From an uncultured Clostridia bacterium (GTDB taxonomy: Bacteria; Bacillota; Clostridia; Christensenellales; CAG-917): a stretch of DNA of 64,000 nucleotides. The notes beneath the pieces were generated by a model. That model made no database searches and was not told the DNA's origin. It saw only the letters and a program-made list of their open reading frames with translations. A program made the translations under genes and the position numbers. The DNA is taken from assembly GCA_944332995.1 (NCBI GenBank), contig CALVKR010000002.1:191752-255751 (forward strand). The letters run 5' to 3'. This document shows, piece after piece, positions 1 through 64,000 of this stretch (position 1 is the stretch's first letter; every line of letters starts with the position of its first letter).

Positions 1-431
<431 letters not shown>

Positions 432-456
432 TTAGCCCATTGTCGGATAAGACGGT

Positions 457-2301
457 TTATTTTAAGATATACATTTCCTGTTGCGTGCCACCGTCGGGTA
501 TGCAGAAAACATACACTTTGGCAAACTCGGATGACGGCGAGAACAGCGTGACAGTGGTGTATTTAGCTTCAAGCAAAAGATTTTTGGTGGTCGACGCATT
601 TGTGGATTTAACGCCGTAAAGTTTTGTTCCCTTGTCGTTGACATAGCTGTATACGTAGCAACCGGTTTTGTAAATACCGCCGTTGTTGTTTATATGGAAG
701 CTATAATCTTCCGACACTGACTTGGAATTTCCGAGGAACACTTCATATCCGTTTTTGCCGACAAGATAATAGCTTGTGTCGCCGTTTTCGTCGTCTCTTT
801 GACCTATTGCATAAAAGCCCGTAAACAAACTAAGACTGTCATAAATAAACGGAACGGTAACTTGTCCTTTGGTGTTTACTGCGCCGTAAAGCAAAGCCGT
901 GGACGAGTCTGTCGAGTTTTCCTCGTCGACTATCGTGCAGACAATCATACCGCTGTTGTAGGTAGCGCTCTGATACTCGTAGTCGTTGTTGCTTGCTATG
1001 ACTTCACCTTCTGTATTGTAAATGTTCAAAACGCCCGTCTGCGATTGAACCACACCTATTCCGCCGACGTAGAAAAGCAAGAGCTCTTTTAAACTGATTG
1101 CGTCGGTATCGGGAAATTCGACCGAGCCGTAATTTTTGGTGAGCGAGTTTACTATGGTAAAGTCGGAATTTCTTATGATAAACTCGTCATAAGATACCGT
1201 TTTATCCGTATCCCTCACTATGCCGTAAGACACGTAGGAGTATCCCGGTTGCAAAAACTGCGAGGTGTCATAGGTCTTTGTAGTTGAATATTGATAATAT
1301 TCGTTCTCTATCGATAAAAACAGCGTTTCCGAGCGATAAGTCTCTCTTGTTCCCGTATCGGCACGAAAGATATATCTTCTGACTTTCCAATATTTGTCGT
1401 TCTCGTCTTTATAGAAATAATCGGTTTCGTCGCCCTCTTCTTCTATGTGAATCAAAAATTTACCGTTTCCGAAGTATGTCGCTTCAAGTCCGTTATTGGT
1501 GCCGGACGCATATGAAAACACTCCGTTGTAATTCGGCTCGATGAGGTTTTGATTTTTTGAGGTCAGCCCCGTCAGATTGAATATCCTGGTTTCCTTGCCG
1601 TTTGAGCCGGTTATGTTGTTGACTACCGCATAGGTGTCGAAGCCGTCGACGCTGCCGAGTCTAGAACTGACCGTTGCCGTAGCGTCGATACGTCCCACCA
1701 TATTTCCGTTGGAATGGAAAACAAAATAAGACGTGGCGAATTCTTTATCCTCTCCAAACTGCTTTTTGAACACCTCGGGCGAGGAAATCGTCAAGAAATA
1801 GTCCTTTGAAATGGCGTAAACGTATGTCGAAATAGAACGGTTTATCGTGGGCGGAACACAAAGCGGATTATCCGTTCCGTAAAGCCATTTATCGTTGTCG
1901 TAATCGTAAACGAGAATTTTTGTATCCGACGTCATCATGAAAATGTTTCCGTAGTAAACGTGAATCTGTTTGATGTTAAACGAAAGATTTTGAAAATAAA
2001 CGTCGGTCGCACCCGTCTTAATAAAATTTAAGCCGTTCTCGTTGTATACGATAAAGCCGTCGAGTTCCTTTTGATATCCGTATTCCGAATAAGCATAATT
2101 GGTGGTAGAAGTCAAAACTCTATATCCCACCGGCAAAGTTCCGAGATATTCCGCTTTCGTAAATTCGCCTACGTTTGAGCGATTTTTATAAATTGTCAGC
2201 ATAGAATTTTCCGTCGAGGAATTGCACGCCGAAAAAGTCGCAAACATTGCGACGCAAACAAAGATAATAACTATCGCCAAAATCGCTCTTTTCATATCCA
2301 C
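457..2301 (-). CDS. Putative lipoprotein with repeated WG/KWG-like beta-rich units; function unknown.
   Basis: 614-aa ORF. Signal peptide plus lipobox (MKRAILAIVIIFVCVAMFATFSAC). Recurring G-x-hydrophobic-N/D-x-x-G-x-hydrophobic motifs (LYGAVNTKGQVTVPFIYD, YYLVGKNGYEVF). Starts 1 nt after the recO stop. Confidence 0.5.
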   Translation of the reverse strand: MDMKRAILAIVIIFVCVAMFATFSACNSSTENSMLTIYKNRSNVGEFTKAEYLGTLPVGYRVLTSTTNYAYSEYGYQKELDGFIVYNENGLNFIKTGATDVYFQNLSFNIKQIHVYYGNIFMMTSDTKILVYDYDNDKWLYGTDNPLCVPPTINRSISTYVYAISKDYFLTISSPEVFKKQFGEDKEFATSYFVFHSNGNMVGRIDATATVSSRLGSVDGFDTYAVVNNITGSNGKETRIFNLTGLTSKNQNLIEPNYNGVFSYASGTNNGLEATYFGNGKFLIHIEEEGDETDYFYKDENDKYWKVRRYIFRADTGTRETYRSETLFLSIENEYYQYSTTKTYDTSQFLQPGYSYVSYGIVRDTDKTVSYDEFIIRNSDFTIVNSLTKNYGSVEFPDTDAISLKELLLFYVGGIGVVQSQTGVLNIYNTEGEVIASNNDYEYQSATYNSGMIVCTIVDEENSTDSSTALLYGAVNTKGQVTVPFIYDSLSLFTGFYAIGQRDDENGDTSYYLVGKNGYEVFLGNSKSVSEDYSFHINNNGGIYKTGCYVYSYVNDKGTKLYGVKSTNASTTKNLLLEAKYTTVTLFSPSSEFAKVYVFCIPDGGTQQEMYILK

Positions 2302-2994
2302 CTATTCGGGTATAGCTATTTTTATTCCGAGAAGTTCGGCAGCTATATCCTTTAAAAACAATGCTGTATTATTTTGAGTTATATCATCGCCCGACATATC
2401 GTTTTGCATACATCTTAAAACGTCTGAAGGGACGCGATTTTTAAACACCGAGCCGCACGAGGCGCACACTATCCCGTCACCCACGGAAAAATATGCCTCG
2501 TCGAGTTTTTTTCCGCACACGGCGCAAACGTTGAAATCAAGCCTGAACCCAAGCTCCGCCAAAGCGTGATATACGAATTTATTGAAAGCCCTTGTTGGCT
2601 TCATTCCGTCATAAGCTATCGCCTTGAGCGCCTTTACGGCGTAAAGCGTCAATGTGGGATTGGATACGTTTTCGGCGCTGAAATCGGACAAAACTTTTAA
2701 AACGGCAAATCCTGCGTAGTAGTTTTTCAAATCTTTTGCAAGCTCGGAAAAACTTTCGATTTGCTTACATTCGCAAATTATGTATTTGCCACCCTTTCCG
2801 ACAAGAGAATACTCGCCAAAGCAAAAAGGCTGTCCTGCGTATTTAAGTTTTGAAGATATTTTGTTTACGCCTTTAAGTTTTGCCGTCACCTTGCCGTTTT
2901 CGACCGAACACAGCGTAACAATCTTATCGCTTTCGTTATAATCGACGCTCTTTACGCATATAGCGGTCACTTTAAATCCGTTGCCGTCAGTCAT
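2302..2994 (-). CDS. recO: DNA repair protein RecO
   Basis: 230 aa. OB-fold-like N-terminus and a CxxC...CxxC zinc motif (CAVCGKK...CASCGS). Lies downstream of era, as in Bacillus. Confidence 0.85.
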   Translation of the reverse strand: MTDGNGFKVTAICVKSVDYNESDKIVTLCSVENGKVTAKLKGVNKISSKLKYAGQPFCFGEYSLVGKGGKYIICECKQIESFSELAKDLKNYYAGFAVLKVLSDFSAENVSNPTLTLYAVKALKAIAYDGMKPTRAFNKFVYHALAELGFRLDFNVCAVCGKKLDEAYFSVGDGIVCASCGSVFKNRVPSDVLRCMQNDMSGDDITQNNTALFLKDIAAELLGIKIAIPE

Positions 2995-3316
2995 CTTCTC
3001 TTTCCAACCGTTTGTATATCTGATAATACCCCGTCTTGCCGGTAGTGCAAAACAGTTTCCAGAACATTTGTTTACCGTCTATGCTTTTTTTCGTCTTTTT
3101 CATAAATTTAGTTTTTGGCTAAATTTAATTTTTATTCTGCAAGGCGGTATATATACTTATCTCATTTTATCATATTTCGTTTATAATTTTAAGTGTTTGA
3201 AGTTAAAACTATATTAAATTTTCCGCCGTAGCCTATTTATGCCTATTTCCCCGTCAAAATTGCTTGCCGCCTTTTCAGGAACACTTGTGCAAAGAGCAAA
3301 AAAGCCCTTTTCCTAT

Positions 3317-4210
3317 TTATTTTACGTCCTTGAGGTTGTATCCCAGTTCCTTCATCAGATATTCACTGTCACGCCATTGCGATTTGACTTTGACGTATAG
3401 CGTCAAAAACACCTTGTCGCCCACGAGTTTTTCAAGGTCCTCCCTCGCCCCCGAGGCAATCTGTTTAAGCATACTTCCGCCCTTTCCTATGACGATGGAC
3501 TTATGCGACTGCTTTTCGACAATTATGTCGGCGTTTATATCCCATATAGGTTTGTCTTCCCTCTTTTTAAAGTCGACAATTTCCACTCCGAGCCCGTAGG
3601 GAATTTCCTTATCCAAAAGGTAAAGCCCTTTTTCTCTTATTATCTCTGCCGCCATAAATCGCATTGACTTATCCGTATACACGTCGTCGGGATAAAGTTT
3701 CTCGCCCTCGGGTAAAAGTTTTTTTACTTCCTCGAGCAAGGTATCAACGCCCTCGCCTTTTTTTGCGGATATCGGTATTATGGCGTTTGCCCACCCAAAA
3801 CGGTTTAAATCCTTAAGAGCGTCAAACAGCGTGTTTCTCGTCACGGCGTCCTCTTTGTTGAGCGCTATGACAACCGGCATCTTGCCTTCGTATCCTTCCA
3901 AAAACTTGACGTCGGCATCGCTTACCCCTTTTGCCGCGTCGACGACGTAAAGTAAAACGTCGGCGTCCTTGACAGACGACGATACCGTCTTGTTCATGTA
4001 TTCTCCAAGCTGATTTTTGGGTTTATGAAAACCGGGAGTGTCCACAAACACGAACTGACAGTCATCGGCGTTCAATATGCCCAAAATGTTGTTCCTCGTC
4101 GTCTGCGGTCGCCATGATACGATTGCGACTTTCTCTCCCACAAGAGTGTTTATCAAGGTGGATTTGCCTGCGTTCGGCAATCCCGCTATACAAATAAATC
4201 CTGACTTCAT
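3317..4210 (-). CDS. era: GTPase Era
   Basis: 297 aa. G1 motif GLPNAGKST, PQTTR, DTPG and NKED motifs, and a C-terminal KH domain (VIGKGGSMLKQI). Confidence 0.95.
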   Translation of the reverse strand: MKSGFICIAGLPNAGKSTLINTLVGEKVAIVSWRPQTTRNNILGILNADDCQFVFVDTPGFHKPKNQLGEYMNKTVSSSVKDADVLLYVVDAAKGVSDADVKFLEGYEGKMPVVIALNKEDAVTRNTLFDALKDLNRFGWANAIIPISAKKGEGVDTLLEEVKKLLPEGEKLYPDDVYTDKSMRFMAAEIIREKGLYLLDKEIPYGLGVEIVDFKKREDKPIWDINADIIVEKQSHKSIVIGKGGSMLKQIASGAREDLEKLVGDKVFLTLYVKVKSQWRDSEYLMKELGYNLKDVK

Positions 4211-4680
4211 TTTCTGACGTATCCTAATTCGCTTAATATTTTTTCCTGGTGAAAACGCATTTCCTTTTCCTGTTCTTCGTTTAAGTGGTCAAAGCCTAAA
4301 AGGTGCAAAAGAGCGTGCGAAAACAAAAAAGCCGCCTCCCTTTTGACGCTGTGTCCGTATTCTTCGGCTTGCTTTAGGGCGACGCTTTCGCATATGGCAA
4401 CGGAGCCGAGGGTGTATGTTTTTCCGTCAAAAAGGTCGTCGGTAAACAAAGACTTATCTATGGGAAATTTTGCCCCTATCTCCATAGACGGATAGCTAAG
4501 CACGTCGGTGGCTTTATCGACTCCTCTGGTGCGCTTATTCAGCTCGAACATATCCGCCTCGTTTAAAAAGCAGACGTCGACGCCAAACACGCCTTTGACG
4601 GCAAAGTATTCTTCCGTTTTTTTAAACACGTTTTTTAATATTGTCTTATATTTAAAAGGAACAGCCGACAAGTTAAGCAT
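4207..4680 (-). CDS. ybeY: rRNA maturation endoribonuclease YbeY
   Basis: 157 aa with the HxxxHxxGxxH zinc motif (HALLHLLGFDH). Its stop overlaps the era start in a 4-nt ATGA overlap. Confidence 0.9.
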   Translation of the reverse strand: MLNLSAVPFKYKTILKNVFKKTEEYFAVKGVFGVDVCFLNEADMFELNKRTRGVDKATDVLSYPSMEIGAKFPIDKSLFTDDLFDGKTYTLGSVAICESVALKQAEEYGHSVKREAAFLFSHALLHLLGFDHLNEEQEKEMRFHQEKILSELGYVRK

Positions 4681-6163
4681 TTTTTATATCCTTTTCCGTT
4701 TTTTCTTCCTTTTTCGTTTCCGTCTTTTTATCTTCGCCGTAGGACACTCTCGAATGGTGAATACTCGGCAAAACGTTTATTATGGTATTTTTAATGACGG
4801 TAAGATCTTCCATGGTTATCGGGCACTCGTCAAACTGTCCCGTCTTCAATTTATCGTCTATCAATGTATTGACTCTTTGCACGAATTCCTCTTTAGTGGG
4901 AGGCATATACGCCCTCGTTGCCGCTTCGATGGTATCGGCAATCATGATGATTGCGGAAATTTTGCTTGAAGGCTTAGGTCCGGAATAGGAAAAATTCATT
5001 TTGTCGGCATTGCCTTCGGTAAGCGAAAGCGCCTTTTGATAGAAATATCCGACAGATGACGTGCCGTGGTGCTCGAGAGAAATTCTCGCTATCTCTTTGG
5101 GCAGCCTGTATTGTCGGTTGAGCATTTCTCCGAACACGGTATGCGACGTTATCATGCTTACGCTCACTTCGGGGATAAGTTCGTCGTGCGGATTGTAATT
5201 GGATTGATTTTCCACATAATATATAGGCGCTTTAAGTTTGCCTACGTCGTGATAATATGCCGCCGCTTTTGCGAGCCTGCTGTTTTCGCCTATGGCGATA
5301 GCGCACGATTCGGCAAGGTTTCCTACGACAAGCGAGTGGTTAAAGGTTCCGGGCGCTTCGCTTGCAAGTCTTTTGAGTAAGGGCTGGTCAAGACGGCAAA
5401 GCTCGTCGAGCCTGAAATCGTCCGTCGTATTGAATATCGCTTCAAACAATATGATAAACGGGAAATAGAGCACTATGGCTATCGCAGAAGAAAGCAATCC
5501 CCACAGAACGTTGAACAAAAGACTTATGTTCGTTATGCCCATGGATATCGACAAAATTATAGTAAACGGCACGGCAACAACGCTTGCCAAAAGACAGCAC
5601 AGCAAAAATCTGATTCTCGTATAGTGTTTTGACGCAAAATAAATCATAGTGCCACCCGACACGAGGTTGCCCACTATCGCAGCCACTATGGAAATTATGA
5701 CAGTCTGCTCTATATATGCGCCTCTTAACAGAAAGTTTACCAAAATCAAAATGACGAGGTCTACGATGCATATGATGCCGGTTTTACTGCTCACCAAAAT
5801 GCAAAGCAAAAGTGCGCAAAGCTGAACGGGAACGGCAAACGGACTGCAAAACTTATACATGACGGTGGACAATATATAAGTTATCGTAACCACCAAGGAA
5901 TCGAGCACGAAATAAGAAGTTTTAGTAAGTTTTTCGGAATCGAAAACGAACAGAGAAACATAAAGAGTTTCGATAAGCAAAATATTCGATAAAAATATAC
6001 CCGTGGTAGTCGCCGCCGAGTTATGAAATTCCTTTGTGAAGTCGGACACGAAGAAAATTGTTACTATGGAAATGAGCGTAGAAAAAATGAGCACTGCAAT
6101 CTGGCTCTGCAAAAACACTTTCCAATTCCATTTTTTGTGCGAAACTTCTTTTGTCATTTCCAT
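4673..6163 (-). CDS. 7TM-HD (HDIG) membrane phosphohydrolase, PgpH/YqfF-like. Short form lacking the N-terminal extracellular domain.
   Basis: 496 aa. Multiple TM helices followed by an HD domain (HSLVVGNLAE...YYHDVGK...EHHG). Sits in the yqfCD...ybeY-era context. Confidence 0.8.
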   Translation of the reverse strand: MEMTKEVSHKKWNWKVFLQSQIAVLIFSTLISIVTIFFVSDFTKEFHNSAATTTGIFLSNILLIETLYVSLFVFDSEKLTKTSYFVLDSLVVTITYILSTVMYKFCSPFAVPVQLCALLLCILVSSKTGIICIVDLVILILVNFLLRGAYIEQTVIISIVAAIVGNLVSGGTMIYFASKHYTRIRFLLCCLLASVVAVPFTIILSISMGITNISLLFNVLWGLLSSAIAIVLYFPFIILFEAIFNTTDDFRLDELCRLDQPLLKRLASEAPGTFNHSLVVGNLAESCAIAIGENSRLAKAAAYYHDVGKLKAPIYYVENQSNYNPHDELIPEVSVSMITSHTVFGEMLNRQYRLPKEIARISLEHHGTSSVGYFYQKALSLTEGNADKMNFSYSGPKPSSKISAIIMIADTIEAATRAYMPPTKEEFVQRVNTLIDDKLKTGQFDECPITMEDLTVIKNTIINVLPSIHHSRVSYGEDKKTETKKEEKTEKDIKNA

Positions 6164-6278
6164 ATTTTCACCCGAATATTTTTATCTTTTTTCCATCTCA
6201 TTGCCCGCAGACTTATATCATGCCAAAGCCGCAAAAACAATTCAAAGCGGTACTTTTTTTTGCGCTTTTTCACTTAAA

Positions 6279-7181
6279 TTAAACCGATTTAAAATCGTCT
6301 ATTCTTTCTTCCGTTGTTACCATTGCTTTTATACTATTGCCGTTTATCTCGTAATCAACCGAAATTATACTCGCCTCGTCCTTAATTTGCGAAAGAGCGA
6401 AAATCAAAACGGTTTTTTTGTATTCCTCAAGTCGCACGTTGTCGATATACTCGAAATACCATTCCGCCTCGTAGTATAAAAAGCCGTAAACCTTGCCTCC
6501 CGCCTGAGTCGGAACCTTTTCCTCTCCCACGACAATATAGTTTTCAATGAGAGTATCTCCGGGATTTATTATATCGCCGTAAGACTTAACAAGCGTACCG
6601 CCGTAAACTATCGCCCTTGAAAATACCGCCTTTTTTACCGCCCTGACGCTTTCGCCGACAAGCGGAAAATAATCGGGTTTGGGTTGTTCTTTGACTATGG
6701 AAACCTTTATGGTCGTTCCCTCTTTGACTACGTCGGCAAAGGATACGCCGTCCAAAGCGAGTATTTCCCTTTCGATAGATTTTGAATCGACGTCAAAAGC
6801 AAACGAATATTTTTTTATGCCGTGTTTTGACAATATCGAAAGAACGCTTGTAGCGTATTCGCTTTCGTTTATTTTTATATCCGTCAAAAAACTCGGATAC
6901 AGCGAGCATACGACAACCGAAAAGAGTATACCGACAATAAGCCCGTATCGAAGCATAATTTTTCGGACGGAAGGCAAAAAGCCCTTTCTATCCACTACCG
7001 AAAAATTATAACACATATCGGTTAAAATGGCAATACACTTTTGTTCATCTTTTAGCCTGCACCAAAAGTAAATTTTTCCGTTTTTCTCCGCCACGTCGTA
7101 TATTCTGATTTTTTTAGAAAGATTTGCCACGGAATATGGCGAGCCTTCCACTCGAAAGCAGGTTCTGTCAAACAATTTCAA
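6279..7181 (-). CDS. yqfD: Sporulation protein YqfD
   Basis: 300 aa with a single central TM (LIVGILFSVVVCSLYPSFL). Immediately follows and overlaps the yqfC homolog. Confidence 0.7.
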   Translation of the reverse strand: MKLFDRTCFRVEGSPYSVANLSKKIRIYDVAEKNGKIYFWCRLKDEQKCIAILTDMCYNFSVVDRKGFLPSVRKIMLRYGLIVGILFSVVVCSLYPSFLTDIKINESEYATSVLSILSKHGIKKYSFAFDVDSKSIEREILALDGVSFADVVKEGTTIKVSIVKEQPKPDYFPLVGESVRAVKKAVFSRAIVYGGTLVKSYGDIINPGDTLIENYIVVGEEKVPTQAGGKVYGFLYYEAEWYFEYIDNVRLEEYKKTVLIFALSQIKDEASIISVDYEINGNSIKAMVTTEERIDDFKSV

Positions 7182-7419
7182 AGCTCTTTACCTCTCCCGA
7201 AACGTATGCGACGCCGCCTCCCGCTTCCGAAAGACGGAGTTTTTCCCCCTTGATTGACAGGATATTATGCTTGGTTTTAAACCTTATCTCACTTTCGCTT
7301 AAATAGCTGACCGTCTTGATTCCCTCTACGGCGGCTTTACTTTTTCCGTATACGCACAAGGCAAAATCGGACGCACATTCGGTAAGGTTCAGTTTTTTGT
7401 TCAGTTCATCCAAAAACAT
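7168..7419 (-). CDS. yqfC: Sporulation protein YqfC (YabP family)
   Basis: 83 aa with the YabP-like pattern (VEGIKTVSYLSESEIRFKT...LSIKGEKLRLSE...VSGEVKSFE). Overlaps yqfD. Confidence 0.7.
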   Translation of the reverse strand: MFLDELNKKLNLTECASDFALCVYGKSKAAVEGIKTVSYLSESEIRFKTKHNILSIKGEKLRLSEAGGGVAYVSGEVKSFEIV

Positions 7420-7457
7420 ATTAAATTATATTATTTTATAAAGCCGTTTATTCTAAA

Positions 7458-7483
7458 TTAAAAAGCGGAAGAAAATCTTCCGC
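7458..7483 (-). terminator. Rho-independent terminator downstream of dnaB
   Basis: 7-bp stem GCGGAAG/CTTCCGC with a 5-nt loop, followed by a T-run on the minus strand. Confidence 0.6.
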
Positions 7484-7606
7484 TAACTTAATTATAATTT
7501 AAATTTTAAAAATTTCACCGATTTAAAAAAACAAGCTATTAAAAAAACATAACGGCGATATAATCGTAAAAGCGATTTTGAACAACTTCAACACATAATA
7601 TCGCTT

Positions 7607-9073
7607 TTATTTTTCTTCCTGTTCGCCTTTGAAATCGTCGGACTCGACGCTTGAAAACTCGTCGCCCTCCCTGACTGCGGCGGCTCCTCCGAGAAGATTT
7701 TCCTTTGGTACGGGCATATCCTCGATTTCGCTGAATGTAGTCGTATCGCCCTGCCAATGAAGGTGAATGGTTCCGCACGGGCCGTTACGGTTTTTGGCGA
7801 CGATAAGGTCGACTTTCGTCCTGTCGTTTTCGTCAAGACGGTGCAGGAACATTACTACGTCGGCGTCCTGTTCGATAGCGCCGGAATCTCTTAAGTCGCT
7901 GAGCTTAGGTCCTTGTTCTCTTTCCGTTTTCGTCCTCTTATCGAAATCACGGGACATCTGCGAAAGCACCAGGATAGGCACCTTAAGTTCGCCTGCGTAA
8001 AGTTTCATCAATCTCGATATAGTGCTGACTTCCTGCTGGCGGTTGTCGCTGTATCTTCCTCCGTCCATAGACATAAGCTGGAGATAGTCGATGACTACGA
8101 GGTCAAGCCCTTTTTCTCTCTTAATGCGGCGGCATTTGGCGAGAATATCTCCCGGGGTGTTAAGCGAATAGTCGTCGATAAAAATATCTGCGCTGTCCAA
8201 CCTCTTTGCCGCCCTGTATAAAGCGTCCATACTCTCGTTTGAAAGCCCCCTCTTTTTATTGGAAGCGGTGAGCGACACTTTTGAAAGATGGGCAAGCACC
8301 CTCTTTGCCAAAAGCACCGACGACATTTCCATTGAGAAAACAGCCACCTTTTTATGTTGCTCGATAGCCACGTCGCAGGCGATATTCAATGCAAGCGCCG
8401 TTTTGCCGACAGAAGGACGGGCGGCAATCAAAATAAATTCGCCCGGTTTCATACCGAAAAGATGACGGTCAAGCTGCTTGAAGCCTGTGCTGAGTTTTTC
8501 CTGCTGAGCCTTGCCCTTTTGGATATCGGATATCTCATCAAAAGCCTTGCACGCAGCCGACGATATCGTGGCAAGCGCCATTTTGTCTTTGTTTTCGCCG
8601 ATAGAGAAAATCTTGCTTTCGGCGTAGTTAAGCATCTCGGTCGCATCGTCGGAAGCGTATGCCTTTTTGACGATATCGTTGCCCGTGCCGATAATTCTTC
8701 TTAAAAGACCGTCACGCTTTACCATTTCGAGGTAGTATTCGCAGTTAGCGGAGCTCGGCACAGCCATGGAAAGAGAGGATATGTAACTTACGCTTCCCAC
8801 TTCGTCGAGTTTGCCCTTTAAAACAAGCCTGTCGGTCAAGGCTACGGTATCTATGGGGTTGGATTCGTCCTGAATCTCCTTCATAGCTTCAAATATTATT
8901 CTGTTTTTGTTCGAGTAAAAGTCGTCGGGCAAAAGCCTCGGAATCAAAGCGTCTGCGGCGTCTTTGTCAATCAAAATGGAGCAAAGCACCGCCTGTTCCG
9001 CTTCGATATTCGACGGCATACCTCTGCCCTCGGGCTTCGCCGTTTTACTCGTTTGAGTCTTTTGTTCGCTCAT
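7607..9073 (-). CDS. dnaB: Replicative DNA helicase DnaB (DnaC in B. subtilis nomenclature)
   Basis: 488 aa. NIEAEQAVLCSIL N-terminus, Walker A GARPSVGKT, and the RecA-like C-terminal domain. Strong AAGGAG RBS before the ATG at 9073. Carries an acidic tail of about 40 aa. Confidence 0.95.
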   Translation of the reverse strand: MSEQKTQTSKTAKPEGRGMPSNIEAEQAVLCSILIDKDAADALIPRLLPDDFYSNKNRIIFEAMKEIQDESNPIDTVALTDRLVLKGKLDEVGSVSYISSLSMAVPSSANCEYYLEMVKRDGLLRRIIGTGNDIVKKAYASDDATEMLNYAESKIFSIGENKDKMALATISSAACKAFDEISDIQKGKAQQEKLSTGFKQLDRHLFGMKPGEFILIAARPSVGKTALALNIACDVAIEQHKKVAVFSMEMSSVLLAKRVLAHLSKVSLTASNKKRGLSNESMDALYRAAKRLDSADIFIDDYSLNTPGDILAKCRRIKREKGLDLVVIDYLQLMSMDGGRYSDNRQQEVSTISRLMKLYAGELKVPILVLSQMSRDFDKRTKTEREQGPKLSDLRDSGAIEQDADVVMFLHRLDENDRTKVDLIVAKNRNGPCGTIHLHWQGDTTTFSEIEDMPVPKENLLGGAAAVREGDEFSSVESDDFKGEQEEK

Positions 9074-9662
9074 TTATATCTCCTTTGCGTTTTACGATTG
9101 CCACAACGGCAACTATGACCGTTGCCAAAGCAAAAATGCCAATGAGAAGTCCGTACCATATCGCCTTATCTTCCACTCTTTGCGTCAGACGCACGGCGAC
9201 TTCCTCGCCCTCATCGAATTGCCAGACGTACGCTCTCGTTTTACCGTTTTCGATATATTCGCCGTCACCGTAAATTGATTTATAGAGTGTAGCATAAACG
9301 TAAACAATTTTCAAGTTATATTCGCCGTCAGCGCCTTTTTCGTCCAAAATTTTTTTGAGCGCTTCGTCTTCTACGGCTCTCACCCTTATTTTATCCCAAA
9401 AATCGGCTGGTAGCTTATAAGTCGTTTTGTAGATATCGAAAAAGCCGTCGTCGGTTTTTTCCCTTTGATATTCCGCTTTCGCCACGGCGTTTCCAGTGGA
9501 GTTTTGCAGATTTATCTGCACGGTTACCGTGTCCGTTTCCTCGTCGTAGGAATATCCCGCCACGGCGCAATATACCTCGCTGTCTTCCCCGTCGCATGCG
9601 GAAAACACGAAAAGCGAAACAAAAAGCGCAATCAAAACGGCAAACAGCGTTATCTTTTTCAT
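9045..9662 (-). CDS. Hypothetical lipoprotein with a C-terminal TM anchor
   Basis: MKKITLFAVLIALFVSLFVFSAC lipobox and a C-terminal TM (WYGLLIGIFALATVIVAVVAIV). Its ATG overlaps the pepF stop (ATGA). Its 3' end overlaps the dnaB start by 29 nt. Confidence 0.6.
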   Translation of the reverse strand: MKKITLFAVLIALFVSLFVFSACDGEDSEVYCAVAGYSYDEETDTVTVQINLQNSTGNAVAKAEYQREKTDDGFFDIYKTTYKLPADFWDKIRVRAVEDEALKKILDEKGADGEYNLKIVYVYATLYKSIYGDGEYIENGKTRAYVWQFDEGEEVAVRLTQRVEDKAIWYGLLIGIFALATVIVAVVAIVKRKGDINERTKDSNE

Positions 9663-11422
9663 ACGAGCCGGGATAGCTGACCAAAGCAATCGGCAAATTC
9701 AAGCATGGCGTCGTCAAACGGTTTTGACACTGTCATGTCAACGTCGGCGAGCTTTAATATTTCCAGCGGCGACAGACTCGAGCCTGCCGAAAGGAATTTG
9801 AAATATCCTTGAGTGTTGCCGTCGAGAACTTTTTTTGCGATTGACACGGCGCTCGTGATTCCCGTTGCATATTTGTATACGTAAAAGGAATTGTAAAAAT
9901 GCGGTATGCGAGCCCATTCCACCTCTATAAGTTTATTGTGCTCCACAGCGCCGCCGTAGTATTTTTTGTTTAAATTATAATATATTTCGTTTAAAACGCT
10001 CGCCGTGACAGGTTCCCCTTGCGTGACGAGAGCGTGCGCCTTTACCTCGAATTCCGCAAACATCGTCTGTCTGAAAAGAGTTGTGCGGAACATATCGAGA
10101 TAATACGACAGCAAAAACTTTTTGAGTTCGCCGTCCGCTTTTTTGAGCAGATATTTTAAAAGCAACACCTCGTTTACAGTGCTCGCTATTTCCGCCACGA
10201 AAATCTCGTAATCCGCTTTCTGCGACGGCTGAGCCTCGTTTGAAAAATAGCTGTGGAGCGCATGACCGAGTTCGTGCGCTATCGTAAACACGTCGTGCGT
10301 CGTCTTCTGATAATTGAGCAAAACATAAGGGTGAACGCCGTAAGTGCCCCACGAATACGCTCCGCTTCTTTTGCCCTTCGTTTCGGGAACGTCTATCCAC
10401 CTAAAGTCGTGCGCTGTTTGAAGCAAATCGGTGTATTCCTTCCCCAAAGGCGAAAGCGCCTCTTTGACGAGTTTGAAAGCGTCCTCGTAGTCGAGCTTCA
10501 AGTCCTGATTTTCCACGATGGGTACGTGCAGGTCGTACATATTGAGAACGTCGAGCCCGAGCACACGTTTTCTCAGTCCCATATATTCATGCAAAGTCTT
10601 AAGTCCCTTTTCGACGGAGGAAATGAGTTTGTCGTAAACTTTTGTGTCGACGTTCTCAAGATACATCGCATAGTCTTCACATGAAGAAAAACCTCTCGTT
10701 TTGGCGTAAAACCAATCCTTTTTACAGTTGGTGGCGTAAACGCTCGCAAGCGTGTTTTCGTGATTTTTATAGACGGAAAACATACTCGTAAAAGCGTCCT
10801 TTCTTACGCCCTGATTTTCGTTCTGAAGCAAAAGCGAATACACTCCGTGCGACATTTTCATAGTCTTGCCGTCAGGCATTTTCACGTCGTCGAATTTAAT
10901 ATCGGCATTGTCAAACATGGAAAATATCTGTTTTGCCCCGTCCGAAAAAAGAGAGCTGTCCGCCAAAATCTTTTCCTCTTTGTCGGAAAGTATTATCTTC
11001 TTGCTGCGGAGCACCTCTTTGAAAAGCACGTCGTAATCTTTGAATTTAGGGTCGGATATCAGCGATTGCAAAACTTCGTCCGACAAACTTACGAGTTCGG
11101 GCATCATAAACGACAGCGACGAGGAAAATTCCACACCCACAGCCTCTATCTTGTCGCACATCGCCTGATAAAAGGAATTTGCGGTATCCTCGTCTTTGCG
11201 CATATGTGAATAGACGTAAAGCCTCGAATAATCAAAGCCCGCCTTTTCACGCTTTTCCAAAAACTCGAAAAGCAGATTTTTGTCCGACAGCTTCCCCTTA
11301 TATTCTTTCAGTTCGGGGACGCATTTTTTGAAATATGAAAAACAATCTTCCCAATCGTTGTCTATCGGGAAAATGTCTTCCAGCTTCCATTTTAATTTTT
11401 CGGGATAATCACATCTGTTCAT
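9659..11422 (-). CDS. pepF: Oligoendopeptidase F (M3B metallopeptidase)
   Basis: 587 aa with the HELGHALH zinc motif and the typical PepF length and N-terminus. Confidence 0.9.
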   Translation of the reverse strand: MNRCDYPEKLKWKLEDIFPIDNDWEDCFSYFKKCVPELKEYKGKLSDKNLLFEFLEKREKAGFDYSRLYVYSHMRKDEDTANSFYQAMCDKIEAVGVEFSSSLSFMMPELVSLSDEVLQSLISDPKFKDYDVLFKEVLRSKKIILSDKEEKILADSSLFSDGAKQIFSMFDNADIKFDDVKMPDGKTMKMSHGVYSLLLQNENQGVRKDAFTSMFSVYKNHENTLASVYATNCKKDWFYAKTRGFSSCEDYAMYLENVDTKVYDKLISSVEKGLKTLHEYMGLRKRVLGLDVLNMYDLHVPIVENQDLKLDYEDAFKLVKEALSPLGKEYTDLLQTAHDFRWIDVPETKGKRSGAYSWGTYGVHPYVLLNYQKTTHDVFTIAHELGHALHSYFSNEAQPSQKADYEIFVAEIASTVNEVLLLKYLLKKADGELKKFLLSYYLDMFRTTLFRQTMFAEFEVKAHALVTQGEPVTASVLNEIYYNLNKKYYGGAVEHNKLIEVEWARIPHFYNSFYVYKYATGITSAVSIAKKVLDGNTQGYFKFLSAGSSLSPLEILKLADVDMTVSKPFDDAMLEFADCFGQLSRLV

Positions 11423-11726
11423 TTACGCCTCAAAGTTTATAGGCGGAACAACTTCCGCCGAAATAGTTTGTTTAATCAATCCTGTTTTACTTCTTTATAT
11501 TATGCAATTTTGCGTTGTCGGTTTTTAATATAGATATTATATCGACAGTTTATTAAACTTAAATTTAACAGGTATATCCGATAAACCGCATTTATGCGTT
11601 TTCGGTTGCTTTTGCGCACCTTTTACGGCGGCTTGATTTTAATGCGTTTTGTATGCCCCTTTTCCGTTCAATCTTAATTTGGATATCCTTTCGTGTTTTG
11701 CCGACTTAAAAAAACGTCAGGCTAAA

Positions 11727-13208
11727 CTAATCGCAATACAAATCGTTTGACGAGAATTTAGGGTCTGAAGTAAGATTGATACCCAGTTTTCTCAGGGCTT
11801 CCTCATCTGCCTCTTTTAAAATGCAGGTAGAATGAGCCTGAAGATTGTTTAAGCTGTTAAGTTGCTTTAAAGCAAGTTTTGCCGTCGGGTCTGCATTTGC
11901 GCAGATTGTCAATGCAAGCAAAGCCTCTTCGAGGTTGAGCGCCTTGTCCTTATCCTTTAAGATATTCTTTTTCAGCCTGTTGATAGGAGCGATAATATCG
12001 GGGGATATCAGTTTGACGCTCTTTGGTATATCCGCCAAAACTTTGACGGCGTTAAAAACGCAGGCAGCAGACGCAGACATATTGTCGCTTCCCTTTCCTC
12101 TTATGATTCTGCCGTCGTCGAGCTCGATAGCCATTGACGGTTTACCCGTCTTGCTTTCTTTCTCTCTAGCCGCAGTAACGACTACCCTGTCCTCTACCTT
12201 TAACGAGAGTTTTGACATTAAAAACTCAAGCCTTAGTATCGTCTTTTCGTTTGCAAGCCCGTTTTTAAAGTCGACGAGTCCTTTTAGATACCTTCTTATT
12301 ATTTCCTGTTTTGCCGCCTCGCATACCGCCTCGTCGTCGTAAATGCAATAGCCTGCCATATTGACTCCCATATCGGTGGGCGATTTATAAATGACGTTGC
12401 TTTTTGAAATTTTCGTCAAAATGGCTTTTAACACGGGAAACGCTTCGAGGTCACGGTTGTAGTTTACCGCTATCGTGCCGTATGCGTCGTAGTGGAAGGT
12501 GTCAATTTGATTTACGTCCAAAAGGTCGGCTGTCGCCGCTTCATACGCAAGGTTGACCGGGTGAAGCAATGGAAGGTTCCATATAGGGAAAGTTTCAAAT
12601 TTTGCGTATGACGCATTCACTCCTCTCTTGTTTTCGTGATACACCTGACTTAAGCAAGTGGCAAGTTTTCCGCTGCCCGGACCGGGAGCCGAAACCACTA
12701 CAAGCGGCTTTGTCGTCGGGATATACGGGTTTGCGCCGTATCCCGAGTCGGAAACGATAGTATCCACGTCGTGCGGATAGCCTTTCGTCTTGCGGTGCAA
12801 AAATACTTTAATTCCCCTGTTTTCAAGTTTTGCCTTATATGCGACAGCGGATTGCTGGTCCTCAAACATGGTTATGACCACGCTGTTTATGCTTATGCCC
12901 TGGCTGGAAATATTGTCTATCATTCTGGTGACTTCCGTGCCGTAGGTTATGCCGTAATCCGCTCTGATTTTGTTTCTCTCGATATCGCCTGCGGAAATAC
13001 AGATAATGAGTTCCGCCTCGTCTTTTAAACTTGTCAAAAGTTTGATTTTAGCAGCTTTATCGAAACCGGGCAAAACTCTCGCCGCATGCAAGTCGTCAAA
13101 GAGTTTGCCACCGAATTCAAGATAGAGTTTGCCGAACTGAGAAATACGTTTTAATATTTGCTCTTTTTGTTTCTGCATATAAAGTTCGCTGTCAAATCCC
13201 TGTTTCAT
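11727..13208 (-). CDS. DUF1846 / UPF0371 family protein
   Basis: 493 aa. Strong resemblance to UPF0371 proteins (LYLEFGGKLFDDLHAARVLPGF, SAPGPGSGKLATCLSQ, YAKFETFPIWNLPLLHPVNLAYEAATADL). Confidence 0.85.
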   Translation of the reverse strand: MKQGFDSELYMQKQKEQILKRISQFGKLYLEFGGKLFDDLHAARVLPGFDKAAKIKLLTSLKDEAELIICISAGDIERNKIRADYGITYGTEVTRMIDNISSQGISINSVVITMFEDQQSAVAYKAKLENRGIKVFLHRKTKGYPHDVDTIVSDSGYGANPYIPTTKPLVVVSAPGPGSGKLATCLSQVYHENKRGVNASYAKFETFPIWNLPLLHPVNLAYEAATADLLDVNQIDTFHYDAYGTIAVNYNRDLEAFPVLKAILTKISKSNVIYKSPTDMGVNMAGYCIYDDEAVCEAAKQEIIRRYLKGLVDFKNGLANEKTILRLEFLMSKLSLKVEDRVVVTAAREKESKTGKPSMAIELDDGRIIRGKGSDNMSASAACVFNAVKVLADIPKSVKLISPDIIAPINRLKKNILKDKDKALNLEEALLALTICANADPTAKLALKQLNSLNNLQAHSTCILKEADEEALRKLGINLTSDPKFSSNDLYCD

Positions 13209-13313
13209 ATTATCTCCTGTTCAAAAATATACTCTATAATTTATTTTGCCGTCTTTAATAAGTCTGCGCGCGGATAGACGGAGCGCATATAAGACAACGG
13301 CGTTTTATCAAAT

Positions 13314-15752
13314 CTATTTATACTGCGACTTGTGCGCCACGATAAATTTGACTTTACCTTTTACGATAGATTTACCTTTTGTCGATTTTGTATCTATCTT
13401 AACCTTTTCGGTGTTGACGACGTGCACGACGTTATCCTCGGTCACCACGCCGAAATCATACGGCATCTTAACGAGCGTTATTCCTGCGATTCTTGCCGTG
13501 CCGAGGTCGGCAATAAGCGAGCCTTTAAGATATCTGTTGCCAGGCTCAATGGTAGAGGAAATAATTCTCTTTGCATTGCCTGCCGTGGTGCAAACGACAA
13601 TTTCTCCTTCGTCGTCGCACTGACCCATAAACGCCACTTCGTCGCCGTCGCCTAGTTTTACGCCTCTTACGCCGCCCGCTTTTCTGCCCTGAACGGGAAC
13701 GTCGTCAAGCCTGAATGCAAGCGACAGACCTTTTTTGGTTACCGCAAGCACGTGCTTGTCGCTTTCGACCATTTCTACGTTTATCACCTCGTCGCCGTCG
13801 GAAAGCACGACCGCCTGATTGTAGTCTTTGGCAAGTTTAAGATATTCGCTAAGATCCGAACGCTTTATCATACCCTTTTTGGTGTAGAACAAAAGCTCGC
13901 CCACAAAGAGTTTGTCGATAAACATGACTTTGACCACTTTTTCTCCGTCTGCGGTATATTCCGAAACACGCTTTAGAGGCAGAGCGCTGTCCTTCCACTT
14001 CTTTTCGGGCATCTCGTCGATATTGATTTTACAATAGTTTCCGAGATTGGTAAAGGCAATAACCTCGCCCGTATTATTGACCACGCAGACGTCTTTGACG
14101 AGTTCTTTGTCCGAACAGGTATTGATATCTCTCGCTCCGTTTCCGTAACTGCGGAAAGACAAAAATTTTATCTCGCCGTAAGGATTGACGGCAACGACGC
14201 CCTCTTTGTATCCGGGACCTGCATTGAGGTCGGCAATGGGAATATTGACCTTTTGTCCCTTGCCCATAAGGACGCTCGTTCTCGGACATTTCTGTTTTTT
14301 TGCAATTTCTCTGAGCTCTTGCTTTACCACCTCGAACTGGCGCTGTTTACTGTTGAGTATTTCGGTGAGATATTCGATTCTTTCCTCGAGCTCTTTCAAT
14401 TCCTGCTCGAGTTTATCCACTTCGAGATGAGTGAGGTTTTTGAGCTTCATTTCTACGATTGCCGTAGCCTGCTCGTCGGAAAGGCTGAACCTCTCTTTAA
14501 GTGCGATTTTTGCCGCCGTGGTAGAAGCGGATTGTTTTATTATCTTTATGACTTCGTCGATATTGGCAATGGCGATAAGCAAGCCTTTGACGATTTCCGC
14601 TCTCGCCTTTGCGATTTTAAGCTCGTATACGGTGCGGCGTTTTATTATATCTCTTTGATAGAAGACGTAATATTTTAAATAATCCACAAGCCCGAGCGTT
14701 TCCGGCTTGCCGTTTGCTATTGCCACCATGTTTATCGAAAAGGTCGTTTCGAGGTTGGATTTTTTAAACAAAAAGTTGACCACATCGTCCACGTTGGTAT
14801 CTCTTTTGCATTTGATGACCGCTCTTATGCCGTCCTTGTCCGATTCGTCTACGATATCGCTGATACCCGACAAAACGTCTTTGTTTGCTTCTCTTAAATC
14901 GGCGATTTTCGTGAGCAATTCCGACTTGGAAATTTTATAAGGGATTTCGGTTATGACGATGTTTTTCTTTTCGTTGGATTCTTCCTCGATATGCACTTTT
15001 GCCCTGATTTTAATCTTGCCCCTGCCCGTTGAATAAATTTCCTCGAGCGAATCCACAGGGATTATATAACCGCCCGTCGGGAAGTCGGGACCTTTTACAA
15101 TCTGAAGCAAATCCTTGAGTTTTACGGACGGGTGGTCGATAACTTTTATAGCCGCCTCGATTATCTCGGAAAGATTGTGCGGAGGGATATTTGTCGCCAG
15201 ACCGACGGCAATACCGTTAGCTCCGTTGACAAAAAGATTGGGAAATCTGCCCGGCAGGATATTCGGCTCTTTTAACGTGTCGTCAAAGTTGTTAGACCAC
15301 GTTACCGTGTTTTTGTCGATATCCCTTAAAAGTTCCATGGCAAGCGGACTCATTCTCGCTTCGGTATAACGCATTGCCGCCGCTCCGTCGCCGTCGATAG
15401 AACCGAAGTTTCCGTGACCGTCGATGAGCTTCATTCTCATAGAGAAGTCCTGCGCCATATTGACGATTGCGCCGTATATAGAGCTGTCGCCGTGGGGGTG
15501 ATATTTACCCATACAGTCACCGACGATTCTCGCCGATTTCTTGAACGGTTTCTCGGGACCGAGCCCCATTTCATACATAGAATATAAAATTCTTCTCTGA
15601 ACAGGCTTTAATCCGTCCTCTACTCTCGGAAGCGCTCTGTCGAGTATGACGTATTCCGAATACGGCAGCATGGAATCGTGCATGACGTCTTCAAAAACTA
15701 CGTCGTATATTTTTGATGAATCTACAAAATTTTCCTCTTTAGCTTTTGCCAT
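13314..15752 (-). CDS. parC: Type IIA DNA topoisomerase subunit A (ParC-like / GyrA family)
   Basis: 812 aa. [17 protein letters not shown] motif, catalytic region AAMRYTE, and a beta-pinwheel C-terminal domain. I see no QRRGGKG GyrA-box. Follows the B subunit directly. Confidence 0.7.
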
Positions 15753-15754
15753 GC

Positions 15755-17701
15755 TTACCTCTGCGTATCAAAATCGTCAACCTTGTTAAAGTCGGCGTAT
15801 TCGTAAATATATTTTCTTCTTTGAACGGGGTCGTCGCCCATTAAAATGGATATCCTCTTATCGGCAATGATTGCGTCCTCTAACGTAACACGTGTCATCG
15901 TCCTCGTTTTGGGGTCCATCGTCGTTTCCCACAGCTGTTCGGGGTTCATTTCGCCCAAACCTTTAAACCTCTGCAAAATAGCGCTCTTGCCCATGACCTT
16001 CCTGCCCTCCTCGAGAGCCTTTTCGTCATAGCAATATTTAAACTCGCCGTTCTTTTGCAATCTGTAAAGCGGAGGCATACCGACGTATACGTGTCCGTCG
16101 ATAATGAGCGGACGCATATATCTGAAAAAGAAAGTAAGAAGCAAAGCCCTTATGTGTGCGCCGTCCTGGTCGGCATCGGCAAGTATAATGACTTTGTTGT
16201 ATTTTAAGTGCTCGAGGTCAAATTCGTTTTCTATGCCCGTACCCAAAGCGCTTATGATAGTGGCAATTTCCTCGTTGCCCAAAATACGCTCGAGGCTTGC
16301 CTTTTCGACGTTGAGCGGTTTTCCTCTCAGCGGCAGGATTGCCTGAAAACTTCTGTCTCGTGCCTGCTTGGCGCTGCCTCCTGCGGAGTCACCCTCGACT
16401 ATAAACAGTTCGTTTCGGTCGTAGCGTTTGCCCGTACAGCTTGCCAGCTTTCCTATGAGGTTTGCGCCGTTAAGGCTGTTTTTCTGCCTTGCAAGGTCCT
16501 TTGCCCTTCTTGCCGCCTCTCTCGTTTTAGCCGCACCCAACGCCTTTTCGACAATGGCGTCGGCGGAAATTTTATTTTTCGGGTCTTTCGTCCATTTTTC
16601 AAACTCGTCGGATAAAAGCTGTTCCACCTTTTGACGGACGTCGGGGTTTCCGAGTTTTGTTTTCGTCTGTCCCTCAAATTGCACGTTTTGCATTCTGACG
16701 GAGATGACGGCAACCATACCCTCTCTGAAGTCCTCGCCCAAAAGGTTGGGCTGTTTATCCTTTAAAAATCCCGCCTTACGGGCATAGTCGTTAAAAACTT
16801 TGGTGAAAGCGACTTTAAAGCCCATTTCGTGCGTTCCTCCCTCGCTAGTGGGGATATTGTTGACGTATGAATAAATACTTTCGTTGTAATTGTCTCCGTG
16901 CTGAACGGCGCAAATGACCTCGAAACGGTCTAATTTCGCCTCGCAGTAAATGGGCGGAGCGTAAACCGTTGACCTGCCCTCGTTGAGGTAGGATACGTAG
17001 TCGGCAAGACCGCCCTCAAAGTGATAGACTTCTTCCCTGACCTCGTCCGTTCTTCTGTCTATCAAAACGAGTTTTATACCTTTGTTTAAATATGCCGTTT
17101 CCCTGAGCCTTGTGGATATAGTATTCCAACTGAATTTCTCGTCGCCGAAAACTCTCGGGTCCGGTTTAAACGTTACCGTCGTTCCCGTGTCGCTTGCCTC
17201 GCCTATGACGGTAAGCGGAGTTTTCGTCACGCCGCTCTTTACCTGTCCGTCTATCTCGGGCGACCAGAACTCTATTCTGTAAAGACTTCCGCCTCTTTTG
17301 ACCTCAACGTTTAGCCATTCGCTGAGAGCGTTGGTAACGGAAGCTCCGACGCCGTGCAAACCGCCGCTGAAGCCGTAGGAATCGTTATCGAATTTTGCGC
17401 CTGCGTGAAGCTGAGTAAAAACGACCTCGACGCCGCTTATTTTAAGTTTGGGGTGCTTATCTATGGGAACGCCTCGACCGTTGTCCGAAACTCTTGCCAC
17501 GGTGTCGGGCAAAAGTTCTATCGTTACGGTATCGCCAAAGCCGTTTGCCACCTCGTCGATGCCGTTGTCGATGATTTCCCAAAGAATGTGGTGAAGTCCT
17601 TTATTTCCCGTCGTGCCGATATACATACCGGGACGTTTGCGGACTGCTTCTAACCCCTCTAAAACGTGAATATCTTCTGCTGAATAATTTGCCCCTGCCA
17701 T
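15755..17701 (-). CDS. parE: Type IIA DNA topoisomerase subunit B (ParE-like / GyrB family)
   Basis: [20 protein letters not shown] ATPase domain, and Toprim EGDSAGG. The ATG at 17701 has a GAGGA RBS; the ORF track extends upstream to 17743. Confidence 0.75.
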
Positions 17702-17790
17702 ATCATCCTCTTTAAAAATCAAATATATTTTATTATAACACAAATCTTGCCAAAACGAAAGGCTAAATTTAATATATTTAAGGTTTTTTC

Positions 17791-17823
17791 AAACAAATAC
17801 GGACGGCAAAAATATGCCGTCCG
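17791..17823 (-). terminator. Rho-independent terminator after the hydrolase gene
   Basis: 9-bp stem CGGACGGCA/TGCCGTCCG with a 6-nt loop, followed by a T-rich tract on the minus strand. Confidence 0.55.
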
Positions 17824-17927
17824 CAATTTTAAAAATTTGAGATTATTATAAATTTTATATAATCGAACAAAATTAAGATTATTATAAATTTTTATAAACT
17901 CATTAAAATTTATCGCAAACGTTTAAC

Positions 17928-18845
17928 CTATTTTGCGGCGGCGACGAATTCCTCGATTTTAGCAAGAAAATCCGCCCATACTTCCGCTTTATTGGTTTCG
18001 TTCAAAATCTCGTGTCTGGCGTCGGGATAGAGCTTGATGGATACGTTTTCGATACCGAGTTTCTTATACTTCTGATAGAGTTTCATAACAAGTTTGCCCT
18101 GAGCGCCGACAGGGTCTTTATCACCGGCGAAAAGAGCAACCGGCTTTGAAAGGTCTATACCCTTGAGATTTTTCTTTTTATATACCTTTTTAACTCCGTT
18201 TAAGAAATATTTGAAAAAGGCGTTTGACATGACGACGCCGCACTGCTCGTCGGCTATATATTTGTCGACCTGTTCTTTATCTCTCGAGAGCCAGCCGAAC
18301 GATGGCATTTCCTTTGCAAAGGGTTTGTTGTAGCTGCCGAAGCTGAGCTTGTCAAGTAGCTTTGCCGCCCTCTTTTTGCCTCTTAAAGCGGTAACGACGT
18401 TAGATACGAATGCACCTACGCTGTAGAGAGCACCCTTCATATATGCCGAACCGCAAAGGATAACGCCACACGCCTCGTTTGCTATTTCCATGTATCTTTG
18501 GCTCATAAAACTTCCGTAGCTGTGTCCCAAAACGACGACGGGAAGTTTGTAAGTTTCTTTTAAATATTTCGTTATCGCCAACTCGTCTTTGACGGAATCG
18601 AGATAAATATCTCCGTCGTGATAACCTATCGTATCTTTCGTTTCCGTATCGCCGTGAGCACGGTGGTCATCGGCAAATACTATGAATCCGTTTTTATTTA
18701 AATATTTGGCAAAATCGTCATAACGTCTTGCGTGCTCCGCCATGCCGTGGACAATTTGAACAACGCCCTTTGGTGAGCTTACCTCGTCCCACAGATAGCA
18801 TTGAAGCTGAGTTTTGTCAAAACTCTCAAACTTAACATATTTCAT
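17928..18845 (-). CDS. Alpha/beta hydrolase (lysophospholipase / monoacylglycerol lipase-like)
   Basis: 305 aa. HGMAEH oxyanion region, nucleophile elbow GHSYGS, and a C-terminal His (ARHE). Confidence 0.75.
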   Translation of the reverse strand: MKYVKFESFDKTQLQCYLWDEVSSPKGVVQIVHGMAEHARRYDDFAKYLNKNGFIVFADDHRAHGDTETKDTIGYHDGDIYLDSVKDELAITKYLKETYKLPVVVLGHSYGSFMSQRYMEIANEACGVILCGSAYMKGALYSVGAFVSNVVTALRGKKRAAKLLDKLSFGSYNKPFAKEMPSFGWLSRDKEQVDKYIADEQCGVVMSNAFFKYFLNGVKKVYKKKNLKGIDLSKPVALFAGDKDPVGAQGKLVMKLYQKYKKLGIENVSIKLYPDARHEILNETNKAEVWADFLAKIEEFVAAAK

Positions 18846-18939
18846 AAATTACTGCCCCCAAAAAATTTATACAAATATTATACAATAGAGATATCTATTT
18901 TGCAAACATTTTTTTTATTTAAACATACTATATAGTGCT

Positions 18940-19941
18940 ATGAAAATCGTATTGACGGGAGGAGGAACGGGAGGACACGTCTATCCCAACCTCGCAATGC
19001 TCCCCTATCTTAAAAATTTCGAGGTTTATTATTTCGGCTCAAACGGCATTGAAAAAGAGTTGGCAAAAAAATACGGCGTTCCCTTTTACGAAACGGAAAC
19101 GGTAAAGTTCGAGCGTAAAAATTTGCTGAAAAATTTTGCTCTGCCCTTTAAGCTGTCCAGATGCAAAGCGCAGGCGGCAAAACTGCTTGAGGAAATAAAA
19201 CCCGACGTCGTGCTGTCAAAAGGCGGTTATGCCTCGCTACCCTCTACCCTTGCCGCACTCGGTCAAGATATCCCCGTCATATGCCACGAATCGGACGTAA
19301 GCCTCGGGCTTGCCAACAGAGTGGCAAAACTCAGCGGAGCTACTCTCGCCACCGCATACGAGGAAACGGCAAAGAAACACGGCGGAGTTTTCACGGGAAT
19401 TCCTTTAAGAAGAGAATTGTTTAAAATCTCTCAATCAGAGGCGAAAAAGAATTTGAAAATATACAAAAAAATCATTCTCGTTTTGGGGGGAAGCAGCGGA
19501 GCGAAAGCAATCAACGAAGCTATCCCGGCTGTTGCCTCAAAGCTATGTCCTGACTATTTTATAATTCACGTTTGCGGAAAAAACAAAAAGCTCGATTTTT
19601 GCAAAGATAACTATCTTCAGCTTGAATATACTGACGACATGGCAACCTATCTCAATGCCGCCGACGTCGTGGTATCCCGTTGCGGAGCCACCGCCCTGCA
19701 CGAGATAGCAGCACTCAACAAGCGAGCGGTATTCATACCCCTGCCAAAAGGAACGTCGAGGGGCGACCAGATAGAAAACGCGCGCATTGCATTAAAACAC
19801 GGCGGAATAATTTTGGAGCAGGAAAAACTCTCTCCCGAAAACTTGATTTCCGCTATCTCGCTAGCCAAAACGCCCATGACTCCGATTTGCGAAAACCCCA
19901 ACGAAAAACTTTTAAATCTGATTATGGAAAAAGCAAAGTGA
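18940..19941 (+). CDS. murG: UDP-N-acetylglucosamine--N-acetylmuramyl-(pentapeptide) pyrophosphoryl-undecaprenol GlcNAc transferase
   Basis: 333 aa. N-terminal GGGTGGHVYP motif and a GT28 C-terminal domain (SRCGATALHEIAAL). Confidence 0.9.
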   Translation: MKIVLTGGGTGGHVYPNLAMLPYLKNFEVYYFGSNGIEKELAKKYGVPFYETETVKFERKNLLKNFALPFKLSRCKAQAAKLLEEIKPDVVLSKGGYASLPSTLAALGQDIPVICHESDVSLGLANRVAKLSGATLATAYEETAKKHGGVFTGIPLRRELFKISQSEAKKNLKIYKKIILVLGGSSGAKAINEAIPAVASKLCPDYFIIHVCGKNKKLDFCKDNYLQLEYTDDMATYLNAADVVVSRCGATALHEIAALNKRAVFIPLPKGTSRGDQIENARIALKHGGIILEQEKLSPENLISAISLAKTPMTPICENPNEKLLNLIMEKAK

Positions 19942-19950
19942 GTTTTAGAT

Positions 19951-20110
19951 AAAGCAATGCGATACGGATATAAAACAGATGCGCTTTGATTATGAAGAAA
20001 AGCGATAAATTTTAAACGCTAAGCGACGCCTTTTAAAAAGCAACGTGATACGGCTATAAAACACATTCGCTTGTCTTATAAAGGTGATAACTTTTAAACG
20101 CTAAGAGATA
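19951..20110. repeat. Imperfect direct duplication, about 80-86 bp x 2, in the murG downstream spacer
   Basis: AAAGCAATGCGATACGGATATAAAACA...TTTTAAACGCTAAGCGA is followed 86 bp later by AAAGCAACGTGATACGGCTATAAAACA...TTTTAAACGCTAAGAGA. Confidence 0.7.
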
Positions 20111-20203
20111 TTATTAAGCAAAATTATTCCGTCCGTGGCTTATAATGTAAAAGCTATTGCAAAAGCCGAAAATTTGTGATACAACCCCTCTAACGGGGGG
20201 TCT

Positions 20204-21463
20204 ATGGGAAATAACAAAGCAATAAAATGGATACTTGTTATACTTTTGGTAGCAATTTGCATAAGCTGTTTTATAATTGTCTGCACTGTCAATTTAAACT
20301 CTGCAAGCGGAACGAATGCGGAGGAAACGGTAACGGAGGAAAAACCGCCTATAACCGAGGAGCCTCTGCCCGATAAGACGGAGCCTGTCTATTCCGTATT
20401 TCCCCGAGATATAGCAACATACGACTCGGTGGGAGTCGGACATATCGGCGGAACCTTTTCCGATACGCTCATCGAAGTGTTCTCTCTCGGTCAATACTAT
20501 TTTTCTATAATTTCCACAGGCTCAACCGACTACGATTTTACCGAAAGCGGATTTGCGCTTGCAAAATCTACCGACACGTCCTTGCTGGATACGGCGACTT
20601 TCGGCAAAGGCGAATATGTCTGTTCCACCTTTACCGAAGGGAATATTGCCGTTGCCCTTAAATCGGACGGCGTGATAACACTTTTCTTTTTCGACACTTC
20701 TCTTTGCCTGTTATCCTCCTATTCTTTACAGCTCGACGACGCCGTTTTTTATTCGAGCTCGTCAATGCTGTTCGGAACGGCAAACGGCGAACTTTTCGTA
20801 TACGAAACCCTGCCTTCAAAAAGCACTTTGCTTTTTAAAGGCAGGGTAAACGAAAACGTGAAACTAAAACAGATATTTAAAACCAACAATTCCTTTTTGG
20901 TGATAATGTCGGGCGAAAACCTCACAGAGGTTTATTCATACGACACCTCGCTCACTTTGGTCAAAACCATAAACGACGACTACCTCGACTGCTGCATATC
21001 CACCGAGCGTTTTGCGATTTTTTGCACAAGCGGCACCCTATACGCTTTCGACCTCGAGTTTGAGCTCGTTTCAACGCAAAAACTCAAAGAGTGCGTATCG
21101 GCAAAGTTTATCCCTGTTTCGGGCGGCGTTATGCTCGTAACCACAAAAGGATACTATAACCTTTGCTCACACTTCGACAGCCTCAAATTTATGGCGTTTT
21201 CGCTCGAATATCAAAGCGTTGATTTTGCCGTCAAGACGGACGGAGGATATATTCTCGCACAAAGGGACAACCTTGTGGATATTATCCGTTTTACGAGCTT
21301 CGGAAGCTATAACACGCTATATACATTTACCGCCAAAAACACGTTTAAAAGAGTGTTTATAAAACAGAGCGCCTTTACGGTATTTCTGACAAACGCCACT
21401 ATAGACAATATCTTTAAAGACAACTTCGGCGAATCGGACGTATTTTGGCTGTGCCTTAAATAA
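20204..21463 (+). CDS. Hypothetical membrane-anchored protein; extracytoplasmic domain of unknown function
   Basis: 419 aa with an N-terminal TM (WILVILLVAICISCFIIVCTV). The remainder is beta-rich and has no motif I recognise. Confidence 0.5.
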   Translation: MGNNKAIKWILVILLVAICISCFIIVCTVNLNSASGTNAEETVTEEKPPITEEPLPDKTEPVYSVFPRDIATYDSVGVGHIGGTFSDTLIEVFSLGQYYFSIISTGSTDYDFTESGFALAKSTDTSLLDTATFGKGEYVCSTFTEGNIAVALKSDGVITLFFFDTSLCLLSSYSLQLDDAVFYSSSSMLFGTANGELFVYETLPSKSTLLFKGRVNENVKLKQIFKTNNSFLVIMSGENLTEVYSYDTSLTLVKTINDDYLDCCISTERFAIFCTSGTLYAFDLEFELVSTQKLKECVSAKFIPVSGGVMLVTTKGYYNLCSHFDSLKFMAFSLEYQSVDFAVKTDGGYILAQRDNLVDIIRFTSFGSYNTLYTFTAKNTFKRVFIKQSAFTVFLTNATIDNIFKDNFGESDVFWLCLK

Positions 21464-21603
21464 AAACACGAAAAGTTTAAACAGGTCGGATATTCGATTC
21501 GGTTTACTATTAGCTTAAGCCGAAATATTCCGTCTTGGCTATTTATTGCCCAACACGGCAAAATGCTGTTGAAATTGACGGCGGTATATGTTAAACTGTT
21601 TGT

Positions 21604-22008
21604 ATGGACCAACCGCAGTTTTCTCCGCCGCAAACGGAGACCAAACCCCAAACGCAAAAAGCACCCGCATCGCCTGTCGCGATTGTTTCGTTTGTATTAT
21701 CGCTTGTGGGCACGGTGTTTTTCATAATAGTCATAGCGCTTATTATATCGAGAACGCAAGGTAAAAATCTTTTCAGCTCTATAAACACTTTTGAAAAATA
21801 TATCGCCGTCATGTTCTCGCTTTTTTTGGTGTCGTTTTTCTGTTTTTTGGCGTCGCTCATTACAGGAGCCGTCTCGCTTAAGACGGAATCCAAACTCGGA
21901 TTTGCCGGTCTTATCATATCGGCGATAGAAGTTATTCCGTCAATTATATTTTCCATGGCGTGCGGACTTACGCAATCGATAACAAGTTTAGGTACGGTAA
22001 TGTTATGA
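21604..22008 (+). CDS. Small multi-pass membrane protein (DUF4190-like), hypothetical
   Basis: 134 aa. P/Q/T-rich N-terminus followed by 3-4 TM helices. Its stop overlaps the lgt ATG (ATGA). Confidence 0.55.
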   Translation: MDQPQFSPPQTETKPQTQKAPASPVAIVSFVLSLVGTVFFIIVIALIISRTQGKNLFSSINTFEKYIAVMFSLFLVSFFCFLASLITGAVSLKTESKLGFAGLIISAIEVIPSIIFSMACGLTQSITSLGTVML

Positions 22009-22862
22009 AACCATTTTTATTCGGAGTTATTCCCGCATACGGATTTTTTATTTTTATAGGAGCGGCTTTAGGCGTCTTGCTCGCTACGTTTCGCCGTCGC
22101 CATGACGGAATATCAAACAAAGAGGTTTTCTTTACAGGCGTCATATCTTTAACGATAGGTCTTATAGGCGCAAAGCTGTTTTACATTTTCGGGACGCTTC
22201 CCAAAGTTATTTCGGGAGATATGCCGTGGATTGCCCTTTTTGAATCCGGATTTATGTTTTACGGCGGTCTTATATTCGGAATTTTGGGCGCACTGCTTTG
22301 CGCCTACATTTTCAATATTCCGATAAAGCGTCTTTTTGACGCTCTCTCATTCGGCGTTCCCATAGGACAGGCTTTCGGCAGAATAGGCTGTTTCTGCGCC
22401 GGCTGTTGTTTCGGAATTCCCACCGATTCGGCAATAGGCGTCGTGTTTACCCACCCTCTCGCCTCCACCACTCCCGTGGGCGTTCCGCTCGTTCCCACTC
22501 AGCTGATTGAATCGGCAAGCTGTTTTCTGATTGCCGTCATAATGCTCGTCGTATTTTCCAAAAAGAGAAGGGACGGAGCGGCTTTCTGGACGTATATAGT
22601 GCTTTACGCAGTCACCCGTTTTATAATAGAATTTTTCAGAGGCGACGCCGAAAGAGGTATGATTGGGGCGCTTTCCTCGTCGCAATTCGTCGCAGTGCTG
22701 TTTTTGTCGGCGTTTGTCGTCTATCTTATCGTCCGCAAAATCGTAAAGGCAAAGATAGGCAAAAACGACTCCTTCCTCGAGGCCAAAGGAGTTATTTATA
22801 AACTTCCGAAATGCGCAAAATGGAACATAATGAAATTTGACCAATATGCAAATTTAAAATAA
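22005..22862 (+). CDS. lgt: Prolipoprotein diacylglyceryl transferase
   Basis: MKPFLFGVIPAYGFFIFIGAALG N-terminus, GRIGCFCAGCCFG motif, multi-TM. The ATG at 22005 is preferred over the upstream extension in the ORF track (21960). Confidence 0.85.
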   Translation: MKPFLFGVIPAYGFFIFIGAALGVLLATFRRRHDGISNKEVFFTGVISLTIGLIGAKLFYIFGTLPKVISGDMPWIALFESGFMFYGGLIFGILGALLCAYIFNIPIKRLFDALSFGVPIGQAFGRIGCFCAGCCFGIPTDSAIGVVFTHPLASTTPVGVPLVPTQLIESASCFLIAVIMLVVFSKKRRDGAAFWTYIVLYAVTRFIIEFFRGDAERGMIGALSSSQFVAVLFLSAFVVYLIVRKIVKAKIGKNDSFLEAKGVIYKLPKCAKWNIMKFDQYANLK

Positions 22863-22892
22863 AAAACCGACTGAGTTCAGTCGGTTTATTTT
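22862..22892. terminator. Bidirectional rho-independent terminator between convergent lgt and the protease gene
   Basis: 8-bp stem ACCGACTG/CAGTCGGT with loop AGTT, flanked by an A-run upstream and a T-run downstream. Confidence 0.75.
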
Positions 22893-23060
22893 AGCCTGAT
22901 TTTGCGATATGTTTTGCAATGCGTTATAAAATTTATGTATTCGTTTAAGCCTTATCTTTCTCGCTTTAGCCGTATCGCAGATATCTAATTTCGCTTTTTT
23001 ATCTTAAAAGAGGTTTTAAATAGCTTTGGCGACTTTAGTTAAAATAATCCCCTTTTGGTT

Positions 23061-23873
23061 TTACTCTGCAATTTCCTCTTTTGCTCTTTCCAAAAATTCC
23101 TTGACTGCTTCAAGCGGAATGGCGTAGTTTATACCCAACTTGCCGGAGTCTGCCACAACGACGCCCACGACCTTTCCGTCGTCGCCAATCAAAGGACCGC
23201 CGCTGTTGCCGGGCAGAGTGTTGGCTGTGATTACTATAAACTCCTCGTCGTTCACCTTTCTGAGTTCGTCGGATACAAGACCGTCGATAATGCAAAGCCC
23301 TTTACCTGCGCTGTTGCCGATGGCGTAGATATGCTCGCCTGTCCTCACCGCTTTATCAGAAAATTCGGCAGGTTTTAAATTTTCGGCTTCGATTTTAAGC
23401 AATGCCAAATCCTTTTTCGGGTCGGCGGTAACAAATTCAAGCGTATACATTTGCGATTGCTTATAAAACTTACAATATATGAAATTGGATATATTTTCTA
23501 TCTTTTTATCCGCCGATACCTTGCCCACGCAATGCAAATTTGTAAGAACGTATCCGTCCATACATATAAAACCGCTACCCGTCGAGATTTCGTCGCCGTA
23601 AGTAGCGCCCACGGTAACGACGCTGTCTCTGTTTTTGTCGAACACGTTTAAGTTTTCTTCTTTCTCAATTTCCACAACCGCCTTAGCCTTTTTAACCGCA
23701 GTTTTGGGTGCGTTTTTAAGATTAAAAACTCTCAGCTTAGATTCGCTGTTAAATTCCCCGAAACAGCTGCGGCATTGATAGCCGTAAAAAGTGTTGCCGT
23801 CCTTTTCGTATTCGACAAGCTCTACGATTTCCTCGCTTCCGCAAATTTCGCATTTATCGCATTTAAAAACCAT
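23061..23873 (-). CDS. Zn-ribbon + trypsin-like (S1/Trypsin_2) serine protease; last gene of the candidate system
   Basis: 270 aa. N-terminal CxxC...CxxC (KCDKCEICGS...YQCRSCFG). Catalytic triad candidates are LTNLHCV (His), KKDLALLKI (Asp) and GNSGGPL (Ser). No PDZ domain and no signal peptide. Confidence 0.8.
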   Translation of the reverse strand: MVFKCDKCEICGSEEIVELVEYEKDGNTFYGYQCRSCFGEFNSESKLRVFNLKNAPKTAVKKAKAVVEIEKEENLNVFDKNRDSVVTVGATYGDEISTGSGFICMDGYVLTNLHCVGKVSADKKIENISNFIYCKFYKQSQMYTLEFVTADPKKDLALLKIEAENLKPAEFSDKAVRTGEHIYAIGNSAGKGLCIIDGLVSDELRKVNDEEFIVITANTLPGNSGGPLIGDDGKVVGVVVADSGKLGINYAIPLEAVKEFLERAKEEIAE

Positions 23874-23881
23874 AACTCCTC

Positions 23882-25033
23882 CTACTCGGCAATTTCTTCG
23901 CCGTTTCTGTAAGCCTCGAACTTGGCGAGCTCTTCCTCGGTTATTACGTTTCTCGTAGTCTTAATAGCTTTTTCAAGGTCTTTAAGCGTTATATTTTCCG
24001 CTTTTCCGCTCTTGACCGCTCTCTTATATGCTTCGAGCTTTACTTTTTCGCATATGGCGGTTATATCGCCTCCACCGAATCCCTTAAGCGACACGGCAAA
24101 CGCTTTTAAATCGACATCGTCGTCTTTAGGAAGATTTTTGAGCGCCTTGTTTACCATAAACTCGCGGGCGCCCTCGTCGGGCAGACCGACGTATATTTGT
24201 GTGTCGAAACGGCCGCCTCTGACCATTGCGCTGTCGATGACCCACGGACGGTTGGTAGCGGATATCAAAAGCAGCATTTTGTTTGTCTTAGACTTTTTAA
24301 AGCCGTCTACCTTGGTCAGAAAAGTAGCGACAAATCTTGCCATTTCTGCGTCGACGCCGCCCGAGCTATCCCCTCTTTTTGAAGCGACGGAATCGAATTC
24401 GTCGAAAAAGATTATTGCTCTTTCGTTTTTCTGCGCAGTTTCAAACAGAGCGTCAAGCTGCTTGGAGCTGTCGCCCATATATTTAGAAATGAGGTCCTGA
24501 CAGTTTACTGCAAAAAACTTTGCGTCAACCTCACCTGCTATCGCCCTTGCAATAAATGTTTTACCTGTTCCGGGAGGTCCGTAAAGCATTATCTTTCCGC
24601 CCGGTTTTATATTGTAGAGTTTGGCAAGTTCGGGATTCCCCAGAGGCGCCAACACCTTGAAACGTATCTGATCTTTTACGTCCTCGAGCCCTGCCACGTC
24701 TGCAAAGGTAACTTTGTTTTCATCGGTATCGACAGGCTGAAAGGTAGGCATTTCGTCGTCCTTTTTCTGCGCCTGTTTATTCTGTTCCGCGTCGGCTGTC
24801 CTGATGGGTTTTTTGCCGGAACAATGACTTCTTACAAAGTCGAGAATTTTTGAAGCAAGTTTATGATACTCGATTTTTACGTCGTTCGTAGTCGCTGTCG
24901 TCGATATATCGTCGGCAAGTTCAGCCGCTCTCAAAAATGCGTCTCTTGCTCCTAAAATATCACCGGCACCGTAAAGTTCTTTGCCCGTTGCGTAAAAACT
25001 TTTATATGCTTCCACTTTAGCCGAATTGTTCAT
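23882..25033 (-). CDS. AAA+ ATPase of the classical (Vps4/katanin/FtsH-like) clade with an MIT-like three-helix N-terminus
   Basis: 383 aa. Walker A GPPGTGKT, Walker B IIFFDEFD, second region of homology SATNRPWVIDSAMVRGGRFD. The first 80 or so aa are helical and MIT/TPR-like (GDILGARDAFLRAAELADDI). Confidence 0.8.
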   Translation of the reverse strand: MNNSAKVEAYKSFYATGKELYGAGDILGARDAFLRAAELADDISTTATTNDVKIEYHKLASKILDFVRSHCSGKKPIRTADAEQNKQAQKKDDEMPTFQPVDTDENKVTFADVAGLEDVKDQIRFKVLAPLGNPELAKLYNIKPGGKIMLYGPPGTGKTFIARAIAGEVDAKFFAVNCQDLISKYMGDSSKQLDALFETAQKNERAIIFFDEFDSVASKRGDSSGGVDAEMARFVATFLTKVDGFKKSKTNKMLLLISATNRPWVIDSAMVRGGRFDTQIYVGLPDEGAREFMVNKALKNLPKDDDVDLKAFAVSLKGFGGGDITAICEKVKLEAYKRAVKSGKAENITLKDLEKAIKTTRNVITEEELAKFEAYRNGEEIAE

Positions 25034-25149
25034 ATTCTTTCCCTCACCTTGTAGAGTTTATCGCCTGTGCGATAAGTGTTAAATTATCTGATTTGAATAA
25101 GGAGTTTTTTAGTTCTTGCCTATATTTTGCGTCTTGTATGGGACGCCGC

Positions 25150-27951
25150 CTATCTTTTGAGCTTTAAACCTCTCGAGTTAAAATAATCGTCGATATCGAA
25201 ATGGTCGTCAAATTCAAACTCGTATCGCTCGTCGTCATCGTCGTCACGGTCGAGCCTTTTTTCGTTGAACTCAAAAATGTTTTCATACCTCGTTATTGCG
25301 GAAGGAAATATAACGAGCGCCAAAACGACAGCCATGAAAAATCCCACTGCGCTCGTGCCGCTTTCGCTTGCACGTATAATCTGCATTCTCGCATTTTTTA
25401 CACCGCCGAATTTTTCGTTTTTATATTGCTCGTTGACAACGTTAAGTTTATAATCTCTATACTTTTTAATCCTGAATCTTAACACGACCAAGGATATAAT
25501 AGACAAAACGGCAAATACGAGCATGAGCACGAAAGTTACGAATGCTCCGCCCAAAAATTTGTTTTGGGTTTCCGCCACTATCGTTACCACAAAACAGGCA
25601 ACAAACGCCATAAACAGCAACGTCGCCGTCAGTACGTAAGGAGCAATCGAAACCTTTTGCTTTTGCGATTCGTTTTTCGCTCTAGCCTCGTCCCACTTTT
25701 TTTGCACTTTATACAACGTCGAGCCCTTTTCAACGCCCGTGCCGTTAAGCGGAGGATTGTTATCTTTTCTGTTTTGCCCTTGATTTTGAGCCTGATAATT
25801 TTTAGCGTTTTTTACGATACGCATGCAATTTTGCGTTTGTCTGTCGTCTGCCACCGCAAGAAAGTTTACAAACTCGGGCATTGCGGATATATCCGCTCCG
25901 CTTCTCTCCAGCTCGCTGTCCGTGGAGGCTTTTGCCTTTGCCATGATAAGTTGCCAGAACACGTTCGGGTTTTCTTTATCGTATTCAAGCCTGAGTTTGA
26001 GATAATACACGGCAGAATCGAAAAATCCTGCTTTCATACAGGCGTCCGTCATTGCCGTTAGCTGTCCGTCGATTTCGCTTACGTCGGAGGGATAATATCT
26101 TATGACGTGATTGAAAGTTTCAACACAATTAGCCGTGACAGGCGCACTGTAAAGTGCGTCGAGGACGGCGGTTATCTCCCTTTGCTGCCCGACCTTGTCG
26201 AGAGATATCAAAAGCGCCTCGAACTCGTCGAATTTAAAACGGTTCGGCAATGCGATATCCCGGTCATATCTGACCTCGGACGGAGATATCGGGCTAAGCG
26301 ACGTTGTCCTGATAATTCCTCTTAATGCGTCGGTATAGCCTGCGTCGATTTTTAAAACTCTCGAAAAATACATCTTCGCAACGGAATACTGCTTTTTATA
26401 AAGCGCCGCCACGGCAAACTCGTATAAGTATCTAATGTGCAAATCGACGTCCGAGGAATCGACTGCGCATATAACTTTTTCAAATAGAGAAGGCGAAACC
26501 TTCATCGACACCGCTTTCATTATTTTTTCTACGTTTGCTTTTGAGTTTTCGTAAGAATACGGCAATATGGCATCAAGAAGCGAAAGTGCGTCCTTTTCGT
26601 TTACCTCGACAAGGTTTGCCGCCAAACCGTAAAAGATGTCGAGAGCGGAAACGGCAAAGTCCTTGCTTGCCTTCGATATAATTTCGTCCGCCATATCCGA
26701 TTCGGGAAACGCTTCCGACTTTATAAAATCGGAAACGCTCATACAGCGACGGTTGACAAACAGTTTATACATAAGTGCTTCCGCACTGTCAGGATTTGCC
26801 TTTAAAATCGAATCGAGCAAAGCTGACGCCTCGTCAAACAATCCGTTTTGCGCCATCGTCTTGACGACGGCAAGCTGTTTTTTCTCGGAAAGCGATAAAT
26901 CTATTCCTTTAAGATTGAGGCTTTTTTGCTCAAGCTGTTTTGTCGCAACCTCTTTCGCCCTTTTTAACACTCTGCCGGATTTAAGGCTGATTTTTTCAAT
27001 GCCGTTGCCTTCGGTGGAAGTCGTTTCCTCAAACACCTTTTCTATGTGCCTTAAAAGGTCGCCGAGAAAGGTTTTTTTGGAGCCGTCGAGGCATTGCCTG
27101 TTTTTAAGAGATGACGGCAAAAGGCTCGGGTCGAAATTTTCATATACCACAACAAGGCTTGCCGAATGTTTTTCACCCTCTGCCAACAGTTTGGCATAAC
27201 GGCGCCATTCGTTTTTCACCCACGCCGACGTGACGTAATCGGGATTTTGAGCGTAAACTATCATAACTCTCGCCGTTTTGATAGCGTTAAAAATATAAGG
27301 CTCGTATTGCTCGGCAATCTTATCTCTTAAACTTTCTCTCGAAAAGAATACTCTGTATCCTGCCTGAGTGAGGTATGTATAAAGATTCTGAGCCTCATAG
27401 CTGTCTTTGGTGCGCTCTATTCCCTTTTCCGAGTCGCTGTCTTTGTAACATATGAAAATATCGTAAGGTTTTTCCTTGCTCGCTTTAAAAAGCCATTCCG
27501 TGCGGATTTTTTCTATCTTTTCGCCCAAGCGGACGTAATTATCTTTAACCTCGCCGACGCTGTGCTCGATTGCGGCAAGATAATCTTTGTCCTGCAAAAA
27601 TGACGATTCGCTTATCCTGTGACAGGTGGGAACTTTTTTCGAGTCGACGTCGTCGACAAACAAAACTCCCGCCCTTGCCAAAGCCCTGCCCCAATAAGCC
27701 TCGTGGCAGTCGCTGTCGGCGGATATAACTCGGCTGAAAGATTCCTCGGCTTCTTCAAATTCGCCTTTTCTGAGGTCGTCGAAAGCGTTATACAGTATGA
27801 CCTCGTTTTGCGATTTTGCCGTCCTGCTTTCATATTTTGCGCCGCATGCAAGACACTCCAAAACGACCCCGTCGTCACGAAGGGGACCGCCGCATATTTT
27901 ACAAATAAGTTGTGTAAGTGTGTCTTTTTCCATATTCAATCGTTTAGGCAA
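25150..27951 (-). CDS. Zn-ribbon - TIR domain - helical (TPR-like) repeats - 3 TM - acidic tail protein
   Basis: 933 aa. CKICGG...CLACGAKY at the N-terminus. TIR-like block at aa ~161-300 (YDIFICYKDSD...GYRVFFSRESL...ARVMIVYAQNPDYVTSAWVKNEW). Three C-terminal TM helices, then the tail DRDDDDDERYEFEFDD. An alternative ATG start lies at 27933. Confidence 0.75.
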   Translation of the reverse strand: MPKRLNMEKDTLTQLICKICGGPLRDDGVVLECLACGAKYESRTAKSQNEVILYNAFDDLRKGEFEEAEESFSRVISADSDCHEAYWGRALARAGVLFVDDVDSKKVPTCHRISESSFLQDKDYLAAIEHSVGEVKDNYVRLGEKIEKIRTEWLFKASKEKPYDIFICYKDSDSEKGIERTKDSYEAQNLYTYLTQAGYRVFFSRESLRDKIAEQYEPYIFNAIKTARVMIVYAQNPDYVTSAWVKNEWRRYAKLLAEGEKHSASLVVVYENFDPSLLPSSLKNRQCLDGSKKTFLGDLLRHIEKVFEETTSTEGNGIEKISLKSGRVLKRAKEVATKQLEQKSLNLKGIDLSLSEKKQLAVVKTMAQNGLFDEASALLDSILKANPDSAEALMYKLFVNRRCMSVSDFIKSEAFPESDMADEIISKASKDFAVSALDIFYGLAANLVEVNEKDALSLLDAILPYSYENSKANVEKIMKAVSMKVSPSLFEKVICAVDSSDVDLHIRYLYEFAVAALYKKQYSVAKMYFSRVLKIDAGYTDALRGIIRTTSLSPISPSEVRYDRDIALPNRFKFDEFEALLISLDKVGQQREITAVLDALYSAPVTANCVETFNHVIRYYPSDVSEIDGQLTAMTDACMKAGFFDSAVYYLKLRLEYDKENPNVFWQLIMAKAKASTDSELERSGADISAMPEFVNFLAVADDRQTQNCMRIVKNAKNYQAQNQGQNRKDNNPPLNGTGVEKGSTLYKVQKKWDEARAKNESQKQKVSIAPYVLTATLLFMAFVACFVVTIVAETQNKFLGGAFVTFVLMLVFAVLSIISLVVLRFRIKKYRDYKLNVVNEQYKNEKFGGVKNARMQIIRASESGTSAVGFFMAVVLALVIFPSAITRYENIFEFNEKRLDRDDDDDERYEFEFDDHFDIDDYFNSRGLKLKR

Positions 27952-28060
27952 CAGCCGACGGCAAAGCCTTATAAACGTAGCCGTTTATCAAATCGGAAAT
28001 AAAGCAAGCGTTCCCGTCGCATACGACGTCAAATAAACCCACTTTAAAACTCCGAGCTTA

Positions 28061-28111
28061 AAACTTTCCGCTCCCCCGCCCGCTACCCGTCTGGGCAGAC
28101 GGACGGAAAGC
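28061..28111 (-). terminator. Candidate compound hairpin / terminator between the Snf7-like gene and the TIR gene
   Basis: GC-rich nested stems: CTTTCCG...CGGAAAG enclosing CCGTCT-GGGC-AGACGG. TTTT follows on the minus strand. Confidence 0.4.
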
Positions 28112-28120
28112 GAATTGTTA

Positions 28121-28717
28121 TCAGTCTAAAATTTTGTTTTTCTCTTTTGCTATCTCGTCCGCAAGGCTCATACCCGTGCTCTTGGGTGCGTTTGGCAAAG
28201 CCGCTCCGCTGAGTTTCGCTCTTGCGGCGTCTATCATGGGACGGACTGCCGATATCTCGTCGTTGCTTCTTGCCCTGTTGGCAGGATTGGACGACTTCAT
28301 GGCGCCCGCCATAGCCTTTTGAGAAATTTTTATGTTTCTCATATACTTGCTGATTTTGATGTTCGCCTTTTGAATTTTCTTGATATCCGGCATTTTGGCT
28401 TTATTGCCCGCCATTTTGTCGAGAGCGTTGATAGCCATTGCCATATTCTGAGCGATAGCGTTTGAAACGTTTATTATATCAAAATTCGCCTTTGTCTGCG
28501 TGAGCGAGCTGATAACGTCGTTAAGTTCGATAAGAGCGTTTACCGCCACGTCGTAGCTGCCCATATCGCCGTTTATTTCCGCCTGAGCGGCAATGTTGGC
28601 ATATTCCTGTCTTTTGGCGGTGAGCTCGTTTATCTGGTCGTTAAAAATCTGCATTTGCTCGTCGCGTTCCATTTGCGCTATAATTTCTTTTTCTTGTTTG
28701 GTTTTGTAGAAAGCCAT
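28121..28717 (-). CDS. ESCRT-III superfamily-like (Snf7/PspA-like) all-helical protein, candidate
   Basis: 198 aa, predicted long helical hairpin. The segment NFDIINVSNAIAQNMAMAINALDKMAGNKAKMPDIKKIQKANIKISKYM resembles the Snf7 alpha2-alpha4 core. The C-terminal LADEIAKEKNKIL is MIM-like. GGAGG RBS. Confidence 0.45.
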   Translation of the reverse strand: MAFYKTKQEKEIIAQMERDEQMQIFNDQINELTAKRQEYANIAAQAEINGDMGSYDVAVNALIELNDVISSLTQTKANFDIINVSNAIAQNMAMAINALDKMAGNKAKMPDIKKIQKANIKISKYMRNIKISQKAMAGAMKSSNPANRARSNDEISAVRPMIDAARAKLSGAALPNAPKSTGMSLADEIAKEKNKILD

Positions 28718-28733
28718 AAAATGTTTCCCTCCT

Positions 28734-29741
28734 CTATTTTACGGTTGGCGTATCTTGATTTCCGACTTCTTCTTCATCCAAATCGGACATGCTCGATTGA
28801 GCTGCTTTTTGAGCGTTTCGTTTTGCGATAAGTTCCTGTTGATAGGCAACGGCTTCGCTCGTGGCGGCGTCGTCGACTTCGCCGAATCCGCTTATCTTTT
28901 GTTCGTTGGCTTCGATTTTAGGCACCATGGCTTTTAAATCTTCTTCCATTTTCTTGAGCGTGGTAACCGCCCTTTCCGGCTCGGCAATGACCTTTTTGAG
29001 GTCGTCCACTTTAAGATATGCCTTTGCCTTATTAAGTTCGGATACGGAAAACTCCGAAGCTATGATTTTTTCTCCCACCAAACTTGCTATCATATCGAGC
29101 AAATCGCTGCAAAAGCTGTAGTTGCGGTAAGTATTGTTGAGTGCGTTGAGCTTAACCTTGACCGCCTTGACTTTAGATACGAGATTGTTGAGTTTGCGGT
29201 CGTTTTTTTCGTCTATTATGGCGTCGTTCAATTCGTCGATATCTCTTTCGAGGTTCTGCATTTCCGCCTCGAGTCTCTTTTCGTTTGAAAGATATTCCGA
29301 TTGCACGTCCTTTAATTCCGAAAGTTTTTCTTCAAGTTTTCTTCTTACCGACGAGGTTTCTCTCTTTTGGAGTTCCTCGCCTGCAATGGACGAATCCACG
29401 TCGCCGTAGAGCACGCTTGACCATTTATCGATAGTATAGTCGAGGTCGTCCACCGACTGAATGAGCCTGCCGCTGAGATATGACTTCATTTGGTCTCTTA
29501 CGTCGTCAATTTGAATCAAAGCGGTATTATAAAAACATTCGATGTTTTCGTCGCCCGTACCCACGATTTCTTCAAAATTTTTGATAACGTCGTAAAGTTT
29601 TTTTCTTGCCTGCTGAACGGATTCACCGTTTAAATCTTTGTTGTATCTTCCCTTATCGATATCAAATATGACGCCCTGCAATTTTTTTGCGACCTCGTCG
29701 CGCATGGCGTTGTTTGCTTTTACTGACGGTTTATACTTCAT
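28734..29741 (-). CDS. Long coiled-coil protein (possible PspA/ESCRT-III-like or TelA-like), hypothetical
   Basis: 335 aa with heptad-rich E/K/L/N composition and an acidic C-terminus. Its start overlaps the SPFH gene stop by 11 nt, with a GGAGGGGG RBS inside the upstream gene. Confidence 0.4.
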   Translation of the reverse strand: MKYKPSVKANNAMRDEVAKKLQGVIFDIDKGRYNKDLNGESVQQARKKLYDVIKNFEEIVGTGDENIECFYNTALIQIDDVRDQMKSYLSGRLIQSVDDLDYTIDKWSSVLYGDVDSSIAGEELQKRETSSVRRKLEEKLSELKDVQSEYLSNEKRLEAEMQNLERDIDELNDAIIDEKNDRKLNNLVSKVKAVKVKLNALNNTYRNYSFCSDLLDMIASLVGEKIIASEFSVSELNKAKAYLKVDDLKKVIAEPERAVTTLKKMEEDLKAMVPKIEANEQKISGFGEVDDAATSEAVAYQQELIAKRNAQKAAQSSMSDLDEEEVGNQDTPTVK

Positions 29742-30408
29742 CGCTATCCCCCTCCGAATTGACGGCGTTTTTTATCATGAGCATATCTTCTTCCGGCACG
29801 AAAATTTTTGCCGTTAAAGTGTTTACCTCTATTCCCATGTCTTTTATCAATTCTTTTTCGTTTAACTGTTTTTTGATTGCCACAGATACTTCTTCCGTCT
29901 TGGCGGTAACCTCAAAAACGGAAACCGTCGTATCGGCAAAAAGAGTCGCCACTGCGTCGGAAGCCACCATCTGCATGCATGACAGCACTTTTTTCTTTAT
30001 ATCGTCAAGAGTGATAACTGTTCCGAATTTGAAGTTGTCGATAAATCTGCGGTCGTTTACCACCTCGAAGACACATTCTCCGTTGGCGCCCACTCTGTAT
30101 GCCTGTTTAAGTTTCGGGTTTTTGACCTGAATGTCGCCCACTCCCCAAAGAATTTTCGGGAATACCGTGCTGACAAACGCCACCCTAAGCTGTTTTTTAA
30201 GATAACTTCTGTCCTTTTTCAAAAGGTCGAAAACTCTTTCGTCGGCGCACTGCTTGACCACCGCTTCGATTTTTTCATCGATATACAGATAAGCCTTAAA
30301 CTGCCTCGGAACGGTTATATTTACGTCCTTGGTCAATTCGAGCGGTTCGCAAAACTGAACGATTAAGTTTTCGTCGGCATAAGGTTTCAATAATACTTTT
30401 TTCGACAT
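29731..30408 (-). CDS. SPFH/Band-7-like protein of the YdjI (COG4260) type
   Basis: 225 aa, colinear by eye with B. subtilis YdjI-type proteins (ITVPRQFKAYLYIDEKI.., ..WGVGDIQVKNP.., YRVGANGECVFEVVNDRRFIDNF, ITLDDIKKKV, GIEVNTLTAKIFVPEED). Confidence 0.55.
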   Translation of the reverse strand: MSKKVLLKPYADENLIVQFCEPLELTKDVNITVPRQFKAYLYIDEKIEAVVKQCADERVFDLLKKDRSYLKKQLRVAFVSTVFPKILWGVGDIQVKNPKLKQAYRVGANGECVFEVVNDRRFIDNFKFGTVITLDDIKKKVLSCMQMVASDAVATLFADTTVSVFEVTAKTEEVSVAIKKQLNEKELIKDMGIEVNTLTAKIFVPEEDMLMIKNAVNSEGDSDEV

Positions 30409-30414
30409 AACTTA

Positions 30415-30777
30415 CTACCTCTCCTTATTTTCGGTTGACTTGATCACCTGGCAAATCCTTTCAATCGTTTCGTCGTCGAGATTTTCTTTTGCAACGGCGT
30501 ATATGACCCTCCTGCGGTTCTCCTCGAGATTAGCAAAATCAAGACGCATATTTTCAAGCGAGGAAGCAAGCGCCTTTTTCATCTTTTCCTGTTCTTCAGG
30601 CGTAAGGTCGTAGTTTGCCAAAATTGCGTCCTTCAAATCGTCGGGAACGTTGCGTTTGCCGTTTTCGATTGCCGAAAGATATGACGCCGAAATCCCCAGT
30701 TTTTCCGCCATTTGCTTTGCGCTGTCGCCGCAGTTGATACGAATTATCCTGAGTGTTTTTCCAAATTCCGTTATCAT
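30415..30777 (-). CDS. XRE-family helix-turn-helix transcriptional regulator; first gene of the cluster
   Basis: 120 aa with an HTH_3 signature (FGKTLRIIRINCGDSAKQMAEKLGISASYLSAIENGKRNVP). AAAGGAGAA RBS. Confidence 0.85.
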   Translation of the reverse strand: MITEFGKTLRIIRINCGDSAKQMAEKLGISASYLSAIENGKRNVPDDLKDAILANYDLTPEEQEKMKKALASSLENMRLDFANLEENRRRVIYAVAKENLDDETIERICQVIKSTENKER

Positions 30778-30818
30778 AGTATTCTCCTTTAATATATAAA
30801 ACGTTTTTGACTGTGTTT

Positions 30819-30847
30819 ATTATAGCATTGAAAAATGAAATAGTCAA
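30819..30847 (-). promoter_or_regulatory. Near-consensus sigma-A promoter for the XRE-led operon
   Basis: Minus strand reads TTGACT, a 17-nt spacer, then TATAAT (-35 at 30842-30847, -10 at 30819-30824), about 40 nt upstream of the XRE ATG. Direct repeats TGTAAATTT x 2 lie just upstream at about 30861-30885. Confidence 0.65.
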
Positions 30848-31039
30848 TAGGTGTATTTGAAATTTACAAAAAAAATTTACATTTTATGTGAAAATTTTTT
30901 AATCAAAAACGGCTTCCGCCCCCTTTTTGCCGTCTTAAACGCTTTTTTACAAAAAAACATAAGGCACAAAGGCAGATTGATTTTGCCGTTTAAGGCGAAA
31001 AGTTTTTAACGACATATTGTGAGAACTTAGACGGCGATA

Positions 31040-31897
31040 TCAAAGCACGACTTTAATTTTGCTCGGCGAATTTTGAACGCTCACGATAAACTTTTCGCCG
31101 GGGTAGTATTTTTCGCCGTCAAGGCAAAACGGATAATTTTTATCCAACTCGACTTCGAGGTTTTTTACCGCTTTAAAAGTCATGTTTTTCGAACGGTATT
31201 CCTTTTTAAAACCTATAAAAAAGGCTCGAAATAGCGGAAAGAAAATTTTAAACTTTTTGAAATGCCCTTTAGGAGTTCTTATCGTAAGAAGGTGAAAAAG
31301 TCCGTCGTTAAACTTATACAACCGGTTGAAGCGGAATCCGAAACATCTTTGAGAATCAAGGCACATAATCAAAGAATAAACTCCCTCGTCCGTTTTTCCG
31401 TCTGCCACGAGTTTTGCTTTCATATCGTAAACTTTGTATTCTTTAAAAACTTTAAAAATATATGCAAGCCACTTAAAGCGTTTCTTGCTCTTGTTCGAGG
31501 TGGAATATCCGATAGGAGTAAACGAGCCGCTCGCAAAAACGTAGACGAACTGATGGGAATCCACCCTGCCTATCTCGGATATGGTAAGGTCACTGCCCTG
31601 TTTTTTCATGTGTCCGGAAAACTCGTTTAAAGTGCCGTAAGGGAAATACAGCACGTCGATGCCCGTTTTCGACGCAATGTTCAAAGCGTTGCTCAGCGTA
31701 CCGTCGCCTCCGCAAACGGCAACTGCGTCGCACTCGTCAAGCTCAAACGTGTCCTTTTCGTCGGCTATCATAATAACTTCCGTCACCGTATATTCTTCGT
31801 CGGGAAACCTGTGTTTGAGCTTATCCAAAATGATTTTGTCATAGGCTTTTTCTCCGTTTCCGCTCAGTTTATTGATGACGATCTTCAATCTTTTCAT
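31040..31897 (-). CDS. Diacylglycerol/lipid kinase family protein (YegS/BmrU-like)
   Basis: 285 aa with the GGDGT motif (VAVCGGDGTLSNALN) and a DAGK catalytic-domain layout. Confidence 0.75.
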   Translation of the reverse strand: MKRLKIVINKLSGNGEKAYDKIILDKLKHRFPDEEYTVTEVIMIADEKDTFELDECDAVAVCGGDGTLSNALNIASKTGIDVLYFPYGTLNEFSGHMKKQGSDLTISEIGRVDSHQFVYVFASGSFTPIGYSTSNKSKKRFKWLAYIFKVFKEYKVYDMKAKLVADGKTDEGVYSLIMCLDSQRCFGFRFNRLYKFNDGLFHLLTIRTPKGHFKKFKIFFPLFRAFFIGFKKEYRSKNMTFKAVKNLEVELDKNYPFCLDGEKYYPGEKFIVSVQNSPSKIKVVL

Positions 31898-32318
31898 ACC
31901 GCTTTCATTTTACCATATATTGACGTATTGTCTATGCTTTTTAAACAAATTTAACTATCTATTTAGGCTCTACTATATATTATAAGCTCGTTTAATCTAT
32001 TTTGAGCACTAAAATCTCTTTAATACCCCGTCCGTTTTGGATTGAACCCGATTTTGCCTAATGACGATTTAACTTTTAAATGCTTTTATGCGGTATCGGG
32101 TAAACGGTATCGAAACAAGACAGATTAAACCGTTGCAATAAACTATGGCGGTTAGACGGTAGCGATTAAATAATTTTGAATATACCGCAACGAACATATC
32201 CCGTTAAATAAGCGATAATGATTAAACTGTATTGTTAAACGGTATCGGATAATCGATATTGAATATGCATGCTTGAGAGGAAAAATAAAAAAAGCGGCAT
32301 AAGCCGCATAAAGTAAGA

Positions 32319-32370
32319 AAAAGGTAGAACATCCAAAAAAATCGGAGAGAAAAAAGATGTTCTACCTTTT
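32319..32370. repeat. Perfect 15-bp inverted repeat (hairpin) inside a long ORF-free region
   Basis: AAAAGGTAGAACATC, a 22-nt spacer, then GATGTTCTACCTTTT. An adjacent short hairpin GCGGC-ATAA-GCCGC has an A/T run at 32282-32307. Confidence 0.7.
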
Positions 32371-32898
32371 ACCACATAGGTGGCATATAATAGGAAAACT
32401 ATTTAACCTGCCTACGCACACATCTTATTTTTTAAAACTTAAAATTAAATTAAAAACAAATTTAATTTTAAAAATTTTTTTTTAATTCGCATTTATTTCG
32501 CATTTTTTTCAAACCGACCCTCAAACCGCCACTAAAGTTTTAATTTTAGTGCCGCTCTTTAGTCTGTTGCGTTTCCCTTCTTTTCAATTTAATACGTTTT
32601 TAAGTTTTTCGGTTAAAATAAGGTTAAATAATAGCTATTATAAAAGAATTATCAAAATATTATCAAAAAAACGGTTTGATTAAACGCAGGCATTTTCATA
32701 TATTCGTTGTCTCCCTATTTAAGTTTTAAGCTGTTAATTTAAATCGAACGAAGTAAAAACGGTCCGTCGCAAGTTATCCGACGGCTAAAAATATAAAATT
32801 TATAGCTTTAATCGCTTTTAAGTGTTGCAACATTTATATTTTCGGTTAAAATTTAATTGGAGCGACGCATTGTCGCACTTAAAGGCAAAGGAGTAAAT

Positions 32899-33576
32899 AT
32901 GAGAGTTTTACTTATCGAAGACTCAACGAGTTTATCGCAAGCGTTGGTTGCGGTGCTCAAAAAGGAAAAATACGAGGTAGAAAACGTCTACGACGGCGAA
33001 AGCGGGCTCGAATTCGGGCTGAGCAACGTTTTTGACATTATCCTGCTTGACGTTATGCTTCCCGAGATGAGCGGTTTTGACGTTCTGAAAAAACTCAGAC
33101 AAAACAAGATAACAACCCCTATAATCATGCTTACCGCCCTGTCCGACGAGGCGAACAAAGTGCACGGGCTCGACTGCGGGGCGGACGACTATATCGCCAA
33201 ACCCTTTTCTATTCCCGAGCTTCTCGCAAGGATAAGAGCGCTGACGCGCCGCAAAAGCGACAGCTATCAGGGATTTATATCACACAACGGAGTCAACCTC
33301 GACGTCAACACCTACAAGGTGGAATACGACGGCAAAAGCGTAAAACTTTCGGTGAAGGAATTTGAGATTTTAAAGTATCTTTTTGAAAAAGGAAACGCCA
33401 TTGCCGATAAAGAAAATCTTATCGCAAAAGTGTGGGGATTCGACAGCGAATTTGAATCGAATACCCTTGAAGTTTTCATTTCCTTTCTAAGAAAGAAACT
33501 TGCGTTTTTAAACGCCCCCTTTACCATAAACGCAATAAGAGGCGTGGGCTATCAGCTCGAGGACAAAAAAGATTAA
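32899..33576 (+). CDS. OmpR/PhoB-family response regulator
   Basis: MRVLLIEDS receiver domain (D...LLDVMLP..., K at IAKPF) and a winged-helix C-terminus (IRGVGYQL). AGGAG RBS 7 nt before the ATG at 32899. Confidence 0.9.
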   Translation: MRVLLIEDSTSLSQALVAVLKKEKYEVENVYDGESGLEFGLSNVFDIILLDVMLPEMSGFDVLKKLRQNKITTPIIMLTALSDEANKVHGLDCGADDYIAKPFSIPELLARIRALTRRKSDSYQGFISHNGVNLDVNTYKVEYDGKSVKLSVKEFEILKYLFEKGNAIADKENLIAKVWGFDSEFESNTLEVFISFLRKKLAFLNAPFTINAIRGVGYQLEDKKD

Positions 33577-33714
33577 ACGCCTTACAGCTTGAATTTATTC
33601 GGACTTTAAATTTGCAACGGTAAAAATCAAAACGGCAAACAGCCAAACCGCAAAAATAAAGCGTCAAATTTAAAACGCTTTAAATGCAAAAGCAATCGTC
33701 AATCGGAACGGAAT

Positions 33715-35172
33715 ATGAAAATAAGCGTCAACACGTCATCTAAAAAGGAATTGTTTAACGACCTTAAAATAAAATTTATGTTGCTTGCGTCTGTTATCGG
33801 CACGGCGATTCTTTTGATTATTTTCATAGCGATTTTTTCGGCTCAATACGGCGATATGCAACTGAGCATAAAAGACAGCCTTTTTACAACCATAGAAGAT
33901 TTTAAAAGCAACAGCGGTGCGGGCTCGGAATTCAACGACTTCGATACCAGAAACCACTGTATTTTGCTTGTGGAAAGAAACGGAGTGATAGTAATAAAAC
34001 AACACTTCGACGGATATACGCAAACGGAACAATCGCAGATAATCAACGTCGTGACGAACACGGATAAAACTAAAGTTACGATAGGTAAAAGACACTTTCA
34101 GATTTTAAAAGCAAGCAGTTCAAACTTCGTATTTGACGAAACGGTATACGCAATTTACGACTATACTATGGAATACAACTCGATAATGGTTATGATTATC
34201 GCCTTTTCCTGTTCGATAATTCTGTCGGCGTGGCTGTTTTCTCTTATCGGCTGGTTGTTTGCAAAACACGCCGTCAAACCGGTCGAATACGCATTTCACA
34301 ACCAAAAGGAGCTCGTCACAAACGTATCTCACGAGCTCAAAACGCCGCTTACCGTTTTGGCGACAAATATAAATCTCGCAAAAGGCTCGCTGACCGCAAA
34401 AAACGCAGAAGCGAAAAGCTGGCTCGACAGTTCCGCCGCTCAGATAGAAAAAATGAACAAACTTATTCTTGAAATGCTCGAGCTGTCAAAATTTACAAGC
34501 GTGTTTTACAACCCCAATTTGGAAAAAATCAACCTGAGCGACTTTTTGGAAAGCACCCTGCTTTCCTTTGAAGCCACCTGCTATTATAAAAAAATCACGC
34601 TTGAAACGAAAATCGAAAAAGACGTGTGGTGCTATGTCGATAAAAATTCGCTCGAAAGGCTTCTTTCCATTCTCTGTGACAACGCCATTAAATATACACC
34701 CGAAGACGGCAAGATAAGAGCGGGGCTCGTCAAACAAAAAAAGAAAGTTGTCATCACCGTATCCAACACGGGCAAAGGCATATCGGAAGAAAATCTCAAA
34801 CACATATTTGAAAGATTTTACAAAGTGTCCACCGACGTGGAACAGTCAAAGAGTTTCGGGCTAGGACTTTCCATAGCGAGGTCTATAGCGCAATCTATGG
34901 GCGGCGAGATAAGCTGCGAAAGCGAAACGGATAAATATACCGCCTTTATCGTTTCGTTGCCTTTGGAAAGAAAGAAAACTGAGGCCTACGCAAATCAAAA
35001 ACGGCAGTTAAAGCAAAACGTCGACGAACAGTCTGACGATATGAAATCGCAGACGGACGCAGGACGCAAAAAATCACTTTTTAAAAGTAAATCCTCAAAA
35101 AAACAAGAGAGCAAAAACGGCTCGACTGAAACGGATACGACGCAGAAAAATGACGACGAGCGGCAGGATTAA
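33715..35172 (+). CDS. Sensor histidine kinase (HisKA + HATPase_c), two TM segments
   Basis: H-box SHELKTPLT, N-box DNAIKYT, and G-boxes NTGKGI / GLGLSIARS. K/S/D-rich C-terminal tail. Confidence 0.9.
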   Translation: MKISVNTSSKKELFNDLKIKFMLLASVIGTAILLIIFIAIFSAQYGDMQLSIKDSLFTTIEDFKSNSGAGSEFNDFDTRNHCILLVERNGVIVIKQHFDGYTQTEQSQIINVVTNTDKTKVTIGKRHFQILKASSSNFVFDETVYAIYDYTMEYNSIMVMIIAFSCSIILSAWLFSLIGWLFAKHAVKPVEYAFHNQKELVTNVSHELKTPLTVLATNINLAKGSLTAKNAEAKSWLDSSAAQIEKMNKLILEMLELSKFTSVFYNPNLEKINLSDFLESTLLSFEATCYYKKITLETKIEKDVWCYVDKNSLERLLSILCDNAIKYTPEDGKIRAGLVKQKKKVVITVSNTGKGISEENLKHIFERFYKVSTDVEQSKSFGLGLSIARSIAQSMGGEISCESETDKYTAFIVSLPLERKKTEAYANQKRQLKQNVDEQSDDMKSQTDAGRKKSLFKSKSSKKQESKNGSTETDTTQKNDDERQD

Positions 35173-35182
35173 AGCCGCTCGT

Positions 35183-35869
35183 TTAACTTTCACGTTTAAA
35201 TTCTTTTTTTATGCTTCTCAAAAATTCCTTTTGCTCGATGTCGAGCCTCAGCGACTCAATTCCCTTTTTTATTGCGATAAGACTGACGGAATCGGAATAT
35301 CTCTTTTGCAAAAGAATATCCGCCGTCTTTTTAAAATCTCTTACCTCTAGGACGGAAAGGAGCCAACCTATTGCCATTTCGACGTAATAGTCGTCGTTTT
35401 TTATCTTTGACGTTATCTCGACTATCTCGTCAAAACGCCCGTATGTAAAATAATCCAAAAAACAGACGACTCCGTATCTTATCGAATACGTCCTGTCCGA
35501 CTGCGTTTGCGCTTTAGCGTGTTCAAATACGGCTTCGAGGTCGTCGCTTTTTTTCCACAGTCCTGCCGTCATCGTGTCGCACACCGCCCAATTGTCGACG
35601 TAAGGCAAAAACTCGTTTAATCGGACAAGTTTTTTATCCGTTCCGCATTGCATACCCAACAGCAGACCGTGCAGCATATTTTCGTCGTAATATCTGTGAG
35701 GCAGAGTGTTTAAAAAGCCGTCCGATTCATCTTCCGTCAGCGACTTTGCTATTTTCCTGACGTCGGGAATGGTGCAACCCAAAAAATCGCCGATACCGGG
35801 CACAAGTTTGGAGTGAAATTCTTTATATTTTTGACTTGAAACGCTTTTTAATCTTTCAAGTATTTCCAT
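35183..35869 (-). CDS. DNA alkylation repair enzyme family protein (AlkD-like HEAT repeats)
   Basis: YKEFHSKLVPG...IPDVRKIAK...LPYVDNWAVCD pattern. The ATG at 35869 has a GAGGGGG RBS; the ORF track extends to 35914. Confidence 0.7.
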   Translation of the reverse strand: MEILERLKSVSSQKYKEFHSKLVPGIGDFLGCTIPDVRKIAKSLTEDESDGFLNTLPHRYYDENMLHGLLLGMQCGTDKKLVRLNEFLPYVDNWAVCDTMTAGLWKKSDDLEAVFEHAKAQTQSDRTYSIRYGVVCFLDYFTYGRFDEIVEITSKIKNDDYYVEMAIGWLLSVLEVRDFKKTADILLQKRYSDSVSLIAIKKGIESLRLDIEQKEFLRSIKKEFKRES

Positions 35870-36253
35870 ATCCGATACCCCCTCGTAAATTTCAAAAGCA
35901 CTGCCGTTATACAATTAAAATAAAAGAAATCACAAGACAGCCTATACCGTGCAACGCCACCTGCCAAGCTATACCACCCACCGAGCAACACCCACTGCCA
36001 CGCTACCGACTGCCATGCTATACTTTCGATACCTACGATACAACAAACGATAACAACAGCATTTTTTTCGCTAATTGACCGACTGTATTCTTACCGTTAT
36101 TATAAATCATTGTCGCACTAAAATCAACGAAAAACAAATTTGAGCTAGAGGCAGCGTTATACTCGATTAAAAGCAATTGTAGATTAAATAAATTTAAGCA
36201 AAACACGGCGTAAAAGCATTTGCTAAAAGAGCACAATAAACGTCGAAGCGCAA

Positions 36254-36279
36254 ATAAAAAGACGGCGCAATGCGCCGTC
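36254..36279 (-). terminator. Rho-independent terminator of pnp
   Basis: Stem GACGGCGC/GCGCCGTC, followed by TTTTTAT on the minus strand. Confidence 0.75.
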
Positions 36280-36298
36280 CTCTTACTTTGCGGTTAAA

Positions 36299-38422
36299 TT
36301 AGTTTTCACCGTGTTTTTTCAAAACTTTTTGAAGTTTAAGGTCAACTCTGCCCTTATCGTCGATTTTGATAATCTTGACAGCTACTTCGTCGCCAACGTT
36401 TACCACGTCGGTGACCTTTTCCACTCTGTTTTTAGAAAGTTTTGAAATGTGAATCATGCCGTCTTTGCCGGGAGCAAGCGACACGGAAGCGCCGAATTGT
36501 CCCTTTTCGTTTTCCATAATCTTGACGACCTTACCGCTGAGTTCCTCACCCACTTCAAAGTCACGGCAGATATTTTCGATAATAACTCTTGCCTTTTCGA
36601 TTGAATCGGTATCCGCCGCTGCGATAAAGATTTGACCGTCGTCGCTGATATCGATTTTAACGCCTGTTTCCTCGATAATCTTGTTGATGGTCTTTCCGCC
36701 GCTACCGATAACATCTCTGATTTTATCGGGATCGATGTTAAACGAAACAATCTTGGGTGCATACTTACTGAGCTGAGGTCTGGGAGCCGCCAAAACTTCC
36801 TTCATTTTGTCGAGAATGAAAAGACGTCCCTGTCTTGCCTGCTCTAAAGCCTTGGTCAGAATCTGCTCGTCGATACCCTTGATTTTAATATCCATCTGAA
36901 TGGCGGTGATACCTTCGCTCGTGCCTGCGACTTTAAAGTCCATATCGCCGAGGAAGTCCTCTAAGCCCTGAATATCGCTGAGAACCGCCACCTTGTTTTC
37001 CGCTTCGTTCTTGATAAGACCCATCGCTATACCTGCAACGGGAGCTTTTATGGGAACGCCTGCGTCCATAAGCGCCAAGGTGCTTCCGCAAACGGAAGCC
37101 TGCGATGTGCTGCCGTTAGACGACAAGATATCCGACACCGTCCTGATTGCGTAAGGAAATTCTTCTTCCGACGGCAATACGGGTTCGAGCGAACGCTCTG
37201 CAAGCGCTCCGTGACCTATCTCACGGCGACCGGGCGTCTTGAGCGGTTTTGCCTCACCCGTGGAATATCCCGGCATATTGTATTGGTGCATATATCTCTT
37301 GTAATAATCCTCGTCAAGACCTTCGAGCTTCTGAACTTCGCTTATCGTTCCGAGCGTACAAGTTGTCAAAGCCTGTGTTTGACCTCTCGTGAATACGGCG
37401 CTGCCGTGAACACGGGGAAGAATTCCCACTTCGCACCAGATAGGACGAATCTCGGTAAGCTGTCTGCCGTCGGGACGGACGCCGTCGTTTAAAATCTTGG
37501 CACGGACTTTCTCTTTTTTGAGGTAGTAAAGCGAATCCATAATGAATTTCGTCTTCTTTTCCACGTCGTTGAAGTCGTCTGCAAAGTGATTCAAAACGTC
37601 TTCGTTTAAAGCCTCCTCTCTTGCCTCTCTCTCATAACGCTCGAAAGCCTCGAGAACATAATCCATTTTCTTGTCGGCGTATTTACGAACGGCGTTATCG
37701 ATATCTTCGGGGATTTTCTCGAGTTCAATCTGAGCCTTCGGCTTTCCGATTTCCGCCTGAATGGATTCAATAAAGGCAACAATCTTTTTGATTTCCTCAT
37801 GACCGAACATAATAGCTCCGAGCATTTCCTGTTCGGTGATGACGCTTGCGCCTGCCTCAACCATCATAATGGCGTCCTTTGTTCCGGACAAGGAAAGGTG
37901 CAATCTCGATTTTTCTCTCTGTTCGCTGTCGGGGTTGATGACGTATTGACCGTCCACCAAACCGACTACGACGGAGCCCGTAGGTCCGGCAAAGGGAATA
38001 TCGGAAATGGAAAGAGCGATAGACGAGCCCACCATGCCCCACACTTCGGGCGGAATGTTGGTGTCGACGCTCAGCACCGTAGCTATGACGGTAACGTCGT
38101 TATAAAAGCCCTTGGGGAAGAGCGGACGGATAGGACGGTCGATAAGTCTTGAAGTCAAGATAGCCTTATCGGACGGTCTGCCCTCTCTCTTTTTGAAACC
38201 GCCGGGGATTTTGCCGACGGCATACATTTTTTCTTCAAAATCCACGCCGAGCGGGAAATAATCCATTCCCTCTCTCGGAGTCTTTGACATTGTTGCGTTT
38301 ACCATGACCGCAGTGTCGCCGCAACGGACGATACAGGAGCCGTTAGCCTGCGAGCAATAAGCTCCCGTTTCGACAATAACTTCTTTCCCGCCTATTGTCG
38401 TTTTAAAAATTTCTTTTTTCAT
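36299..38422 (-). CDS. pnp: Polyribonucleotide nucleotidyltransferase (PNPase)
   Basis: 707 aa. Two RNase PH domains, a KH domain (GSGGKTINKI) and an S1 domain. Lies downstream of rpsO. Confidence 0.95.
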   Translation of the reverse strand: MKKEIFKTTIGGKEVIVETGAYCSQANGSCIVRCGDTAVMVNATMSKTPREGMDYFPLGVDFEEKMYAVGKIPGGFKKREGRPSDKAILTSRLIDRPIRPLFPKGFYNDVTVIATVLSVDTNIPPEVWGMVGSSIALSISDIPFAGPTGSVVVGLVDGQYVINPDSEQREKSRLHLSLSGTKDAIMMVEAGASVITEQEMLGAIMFGHEEIKKIVAFIESIQAEIGKPKAQIELEKIPEDIDNAVRKYADKKMDYVLEAFERYEREAREEALNEDVLNHFADDFNDVEKKTKFIMDSLYYLKKEKVRAKILNDGVRPDGRQLTEIRPIWCEVGILPRVHGSAVFTRGQTQALTTCTLGTISEVQKLEGLDEDYYKRYMHQYNMPGYSTGEAKPLKTPGRREIGHGALAERSLEPVLPSEEEFPYAIRTVSDILSSNGSTSQASVCGSTLALMDAGVPIKAPVAGIAMGLIKNEAENKVAVLSDIQGLEDFLGDMDFKVAGTSEGITAIQMDIKIKGIDEQILTKALEQARQGRLFILDKMKEVLAAPRPQLSKYAPKIVSFNIDPDKIRDVIGSGGKTINKIIEETGVKIDISDDGQIFIAAADTDSIEKARVIIENICRDFEVGEELSGKVVKIMENEKGQFGASVSLAPGKDGMIHISKLSKNRVEKVTDVVNVGDEVAVKIIKIDDKGRVDLKLQKVLKKHGEN

Positions 38423-38482
38423 ATTATCTCCTTTCTGGTTATCTCGTCATAACCTATTTATTGGCAAACGTAAAGTTTACCT

Positions 38483-38511
38483 AAAAAACGGGGGCAAAAG
38501 CCCCCTGTTTT
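38483..38511 (-). terminator. rpsO-pnp intergenic hairpin (terminator/attenuator)
   Basis: Stem GGGGGC/GCCCCC with an AAAA loop, followed by a T-run on the minus strand directly after the rpsO stop. Confidence 0.7.
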
Positions 38512-38775
38512 TTACTTTCTGAGTCCGAGTTCGTTGATTAAATTTCTGTATCTTTCGATATCGGTTTTCTTGAGATACTCGAGCATGCTTCTTCTTTGAC
38601 CTACCATCATAAGCAGACCTCTGCGGCTGTGATGGTCTTTCTTGTGAACCTTAAGGTGCTCGGTAAGCTCGGTGATACGCTCTGTAAGTAAAGCGATTTG
38701 AACTTCGGGTGAACCTGTGTCGCCTTCGCTGCGACCGAATTTTGCAATAATTTCCTGTTTTCTCGTTTTATCCAT
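38512..38775 (-). CDS. rpsO: 30S ribosomal protein S15
   Basis: 87 aa with [17 protein letters not shown]...[16 protein letters not shown]. Confidence 0.95.
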
Positions 38776-38861
38776 TTTTTACTCCTCCTGTGGATAAATA
38801 ATTCGCTGCAATCAAAGAGTAACCTCGGAGATTTGGATACACTTTGAAAGAGTACATTTTG

Positions 38862-38890
38862 ATTTTATCATAATAAAAAATAAATGTAAA
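38862..38890 (-). promoter_or_regulatory. Candidate sigma-A promoter of rpsO
   Basis: Minus strand reads TTTACA, a 17-nt spacer, then TAAAAT, with a TG extended -10 (TGATAAAAT). This leaves a leader of about 80 nt. Confidence 0.5.
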
Positions 38891-38966
38891 CTAAAAATAT
38901 AGTTTATTTTGTCGTTTTTGAATTTATTTTAAACGCTCGGGCAAGACATATTTTATCTGACGCCCG

Positions 38967-40391
38967 TTAGTCGGATTTGTTTTCGCTGTCTTTTTCCCAA
39001 AACTCTTTTTGTTTTGAAAGCATTTCCTCGAAACGCTTGACGTAATCGGCAGGTTCTTTGCAATTTGCCTGTCTTTCAATGAGATTTATTCGCGGGGAAA
39101 ACTTTTTCGAGATGGCTCCCGCTCCGCAGGCGAGCACGGAAGTATCTTCTTCCATAACGTCGATATTGTATAGGCAATATTTTTTCGGCTTGGAATAGCC
39201 GACGTTTTCGAGATTGCCCGCCATATACTTTTGCCTGTACATATAATAGGGCTGATACCCTTTTGCGGTGAGCGTATACATGGCATAATCGACCATTTTT
39301 TTCGCTTCCTCGAAATTTTGATTGAAATAGCCTTCTTCTTTCAGTTTTGAGCCGTTTTTAAGGCAGAGAGTGTGAACGGTGATATTTTCCGGCGCAAGCT
39401 CGATTGCCTTGTCCACGCTGTATTTAAAGTCATCAAACGTCTCTCCGGGCAACATGGCAATCAAATCCATATTGACGTCAAATTTTTTCCTGACGAGTCC
39501 GTAAGCGTTTATGACGTCTTCGACCTTATGTGTCCTGCCTATCTTATCGAGCGTCTTTTGATTAAAGCTCTGCGGATTAACCGATATTCTCGTGACCTTT
39601 GCCCTTTTCATAATCTTGACGGTTTCTTTGGTTATCGTATCCGGTCTGCCTGCCTCGACGGTGAATTCCTTCTGCCCGAATTTAAGACAAGCCAACACCG
39701 CCTTGAGTTCCCCTATTTTAAGAGACGTGGGCGTGCCTCCGCCGACGTATACCGCCCTGACGGAATATTTTTTGTCTTTGATTATCTTTTTGATTTGTGA
39801 AATTTCACGCTTTAAACAATCGATATAAGGTCCCACGACCGCCTGCTGCTTGCCTATGACGGTGGAAACAAAGCTGCAATAAGCGCACCTTGACGGACAA
39901 AACGGAATATTTACAAAGACGTCCACCACCGTTTCGGGTTTCGTGTTTTTATACGGAATCTGATTTACCACACAGCTTTGAACGAGTTTTACCTTGTCGC
40001 CGTGCACGGAAAATTCCTTTTCAAAAATTTCCTTGGCGTTTACGCCGAGTTCCGCAAAATACTTGGTAGGTCTTATTCCCGTAAGACAGCCGTAAGGAAG
40101 ATTGGTGTTTGACAAAAAAGACAGGCACCGATACAGTGCGACCTTAAGGTGTCTTTTTACCGACCTTTTATATGCCATCTCGCTTGAAGAATCCACCTCA
40201 AACGTGTAAACCTTTTTAAATTTATCGAAAACGTCGCTCGTTATGACAACCTTGAGTTCCCCTCTCTCAACGGCGGCGTTTAAATCGATATAATTTTCAT
40301 CGCCTGCCGATATGCTCGGATAAAAAGCCCTGAAAAGCTCTTGCAAATCGGAATCGAAATTTGGTTGGTTGTGAGTAAATTTTAAAAGCAT
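38967..40391 (-). CDS. Radical SAM coproporphyrinogen-III-oxidase-family protein (HemZ-like)
   Basis: 474 aa with the CPSRCAYCSF radical SAM cluster motif and the long HemZ-type N-terminal extension. Confidence 0.7.
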   Translation of the reverse strand: MLLKFTHNQPNFDSDLQELFRAFYPSISAGDENYIDLNAAVERGELKVVITSDVFDKFKKVYTFEVDSSSEMAYKRSVKRHLKVALYRCLSFLSNTNLPYGCLTGIRPTKYFAELGVNAKEIFEKEFSVHGDKVKLVQSCVVNQIPYKNTKPETVVDVFVNIPFCPSRCAYCSFVSTVIGKQQAVVGPYIDCLKREISQIKKIIKDKKYSVRAVYVGGGTPTSLKIGELKAVLACLKFGQKEFTVEAGRPDTITKETVKIMKRAKVTRISVNPQSFNQKTLDKIGRTHKVEDVINAYGLVRKKFDVNMDLIAMLPGETFDDFKYSVDKAIELAPENITVHTLCLKNGSKLKEEGYFNQNFEEAKKMVDYAMYTLTAKGYQPYYMYRQKYMAGNLENVGYSKPKKYCLYNIDVMEEDTSVLACGAGAISKKFSPRINLIERQANCKEPADYVKRFEEMLSKQKEFWEKDSENKSD

Positions 40392-40787
40392 AACGTCTCC
40401 GTTTCAAATGGGTCTAAGCAGTTTATATAGGCAGTATTAACGGCTCACTGTTTTTTGCATAAATATGCAAATATGCAATTCGCTTGCGTTTATCGAAATC
40501 GACTTTCGACGAAAACGCCTTCGGTAGATATATAGCCCTATATTCAGCCGGCACAGTCGGATATCAACACGCCTAAGCCGAATGGGCAACCTCCAAAGTA
40601 AAATAGTCGACAGTCACAGCCAGATATTTAATCGTCATAGATAATTATACTAAAAAACAACAATTAAATCAATGAAAATTTTTAACAATTATACGGTCAA
40701 AACCGCACGGTAAAGGGCAAGGGAGCGCCGATACCCTTTCGCATACTAAATCGATGCATTTAGCTCGGGCGGGTTCTGCCGCTTTTA

Positions 40788-41396
40788 TTAGTCGAAATTT
40801 ATCGGATTGGTTTTTCTTTCCTCGTCCAGGGTGGAAAACTCTCCGTGACCGGGATACAGTTTATAATCCCCGTTTAGCGAAAATATCTTTTTTGCGGAGT
40901 TTTTCAGTTCGTTTAAATCCCCGTCGTAAAAGTCGTATCTTCCGTAAGAGCCGCAAAAGAGAGTGTCGCCGCAAAATACCGAATCGTCGATAACGTAGCA
41001 TACGCTGCCCTTGCTGTGCCCGGGCGTATGAATAACTTTAATTTCTTTACCGATAAAATGCAAAATTTCCCCGTCAGTTACGTATTCGTCCGCCTTGAAG
41101 GCGTTGAGCTTTACTCCCGCAAAAGCCGCCATACCCTTATAGGTATATAGCTTTTCGGCGTCCGCTTCGTGTATATAAATTTTTATCCCCTTTTGTTGCA
41201 ACTCTGCGCATCCGTTGGCGTGGTCGAAATGTCCGTGCGTAAGCAATACCGCCTCAAGAGTTATCCCCTCTTTTAAAGCGTAAAGATATAAATCCTCGCC
41301 GTCGCTTCCGACGTCAATCAAAATCCCTCTGCCGTTCTCGCTGACAAGATAAGTATTCGTTCCTATCGGGGAAGTGATAAAACTTTCTACCTTCAC
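40788..41396 (-). CDS. MBL-fold metallo-hydrolase (hydroxyacylglutathione hydrolase-like)
   Basis: 202 aa with the THGHFDH motif and downstream H and D ligands (HTPGHS, GD). Confidence 0.8.
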   Translation of the reverse strand: MKVESFITSPIGTNTYLVSENGRGILIDVGSDGEDLYLYALKEGITLEAVLLTHGHFDHANGCAELQQKGIKIYIHEADAEKLYTYKGMAAFAGVKLNAFKADEYVTDGEILHFIGKEIKVIHTPGHSKGSVCYVIDDSVFCGDTLFCGSYGRYDFYDGDLNELKNSAKKIFSLNGDYKLYPGHGEFSTLDEERKTNPINFD

Positions 41397-41398
41397 GC

Positions 41399-43567
41399 CT
41401 ACCTCCTCACGTCTATGACGCCCTGCAAGGAGCTGAGTTTTCTGATGAGGTCGTCAAGTTCGCTTGTCGATTTTATCTCGACGGTTATGGATATCTCCGT
41501 CGTTTCGTCCTTTTTATTCATGCTCGCATTGACGCCGACAATCTGAAGTTTTTGTCCGGCAATGGCGGTGGAAACCTGGGCGAGCATACCCGATTTGTTT
41601 TCGCACACGATTTTTATCGTTACGGTATAGCTGTCGTTAATGGCGAAGTTATCCCACGACGCCTCGATTATTCTTTCAGGCTCCATAGACTTTATATTCG
41701 GACAATCCGCCCTGTGAACCGAAACGCCTCTGCCCCTTGAAATGTATCCTATGATTTTATCCCCGGGAACGGGCGAACAGCAATGAGAAAGTCTGACGGC
41801 AAAATCGGCAAAGCCTTTTATTAAAACTCCGCTCTTGCTTGTTTTGCGCGGCTCCTTTGCGTTTTCGTAGCTGAGACTGTCTGTTTCAAAAGAATTGTTT
41901 GCACTGTTTTCCTTTGCCACCTCAACGACGTGCGCTTTAAACTCGTCAATGAGTTTTACTAAAATCTGATTCGTGGTGATTCCGCCGTATCCCACCATAG
42001 AATAGAGGTCGTCAAGGCTCTGACAGGACTGCCTCGACAGCAACATATCCTGAACGCCCGGCGTCTGAAGGAGTTTGGCAAAGCTGTAGCCGCGGTGGCG
42101 TGCCTCACGCTCAAGCATATCCTTTCCCCTTTTGATGTTTTCTTCCTTCATTTCCTTTTTGAAGAAGGAACGGATTTTAGAACGTGCCGTCGCCGTCTGG
42201 GCGTAGTTGAGCCAATCCCGGCTGGGACCTTTTGAAGCGTTGGACGTCAATATCTCTATTATGTCGCCGTTTTGAAGTCTTGTCGACAGCGGAACGATTT
42301 TCTGATTTATCCTTGCGCCGACGCACTTGTTGCCTATTGCCGAGTGAATCTTATAAGCAAGGTCGATAGGCGTCGAGCCGACGGGAAGTCCGTATACGTC
42401 GCCCTTTGGCGTAAATACGAACACTTCGTCGTCGAACACGTTGATTTTGACTGCGTCCAAAAATTCGTGAGCGCCTATGATATCCTTTTCGGCGTCCATG
42501 ACTTCTCTTAGCCAGCGCACCTTTTCGTCGAGGACGCTCGACTGCGTCCTGCCCTCTTTATACTTCCAATGTGCGGCGACGCCGTATTCCGCTATGCGGT
42601 GCATCTCTTTCGTTCTTATCTGCACCTCGAACGTCTGCCCGAATTGCGTCATAACCGTGGTGTGAAGCGATTGATAGTTGTTCGGCTTGGGCACGGCGAT
42701 ATAATCTTTAACTCTGTTCGGAAGCGGTTTCCACATCGTGTGAATCTGACCGAGCAATGTATAACAGTCTTTTACGTCGTCCACTATTATCCTGACTGCG
42801 AGAAGGTCGTATATCTGGTCTATATCGATATTGAGGTTACGCATTTTTTTGAAAATGGAATAAAAATGTTTTGCCCTGCTGCTCACCTCGCCGTCTATTT
42901 TGAGTTCGGCAAGTTTATTTTTAATTTCCGTGCATATCTTGGTCAAAAATTCCTGTCTTTGACTGTTGTGTTCTTCCACATATTTTGCGATATAGTTATA
43001 TTCTTTGGGATAGAGATAACTCATTGCAAGGTCTTCGAGCTCGCATTTGAAAAAGGAAATACCAAGTCTGCCTGCAAGCGGAGCATATATCTCGAGCGTT
43101 TCTCTCGATATATATTGCTGTTTCTCTTCCGGCTGAAATTTGAGCGAACGCATATTGTGCAAACGGTCGGCAAATTTGACGATAATGACTCTCAGGTCGT
43201 TTGCCATGGCGACGAACATTTTCCTGAGACTTTCCGCCTGAGCGTCCTCACGGTTTAAAAACTTGAGTTTGTCGAGCTTCGTAACGCCCTCGACAAGTTC
43301 CAATATCTCCTCGCCGAATTCCGTTTTTATCTGTTCATCCGTGACGGGCGTATCTTCTAACGTGTCATGCAAAAAAGCCGCAACGACTGTTGAGGCGTCA
43401 AACCCGAATTCCGCTACAATCTCGGCAACGGCGCAAGGGTGAGTTATATAGTCCTCGCCCGACCTGCGCTTTTGTCCCTCGTGCGCTTTGGCGGCAAACT
43501 CGTATGCCTTTTTTATCAGCTCGTAGTTTTCGGGATATAGAGGTTTGAATTTCTCGATATCGAACAA
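41399..43567 (-). CDS. relA: Bifunctional (p)ppGpp synthetase/hydrolase RelA/SpoT
   Basis: 722 aa. HD domain (HDTLEDT), RelA_SpoT synthetase domain (YQSLHT), TGS domain and ACT domain. Confidence 0.95.
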   Translation of the reverse strand: MFDIEKFKPLYPENYELIKKAYEFAAKAHEGQKRRSGEDYITHPCAVAEIVAEFGFDASTVVAAFLHDTLEDTPVTDEQIKTEFGEEILELVEGVTKLDKLKFLNREDAQAESLRKMFVAMANDLRVIIVKFADRLHNMRSLKFQPEEKQQYISRETLEIYAPLAGRLGISFFKCELEDLAMSYLYPKEYNYIAKYVEEHNSQRQEFLTKICTEIKNKLAELKIDGEVSSRAKHFYSIFKKMRNLNIDIDQIYDLLAVRIIVDDVKDCYTLLGQIHTMWKPLPNRVKDYIAVPKPNNYQSLHTTVMTQFGQTFEVQIRTKEMHRIAEYGVAAHWKYKEGRTQSSVLDEKVRWLREVMDAEKDIIGAHEFLDAVKINVFDDEVFVFTPKGDVYGLPVGSTPIDLAYKIHSAIGNKCVGARINQKIVPLSTRLQNGDIIEILTSNASKGPSRDWLNYAQTATARSKIRSFFKKEMKEENIKRGKDMLEREARHRGYSFAKLLQTPGVQDMLLSRQSCQSLDDLYSMVGYGGITTNQILVKLIDEFKAHVVEVAKENSANNSFETDSLSYENAKEPRKTSKSGVLIKGFADFAVRLSHCCSPVPGDKIIGYISRGRGVSVHRADCPNIKSMEPERIIEASWDNFAINDSYTVTIKIVCENKSGMLAQVSTAIAGQKLQIVGVNASMNKKDETTEISITVEIKSTSELDDLIRKLSSLQGVIDVRR

Positions 43568-45787
43568 TTAACACTCCTTGAGATATTGATAGGTATAAGA
43601 CTTATCAAGGCTCGTCTTTTTATCGGATATTACTATAATACCCTTATCATCCGTCAAAATCAATAGCAGTTCCTTAAAAATTTGAAGTCCTGCAAAAAAT
43701 TCAAAATCAGCAAGTCCTGCCTTGTTTAACTCGGATTTAAATTTCTTCTCGTTATATTTCAGTCCCTTCTTGCCCTTGAAATATATAAACAGTTTCTCAA
43801 GGGAGGCTCGGGAAATTTTGTTTATCTTCTGCTCCGGCGCACCCGAAACGATACAGACAAATGCACATTCGTCCTTTGCCTTTTTATAGATGCCGCTTAT
43901 CGGCTTCTCGTAAAAGACCACCCTCTCGAATTCGGAAAAATCAAAATCCGAGTCGGGACAAAGGACAATCTGATTTTGCATATTGCTCACCGCCTGAGCG
44001 CATATTCCTATCGGCAAGGCGGGATAATCGTTTTCTATAAGTGAGAGCCCCTCTTTAGAAAACGCTACAAACAGCGTCCCGAAACTGCCCTCGGCTTTAA
44101 AATCCGTCGCCCCGTCGCACTCGGCAGGCGGTAGTTTCAGCGCCCCGAGCGCCGCCGTCATAAGTTCATCATTTGACAGCGTTACGTTTTCGACGTATAC
44201 GTCCTTTATGAGTGCCTGCGCCGTTTCGTTGTTTTGGAAGATGTTCCTTGACAGACTAACTACAAATCTCGAGTCGCACTCTGCCATAAAACGTCTGTCG
44301 TGTTTAAAAAAGCCCACCATTTCAAACGCTTTCGTATTTGCCTTGATATGCTCGCTGTCGCCTATCCTGTCAAAAGCGATACCGCCGGACGGTACCAAAA
44401 ACAGAGGCTTGGGGTTTTTATATCCCGTAGGCTCGAGCAACTCAAGTTCTCTTGCAAGCGGAAGTTTCGGCAAAACGGTGTCCGCTTCAAAGTCATAATA
44501 TACCCTTTCAAAAAACGTTTCCGCCCCGTAAGAGAGAGCCTTTTCGTTGAGCAGATTTTTTACCGTGTCGAATTTGTCTGCCGATATGCTCACCCCTGCC
44601 GCCATGGCGTGACCGCCGAACGACAGGAAGTGCTCGGAAATTCCCTTTAAGGTTTCAAACAGGTTTATCTCGGAAATTGACCTTGCCGAGCCCTTTAAAA
44701 CGTCGCCTTTTTTTGAAAACAACAGACAGGGGCGGTGATATTTTTCCACCAGCCTTGAAGCGGCAATGCCCAATATACCTGCCTCCCATTTTTCGCTATA
44801 TAAGACGATAAAGCCGAGATTATCGAAGTTTGTGCCGCTCAGCATCTTTACGCTGTCACGGAACGCCTCCTCGCATTTTATCTGTCTTTGAGTGTTGTTG
44901 AATTCAAGTTCTTTGACTATGCCGTCGATTATGAAATCGTCGTCGCACAAAAACATTTCCACCGCTTTCATGGCGTTGTCCATTCTGCCTGCGGCGTTTA
45001 TCTTGGGCGCCGTTTTAAACATTATCTCATAGCTTGAAACACTTTTGCCTATAAGCCTCTTTATCGCCTTGGACGGTTTCTTTCTTATACAGTCAAGTCC
45101 AAGCGAGGCAATAACTCTGTTTTCTCCGCAAAGCGGAACGATATCGGCAATGGTGGCAATGGCGGCAAGTTCCAGGAGCGGTTTTATATCCTCTCTCGAC
45201 GACAGCGCCTCGGCAAGTTTTAATGCGACGCCCGCTCCGCAATAATCGGAAAATCCCTCTCTCTTGATTTTGGGATTTATCTTTATGCAGTCCGGCAAAT
45301 TATTCTGCGGTTCGTGGTGGTCGGTCACTATGACGTCCACCCCTCTGTCCTTCAAAAACTCCACTTCGTCCGTGCTCGTGATACCGCAGTCGACGGTTAT
45401 GACGAGGTCGGGCGAATATTTTTTTAACAGTTTTTCAAGCGAATTTACCGAAAGTCCGTATCCGTCCACGTTACGGTCGGGTATGAAATAATTGACCGCC
45501 TTTACCCTTCCGTATAAAATTTTATACAAAATGACGGTGGCGCAAATGCCGTCGCAGTCGTAGTCGCCGTATATGAGAACGCTGTCGTTTTTAGCCTCGT
45601 TTATCCTGTTTACGGCGTCGGAAATTCCGTCAAGAGAAAACGGGTCGCACATATCGTCAAGCGACGGATTTATAAATGCTTCTACGTCGGATATTCCCCT
45701 TTCCGCCAGAAGCGATGAAAACTCTTTGGAATACTTACCGACGGTTTCGACTTCCGATTTTACTCTTTTAACGTAATTCATTCTCAT
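43568..45787 (-). CDS. recJ: Single-stranded-DNA-specific exonuclease RecJ
   Basis: 739 aa with DHH motifs (GDYDCDG, VDCG, TDHH) and DHHA1 (GGHAMAAG). Confidence 0.9.
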   Translation of the reverse strand: MRMNYVKRVKSEVETVGKYSKEFSSLLAERGISDVEAFINPSLDDMCDPFSLDGISDAVNRINEAKNDSVLIYGDYDCDGICATVILYKILYGRVKAVNYFIPDRNVDGYGLSVNSLEKLLKKYSPDLVITVDCGITSTDEVEFLKDRGVDVIVTDHHEPQNNLPDCIKINPKIKREGFSDYCGAGVALKLAEALSSREDIKPLLELAAIATIADIVPLCGENRVIASLGLDCIRKKPSKAIKRLIGKSVSSYEIMFKTAPKINAAGRMDNAMKAVEMFLCDDDFIIDGIVKELEFNNTQRQIKCEEAFRDSVKMLSGTNFDNLGFIVLYSEKWEAGILGIAASRLVEKYHRPCLLFSKKGDVLKGSARSISEINLFETLKGISEHFLSFGGHAMAAGVSISADKFDTVKNLLNEKALSYGAETFFERVYYDFEADTVLPKLPLARELELLEPTGYKNPKPLFLVPSGGIAFDRIGDSEHIKANTKAFEMVGFFKHDRRFMAECDSRFVVSLSRNIFQNNETAQALIKDVYVENVTLSNDELMTAALGALKLPPAECDGATDFKAEGSFGTLFVAFSKEGLSLIENDYPALPIGICAQAVSNMQNQIVLCPDSDFDFSEFERVVFYEKPISGIYKKAKDECAFVCIVSGAPEQKINKISRASLEKLFIYFKGKKGLKYNEKKFKSELNKAGLADFEFFAGLQIFKELLLILTDDKGIIVISDKKTSLDKSYTYQYLKEC

Positions 45788-45883
45788 AAGTCAAATTATA
45801 ATACAACTGTCAAACAAATTAAAGTGATTTTTTTAACTTAAAGCGGAAATTTGTCTTAAAAGAGCAACTTGATTTATATAAAA

Positions 45884-45911
45884 ATAAAAAAGGCTCGACT
45901 GAGCCTTTTTA
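45884..45911 (-). terminator. Rho-independent terminator after secF
   Basis: Stem AGGCTC/GAGCCT with loop GACT, with A/T runs on both sides. Confidence 0.65.
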
Positions 45912-45918
45912 TTTCAAA

Positions 45919-47103
45919 TTATTTTTTCTTTTTAAACTGAGTGTTTTTCTTTTTGGGATTTACCCACACGTTTTGTTGCGGCTTCTTTTTAGCTTTCTTT
46001 TCCGCTTGAGTTCCCTCGGCATTGTCGCCCTTTTCTTCCTTTGAGGGTTTTTTATCGTAGATGACGACATCTTTGTTGCCCTCTTCGGCGGCTTTTCTTG
46101 CAAGACGTTTAAGTCTTAAGCCGTCCATGGCATAGCTGAGTTTTGCCCATATAGGCGTTGCAAGGAATACGGAAGAATAGAAGCCGACAAAAAGTCCTAT
46201 GATAATCGGAACGACAAATTCTCTCATCGTTACGCTTCCGAAAATAGCGAGCATTGCAACCGTAACCAAAGTCGTGAACGTGGTATATAACGAACGGGTC
46301 ATCGTCGTTTTAACCGCCTCGTCGCCTATTTCGATATAATTGATAGATTTAGCGTTTTTGATAGGCTTGATTGTTTCACGGCATCTGTCGAAGATAACTA
46401 TCGTGTTGTTTATCGAATACGCAATGATTGTTATCGCCGCGGCAACGTAGGACGAGTTGATTTGTATTCTGAACATAACGGTGAGGCAGAACATGATGAT
46501 TGCATCGTGTATTGTCAAGAGCACCGCCACGATACCGGAAACAGGCTCAAACCTAATAATGATATAAATGAGTATCAAAACGAGCGTAACTACCAAAGCA
46601 ATTGCGGCTTTTTCGAGCAAGTCGTTTGCCGCCGTTTTACCGATTGTATCGTAAGCTATATCCGACTCGCCGAGGTCGGGATAAAGCGCTCTGACGGATG
46701 CGACTATTTTTTCGTTGGTATCAAAGATGACATCCGCATTTTCCGACGAATTAGTATATCTGAACTGAAGTGCGTCCGTTGCCGTAGTGGAACCGGACGA
46801 CGTCTGAACATAGCTGACCGTAACTCCGTGAGACTCTATCGCCTTAGTGATTTGGCTTACGTGCTTGTCATAGTTTGCGTTTGCCGAGTGGGCTTCCTCC
46901 CCGAGCGTAACGCTGAGCAGAGTGCCGCCCTCAAAGTCGATACCGATATTAAATCCGTCTGCCGCAGAACCGTTTACCACGGAAATGGACAAGATGACTA
47001 TAAATGCGATAACCAAAATGACTATCGGCGGAATAAGCCAAAAACGGAGTTTGTTTGTAATTTTGAAATCTTTGACGTTTTTGAGGAAATTGTTATTCTT
47101 CAT
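45919..47103 (-). CDS. secF: Protein translocase subunit SecF
   Basis: SecF periplasmic loop plus 6 TM (GIDFEGGT motif) and a K-rich tail. The ATG at 47103 has a GAGGGGG RBS and overlaps the secD end. Confidence 0.9.
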   Translation of the reverse strand: MKNNNFLKNVKDFKITNKLRFWLIPPIVILVIAFIVILSISVVNGSAADGFNIGIDFEGGTLLSVTLGEEAHSANANYDKHVSQITKAIESHGVTVSYVQTSSGSTTATDALQFRYTNSSENADVIFDTNEKIVASVRALYPDLGESDIAYDTIGKTAANDLLEKAAIALVVTLVLILIYIIIRFEPVSGIVAVLLTIHDAIIMFCLTVMFRIQINSSYVAAAITIIAYSINNTIVIFDRCRETIKPIKNAKSINYIEIGDEAVKTTMTRSLYTTFTTLVTVAMLAIFGSVTMREFVVPIIIGLFVGFYSSVFLATPIWAKLSYAMDGLRLKRLARKAAEEGNKDVVIYDKKPSKEEKGDNAEGTQAEKKAKKKPQQNVWVNPKKKNTQFKKKK

Positions 47104-48448
47104 CGGACACAACCCCCTCTTCTACTTCTTCGACGACTTTTTCTTTATCTTCGTCCTCCTCATCTAAATCGTCTTCGACGACTTGCTCGCCTCTCTTAAG
47201 CGCATACAGCTTCGGATTTGAAGAATTGAAAGAAAGCATAATAGACATCAAAAGTCTTGTTACCAACAGCGACGTGAACATCGACAGAATGATACCGATA
47301 AACAGCGTAACCGCAAAGCCTACGATAGACGCAGAGCCGACAAGCCACAAAACGACAGCGCCTATAAGCGTCGTAACGTTTCCGTCGATAATTGCGCCAA
47401 GACTTCTTTTAAAGCCGGTCTTGACAGCCGTTCCGATAGGCTTGGAAGTGTGCTTGTATTCGTCCTTGATTCTTTCAAATATGACGACGTTGCCGTCGAC
47501 AGCCATACCGATTGAAAGCACGATACCGGCAATACCCGGGAGCGTGAGCTGAACCCACGGAAGCACTGCGCAGAACCAAAGCAACAGCAAAATATAAATG
47601 ACCAAAGCGATATCCGCCATAACGCCCATCATGCGATAGACGATAGCCATAAAGATAAACACGATGGCGATACCGACAGCGGCGGCGATAAGCGAAGAAG
47701 TTATCGCACCCTCGCCGAGCGTCGGGCTGATGAGTCTTATTTCGTCTTTAACGAGATTGACGGCAAAGGTGCCGCTCTGAATTTGCGTAACAAAATCGTA
47801 TGCGGCCTGATAGTCGTAACCGCCCGAACGGGAAATGATACATTGACCGTTGGTGATTGCGCTTTGAACGTTGACCTGAGTATATAATTCGTTATTGGCG
47901 TAAACGTAAATAGTTTTGCCAACTAAATCCGCCGTGGCGTCAGCAAACGCTTTCGTTCCCGCGGAGTTAAATTTAAGACCTACGGCATAATATCCGTTTT
48001 CGTCGTAAGTGACGTAGGCGTTTTCGATGTGATCTCGACCGACGATAAGGACGTTTGCGTCCGAGCCCTCTCCGTCACGGAATTCGATACTCTGCGGTCT
48101 GCCGATAAGCTCGAAAATCTGCTCGGGATCGTCCACGTCGGGAACTTCAACTCTTATCTTTCCGTTTGAATAGGAAACGACGGATTCGGTGTATCCCTTG
48201 GACACCAAAAGCGTCTGAAGTCCGGTAACCGTTCCGTCGATTCTCGTTTGCAAATCGTCGCTCGGTTCTTCGTCGACTATATAAACGGCGGATACGCCGC
48301 CCGATAAGTCAAGTCCTAAACTGATGGTCTTAGCATAGCCGGTATAATCGTATACGCCTATGGGAAATTCGATTACCGCAAAAACCGTCATCAAAACGAT
48401 GAAGATTGCAAGTAAAACTAAAACCACGATAGATTTTGTCTTTGTCAT
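47093..48448 (-). CDS. secD: Protein translocase subunit SecD
   Basis: 451 aa with LGLDLSGG and a SecD/SecF C-terminal TM bundle. Acidic tail. Confidence 0.9.
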   Translation of the reverse strand: MTKTKSIVVLVLLAIFIVLMTVFAVIEFPIGVYDYTGYAKTISLGLDLSGGVSAVYIVDEEPSDDLQTRIDGTVTGLQTLLVSKGYTESVVSYSNGKIRVEVPDVDDPEQIFELIGRPQSIEFRDGEGSDANVLIVGRDHIENAYVTYDENGYYAVGLKFNSAGTKAFADATADLVGKTIYVYANNELYTQVNVQSAITNGQCIISRSGGYDYQAAYDFVTQIQSGTFAVNLVKDEIRLISPTLGEGAITSSLIAAAVGIAIVFIFMAIVYRMMGVMADIALVIYILLLLWFCAVLPWVQLTLPGIAGIVLSIGMAVDGNVVIFERIKDEYKHTSKPIGTAVKTGFKRSLGAIIDGNVTTLIGAVVLWLVGSASIVGFAVTLFIGIILSMFTSLLVTRLLMSIMLSFNSSNPKLYALKRGEQVVEDDLDEEDEDKEKVVEEVEEGVVSDEE

Positions 48449-48663
48449 ACTGTGCTCCTGAGTCTAAAACATAGTTATTATACACATAAAGCAAATTTAA
48501 GTCAATTTATTTTGATAAATGTATCTTGTTTATATATATTTTATATACAAAGGATAAACGAAAATTAAATCGTCCGTCCCATATTTAGCGATTGCATAAA
48601 CAAATTTGCGCTTTGACGTTTACTCTTTGTGTTTACACTTTAAAGTCGGTAAAACCAAAACGG

Positions 48664-50016
48664 TTACTTTTCCGAGTTTTCGGCGGCATAGATGGCAAGC
48701 GAGGTCAAAAACCTCTTTCTCATCATGGCGCACGCCTCTTTATAAGGAGTGTTTATATCCCCCGAAAAATGCACGGCATTGGCGTTGCAGCCGCCCGAGC
48801 AATAATATTTTGCCACGCATTCGGAGCAACCTTTTTTAGTGTAAACCGTACACTCGGCAAAACGCTTTTGAGCTTCTGTATCAAAGGTGCGGTCGAGCAC
48901 GCTGCCCATTTTGTATTCCGTCTGCCCGGCAAACTGATGGCACGGATATATATCGCCCGTCGGAGTGACGGCGACGTATTCGTTGCCCGCTCCGCAGCCT
49001 CTCAGTCTTTTGTATACGCAGGGACCCTGTTTTAAATCTATCATAAAGTGGAAAAAGTTAAACCACTTATCCGTCTTGCGACGCTTTATGTATTCTTTGG
49101 CTAAGACGTCGTATTCGGCAAGCACCCTGTCCATATCCTCTTCTTTTATTGCAAGCGGGTCGCTTTGAGGCAAAACAACGGGCTCTACGGAGATTTGGTC
49201 AAATCCCTCGTCGTTTAAATACAAGACGTCCTTGGAAAAATCGAGATTGTTTGCCGTGAAAGTGCCTCTTATATAATAGCTTTTATCCCCTCTGATTTTC
49301 CTGAATTCTTTTGCGTTTTCAAGAACAAGCGCCTGACAGCCTTTGTGATTGGGAGTTACTCTGAGCTTGTCGTGAACCTCGGGTCTGCCGTCAATGGATA
49401 TGACTACGTTAAACATATTGTCGTTAAGCCACCTGCGGTTTTCTTCGCTTAGCAATACGCCGTTTGTCGTCATGGTAAAATGAATGCTCTTGCCCGCCTC
49501 TTTGACCTTTTCATTGGCGTATTCTACAATGCGTTTTACAACGCCCATATTCATGAGCGGCTCACCGCCGAAAAAGTCTACTTCGAGATTGTGGCGACTT
49601 TTACTCTTTTCAATCAAAAAGTCGATTGCCGCTGCTCCGACCTCAAAGGTCATATAATCTTTGGGCGTGTTATACGTTCCGTCCTTTGCGAAACAATAAG
49701 GACATCTCAGATTGCAGTCGTGGCAGATATGCAGACACAGTGCCTTTATCTCTCCCGTGCAACCGAGATTATATACGGTTGCAGGCGAATTTAAAACGCC
49801 CTGTTTTTCCAGCTCGCAAAGCTCTGCCTCTATCTCCTCTATTTCCGATTTAGGCAAAAGTCCATACGACAAAAACTCTTCATCTGTCGGTGAAGAGTAC
49901 TTTTGTTTTGCGACGAGATAGGCGCTTTTATCCACGCTGTGGAGCGAACCGCTCTCGACGTCGTATAGAAAATATTCGGTATTACCCGATACGTCCGACG
50001 TGAAACAATAAACCAT
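48664..50016 (-). CDS. Radical SAM/SPASM thioether-forming SCIFF peptide maturase
   Basis: 450 aa with the CNLRCPYC radical SAM motif and a Cys-rich SPASM C-terminus. Lies 9 nt downstream of the SCIFF precursor. Confidence 0.85.
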   Translation of the reverse strand: MVYCFTSDVSGNTEYFLYDVESGSLHSVDKSAYLVAKQKYSSPTDEEFLSYGLLPKSEIEEIEAELCELEKQGVLNSPATVYNLGCTGEIKALCLHICHDCNLRCPYCFAKDGTYNTPKDYMTFEVGAAAIDFLIEKSKSRHNLEVDFFGGEPLMNMGVVKRIVEYANEKVKEAGKSIHFTMTTNGVLLSEENRRWLNDNMFNVVISIDGRPEVHDKLRVTPNHKGCQALVLENAKEFRKIRGDKSYYIRGTFTANNLDFSKDVLYLNDEGFDQISVEPVVLPQSDPLAIKEEDMDRVLAEYDVLAKEYIKRRKTDKWFNFFHFMIDLKQGPCVYKRLRGCGAGNEYVAVTPTGDIYPCHQFAGQTEYKMGSVLDRTFDTEAQKRFAECTVYTKKGCSECVAKYYCSGGCNANAVHFSGDINTPYKEACAMMRKRFLTSLAIYAAENSEK

Positions 50017-50025
50017 TATCGTTTA

Positions 50026-50193
50026 TCAGTCGTTCTTCTTTTCGGGCTTTAAGATTTTCTCGTCCTTCTGAACGCATGTTTGAGTTCCTACCGTGCAGCT
50101 GGTCTTGCAAGCGGATTGACAGCTTGATTGACATTCTCCGCAGCCGCCGTTTTTCTTCATGGAACAATTTGTGATAGTTTTGACGTGTTTCAT
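50026..50193 (-). CDS. SCIFF (six-cysteines-in-forty-five) ribosomal peptide precursor
   Basis: MKHVKTITNCSMKKNGGCGECQSSCQSACKTSCTVGTQTC... is the hallmark GGCGECQ(T/S)SCQSACKTSC core. GGAGGA RBS before the ATG at 50193. Confidence 0.9.
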   Translation of the reverse strand: MKHVKTITNCSMKKNGGCGECQSSCQSACKTSCTVGTQTCVQKDEKILKPEKKND

Positions 50194-50375
50194 CTTTTCC
50201 TCCAAAGAATTGAAATTGCTAATTACAGTATATATTAACCTTTTATCTTTTGCAAGCAATTTGAGTTTTAACCGACAAGTTTTTTAGCCAAAACAGAATA
50301 TATAAGCGGTGTCAGCAATAATCTATAATAGTATGTTTAAGTTTACCGTTAAACTTTATTTTGCTAGGAGTGCTT

Positions 50376-50768
50376 ATGAGTTTTGCTAAAAAACAGATTT
50401 TCCCCATTGTAAAAATGGTATTGCTCGCCGTGCTGTTCACCCTCGTGTTCGTGCTTATATTTGCCATGATAACGAGATGGGCGTCGCTCGACAACAAGGT
50501 AGTCGTCCCCGTTACCTACGCTCTGAAAGTGCTGAGCATTCTCCTTGCCTGCCTCATTGCCTTTAAAAGAGGCGACAACGGACTTATCAAAGGTCTTATA
50601 GGCGGTATGTTATACTTTTTCATATCCTATCTGTTGTTTGCCGCCCTCAACAACTTCGTGGACGCCAAATTCAATTTCATCGACCTTATCTGCCTTACCG
50701 TTTCCGGCGGAATAGGCGGAATTATCGCCGTCAACCTGTTTAAACCCAAAGAGGCAAAACAAAACTGA
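50376..50768 (+). CDS. Small 4-TM membrane protein, hypothetical
   Basis: 130 aa, four hydrophobic helices. AGGAG RBS before the ATG at 50376. Confidence 0.55.
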   Translation: MSFAKKQIFPIVKMVLLAVLFTLVFVLIFAMITRWASLDNKVVVPVTYALKVLSILLACLIAFKRGDNGLIKGLIGGMLYFFISYLLFAALNNFVDAKFNFIDLICLTVSGGIGGIIAVNLFKPKEAKQN

Positions 50769-50933
50769 ATTTCAATCATAAAGCCTTACCGTTTAGGGCG
50801 CATATCAAGTTTTAGCCCCGTCCGTCCGTTTTTTCATGCCGATTTTATACCTCAGCGCAACGGCGCAATGGTGCAATCAGCCACGGCAAGTGACAACGTT
50901 AAATAAACCGCAAATAATTTTATTAAAATAAAA

Positions 50934-50966
50934 ATAAAAAAGGAATGAGTTTCATTCCTTTTTTGT
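50934..50966. terminator. Bidirectional rho-independent terminator (yajC on the minus strand; the membrane protein gene on the plus strand)
   Basis: 8-bp stem AGGAATGA/TCATTCCT, flanked by A-runs and T-runs. Confidence 0.7.
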
Positions 50967-50972
50967 TTTATC

Positions 50973-51518
50973 TTATTCAGCTTTGGGCTCTTCGGCTTTG
51001 GGCTCTTTGGAAACTGTTTCCTCTGCGGTTTCGATTTGAGCTACTTCCCCGCTGACTTCTTCAACGGCTTCCTCGCCTTTTACTTCGCCCTCTTCACGAT
51101 ACTTCTTGCCCCTCTTTTTCTTCTCGGGTTTGACTTCCTCTTCCTTCACCTCTTCTAAGGCAGGCTGTTGTACCTCTTGAGGCGCTTGAGCCGCTTCTTG
51201 CTCGGGTTGAGCAGGCTGAGCAGGTTGAACGGGCTGAATGGGATCGAGCACTGCGCCGATACCGTTTCTTTCGATAACGATCAAAGTGGGATTTTCGTCC
51301 GAACCGACGTTAATCGTTACAGTGTTGTCTGCGGCGTTCATAGCGGTTACCTTACCGATAAGTCTGCCTATAGTCATGACTTTCGTGCCGACTCTTATAG
51401 AGTTCATCATTTCCTGTTGTTGCTTTTGACGCTTCTTTTGAGGAATGATGGTCATAACAATCATCGCAACCAAGAATACGCCCAAAATTACTAATATAAT
51501 CCAGCTGTTACCTTCCAT
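50973..51518 (-). CDS. yajC: Preprotein translocase subunit YajC with a long low-complexity C-terminal extension
   Basis: N-terminal TM plus the YajC core (IIPQKKRQKQQQEMMNSIRVGTKVMTIGRLIGKV). About 85 extra residues rich in P/Q/E/K (PVQPAQPAQPEQE...). Confidence 0.85.
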   Translation of the reverse strand: MEGNSWIILVILGVFLVAMIVMTIIPQKKRQKQQQEMMNSIRVGTKVMTIGRLIGKVTAMNAADNTVTINVGSDENPTLIVIERNGIGAVLDPIQPVQPAQPAQPEQEAAQAPQEVQQPALEEVKEEEVKPEKKKRGKKYREEGEVKGEEAVEEVSGEVAQIETAEETVSKEPKAEEPKAE

Positions 51519-51874
51519 TTTATTCTCCTTAATACTAAGTTCAATGTGTTGATTTTACACTAAAAAACAAATATATGCAACTAATTTAACTAAAAACTAA
51601 TAGAGCAGATATTTTTTTAATGCACTATTTTGTATAATTCTTGCCCATTTTGCTTAATTTAAAAACATCAAATGAAAAATGAACGCCTTTAAGGTTAAAT
51701 CATACATTGATATTTTACATGTAAGCATTAAACCAAGCTGAAAATCGATAAATTTATTAACTTTTTTAACTTTTTTGGCGGGTCTGTTAATTCTGCCCAT
51801 TATTTATAACTTTTAATTCAAGTTTTTATTTATCTCGGTTTTGTGTTAAAGGTTCCCTTTTTAATTTTAATTTT

Positions 51875-51898
51875 AAAAGCACGGGATGTCACCCGTGC
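51875..51898 (-). terminator. Candidate terminator after tgt
   Basis: 7-bp stem GCACGGG/CCCGTGC with a 6-nt loop and a short T-run on the minus strand. Confidence 0.5.
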
Positions 51899-51927
51899 CG
51901 TTTATAACTCATAAAACCGATATAATT

Positions 51928-53055
<1,128 letters not shown>

Positions 53056-53167
53056 CTAACTCCGATAAACGGCGTTTGTCTTTTGAGCTCACTTGCCTTT
53101 TCGGCTTGCATGCTTTTTGCTCAAAGGCTAAGCCGTCATTGTATTATCTTTTTATACTGCGCTGACG

Positions 53168-54193
53168 CTACAAAATGAGCATGGCGTCACCGAAAGAGAA
53201 AAAGCGGTATCTTTCCTTTACTGCCTCGTTGTATACTCTGAGCGTTTCTTCCCTGCCGCAAAGAGCGGAAACGAGCATGATGAGCGTGGATTCCGGCAGG
53301 TGGAAATTTGTTATAAGGGCGTCCACCGCCTTGAATTTATAGCCGGGATAGATAAAAATATCAGTATCGCCCGATTTTGCCGAAACAAAACCGTTTTCGT
53401 CCGCCACACTCTCGAGCGTCCTGACCGACGTCGTGCCTACGCAGATGACTCTGCGTCCCTCCTGTTTTGCTCTGTTTATCTTTTCGGCATTGATTTCGTC
53501 TATCGAGTATTCTTCCGTGTGCATTTTATGTTCTAAGGCGTTTTCCTCTTTTACGGGACGGAAAGTGCCAAGCCCTATCTGAAGCAGGACGGTGGCGAAT
53601 TCCACGCCCTTTGCCTTCAGCTTTTCGATAAGCTGTTCGGTGAAATGAAGTCCTGCCGTAGGGGCCGCCGCCGAGCCGTCAACCTTGGAATATACCGTCT
53701 GATACCTTTCTTTGTCGGCGAGCTTTTCCTTTATATAAGGCGGAAGCGGCATATTGCCCACCCTCGATAAAATATCTTCGAATACTCCGTCGTAGATAAA
53801 TTCCACACGCCTTACTCCGTCGTCGAGAAGGTCGCAGACCTTTACCTTTAACTCGTCGGAAATATTATACACTTCGCCTATCTTAAGCCTCTTTGCAGGT
53901 CTTAAAAGCGCCTGCCAATGAGTGAGGTCCTCTCTCTTTAACAAAAGCACCTCGAAAGCGGAATTTTGCCGTCTGCCGTAAAGTCGTGCGGGAATAACTC
54001 TCGTATTATTTACGACGAGCAAATCTCCCTCTTTAAGATAATCGCCTATATCGTAAAAATGCCTGTGAGCTATATTCTTTGTCGCCCTGTCGTATACCAA
54101 AAGTCGAGAGCTGTCCCTCGGTTCGACGGGAGTCTGAGCTATCAGCTCCTCGGGTAAATCGTAATAAAAATCTTTAGTTAAAAGTGTGTCCAT
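53168..54193 (-). CDS. queA: S-adenosylmethionine:tRNA ribosyltransferase-isomerase
   Basis: 341 aa with [35 protein letters not shown] and [11 protein letters not shown]. Confidence 0.95.
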
Positions 54194-54410
54194 GTTTGTT
54201 TGCGCTTTTATATGGTGTGTTTATATTTAATAATTTAATTGTGCTATACCGTGCCGTTAAATTTTTGCGTTTTAATTATGCTTTTTCCCATCGATTAAGT
54301 TTTATCGCACGTAAATCCTATTATATAAATTTTATTGCCTATATACTTTATCTTTTAAATTTTATCGTACATATTGCTTATATCAAATTACATCGATGCC
54401 GAGCGGCAGT

Positions 54411-55406
54411 TTACTTAAACTCTCTGTTTAAATGCCTATACGCCGCCTCGGTTGCCGTCCTGCCCCTCATCGTCTTTTGAATAAACCCGAGTTTTATAAG
54501 ATAGGGCTCTACGACGTCTTCTATCGTAGTGGCTTCCTCGCCGACAGCCGAAGCTATCGTGTCAAGCCCGACAGGGCCCCCTTTGAACTTATCGATAATG
54601 ACGCACAATACGTCAAGGTCGAGTTTATCTAGTCCTATGCCGTCGATTCCGAGCCTCGACAGAGCGACTTTTGCCACGTCTAAGTCTATGCGCTCCTTGC
54701 CCTCATAGTCGGCAAAATCTCTGACTCTCTTTAATATCCTGTTGGCTATCCTCGGAGTGCCTCTGCTTCTCGACGCTATCTCTCCTGCGGCTTCTTCCGA
54801 TATCTCGCACCCTAACAGCCTTGCCGAACGCTTTGTTATTAGCTTTAATTCGTCGGGCGAATACATTTCAAGTTTAAGCATAACGCCAAATCTGTCACGA
54901 AGCGGACTTGAAAGCAACCCTGCCCTTGTCGTCGCTCCTATAAGGGTGAACTTTGGCAGAGCGAGCCTTAGCGTCCTCGCCGTCGGTCCCTTGCCCAGCA
55001 CGAGGTCGAGTTTGTAGTCTTCCATAGCAGGATATAAAATTTCTTCCACGCTCTTGTTAAGACGGTGTATCTCGTCTATGAACAGCACACTGCCCTGAGG
55101 CAGATTTGAAATTATTGAAGCCAAATCCGCCGCCTTTTCTATGACGGGACCGCTTGAAACGACTATCTGAGCTCCCATCTCGTTGGCGATTATGTGCGCA
55201 AGCGTGGTTTTGCCGAGTCCCGGAGGCCCGGACAGTAAAACGTGGTCTAAGCTGTCGTTTCTCTTTTTGGCAGCGGAAATATAGACCATAAGATTGTCCT
55301 TTATAGCCTGTTGACCGACGTATTCGTCAATCATTTTAGGACGGAGAGTTATTTCCGCTTCGTCGTCCGCCGTCATTGTCGAGCTTATAAGTCTTTCTTC
55401 TTCCAT
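54411..55406 (-). CDS. ruvB: Holliday junction branch migration helicase RuvB
   Basis: 331 aa with [23 protein letters not shown] and DEIHRL. Confidence 0.95.
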
Positions 55407-55479
55407 TTTATCCTCTAAACATTGCCTGTATCCGTTTCGCGTCAGGCTTCAATCGCCAAAATGCACCTTAATTTGTCCT

Positions 55480-56046
55480 CTACTTTCTCTCTCTCAGTGC
55501 CAAAGATACTATATTTTCAAGTCCGCTCGTATGCTTTGCCGCACTTTCGACCGCTTTTTGCGCTTCCTGACGTCCAAGCCCCAGCGACATAAGGGCGAAT
55601 ATTGCGTCCTCGAGTTCGGACGGAACGGAATCGACCGTCTCAATATCAGGTTTAAATTGCTCTTTGAGCTCAAGCACTATTCTCTCCGCCGTCTTTTTGC
55701 CCAATCCCTTTATCTTGGTGAGCGAAACGGTATCGCCGGACGCCACCATGGAGGCGAGAAGATTAAGCGGATAACTGCCCAGCACCGTCATTGCGCTTTT
55801 AGGTCCGACGCCGGAAACGGTAATGAGTTTTTCAAAGAAATATTTTTCCTCTCCGCTTATAAACCCGAACAGCGTTAAGGCGTCCTCTTTGACGTGCAGA
55901 TAGGTATACAGCATCGCTTCCGATTTTCCGCTTACCGCCGCCGCCGTCGATTTTGACACGTTGACGGCATAACCCACTCCGCCTACGTCCAGCACGACGA
56001 GATTTTCGCTTACGCTTGCAACTTTTCCTTTTATATAAGCATACAT
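55480..56046 (-). CDS. ruvA: Holliday junction DNA-binding protein RuvA
   Basis: 188 aa with MYAYIKGKV, HhH motifs (VSGVGPKSA, IKGLGKKTAERI). Confidence 0.9.
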   Translation of the reverse strand: MYAYIKGKVASVSENLVVLDVGGVGYAVNVSKSTAAAVSGKSEAMLYTYLHVKEDALTLFGFISGEEKYFFEKLITVSGVGPKSAMTVLGSYPLNLLASMVASGDTVSLTKIKGLGKKTAERIVLELKEQFKPDIETVDSVPSELEDAIFALMSLGLGRQEAQKAVESAAKHTSGLENIVSLALRERK

Positions 56047-56264
56047 TTTTTATCCTCGCTGACGGGCGCCGTTTTTGCCCGACCGATACTTTTTTATCAA
56101 TTTTATATAAACGCTTAAACGGCTTTTTGAGCTTCGGCTGGCGCCTGTTTAATCTATATATCAACATTGTTTCGATACGACAATCTATAAATTCAAGACA
56201 ATAAGTTAAATACCGCTTTATACCGTTTATGTTTTTATGTGCCGTTTTGTTTACTTTTTTTTGT

Positions 56265-56392
56265 GCTTTTTTATATTCCGTTTTTTATATGCTTTTTTAT
56301 ATGCTTTTTTTATATGCTCTTTTTATATGCTTTTTTATTGCTCTTTTTATATGCTTTTTTTAATATTCGTTTCTTATATTCTTTTTATATTT
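56265..56392. repeat. Degenerate T-rich tandem repeat, about 12-13 bp x about 10, in the ruvC-ruvA spacer
   Basis: Successive units GCTTTTTTATAT / GCTTTTTTTATAT / GCTCTTTTTATAT and similar. This array explains the F/L/Y-rich phantom ORF 56237..56473. Confidence 0.8.
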
Positions 56393-56406
56393 AAACCGAG
56401 TATCCT

Positions 56407-56925
56407 CTACCTCTTGCCGAGGTTTAAACCGCCCACCTTAAACTGCTCGCTAAGCCTGCCCGTCTGTGCGTGAGTGAGAGCGACAGCCAAAGCGTCCGCC
56501 GCATCGTCGGGAGAAGGTCTTTTGGGCAGATTCAATATCATCTGCGTCATAAGCTGCATCTGCCGTTTATCTGCGCTTCCCGTGCCGGTAAGCGCCTGCT
56601 TAATTTGATTTGGCGTATACTCGAATATCTTGTCGCCGAGGCATTTTCTTCCGCAAAGCAAAATGACTCCCCTTGCTTCCGACACGGCAATGCCCGTGGT
56701 AATGTTTTTGGTGAAAAACAGTTCTTCCACCGCCATTTCGTCCGGCTTGAATTTGTCAAAGAGAGCATACATGGCTTTCTCGACGTCCAAAAGACGAAGC
56801 GGCAAGCTGTCGTCCTTATCCGTCTTGACGACGCCGTAGTCGACTGCCTTTACACGTCCGCCGTCGCTATCCACCACGCCGTAACCCATGGTTCCTATAC
56901 CGGGGTCGATTCCCAATATCCTCAT
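56407..56925 (-). CDS. ruvC: Crossover junction endodeoxyribonuclease RuvC
   Basis: MRILGIDPGIGTMGYGV with RNase H-like catalytic D/E residues. The ATG at 56925 has a GGAGGAG RBS; the ORF track extension to 57000 is unlikely. Confidence 0.9.
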   Translation of the reverse strand: MRILGIDPGIGTMGYGVVDSDGGRVKAVDYGVVKTDKDDSLPLRLLDVEKAMYALFDKFKPDEMAVEELFFTKNITTGIAVSEARGVILLCGRKCLGDKIFEYTPNQIKQALTGTGSADKRQMQLMTQMILNLPKRPSPDDAADALAVALTHAQTGRLSEQFKVGGLNLGKR

Positions 56926-57085
56926 CAGATACTCCTCCGCTCTGTCTGACTTTTTGATTCTTTTTTGATTATTCAGCTTATGCCGTTTTCTCTTTTGCAA
57001 AATGCCTTTTAGCTATAATACCGCCTTTAGTTGCTACTTAGCGATGTGCGAGCGTGCGGTAACGGCGCATTATATTTACCGACTC

Positions 57086-58132
57086 TCAGTCCTTTAAAAT
57101 TCCGCTTTCCGACGAGCTGTCAAACAGCATGATTTTATCGGGCGGCAACAAGACCTTTTCTGCTTTGTCCGCCTTCGAGCCGTATCTGCATATCCCGTTT
57201 GAGTATTCGGTAAAATAAGCACCCGAAACGAAAGAGCTTGACTTTGTTTCACATTCTATTCCGTCGTCGGACACCACGACGTCGCCCGAATGCATTCCCA
57301 CAAGCACTTGTGCCCCTATATATTTTTTTGTGACGAGCCTGTCTTTAAGTACGGTTACGTCCTGCTTAAATCCGAGGTATTCAAGGTATAGCCTGCCAAA
57401 GCTTTCCGTAAGAGTTGCCTTTACCGAAAAAGCGAATTCGTCGGCCGCCTCGAGCGCCCAATAGCTTTCCGGTTTAAAATACAGCTTTTCGGGTGAGGAG
57501 ATTTGCTTTATCTCGTAAGGCGTGGCAAACAGCACTTTATCCGCTATACTAAGCGCCTCGTATCTGTCCGAGGTAGAATATATCACGGTTTTTTTGCTTC
57601 CCTTCAGAAAGTCGGAAAGCTCGGAAAAAAGCGTCTTTCTCGTCTCGTAAGGCAAGCCCTTTAAAATGTCGTCTATGAGCACCACTTCAAAATCTCTGAC
57701 GAGCATACGGGCGAGCGACGTCATCTTGCGCTCCTCCACCGTCAGTCTTTTGACCTTTTGATACAGCACGGAATTTAAACAGAATGCGTTTGCCGCCCTC
57801 AAAGTTCTCTTTGCTATTTCCGCTTTATCCGTCTTTCTTATTTTAAGCGGATAAGCGAGATTATCAAACACCGTCCAATTGTCGAAAAGCGCTCCGTCGG
57901 AAAATATCATCATGACGTCGTCCGGTTTTTTGGCAAGCGGATTGCCGTCAAACAGAACTTCGCCCTCGCATTTTTCCGCACCTGCCAGGCACTTCAACAG
58001 AGTGGTTTTTCCGCTCCCCTCCGCCCCGTAAACGCTCATTATCTCGCCGTCCGATAGGGAAAAGGAAAGATTTTCAAATACCGCCCTTCCGTATGAATAT
58101 ATTTTTGTCAATCCTTTAACTTCGACTTTCAT
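57086..58132 (-). CDS. Orphan MalK/UgpC-like ABC ATPase homolog with degenerate catalytic motifs
   Basis: 348 aa. Walker A GAEGSGKT is intact. The Q-loop Gln is missing (IFSDGALF), the signature LSGGQ is replaced by LTVEE, Walker B is VLIDDI (no catalytic Glu), and the H-loop is replaced by STSD. TOBE-like C-terminus. No permease or binding-protein gene nearby. Confidence 0.7.
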   Translation of the reverse strand: MKVEVKGLTKIYSYGRAVFENLSFSLSDGEIMSVYGAEGSGKTTLLKCLAGAEKCEGEVLFDGNPLAKKPDDVMMIFSDGALFDNWTVFDNLAYPLKIRKTDKAEIAKRTLRAANAFCLNSVLYQKVKRLTVEERKMTSLARMLVRDFEVVLIDDILKGLPYETRKTLFSELSDFLKGSKKTVIYSTSDRYEALSIADKVLFATPYEIKQISSPEKLYFKPESYWALEAADEFAFSVKATLTESFGRLYLEYLGFKQDVTVLKDRLVTKKYIGAQVLVGMHSGDVVVSDDGIECETKSSSFVSGAYFTEYSNGICRYGSKADKAEKVLLPPDKIMLFDSSSESGILKD

Positions 58133-58373
58133 AACAATCTTAAACTATTATATATTACATTGGCAAATTTAACAAGCGTTAAGCCTAAAATCACTCATTG
58201 CGCCGTCGGCAATTTAAAACAGTTTTTAAATCATAATTCCTATAATTGAAATCGGACGGCAAATTTTTAATTTTATACAAATCATTAAAGCCAAAAATTA
58301 TTTTTTAAAGTTTATTAGTTAGCCGTAAATTTAAAGCCGTGATTTTATAAATCATCAAACCCTTAAACTTATA

Positions 58374-58536
58374 AATTTATAAAATGACCTGCATATATAA
58401 TTTGTAAAATGCCCTGTAAATATAATTTATAAAATGACCTGTAAATATAATTTGTAAAACGACCTGCATATATAATTTGTAAAACGACCTGCATATATAA
58501 TTTGTAAAATGCCCTGTAAATATAATTTATAAAACG
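58374..58536. repeat. 25-bp tandem repeat, 6.5 copies
   Basis: Head-to-tail units AATTT(A/G)TAAAA(T/C)G(A/C)CCTG(C/T)A(T/A)ATAT at 58374, 58399, 58424, 58449, 58474, 58499 and a partial unit at 58524. Lies upstream of the ABC-like gene. Confidence 0.9.
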
Positions 58537-58537
58537 T

Positions 58538-58566
58538 AAAAAAGCACGGAAACCCGTGCTTTTTGT
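58538..58566 (-). terminator. Rho-independent terminator after the 356-aa ORF
   Basis: 7-bp stem AGCACGG/CCGTGCT with a 4-nt loop, with A-runs and T-runs on both sides. Confidence 0.7.
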
Positions 58567-58610
58567 TTTAAGTTAATTTGACAAGCTGCGTTTATTTTAA
58601 ACGGAGCTGA

Positions 58611-59681
58611 CTACATTCTCGTCTTTTTGTATTCGCCGATACCCGTCATACCGTCCACTTTATAGACGTTGCCGTCCGTATCCTTTAAAGTTCCGTAAAT
58701 AGTTCCGAAAGGCAAGAGATACTTGACGTCGATGACGATAAAGTGCATGGGCATTTTGAAGGTTTGGTCAATCTCGAAACGAATATCGACGCAGCCGTGC
58801 TCGTCTTTGACGTACCAAATATTTTTATTCTTTTTGTCCCTCGTAAACTTGACGGGGGGAAGCGGAGAGCTGTCGTTTTCAAGCCAAATGAGATTTTCGT
58901 TGTAGTCGTCCTGGTTTGTCGACTGATTTCTCGTGAGGTTGAAGGCAAAATATTTTTCCTTGCCGTCGATGTCGAGTTTGCCCATTGCGGTGAGCCAATC
59001 GTAGTGGGCAATGAAAGGATAATATCCCTTGTGGTCGTCGATGATAGAAACGGTATTGCCGTTGGATTCGTATTTCTTGCCGTTTATCGAGATATATCCG
59101 ACAGCTTTAAAAAAGTCCTTTTCGGAATAGAGCGGCTTATTTTTGCCGAACGGTATGCACACGTTGGAAATGGGAGAAACTCTCTCGACGCTCATATCAA
59201 TCTCAAACTTGCCGTATTTTTTGTTTTCCGAGTAGCCTACCGCCCTCGCCTTGCCGTTTTTGAGGTCGTTGATTATCTTATAATCCGACTTTTTGGTTTT
59301 GAGTTCGCTGACGCCGTTTACAAGCTGAGGTGCAACGTGTGCGGCTTTAGCCGAAACAAAGTTTTTCCAGCTGTATATCTTATGGGCGGCCTTGTCGTAT
59401 ACCACCATAATGGAAAAGCCGAGCGAGCCGGTATTGTATATGGCGCTGACGAGCGACAACTCGTCCATATTGATTTCAAACGCTTCCCACTCGGTGAGAC
59501 GCTTGCGGTTTAAGCAATGCGGATACAATGCGCCGCAGGGTTTGCGACAGTCGAGCAAATTGAGCGTTTCAAACGGCTCGTCAAAAGTGCCGAACTGTGC
59601 TTTTCCGTCAATGACGATTTTATCCGGCGTCGCTACGGGACGCCTTTTGGGTGATATGTAGTTAGGATATTCTTTGTTCAT
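58611..59681 (-). CDS. Hypothetical protein (possibly DUF2804 family)
   Basis: 356-aa ORF with protein-like composition. The family assignment comes from recollection of the general pattern only. The long plus-strand ORF 58743..59513 is its antisense shadow. Confidence 0.4.
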   Translation of the reverse strand: MNKEYPNYISPKRRPVATPDKIVIDGKAQFGTFDEPFETLNLLDCRKPCGALYPHCLNRKRLTEWEAFEINMDELSLVSAIYNTGSLGFSIMVVYDKAAHKIYSWKNFVSAKAAHVAPQLVNGVSELKTKKSDYKIINDLKNGKARAVGYSENKKYGKFEIDMSVERVSPISNVCIPFGKNKPLYSEKDFFKAVGYISINGKKYESNGNTVSIIDDHKGYYPFIAHYDWLTAMGKLDIDGKEKYFAFNLTRNQSTNQDDYNENLIWLENDSSPLPPVKFTRDKKNKNIWYVKDEHGCVDIRFEIDQTFKMPMHFIVIDVKYLLPFGTIYGTLKDTDGNVYKVDGMTGIGEYKKTRM

Positions 59682-59748
59682 AATTTCTCCGTTTAAATTT
59701 ATTTATTTTCCCTTTTAAATTTATTTGTTTTAGCCATAAGGCTTTTTA

Positions 59749-61137
59749 TCAGATAATATACGCCTTGTTTTTCTTGGGCGCATTTTCGAGTTCCTGCTTT
59801 TTGGCTTCGTAACCTTTACGGTTAAAGAGCGCATACGTCGCATTTTTGCCCGCTTCGACTCCCGGTTGATTGAAAGTGTCGATGTTGAGCATCTCTCCGC
59901 AATATGCGGTCTGAAGCTGGAAGAACATCAAAAGCTGACCTATCGTGTGAGCGTTGACTTCGGGAAGAAGTATCGTGTTGTTCATATGCTTAGAGCAAGT
60001 CAAAGCGTATTCGGTGGCGACTCTTTCGGTATTGATAAGCTCGCTCATGGTATGACCGCAGAGGAAGTTGACGTCGGGGAATTCTTCTGCGCCGTTTGCG
60101 ATAGTCACGTCGCCTCTGAATTTTTCCACGCCGATAATGGTGATAACCTTATCGAAAGGTCCTTCGGTGTAAAGCTGAACCTGACTGTGTTGGTCGGTAA
60201 CGCCCAAAGCCTTGACGGGAGTTTGTCCCGCATTTACCACTTTGCCGTTTTTATCTACCGCCTTGCCGAGCGACTCGCCCCAAAGCTGGCAATACCAATC
60301 GGCTATATATTTAAGGCTGTCGGCATAAGGCATCATAACGGAAATGTTTTTGCCTTTCTTCATTGAAATATATGAAAGAAGCGCCGCCATAAGTGCGGGA
60401 TTTTTGTGTGCGTCATCTAGCGAGCAAAGTTTATCCATAAACTTTGCACCCTCGAGCATAGCCTTAATGTCTATGCCCAAAACGGCGGCAGGCAAAAGTC
60501 CCACGGGGCAGAGTTCGGAAAATCTGCCGCCCACGCCGTCGGGAATGTAAAAGGTTTTAAATCCTTCCTTTTTGGCGAGCTTGATGAGATTTCCCTTTGT
60601 TTCGGAAGTGGTGGCAACAATGTTTTTGCTGAATTTGTCGCCTAGCTTTTTCTTCAATATATCCGTGATTATAAGATATTGGCTCATCGTTTCCGACGTA
60701 GCGCCACTCTTTGTAATGACGTTAAAGCAGGTCTTTTCCACGTCGATGACGTCTAAAAGGGCGAGCATTCTTTCGGGGTCTACGTTGTCCTCGACAAAGA
60801 ATTTAAGCCCTCTCTTTTCCTTGGGCAGGTCATTATAGCGGAAATGGCAAAGCGCAGTGAACACCGCGATGGGACCCAAAGCACTGCCGCCTATACCCAA
60901 AACGACGAAGTTTTCAAAGTTCTTGTTTATCTCTTTTGCGGTGGCGATTATATCCTCGACTACGCCGTCCTGATTGTAAGGAAGGTCCGCCCATCCCATC
61001 ATTTCAGTGCCCCTGTTAGCCTGGAAATAGTCGAATGCCGCTTTAGATACGGGGTTGTCGAGCTCGGACGCCTTGATGCCCTGCTCGCCGATAAAATCGC
61101 TCATCATATTGTTAAAATCGAATTTAATAGCTTCCAT
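59749..61137 (-). CDS. pgi: Glucose-6-phosphate isomerase
   Basis: 462 aa with GIGGSALGP, KSGATSET and the C-terminal catalytic region (QPGVEAGK). Confidence 0.9.
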   Translation of the reverse strand: MEAIKFDFNNMMSDFIGEQGIKASELDNPVSKAAFDYFQANRGTEMMGWADLPYNQDGVVEDIIATAKEINKNFENFVVLGIGGSALGPIAVFTALCHFRYNDLPKEKRGLKFFVEDNVDPERMLALLDVIDVEKTCFNVITKSGATSETMSQYLIITDILKKKLGDKFSKNIVATTSETKGNLIKLAKKEGFKTFYIPDGVGGRFSELCPVGLLPAAVLGIDIKAMLEGAKFMDKLCSLDDAHKNPALMAALLSYISMKKGKNISVMMPYADSLKYIADWYCQLWGESLGKAVDKNGKVVNAGQTPVKALGVTDQHSQVQLYTEGPFDKVITIIGVEKFRGDVTIANGAEEFPDVNFLCGHTMSELINTERVATEYALTCSKHMNNTILLPEVNAHTIGQLLMFFQLQTAYCGEMLNIDTFNQPGVEAGKNATYALFNRKGYEAKKQELENAPKKNKAYII

Positions 61138-61318
61138 AACTACTCCTTAAAATTTGATTGTTTCCCTTATTTTTATCCGATGTATTTTGTGTTATAAATA
61201 GTTTTTCTTTGATTTTCCTATAAAACGGTTTTTACATTGATTTTCCGTTTTGACTCTCAGAAGTAATCTATCGGATATCTTTTACCGACAAACGACTTTA
61301 GCAACCGACGGAAAAAGT

Positions 61319-62113
61319 TTAACCGTTGTTGACCTTATCCATTATCTCTTTAAGCCTGTCAAACGGAGCATAAAGAGCGTTTAAGTTTTGATAGTCTTTT
61401 GAATAGAGTTCGATGAGCACGGGGCCGTCATAACCGCTGTCTTTAAGCGTTTTAAACAGTTTTTCGTAGTCCACCGTTCCCTCGAAAGGAAGGCAGGTAT
61501 TTCCGTTTTCGTCGAAGTCGGAAATGTGCACCGTCTTTAAGCGGTTGCCGTATACCTTTATAAACTCGTTATAATCGACGCCTGCCTGTCTTGCCTGTTT
61601 GATGTCAAGCGTAGCTTTAAGATGAGGAGCGCCGCTCGATATTATTTCAAAGATACAAGGCTCGTTGTTTATTGCCCAATGGACGTTCTCGAGGCACAAA
61701 TCCATGCCGTATTCGTTTGCCCACAAAGCAAGCTCCTCGTATCTTTGGCTAACCAAAGGAAAATCGTATTTAGTCGTTTTTTTAAGACGGGTCTGACCGT
61801 GAAAAGTATAGTTTTGCGCACCTAAAATTTTGCCTGCGGAAAGCACCTTTTCAAACAGCTTTTCGCCGTCACGCCTCGTTCTTTCGGCAGGATTAAAAAG
61901 CATAGGCTCAAAACTTGTCGTATAGTCGTGAACGGAATGAACTCTAACGCCCATAAGACGGTCGGACAAAACTCTTGCAAAATCCGATTCGTATTCGCAA
62001 AACGTGGTCAAAAAAACTTCGCAGACGTTAAATCCGTAGCGGCGGACAAGCTCTAAGGTATCTTCCGTTTTCGCTACGTTAAAAAACGTCGCTGTGCAAA
62101 TCCCCAATTCCAT
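61319..62113 (-). CDS. Sugar phosphate isomerase/epimerase (xylose isomerase-like TIM barrel)
   Basis: AP_endonuc_2-like pattern (MELGICTATF..., HS/HG..., LENVH, D...H). The ATG at 62113 is preferred over the ORF track extension to 62278. Confidence 0.7.
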   Translation of the reverse strand: MELGICTATFFNVAKTEDTLELVRRYGFNVCEVFLTTFCEYESDFARVLSDRLMGVRVHSVHDYTTSFEPMLFNPAERTRRDGEKLFEKVLSAGKILGAQNYTFHGQTRLKKTTKYDFPLVSQRYEELALWANEYGMDLCLENVHWAINNEPCIFEIISSGAPHLKATLDIKQARQAGVDYNEFIKVYGNRLKTVHISDFDENGNTCLPFEGTVDYEKLFKTLKDSGYDGPVLIELYSKDYQNLNALYAPFDRLKEIMDKVNNG

Positions 62114-62388
62114 ACTGAGATTATAAAGCACAAAGTGCCGATAGTCAATAAAAAGCCGAAAATAATGCCTTAAATTTCCGCTCGTCAAGTTTATACACAA
62201 CGTTTCGGGCGTTGCGCTGGGCAAACTCTCTTTCGCAAAACTCTTAGATGCGACTAAATTGATAAAATTTAAATGCAATTTAAAAAACTCCGCCTATACG
62301 GAGTTTTACATAGCAACATGAAAACATAAAAACGCCAAAAATGAAATTTTTGATAGCGTTATATGATAATCTGTTTCAAATAAAATTT

Positions 62389-62593
62389 TAAACGCCTGTT
62401 TTAACGTTTGTTTTTAAAAACAAGTGTTTGCTAAACGTTTGTTGTTGCCAAACGTTTGTTTTGGCTAAACAAGTGGTTTGGCTCACGTTTTTTGCTAAAC
62501 GAGTGTTTTGGCTACACGTTTGTTTTTTCTAAACGTTTGCTTTGGCTAATCGGGTGTTTTTGCTAAACGAGTGCTTGCCAAACGTTTAATAAT
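62389..62593. repeat. 17-bp degenerate tandem repeat, about 12 copies, each with a palindromic AAACGTTT-like core
   Basis: Units CTAAACGTTTGTTGTTG / CCAAACGTTTGTTTTGG / CTAAACAAGTGGTTTGG / CTAAACGAGTGTTTTGG and similar. Lies between the trkA stop and the TIM-barrel gene start. Confidence 0.85.
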
Positions 62594-62627
62594 TAGTTTC
62601 AACCGGTTTAAAATATCTGTATTTCCT

Positions 62628-63299
62628 TTAATTTATGTTGTTGGCAAGTTTAATGAGCTCGTCGCTGTGTCCGAGCGTCACGACGTGGTCACCCTTTTGG
62701 AATTTAAAATCAGGCGACGGCGACGGGATAAACTCCTTGCCTCTCTTTACCGCCAAAATGTTGATATTATAATTTTTGCGGACGTCGATTTCAAGTATGC
62801 TCATACCGTCCCAGCCTTCCATGATGGGTATTTCAAACAGAGAATAATCGGCGGTGAGCTGAATATAGTCAAAGACGTTGTTTGAGCTGTATTTAATTGC
62901 AAGGCGTTCGGCGTTATCCTTTTCGGGGTAAACCACTTCGGTTGCGCCCGTCTTAAGGAGAAATTTTGCCTGCGACTCCCTGCTCGCTTTCGACACGACT
63001 CTCTTTGCGCCGCATTCGGAAAGGAGCGACGTGATTTCAAGCGAGGATTGGAAATTGTCGTCGATAGCCACAAAACAAGTATCGAATTGGTCGACGCCTA
63101 TCGTCTTTAAAACCGCTTCGTTAGTGCAATCGCCTATATGAGCGTTGGTGAACACGGGAGCAAGTTCTTCTATTTTTCTTTCGTCGATATCGACAATCAT
63201 GACCTCGTTGCCGAGTTCTAAAAGTTTTAAGGCAAGATACTTTCCGTATTCGCCCATTCCTATGACGAGCATTGATTTTTTACCAATTTTCTTTGCCAT
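62628..63299 (-). CDS. Trk/Ktr potassium uptake system NAD-binding subunit (TrkA/KtrA)
   Basis: 223 aa with a Rossmann GxGxxG (VIGMGEYGKYLA) TrkA_N domain plus a TrkA_C domain. Confidence 0.85.
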   Translation of the reverse strand: MAKKIGKKSMLVIGMGEYGKYLALKLLELGNEVMIVDIDERKIEELAPVFTNAHIGDCTNEAVLKTIGVDQFDTCFVAIDDNFQSSLEITSLLSECGAKRVVSKASRESQAKFLLKTGATEVVYPEKDNAERLAIKYSSNNVFDYIQLTADYSLFEIPIMEGWDGMSILEIDVRKNYNINILAVKRGKEFIPSPSPDFKFQKGDHVVTLGHSDELIKLANNIN

Positions 63300-63306
63300 A
63301 ACACAC

Positions 63307-64000
63307 CTAACCTATTATGATTTTTTCCGTCGGCCTCTCAAGCGGCACGACTTTATTTTTACCTGCAAATATCATTGCAAAGGAGAGCATTCCCACCCTT
63401 CCTATATACATAAGCAAAATCAAAACTACCTTTCCGACAACCGCCACGTGGACGGAAAGTCCCACGGAATATCCCACCGTCGAAAGCGCAGACACCACCT
63501 CGAAAACGACGTCGGCAAGAGAATACTCGGGAGCCACGATACAGATAATCCCGCAGCCGATTATCGCAAGCGCAAGATACATTGACAAAAGGCCGTATGC
63601 CTGATGCACGTTTGCGGAATCTATCCTTCTGTTGCCCACGGTGATATCCTTTTTGCGGCGCACGTTGGCGATTATGCTGAAAATCAAAACGACGAGAGTT
63701 GTAGTCTTGATACCGCCGGCAGTAGAACCGGGGCTGCCGCCGATAACCATCATTATTATCGAAAGGAGCTTTCCTCCCTCGCTCATTTTGGCGGGATCAA
63801 TCATTGCAAAACCTGCCGTCCTAAGCGATACCGCCTGGCTCAGGCACGCCAAAAACTGTTCCCCTGAAGTATAACCTTTTAATGCGTAATTGTTTTCAAA
63901 CACAAAATATAAAAGAGCCGTCACACCGACGAGAAGTATCGACGCTATGAGCACTATTTTCGAGTGAAGCGAAAACTTTTTGAAATTGAATTTGTGTTTT
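63307..64000 (-). CDS. Trk/Ktr potassium transporter membrane subunit (TrkH/KtrB). C-terminal part only; the N-terminus lies beyond the window.
   Basis: The reading frame stays open to the window edge. Multi-TM with selectivity-filter-like motifs (RTAGF, GGSPGSTAGGIKTTT, STVGYS). Confidence 0.8.
   Translation of the reverse strand, partial: KHKFNFKKFSLHSKIVLIASILLVGVTALLYFVFENNYALKGYTSGEQFLACLSQAVSLRTAGFAMIDPAKMSEGGKLLSIIMMVIGGSPGSTAGGIKTTTLVVLIFSIIANVRRKKDITVGNRRIDSANVHQAYGLLSMYLALAIIGCGIICIVAPEYSLADVVFEVVSALSTVGYSVGLSVHVAVVGKVVLILLMYIGRVGMLSFAMIFAGKNKVVPLERPTEKIIIG

Follow-up and report, generated by a model that had tools for sequence, protein, structure and literature searches.

ESCRT-III systems of archaea and eukaryotes comprise several paralogues. 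Bacteria are described in reviews as possessing the ESCRT-III relatives PspA and Vipp1 but not a Vps4-like ATPase, which, according to a 2025 review, appears to be absent from bacteria (PMC7619361). In Bacillus subtilis, the SPFH protein YdjI brings PspA to the membrane (PMC8581546), and archaeal ESCRT loci are also linked with SPFH genes (PMC10936438). The Meth_adaptin and Halo_adaptin loci encode a Vps4-like ATPase, an upstream ESCRT-III/PspA-like gene and SPFH proteins with coiled-coil and zinc-ribbon parts (Makarova et al. 2024, PMC10936438), and Vps4 has been inferred to have arisen from Cdc48 (PMC10936438). Some bacterial PspA and Snf7 clades adjoin AAA+ ATPases as well (PMC11237479).

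The DNA analyzed here, referred to as the window, is a stretch of 64,000 nucleotides from an uncultured Clostridia bacterium. Its minus strand carries a seven-gene operon, designated the cassette, that includes E3, the gene for a 198-aa ESCRT-III-like protein (28121..28717). The AAA+ gene that a preliminary description of the window had placed at 23882-25033 exists and shares both strand and operon with E3. It encodes a 383-aa ATPase in which an MIT-like N-domain and a disordered linker precede a single classical AAA cassette (23882..25033, minus strand; PF00004 and AF2 model). We consider it reasonably probable, at about 0.6, that the operon encodes a bacterial ESCRT-III/Vps4-type membrane-remodeling module. 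This reading draws on the fold predicted for E3, on its apparent distant similarity to ESCRT-III proteins, on an ATPase N-domain that folds like MIT and on the conserved linkage of the genes. No description of the E3 family or of its cassette was found in the literature searched.

The cassette resembles, and departs from, several described systems. In archaeal Cdv (CdvB and CdvC of Sulfolobus/Saccharolobus), CdvB and its complex with an MIT domain provide the points of contact set out below. In contrast to Cdv, the cassette is bacterial, contains no CdvA and carries a single E3 gene at each locus, where Cdv has several paralogues; a second E3 paralogue was found neither in the operons nor in the rest of the window. 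E3 itself has no winged-helix domain, is not matched by PF03357 and has an inverted charge distribution. The cassette ATPase scores higher against PAN and Cdc48 than against CdvC and has an SPFH protein, a coiled-coil-type protein (X335), a TIR protein and a protease as partners. Unlike the Meth_adaptin and Halo_adaptin loci, the cassette has neither adaptin nor GOLD partners, and the Halo_adaptin ATPase lacks an MIT domain whereas the cassette ATPase has an MIT-like one. The ATPases previously noted beside PspA and Snf7 are double-AAA proteins or lie in ABC-transporter operons, and are not single MIT-AAA proteins accompanied by SPFH, X335 and TIR partners. The PSP systems (PspA/LiaH/Vipp1, and pspA-ydjGHI in B. 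subtilis), in which an ESCRT-III-superfamily polymer is paired with YdjI (PMC8581546), share with the cassette a Band_7_1 SPFH protein and zinc-ribbon proteins in the operon.

E3 is a conserved gene of gut Clostridia and related bacteria

The E3 reading frame runs from ATG to stop over 198 codons on the minus strand, with a GGAGG Shine-Dalgarno sequence about 9 nt 5' of the ATG, and the plus strand of the same segment is full of stops. A database search returned 622 homologues at E<=1e-3, all of them unannotated; the best 120 share 71-99% identity with E3, and the homologues fall into 41 clusters at 50% identity, with identities going down to 25%. These homologues, together with a gene neighborhood conserved in 49 loci, establish E3 as a real gene and not a chance ORF. 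A gut scaffold labelled Acidaminococcus sp. CAG:917 matches the window, with an E3 identity of 99%, and the relatives of E3 come mostly from MAGs labelled Clostridia, Christensenellales or Bacilli, which agrees with the Firmicute host named in the preliminary description. A minority carries other labels, such as Elusimicrobiaceae or Bacteroidaceae. Close relatives are present in 36 GTDB species representatives, with a patchy distribution. A plasmid or phage origin of the cassette was considered and rejected, as tblastn found no plasmid or phage copies of it.

No model in Pfam, NCBIfam, PADLOC or PHROGs recognizes E3, and the GAIN, TolB_N and phrog_34202 matches obtained (E of about 0.01-0.07) were taken as noise. 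A profile search of the sequence database with the E3 family yielded only close relatives among the matches listed, and hence provides no link to annotated families.

Composition and conservation of the operon

The operon is preceded by a promoter-like site (30819..30847, minus strand) that reads TTGACT-17-TATAAT with an extended TG and is the best in the region, at 11 of 12 positions, and its last gene is followed by a terminator-like hairpin with a 10-bp stem and a T-run (22864..22887, minus strand); both are consensus matches only. The first gene (30415..30777, minus strand) encodes an XRE-type HTH regulator of 120 aa, identified by the Pfam models HTH_31 (7.5e-11) and HTH_3 (3.3e-10). The second (29731..30408, minus strand) encodes a soluble SPFH protein of 225 aa and of the YdjI-like Band_7_1 type (PF13421, 2.5e-7; 31 bits, cutoff 24). 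The third gene, just before E3, encodes X335 (28734..29741, minus strand), a 335-aa protein with coiled-coil-type matches only. Downstream of E3, a 933-aa protein (25150..27951, minus strand) combines, in this order, a zinc ribbon, TPR repeats, a TIR domain and further TPR repeats with about four TM helices and an acidic tail; Pfam reports TIR_2 at 9.7e-11 over residues 165-292, plus TPR_19, TPR_16 and TPR_14. The ATPase gene follows, and the operon closes with a gene (23061..23873, minus strand) for a 270-aa protein made up of a zinc ribbon and a trypsin-like serine protease of the HtrA/DegP type (Trypsin_2, 1.9e-24). A TIR protein and a protease are partners that one would expect in a conflict system and not in housekeeping membrane repair, and to that extent they speak against a remodeling module. 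In the window, the operon has Lgt, a DAG-kinase-like gene and a two-component system as neighbors, which are housekeeping envelope genes. Identity with a known defense system was rejected, PADLOC having given only generic IetA, TRIP13, protease and HTH matches.

The 49 related loci were gathered with a narrow E3 alignment, and some of their contigs end before the upstream genes. Wherever the contig extends upstream of E3, the order HTH, SPFH, X335, E3 is conserved. The HTH gene holds the same position in most loci. Of the loci that reach far enough upstream, nearly all have the Band_7_1 gene as the second gene before E3; its products score 29-36 bits against PF13421 and reach about 500 aa in some versions. 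The stop of X335 adjoins or overlaps the E3 start, in a position that is conserved in loci extending upstream. The AAA+ gene lies downstream of E3, either directly or later in the operon, in most of the 49 loci, and is still found downstream of E3 relatives with only 27-38% identity. The remaining genes vary more widely. In relatives, the TIR slot holds TIR proteins that range in size from 460 to 3500 aa and bear LRR_5 and Flg_new repeats; at some loci, such as L009, it is empty. The trypsin-like protease gene occurs at roughly every second related locus. The 933-aa TPR-TIR protein may be a variable sensor/effector module. Flanking genes differ between genomes, and in one of them (L048) the cassette adjoins a relaxase/NikA block.

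X335 has no family match in Pfam, PADLOC or NCBIfam scans. Compared as a profile against the PDB, it retrieves only generic or synthetic coiled coils, some of them at E of about 1e-3. The possibility that X335 is a second ESCRT-III/PspA-like subunit was rejected in view of this outcome and of hhalign comparisons with E3, Snf7 and PspA, none of which rose above controls.

Predicted fold of E3 and its apparent remote similarity to ESCRT-III

The preliminary description had portrayed the E3 product as an all-helical protein poor in proline and glycine over long stretches, and had compared its core with Snf7/CHMP proteins. The two peptides that it quoted, LTQTKANFDIINVSN...AMAGAM and the C-terminal MSLADEIAKEKNKILD, occur verbatim in E3, and the AF2 model is indeed all-helical (H7-49, H52-102, H112-142, H152-170, H185-197), with moderate confidence (pLDDT 69, pTM 0.46). 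The 5 Pro and 6 Gly residues lie outside helices or at their ends, with the exception of P160 in predicted α5. At this confidence, the model reproduces the ESCRT-III layout of a long hairpin, α4, α5, a linker and a terminal helix. The hairpin (28412..28699, minus strand), composed of α1 (residues 7-49) and α2/3 (residues 52-102), is predicted with pLDDT 79-87 at residues 11-80, dropping to 68-73 at residues 81-100. Its tip carries an A46/G50 motif (AEAEINGD...A.NAL), whose residues A46 and G50 show a family-wide conservation of 90% or more. At 43 and 51 residues, the two helices are the size of those in Snf7 and CdvB; the hairpin of PspA is longer.

A Foldseek comparison of the model against the PDB placed members of the ESCRT-III superfamily at 23 of the top 50 positions, ranks 1-4 among them; the best matches are CHMP2A/CHMP3, CdvB, Asgard ESCRT-IIIB, Vipp1, CHMP1B, Shrub, CdvB2, PspA and Snf7. 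Against the viral library BFVD, rank 1 was a 'Snf7 family protein' (E=9e-3, probability 1.0) and rank 5 a phage PspA/IM30 protein. All Foldseek E-values for E3 exceed 1e-3 (about 0.01-1), and long helical hairpins match promiscuously. The best matches were nevertheless not the generic coiled coils or phasins that, according to the preliminary description, would have spoken against its ESCRT-III reading.

Profile searches gave one significant match. An HMM built from 18 sequences of the E3 family matched a single protein in the PDB, the CdvB of S. islandicus (9s9j, E=3.3e-4), aligning E3 residues 15-94 with CdvB residues 27-106 with the hairpins in register. The reversed E3 profile reached at best E=0.99, and the CdvB fragment scored 23.3 bits on the E3 HMM, compared with a maximum of 8.8 bits in 300 shuffles. 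CdvB was reached solely with this broad 18-sequence profile; PDB searches with the single sequence or with a narrow profile returned no ESCRT-III match, and the scores of eukaryotic ESCRT-III and PspA on the E3 family HMM were not above those of shuffles. The Snf7 (PF03357) and PspA_IM30 (PF04012) profiles, which had been proposed at the outset as a check by HMMER, matched neither E3 nor 18 diverse family members, even at E<=10, in scans in which Pfam recognized the comparators Snf7, CHMP2A/3/4B/1B, PspA and Vipp1 at E=1e-16 to 1e-72. For hhalign, Snf7 and PspA profiles were built from comparator sequences validated by Pfam. The E3 family aligned in register with the five-sequence Snf7 profile (P=0.0056), setting the E3 segment MPDIKKIQK...KYM against the Snf7 LDIDKVDETMDEI motif, but no better than the reversed control (P=0.0074), and this alignment is therefore statistically equivocal. 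The comparison with PspA gave nothing. Taken together, the Foldseek rankings, the CdvB match and the clean reversed and shuffled controls support the ESCRT-III-like reading: E3 appears remotely similar to ESCRT-III, judging from its sequence profile, and has the predicted fold of that superfamily.

Family conservation extends to both ends of the protein. The motif MAFFK(T/S)K at the N-terminus is almost invariant in the family, with M1, F3 and K5 invariant in close relatives, and resembles the CHMP3 start MGLFGK, although it is short and lies in a low-confidence part of the model. The earlier statement that E3 lacks the N-terminal amphipathic helix typical of PspA, if read as the absence of an N-terminal membrane motif, is thus doubtful. 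An invariant SNPAN(R/K)xR hinge precedes α5 (residues 152-170, RPMIDAARAK; 28208..28264, minus strand). The C-terminal amphipathic helix (residues 185-197; 28127..28165, minus strand) follows a variable, low-confidence linker, has the family consensus [DS]L[SA]xEIxxEK[NK][KR]I[IL] and is kept regardless of the type of ATPase at the locus. The MIM1 consensus is (D/E)xxLxxRLxxL(K/R). The terminal helix of E3 agrees with it in its position after a variable linker, in the first two hydrophobics and in a basic residue, but has Glu in place of the central Arg and the third Leu, so that, of the MIM-like C-terminus suggested in the preliminary description, the position holds and the MIM1 consensus does not.

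The inverted charge pattern pointed out in that description, with an acidic N-terminal half and a basic middle, proved to be family-wide. The net charge is -7 to -8 in the hairpin and +9 in α4 (residues 112-142; 28292..28384, minus strand), and the same pattern is seen in 18/18 diverse family members. The N-terminal and C-terminal halves of Snf7 carry +8 and -27, and those of CHMP3 +13 and -21. The halves of E3 are therefore complementary in charge, as in these proteins, but their polarity is inverted with respect to canonical ESCRT-III.

The ATPase combines an MIT-like N-domain with a Cdc48-like core

The ATPase matches PF00004 at 1e-38, and its translation contains a Walker A motif GPPGTGKT, a Walker B motif IIFFDEFD, a pore loop KYMG and an Arg-finger region RGGRFD. 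Its match to Vps4_C (PF09336) is weak (E=0.0014; 19.0 bits, below the cutoff of 21.3; residues 346-376), and the region concerned also aligns with the C-terminus of p97 D2. NCBIfam models score 209 bits for PAN, 201 for CDC48, 193 for FtsH and 170 for CdvC, for which the cutoff is 650, and the C-terminal subdomain is nearest to p97/Cdc48 D2, followed by Afg2 and VAT, with katanin lower. On the basis of these NCBIfam scores and of the subdomain comparison, the sequence of the core identifies it as Cdc48/p97-like and not as that of a Vps4 orthologue, which fits the proposed origin of Vps4 from Cdc48 (PMC10936438).

The N-domain is modeled by AF2 as a three-helix bundle (residues 1-71; 24821..25033, minus strand), with helices at residues 4-23, 26-46 and 50-71 (pLDDT 84-95), and residues 74-95 are disordered. 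In a Foldseek search of the PDB, MIT domains made up 8/10 of its top matches, with TM up to 0.84; the closest, which include the VPS4B and VPS4A MIT domains, superpose with an rmsd of 1.1-2.0 Å. The MITD1 domain gave TM 0.83 and rmsd 1.1 Å, and the archaeal Vps4 MIT domain bound to CdvB (2w2u) gave TM 0.83 and rmsd 1.6 Å. Since Pfam MIT does not match the N-domains of the cassette ATPases, and since hhalign against MIT is weak and only marginally above its controls (P=0.004; controls 0.04 and 0.2), the MIT assignment is one of fold. At the level of the predicted fold, the ATPase thus appears to have the Vps4 architecture of an MIT domain, a flexible linker and a single AAA cassette. The 'Vps4-like' label given to it in the preliminary description is apt for the MIT-like N-domain and linker, but not for the core.

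The N-domain also recurs outside this ATPase family. At the locus of a distant relative (L007), the ATPase belongs to a different family, of the AAA_lid_6 type, and has a homologous N-domain, detected by hhalign at P=7e-5 against 0.53 for the reversed control; at another locus (L008), the corresponding value for the ATPase N-domain is P=3e-6.

A possible mechanism

If the cassette is a membrane-remodeling module, the soluble SPFH protein and the coiled-coil protein X335 would bring E3 to the cytoplasmic side of the membrane or seed its assembly there. The α1-α2/3 hairpin would drive polymerization, and E3 might contact lipid through the N-terminal MAFFK motif and the basic α4, where canonical ESCRT-III uses a basic hairpin. 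The MIT-like N-domain of the ATPase would dock on E3, most likely on the conserved C-terminal helix, and the ATPase would thread E3 through its KYMG pore loop, leading to disassembly or remodeling of the polymer. The TPR-TIR membrane protein and the trypsin-like protease would be variable sensor or regulator add-ons, and the HTH protein would control expression of the cassette. That the cassette amounts in full to a genuine ESCRT-type machine of gut Clostridia (Christensenellales-like) and related Bacillota, comprising a Snf7/CdvB-like polymer, an MIT AAA+ disassemblase, recruitment by SPFH and coiled-coil proteins and a TIR receptor-like protein, is a tentative proposal, with the odds slightly against it.

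Alternative readings of the cassette

The partner genes lend themselves to another reading, in which the cassette functions in anti-phage defense or conflict (abortive infection) and E3 is an ESCRT-III-like effector, not a repair polymer. The TPR-TIR protein would then sense attack, the protease or the ATPase would activate E3, and E3 would damage or shed membrane together with the SPFH protein and X335; activation might, for example, consist of a cut at the SNPAN(R/K)xR hinge that frees E3 of an autoinhibitory α5 and tail. Such a system would account for the presence of a TIR domain, a trypsin-like protease, an XRE-type HTH protein and an AAA+ protein scoring on PADLOC IetA models, and is consistent with a weak Thoeris ThcB4 match in the NCBIfam scan, with the patchy spread and changing flanks of the cassette, including the relaxase/NikA block, with the highly variable size of the TIR partner and its LRR surface repeats, and with the invariant, Arg-containing hinge of E3. 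The described system that comes nearest, IetAS (Gao_Iet), pairs the AAA+ protein IetA with the protease IetS; adjacent AAA+ and serine protease genes are also found in the cassette, and the cassette ATPase matches the PADLOC IetA model at E=5e-43. However, an IetA-like score is expected of any classical AAA protein, the ATPase reaches 128 of the 510 bits required by the NCBIfam IteA model, and the cassette protease is trypsin/HtrA-like and not a subtilisin. Nor, to our knowledge, does IetA carry an MIT-like N-domain or occur with ESCRT-III-like or SPFH partners. PADLOC, moreover, matches neither E3 nor the SPFH and TIR proteins, and X335 obtains only weak LmuB coiled-coil matches. The genes for the TIR protein and the protease are missing at some loci, whereas no locus that continues upstream of E3 is without SPFH and X335, and both the absence of plasmid or phage copies by tblastn and the housekeeping envelope genes beside the operon in the window speak against this reading. 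We therefore regard this reading as unlikely, though deserving of consideration.

A second alternative questions the similarity itself. E3 could be an unrelated helical-hairpin or coiled-coil scaffold whose likeness to ESCRT-III comes from convergence or is an artefact of the amino acid make-up of its helices, in which case the ATPase would act on another substrate, for example X335, or feed the protease, as in HtrA- or IetAS-type pairs. The negative Pfam and NCBIfam scans, the Snf7 hhalign score that equals its reversed control, the high Foldseek E-values and the inverted charge polarity of E3 would all be expected of such a protein, and the X335 profile, which draws PDB matches at about 1e-3, indicates that E-values of this order can be spurious. 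The spurious matches of X335, however, are to synthetic or generic coiled coils, whereas the single significant match of E3 is to an ESCRT-III protein, its reversed and shuffled controls are clean, and ESCRT-III also leads two independent structure libraries. Furthermore, the partner ATPase independently has the fold of MIT, a domain that recognizes ESCRT-III, and the MIT-like N-domain stays with E3 when the ATPase family changes. In light of this, an unrelated scaffold is improbable.

Finally, the cassette could be a lineage-specific variant of the PspA-YdjGHI-type envelope-stress (PSP) system. E3 would then take the role of PspA, with the SPFH protein as its anchor, and the ATPase would be a PspF-like regulator only and not a disassemblase. 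This reading would agree with the YdjI-family Band_7_1 partner, YdjI being the protein that tethers PspA to the membrane (PMC8581546), with the Vipp1 and PspA structures among the fold matches and with the Lgt, DAG-kinase-like and two-component genes flanking the operon, but it is very improbable given that E3 has no PspA_IM30 signal by HMMER or hhalign and a hairpin of Snf7/CdvB size, shorter than that of PspA, and that the ATPase, a classical AAA unfoldase, has a pore loop and an MIT-like domain and lacks a PspF-type sigma-54 activator or DNA-binding domain.

Implications

Should the ESCRT-III/Vps4-type reading of the cassette be correct, its origin may be ancient, may lie in an archaeal-to-bacterial transfer in the gut, or may reflect independent assembly from a Cdc48-like ATPase, and the cassette could serve to test whether recognition between MIT and ESCRT-III is older than, or independent of, the archaeal Vps4 lineage. 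As each locus has a single E3 gene accompanied by one or two ATPase genes, the cassette would be a simple setting in which to study ATP-driven ESCRT-III remodeling, and the inverted charge polarity of E3 constitutes a natural experiment on ESCRT-III autoinhibition and membrane binding. It would also tie SPFH scaffolds, and possibly TIR signaling, to membrane remodeling in abundant uncultured gut bacteria.

The E3 gene and its family

E3, the 198-aa ESCRT-III-like protein, is encoded on the minus strand (28121-28717) by an ORF of 198 codons running from ATG to stop, with a Shine-Dalgarno sequence (GGAGG) ~9 nt 5' of the ATG; the plus strand of the same interval is broken by stops. Both peptides cited in the preliminary description were found verbatim in the translation. 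A search of a database of 5.8 billion proteins identified 622 homologs at E≤1e-3, all of them unnamed or annotated as "hypothetical", and scans with Pfam, NCBIfam, PADLOC and PHROGs produced no model that recognizes E3. Since only 41 clusters, with identities down to ~25%, emerged when 1.84 billion cluster representatives were searched exhaustively, the family is real but narrow. Close relatives are present in 36 GTDB species representatives, most of them labelled as Clostridia, Christensenellales or Bacilli MAGs and a few otherwise, and 0 copies were detected in the plasmid and phage sequences searched. The closest public record, ~99% identical to E3, lies on a scaffold from the human gut that bears the label "Acidaminococcus sp. 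CAG:917" (FR901010.1). The "Acidaminococcus" name looks unreliable, relatives of the cassette coming mostly from Clostridia, Christensenellales or Bacilli MAGs.

Operon organization and conservation

E3 is the fourth gene of a minus-strand operon delimited by a promoter-like site (30847-30819; 11/12 consensus positions plus TG) and, at its 3' end, a terminator-like hairpin (22887-22864). The operon encodes, in order, an XRE-type HTH protein (30415-30777), a Band_7_1 SPFH protein (29731-30408), the 335-aa unknown protein X335 (28734-29741), E3, a 933-aa protein with zinc ribbon, TPR, TIR, TPR and TM helices (25150-27951), an AAA+ ATPase (23882-25033) and a protein combining a zinc ribbon with a trypsin-like protease domain (23061-23873). 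Across 49 related loci carrying this cassette, the order HTH, SPFH, X335, E3 is kept wherever the contig reaches upstream, with one E3 gene per locus. The ATPase gene lies downstream of E3 in most loci, and still directly downstream of E3 relatives at only 27-38% identity. In several loci that seem to lack it, the gene may sit outside the flanking stretch covered; it was located ~10 kb downstream in L048 and L049, past a 2370-aa TIR/LRR protein. The operon is flanked in the window by an unannotated 419-aa ORF (20204-21463) and Lgt (21960-22862), and by a lipid-kinase-like protein of DAGK_cat type (31040-31897), a histidine kinase paired with an OmpR-type response regulator (32857-35172) and a DNA-alkylation-repair protein (within 31040-35914); these flanking genes (20204-22862 and 31040-35914) are not conserved in the related loci. 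Genes for an S24 LexA-like repressor, an HTH_36 protein, a NikA-like protein and a relaxase directly follow the cassette in L048 (12051-15255), which suggests that the cassette can adjoin or travel with a mobilizable element.

The X335 gene always lies between the SPFH gene and E3, frequently overlapping the start of the latter. Its product presents the conserved motifs KKYxPSVKxNN, GTGxEN, NERKIN and DALAYKEELMRKKREKE, with an acidic tail after them. Comparison with the PDB returned generic coiled coils only and no family was matched; a relationship of X335 to E3, Snf7 or PspA was considered and discarded, no similarity having been found.

TIR/TPR proteins of 460-3500 aa and the trypsin-like protease are frequent and variable among the related loci. 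In the operon studied here, the zinc ribbon, TPR and TIR of the TIR protein (25150-27951, minus strand) lie on the N-terminal side, presumably cytoplasmic, and precede its TM helices. The corresponding gene position in relatives is occupied by proteins as long as ~3500 aa, which also carry BspA-type LRR_5 and Flg_new surface repeats (L001 12081-20585; L004 10629-13694; L018 4549-6714; L048 1128-8240), an arrangement that recalls Toll-like receptors, with TIR inside and LRRs outside. The TIR, protease and HTH proteins lend the cassette the flavor of a conflict system, and it is possible, if rather unlikely, that the cassette is a defense system in which E3 acts as membrane effector; a scan with defense models gave generic matches only, and some related loci dispense with the TIR and protease parts.

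Predicted fold and profile comparisons

An AlphaFold2 model of E3, based on an alignment of 34 family members, is all-helical (mean pLDDT 69; 79-87 for residues 11-80), with a hairpin (H7-49 and H52-102) followed by H112-142, H152-170, a low-confidence linker and H185-197. The predicted helix order is that of α1, α2/3, α4, α5 and the tail helix of ESCRT-III proteins. In a Foldseek search against the PDB, CHMP2A-CHMP3 ranked on top (E=0.05-0.08, probability 0.99-1.0), other leading matches included S. islandicus CdvB, Asgard ESCRT-IIIB, Vipp1, CHMP1B, Shrub, CdvB2, PspA and Snf7, and the ESCRT-III superfamily accounted for 23 of the 50 best matches. None of the PDB matches, however, falls at E<1e-3. 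In an independent library, BFVD, the best match was a giant-virus "Snf7 family protein" (E=9e-3, probability 1.0), with a phage PspA/IM30 protein at rank 5.

A family HMM built on 18 diverse members (alignment A2) gave a single significant match among PDB sequences, S. islandicus CdvB (E=3.3e-4), aligning family positions 15-94 with CdvB 27-106 and the hairpins in register. Because spurious matches of similar magnitude can arise with coiled-coil profiles, that of X335 being an example in the PDB, controls were run: the best match of the reversed family profile had E=0.99, and the CdvB fragment scored 23.3 bits, versus 0.4 bits reversed and a maximum of 8.8 bits over 300 shuffles. Eukaryotic ESCRT-III, PspA and Vipp1 scored no better than shuffles with the same HMM. 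Using hhalign, the family aligned in register (25-171 on 24-175) with a five-sequence Snf7 profile, whose sequences were confirmed against PF03357 (E=1e-16 to 1e-59), at P=0.0056, with a reversed control at P=0.0074. The HMMER comparison with PF03357 and PF04012 proposed in the preliminary description gave no match for E3 or for any of the 18 family members. The proposed homology of E3 to ESCRT-III is therefore based on fold, the CdvB match and gene context, and not on a match to a curated family. A non-homologous helical scaffold appears improbable alongside the controlled CdvB match.

Conservation is strongest, even at 25% identity, at the tip of the hairpin (A46, G50) and at N144/P145 within the α4-α5 hinge, SNPAN(R/K)xR (residues 141-149; 28271-28297, minus strand). 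Speculatively, this Arg/Lys-ending hinge is a candidate cleavage site for the trypsin-like protease of the operon, where a cut would detach the C-terminal portion of E3. At the N-terminus, MAFFK(T/S)K is nearly invariant and looks like the first residues of CHMP3 (MGLFGK), which makes the absence of an N-terminal motif claimed for E3 doubtful. The inverted charge distribution noted in the preliminary description, on the other hand, proved to be a family-wide trait (hairpin -7 to -8, α4 +9), opposite to the basic N-terminal and acidic C-terminal halves of Snf7 and CHMP3. The terminal helix follows a variable linker and has the consensus [DS]L[SA]xEIxxEK[NK][KR]I[IL]; it lies where a MIM, the motif bound by MIT domains, would be expected, but the MIM1 consensus is unmatched.

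The associated ATPase

The ATPase retains intact Walker A (GPPGTGKT), Walker B (IIFFDEFD), pore-loop (KYMG) and Arg-finger (RGGRFD) motifs in a classical AAA cassette. Since this core scores higher with PAN (209 bits), CDC48 (201) and FtsH (193) than with CdvC (170), its C-terminal subdomain is nearest p97/Cdc48 D2 and the Vps4_C match is slightly under cutoff, the protein is, judged by sequence, not a Vps4 ortholog. Residues 1-71 are predicted to form a three-helix bundle (pLDDT 84-95), followed by a disordered linker. MIT domains, the docking domains of Vps4, make up 8 of the 10 best Foldseek PDB matches of this N-domain, which include those of VPS4B and VPS4A (free or with CHMP6 or IST1) and NRBF2; the TM-score is 0.83 for both MITD1 (rmsd 1.1 Å) and the archaeal Vps4 MIT-CdvB complex 2w2u (rmsd 1.6 Å). 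A Pfam scan of the N-domains found no MIT match, and hhalign against MIT gave a weak P=0.004 (controls 0.04 and 0.2). The earlier label of "Vps4-like" therefore fits the predicted MIT-fold N-domain but not the AAA core.

The ATPases of related loci fall into two size classes with related N-domains (hhalign P=2.7e-4 versus 0.06 for the control), found in tandem in L023 (8595-10969). The distant locus L007 (4688-5839) encodes an ATPase of another family, SpoVK/AAA_lid_6 type, that bears a homologous N-domain (P=7e-5 versus 0.53 for the reversed control), and L008 (6381-7220) follows the same pattern (P=3e-6). This suggests that domains were shuffled around an N-terminal recognition domain that stayed constant, and its persistence with E3 while the ATPase family changes argues that the N-domain is the part recognizing the E3 system. 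The ATPase and serine protease pair (23061-25033, minus strand) also scores on the PADLOC IetA and RT-protease models, and an automated defense finder might label it IetAS-like; this identity was rejected, the protease being of trypsin/HtrA type and the NCBIfam IteA score far under cutoff.

Interpretation

B. subtilis YdjI, the protein that tethers PspA at the membrane (PMC8581546), belongs to Band_7_1, and archaeal ESCRT loci likewise show linkage to SPFH genes (PMC10936438). That the cassette is a stress module of PSP type, in which the ATPase would be purely regulatory, is very improbable next to the predicted MIT-fold N-domain. According to a 2025 review, a Vps4-like ATPase appears absent in bacteria (PMC7619361). 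A PSP survey reports some bacterial PspA and Snf7 clades adjoining AAA+ ATPases, these being double-AAA proteins or lying in ABC-transporter operons, and Vps4-like genes without a Snf7 partner also in bacteria (PMC11237479). No description of the E3 family or its cassette was found in either work or in the literature searched. Most likely (probability about 0.6), E3 belongs to the ESCRT-III superfamily as a diverged polymer subunit, which the SPFH protein and X335 would recruit and the MIT-domain AAA+ ATPase would recycle. The cassette would then be a bacterial analog of the ESCRT-III/Vps4 core in which the charge polarity is inverted and TIR and protease modules are optional additions.
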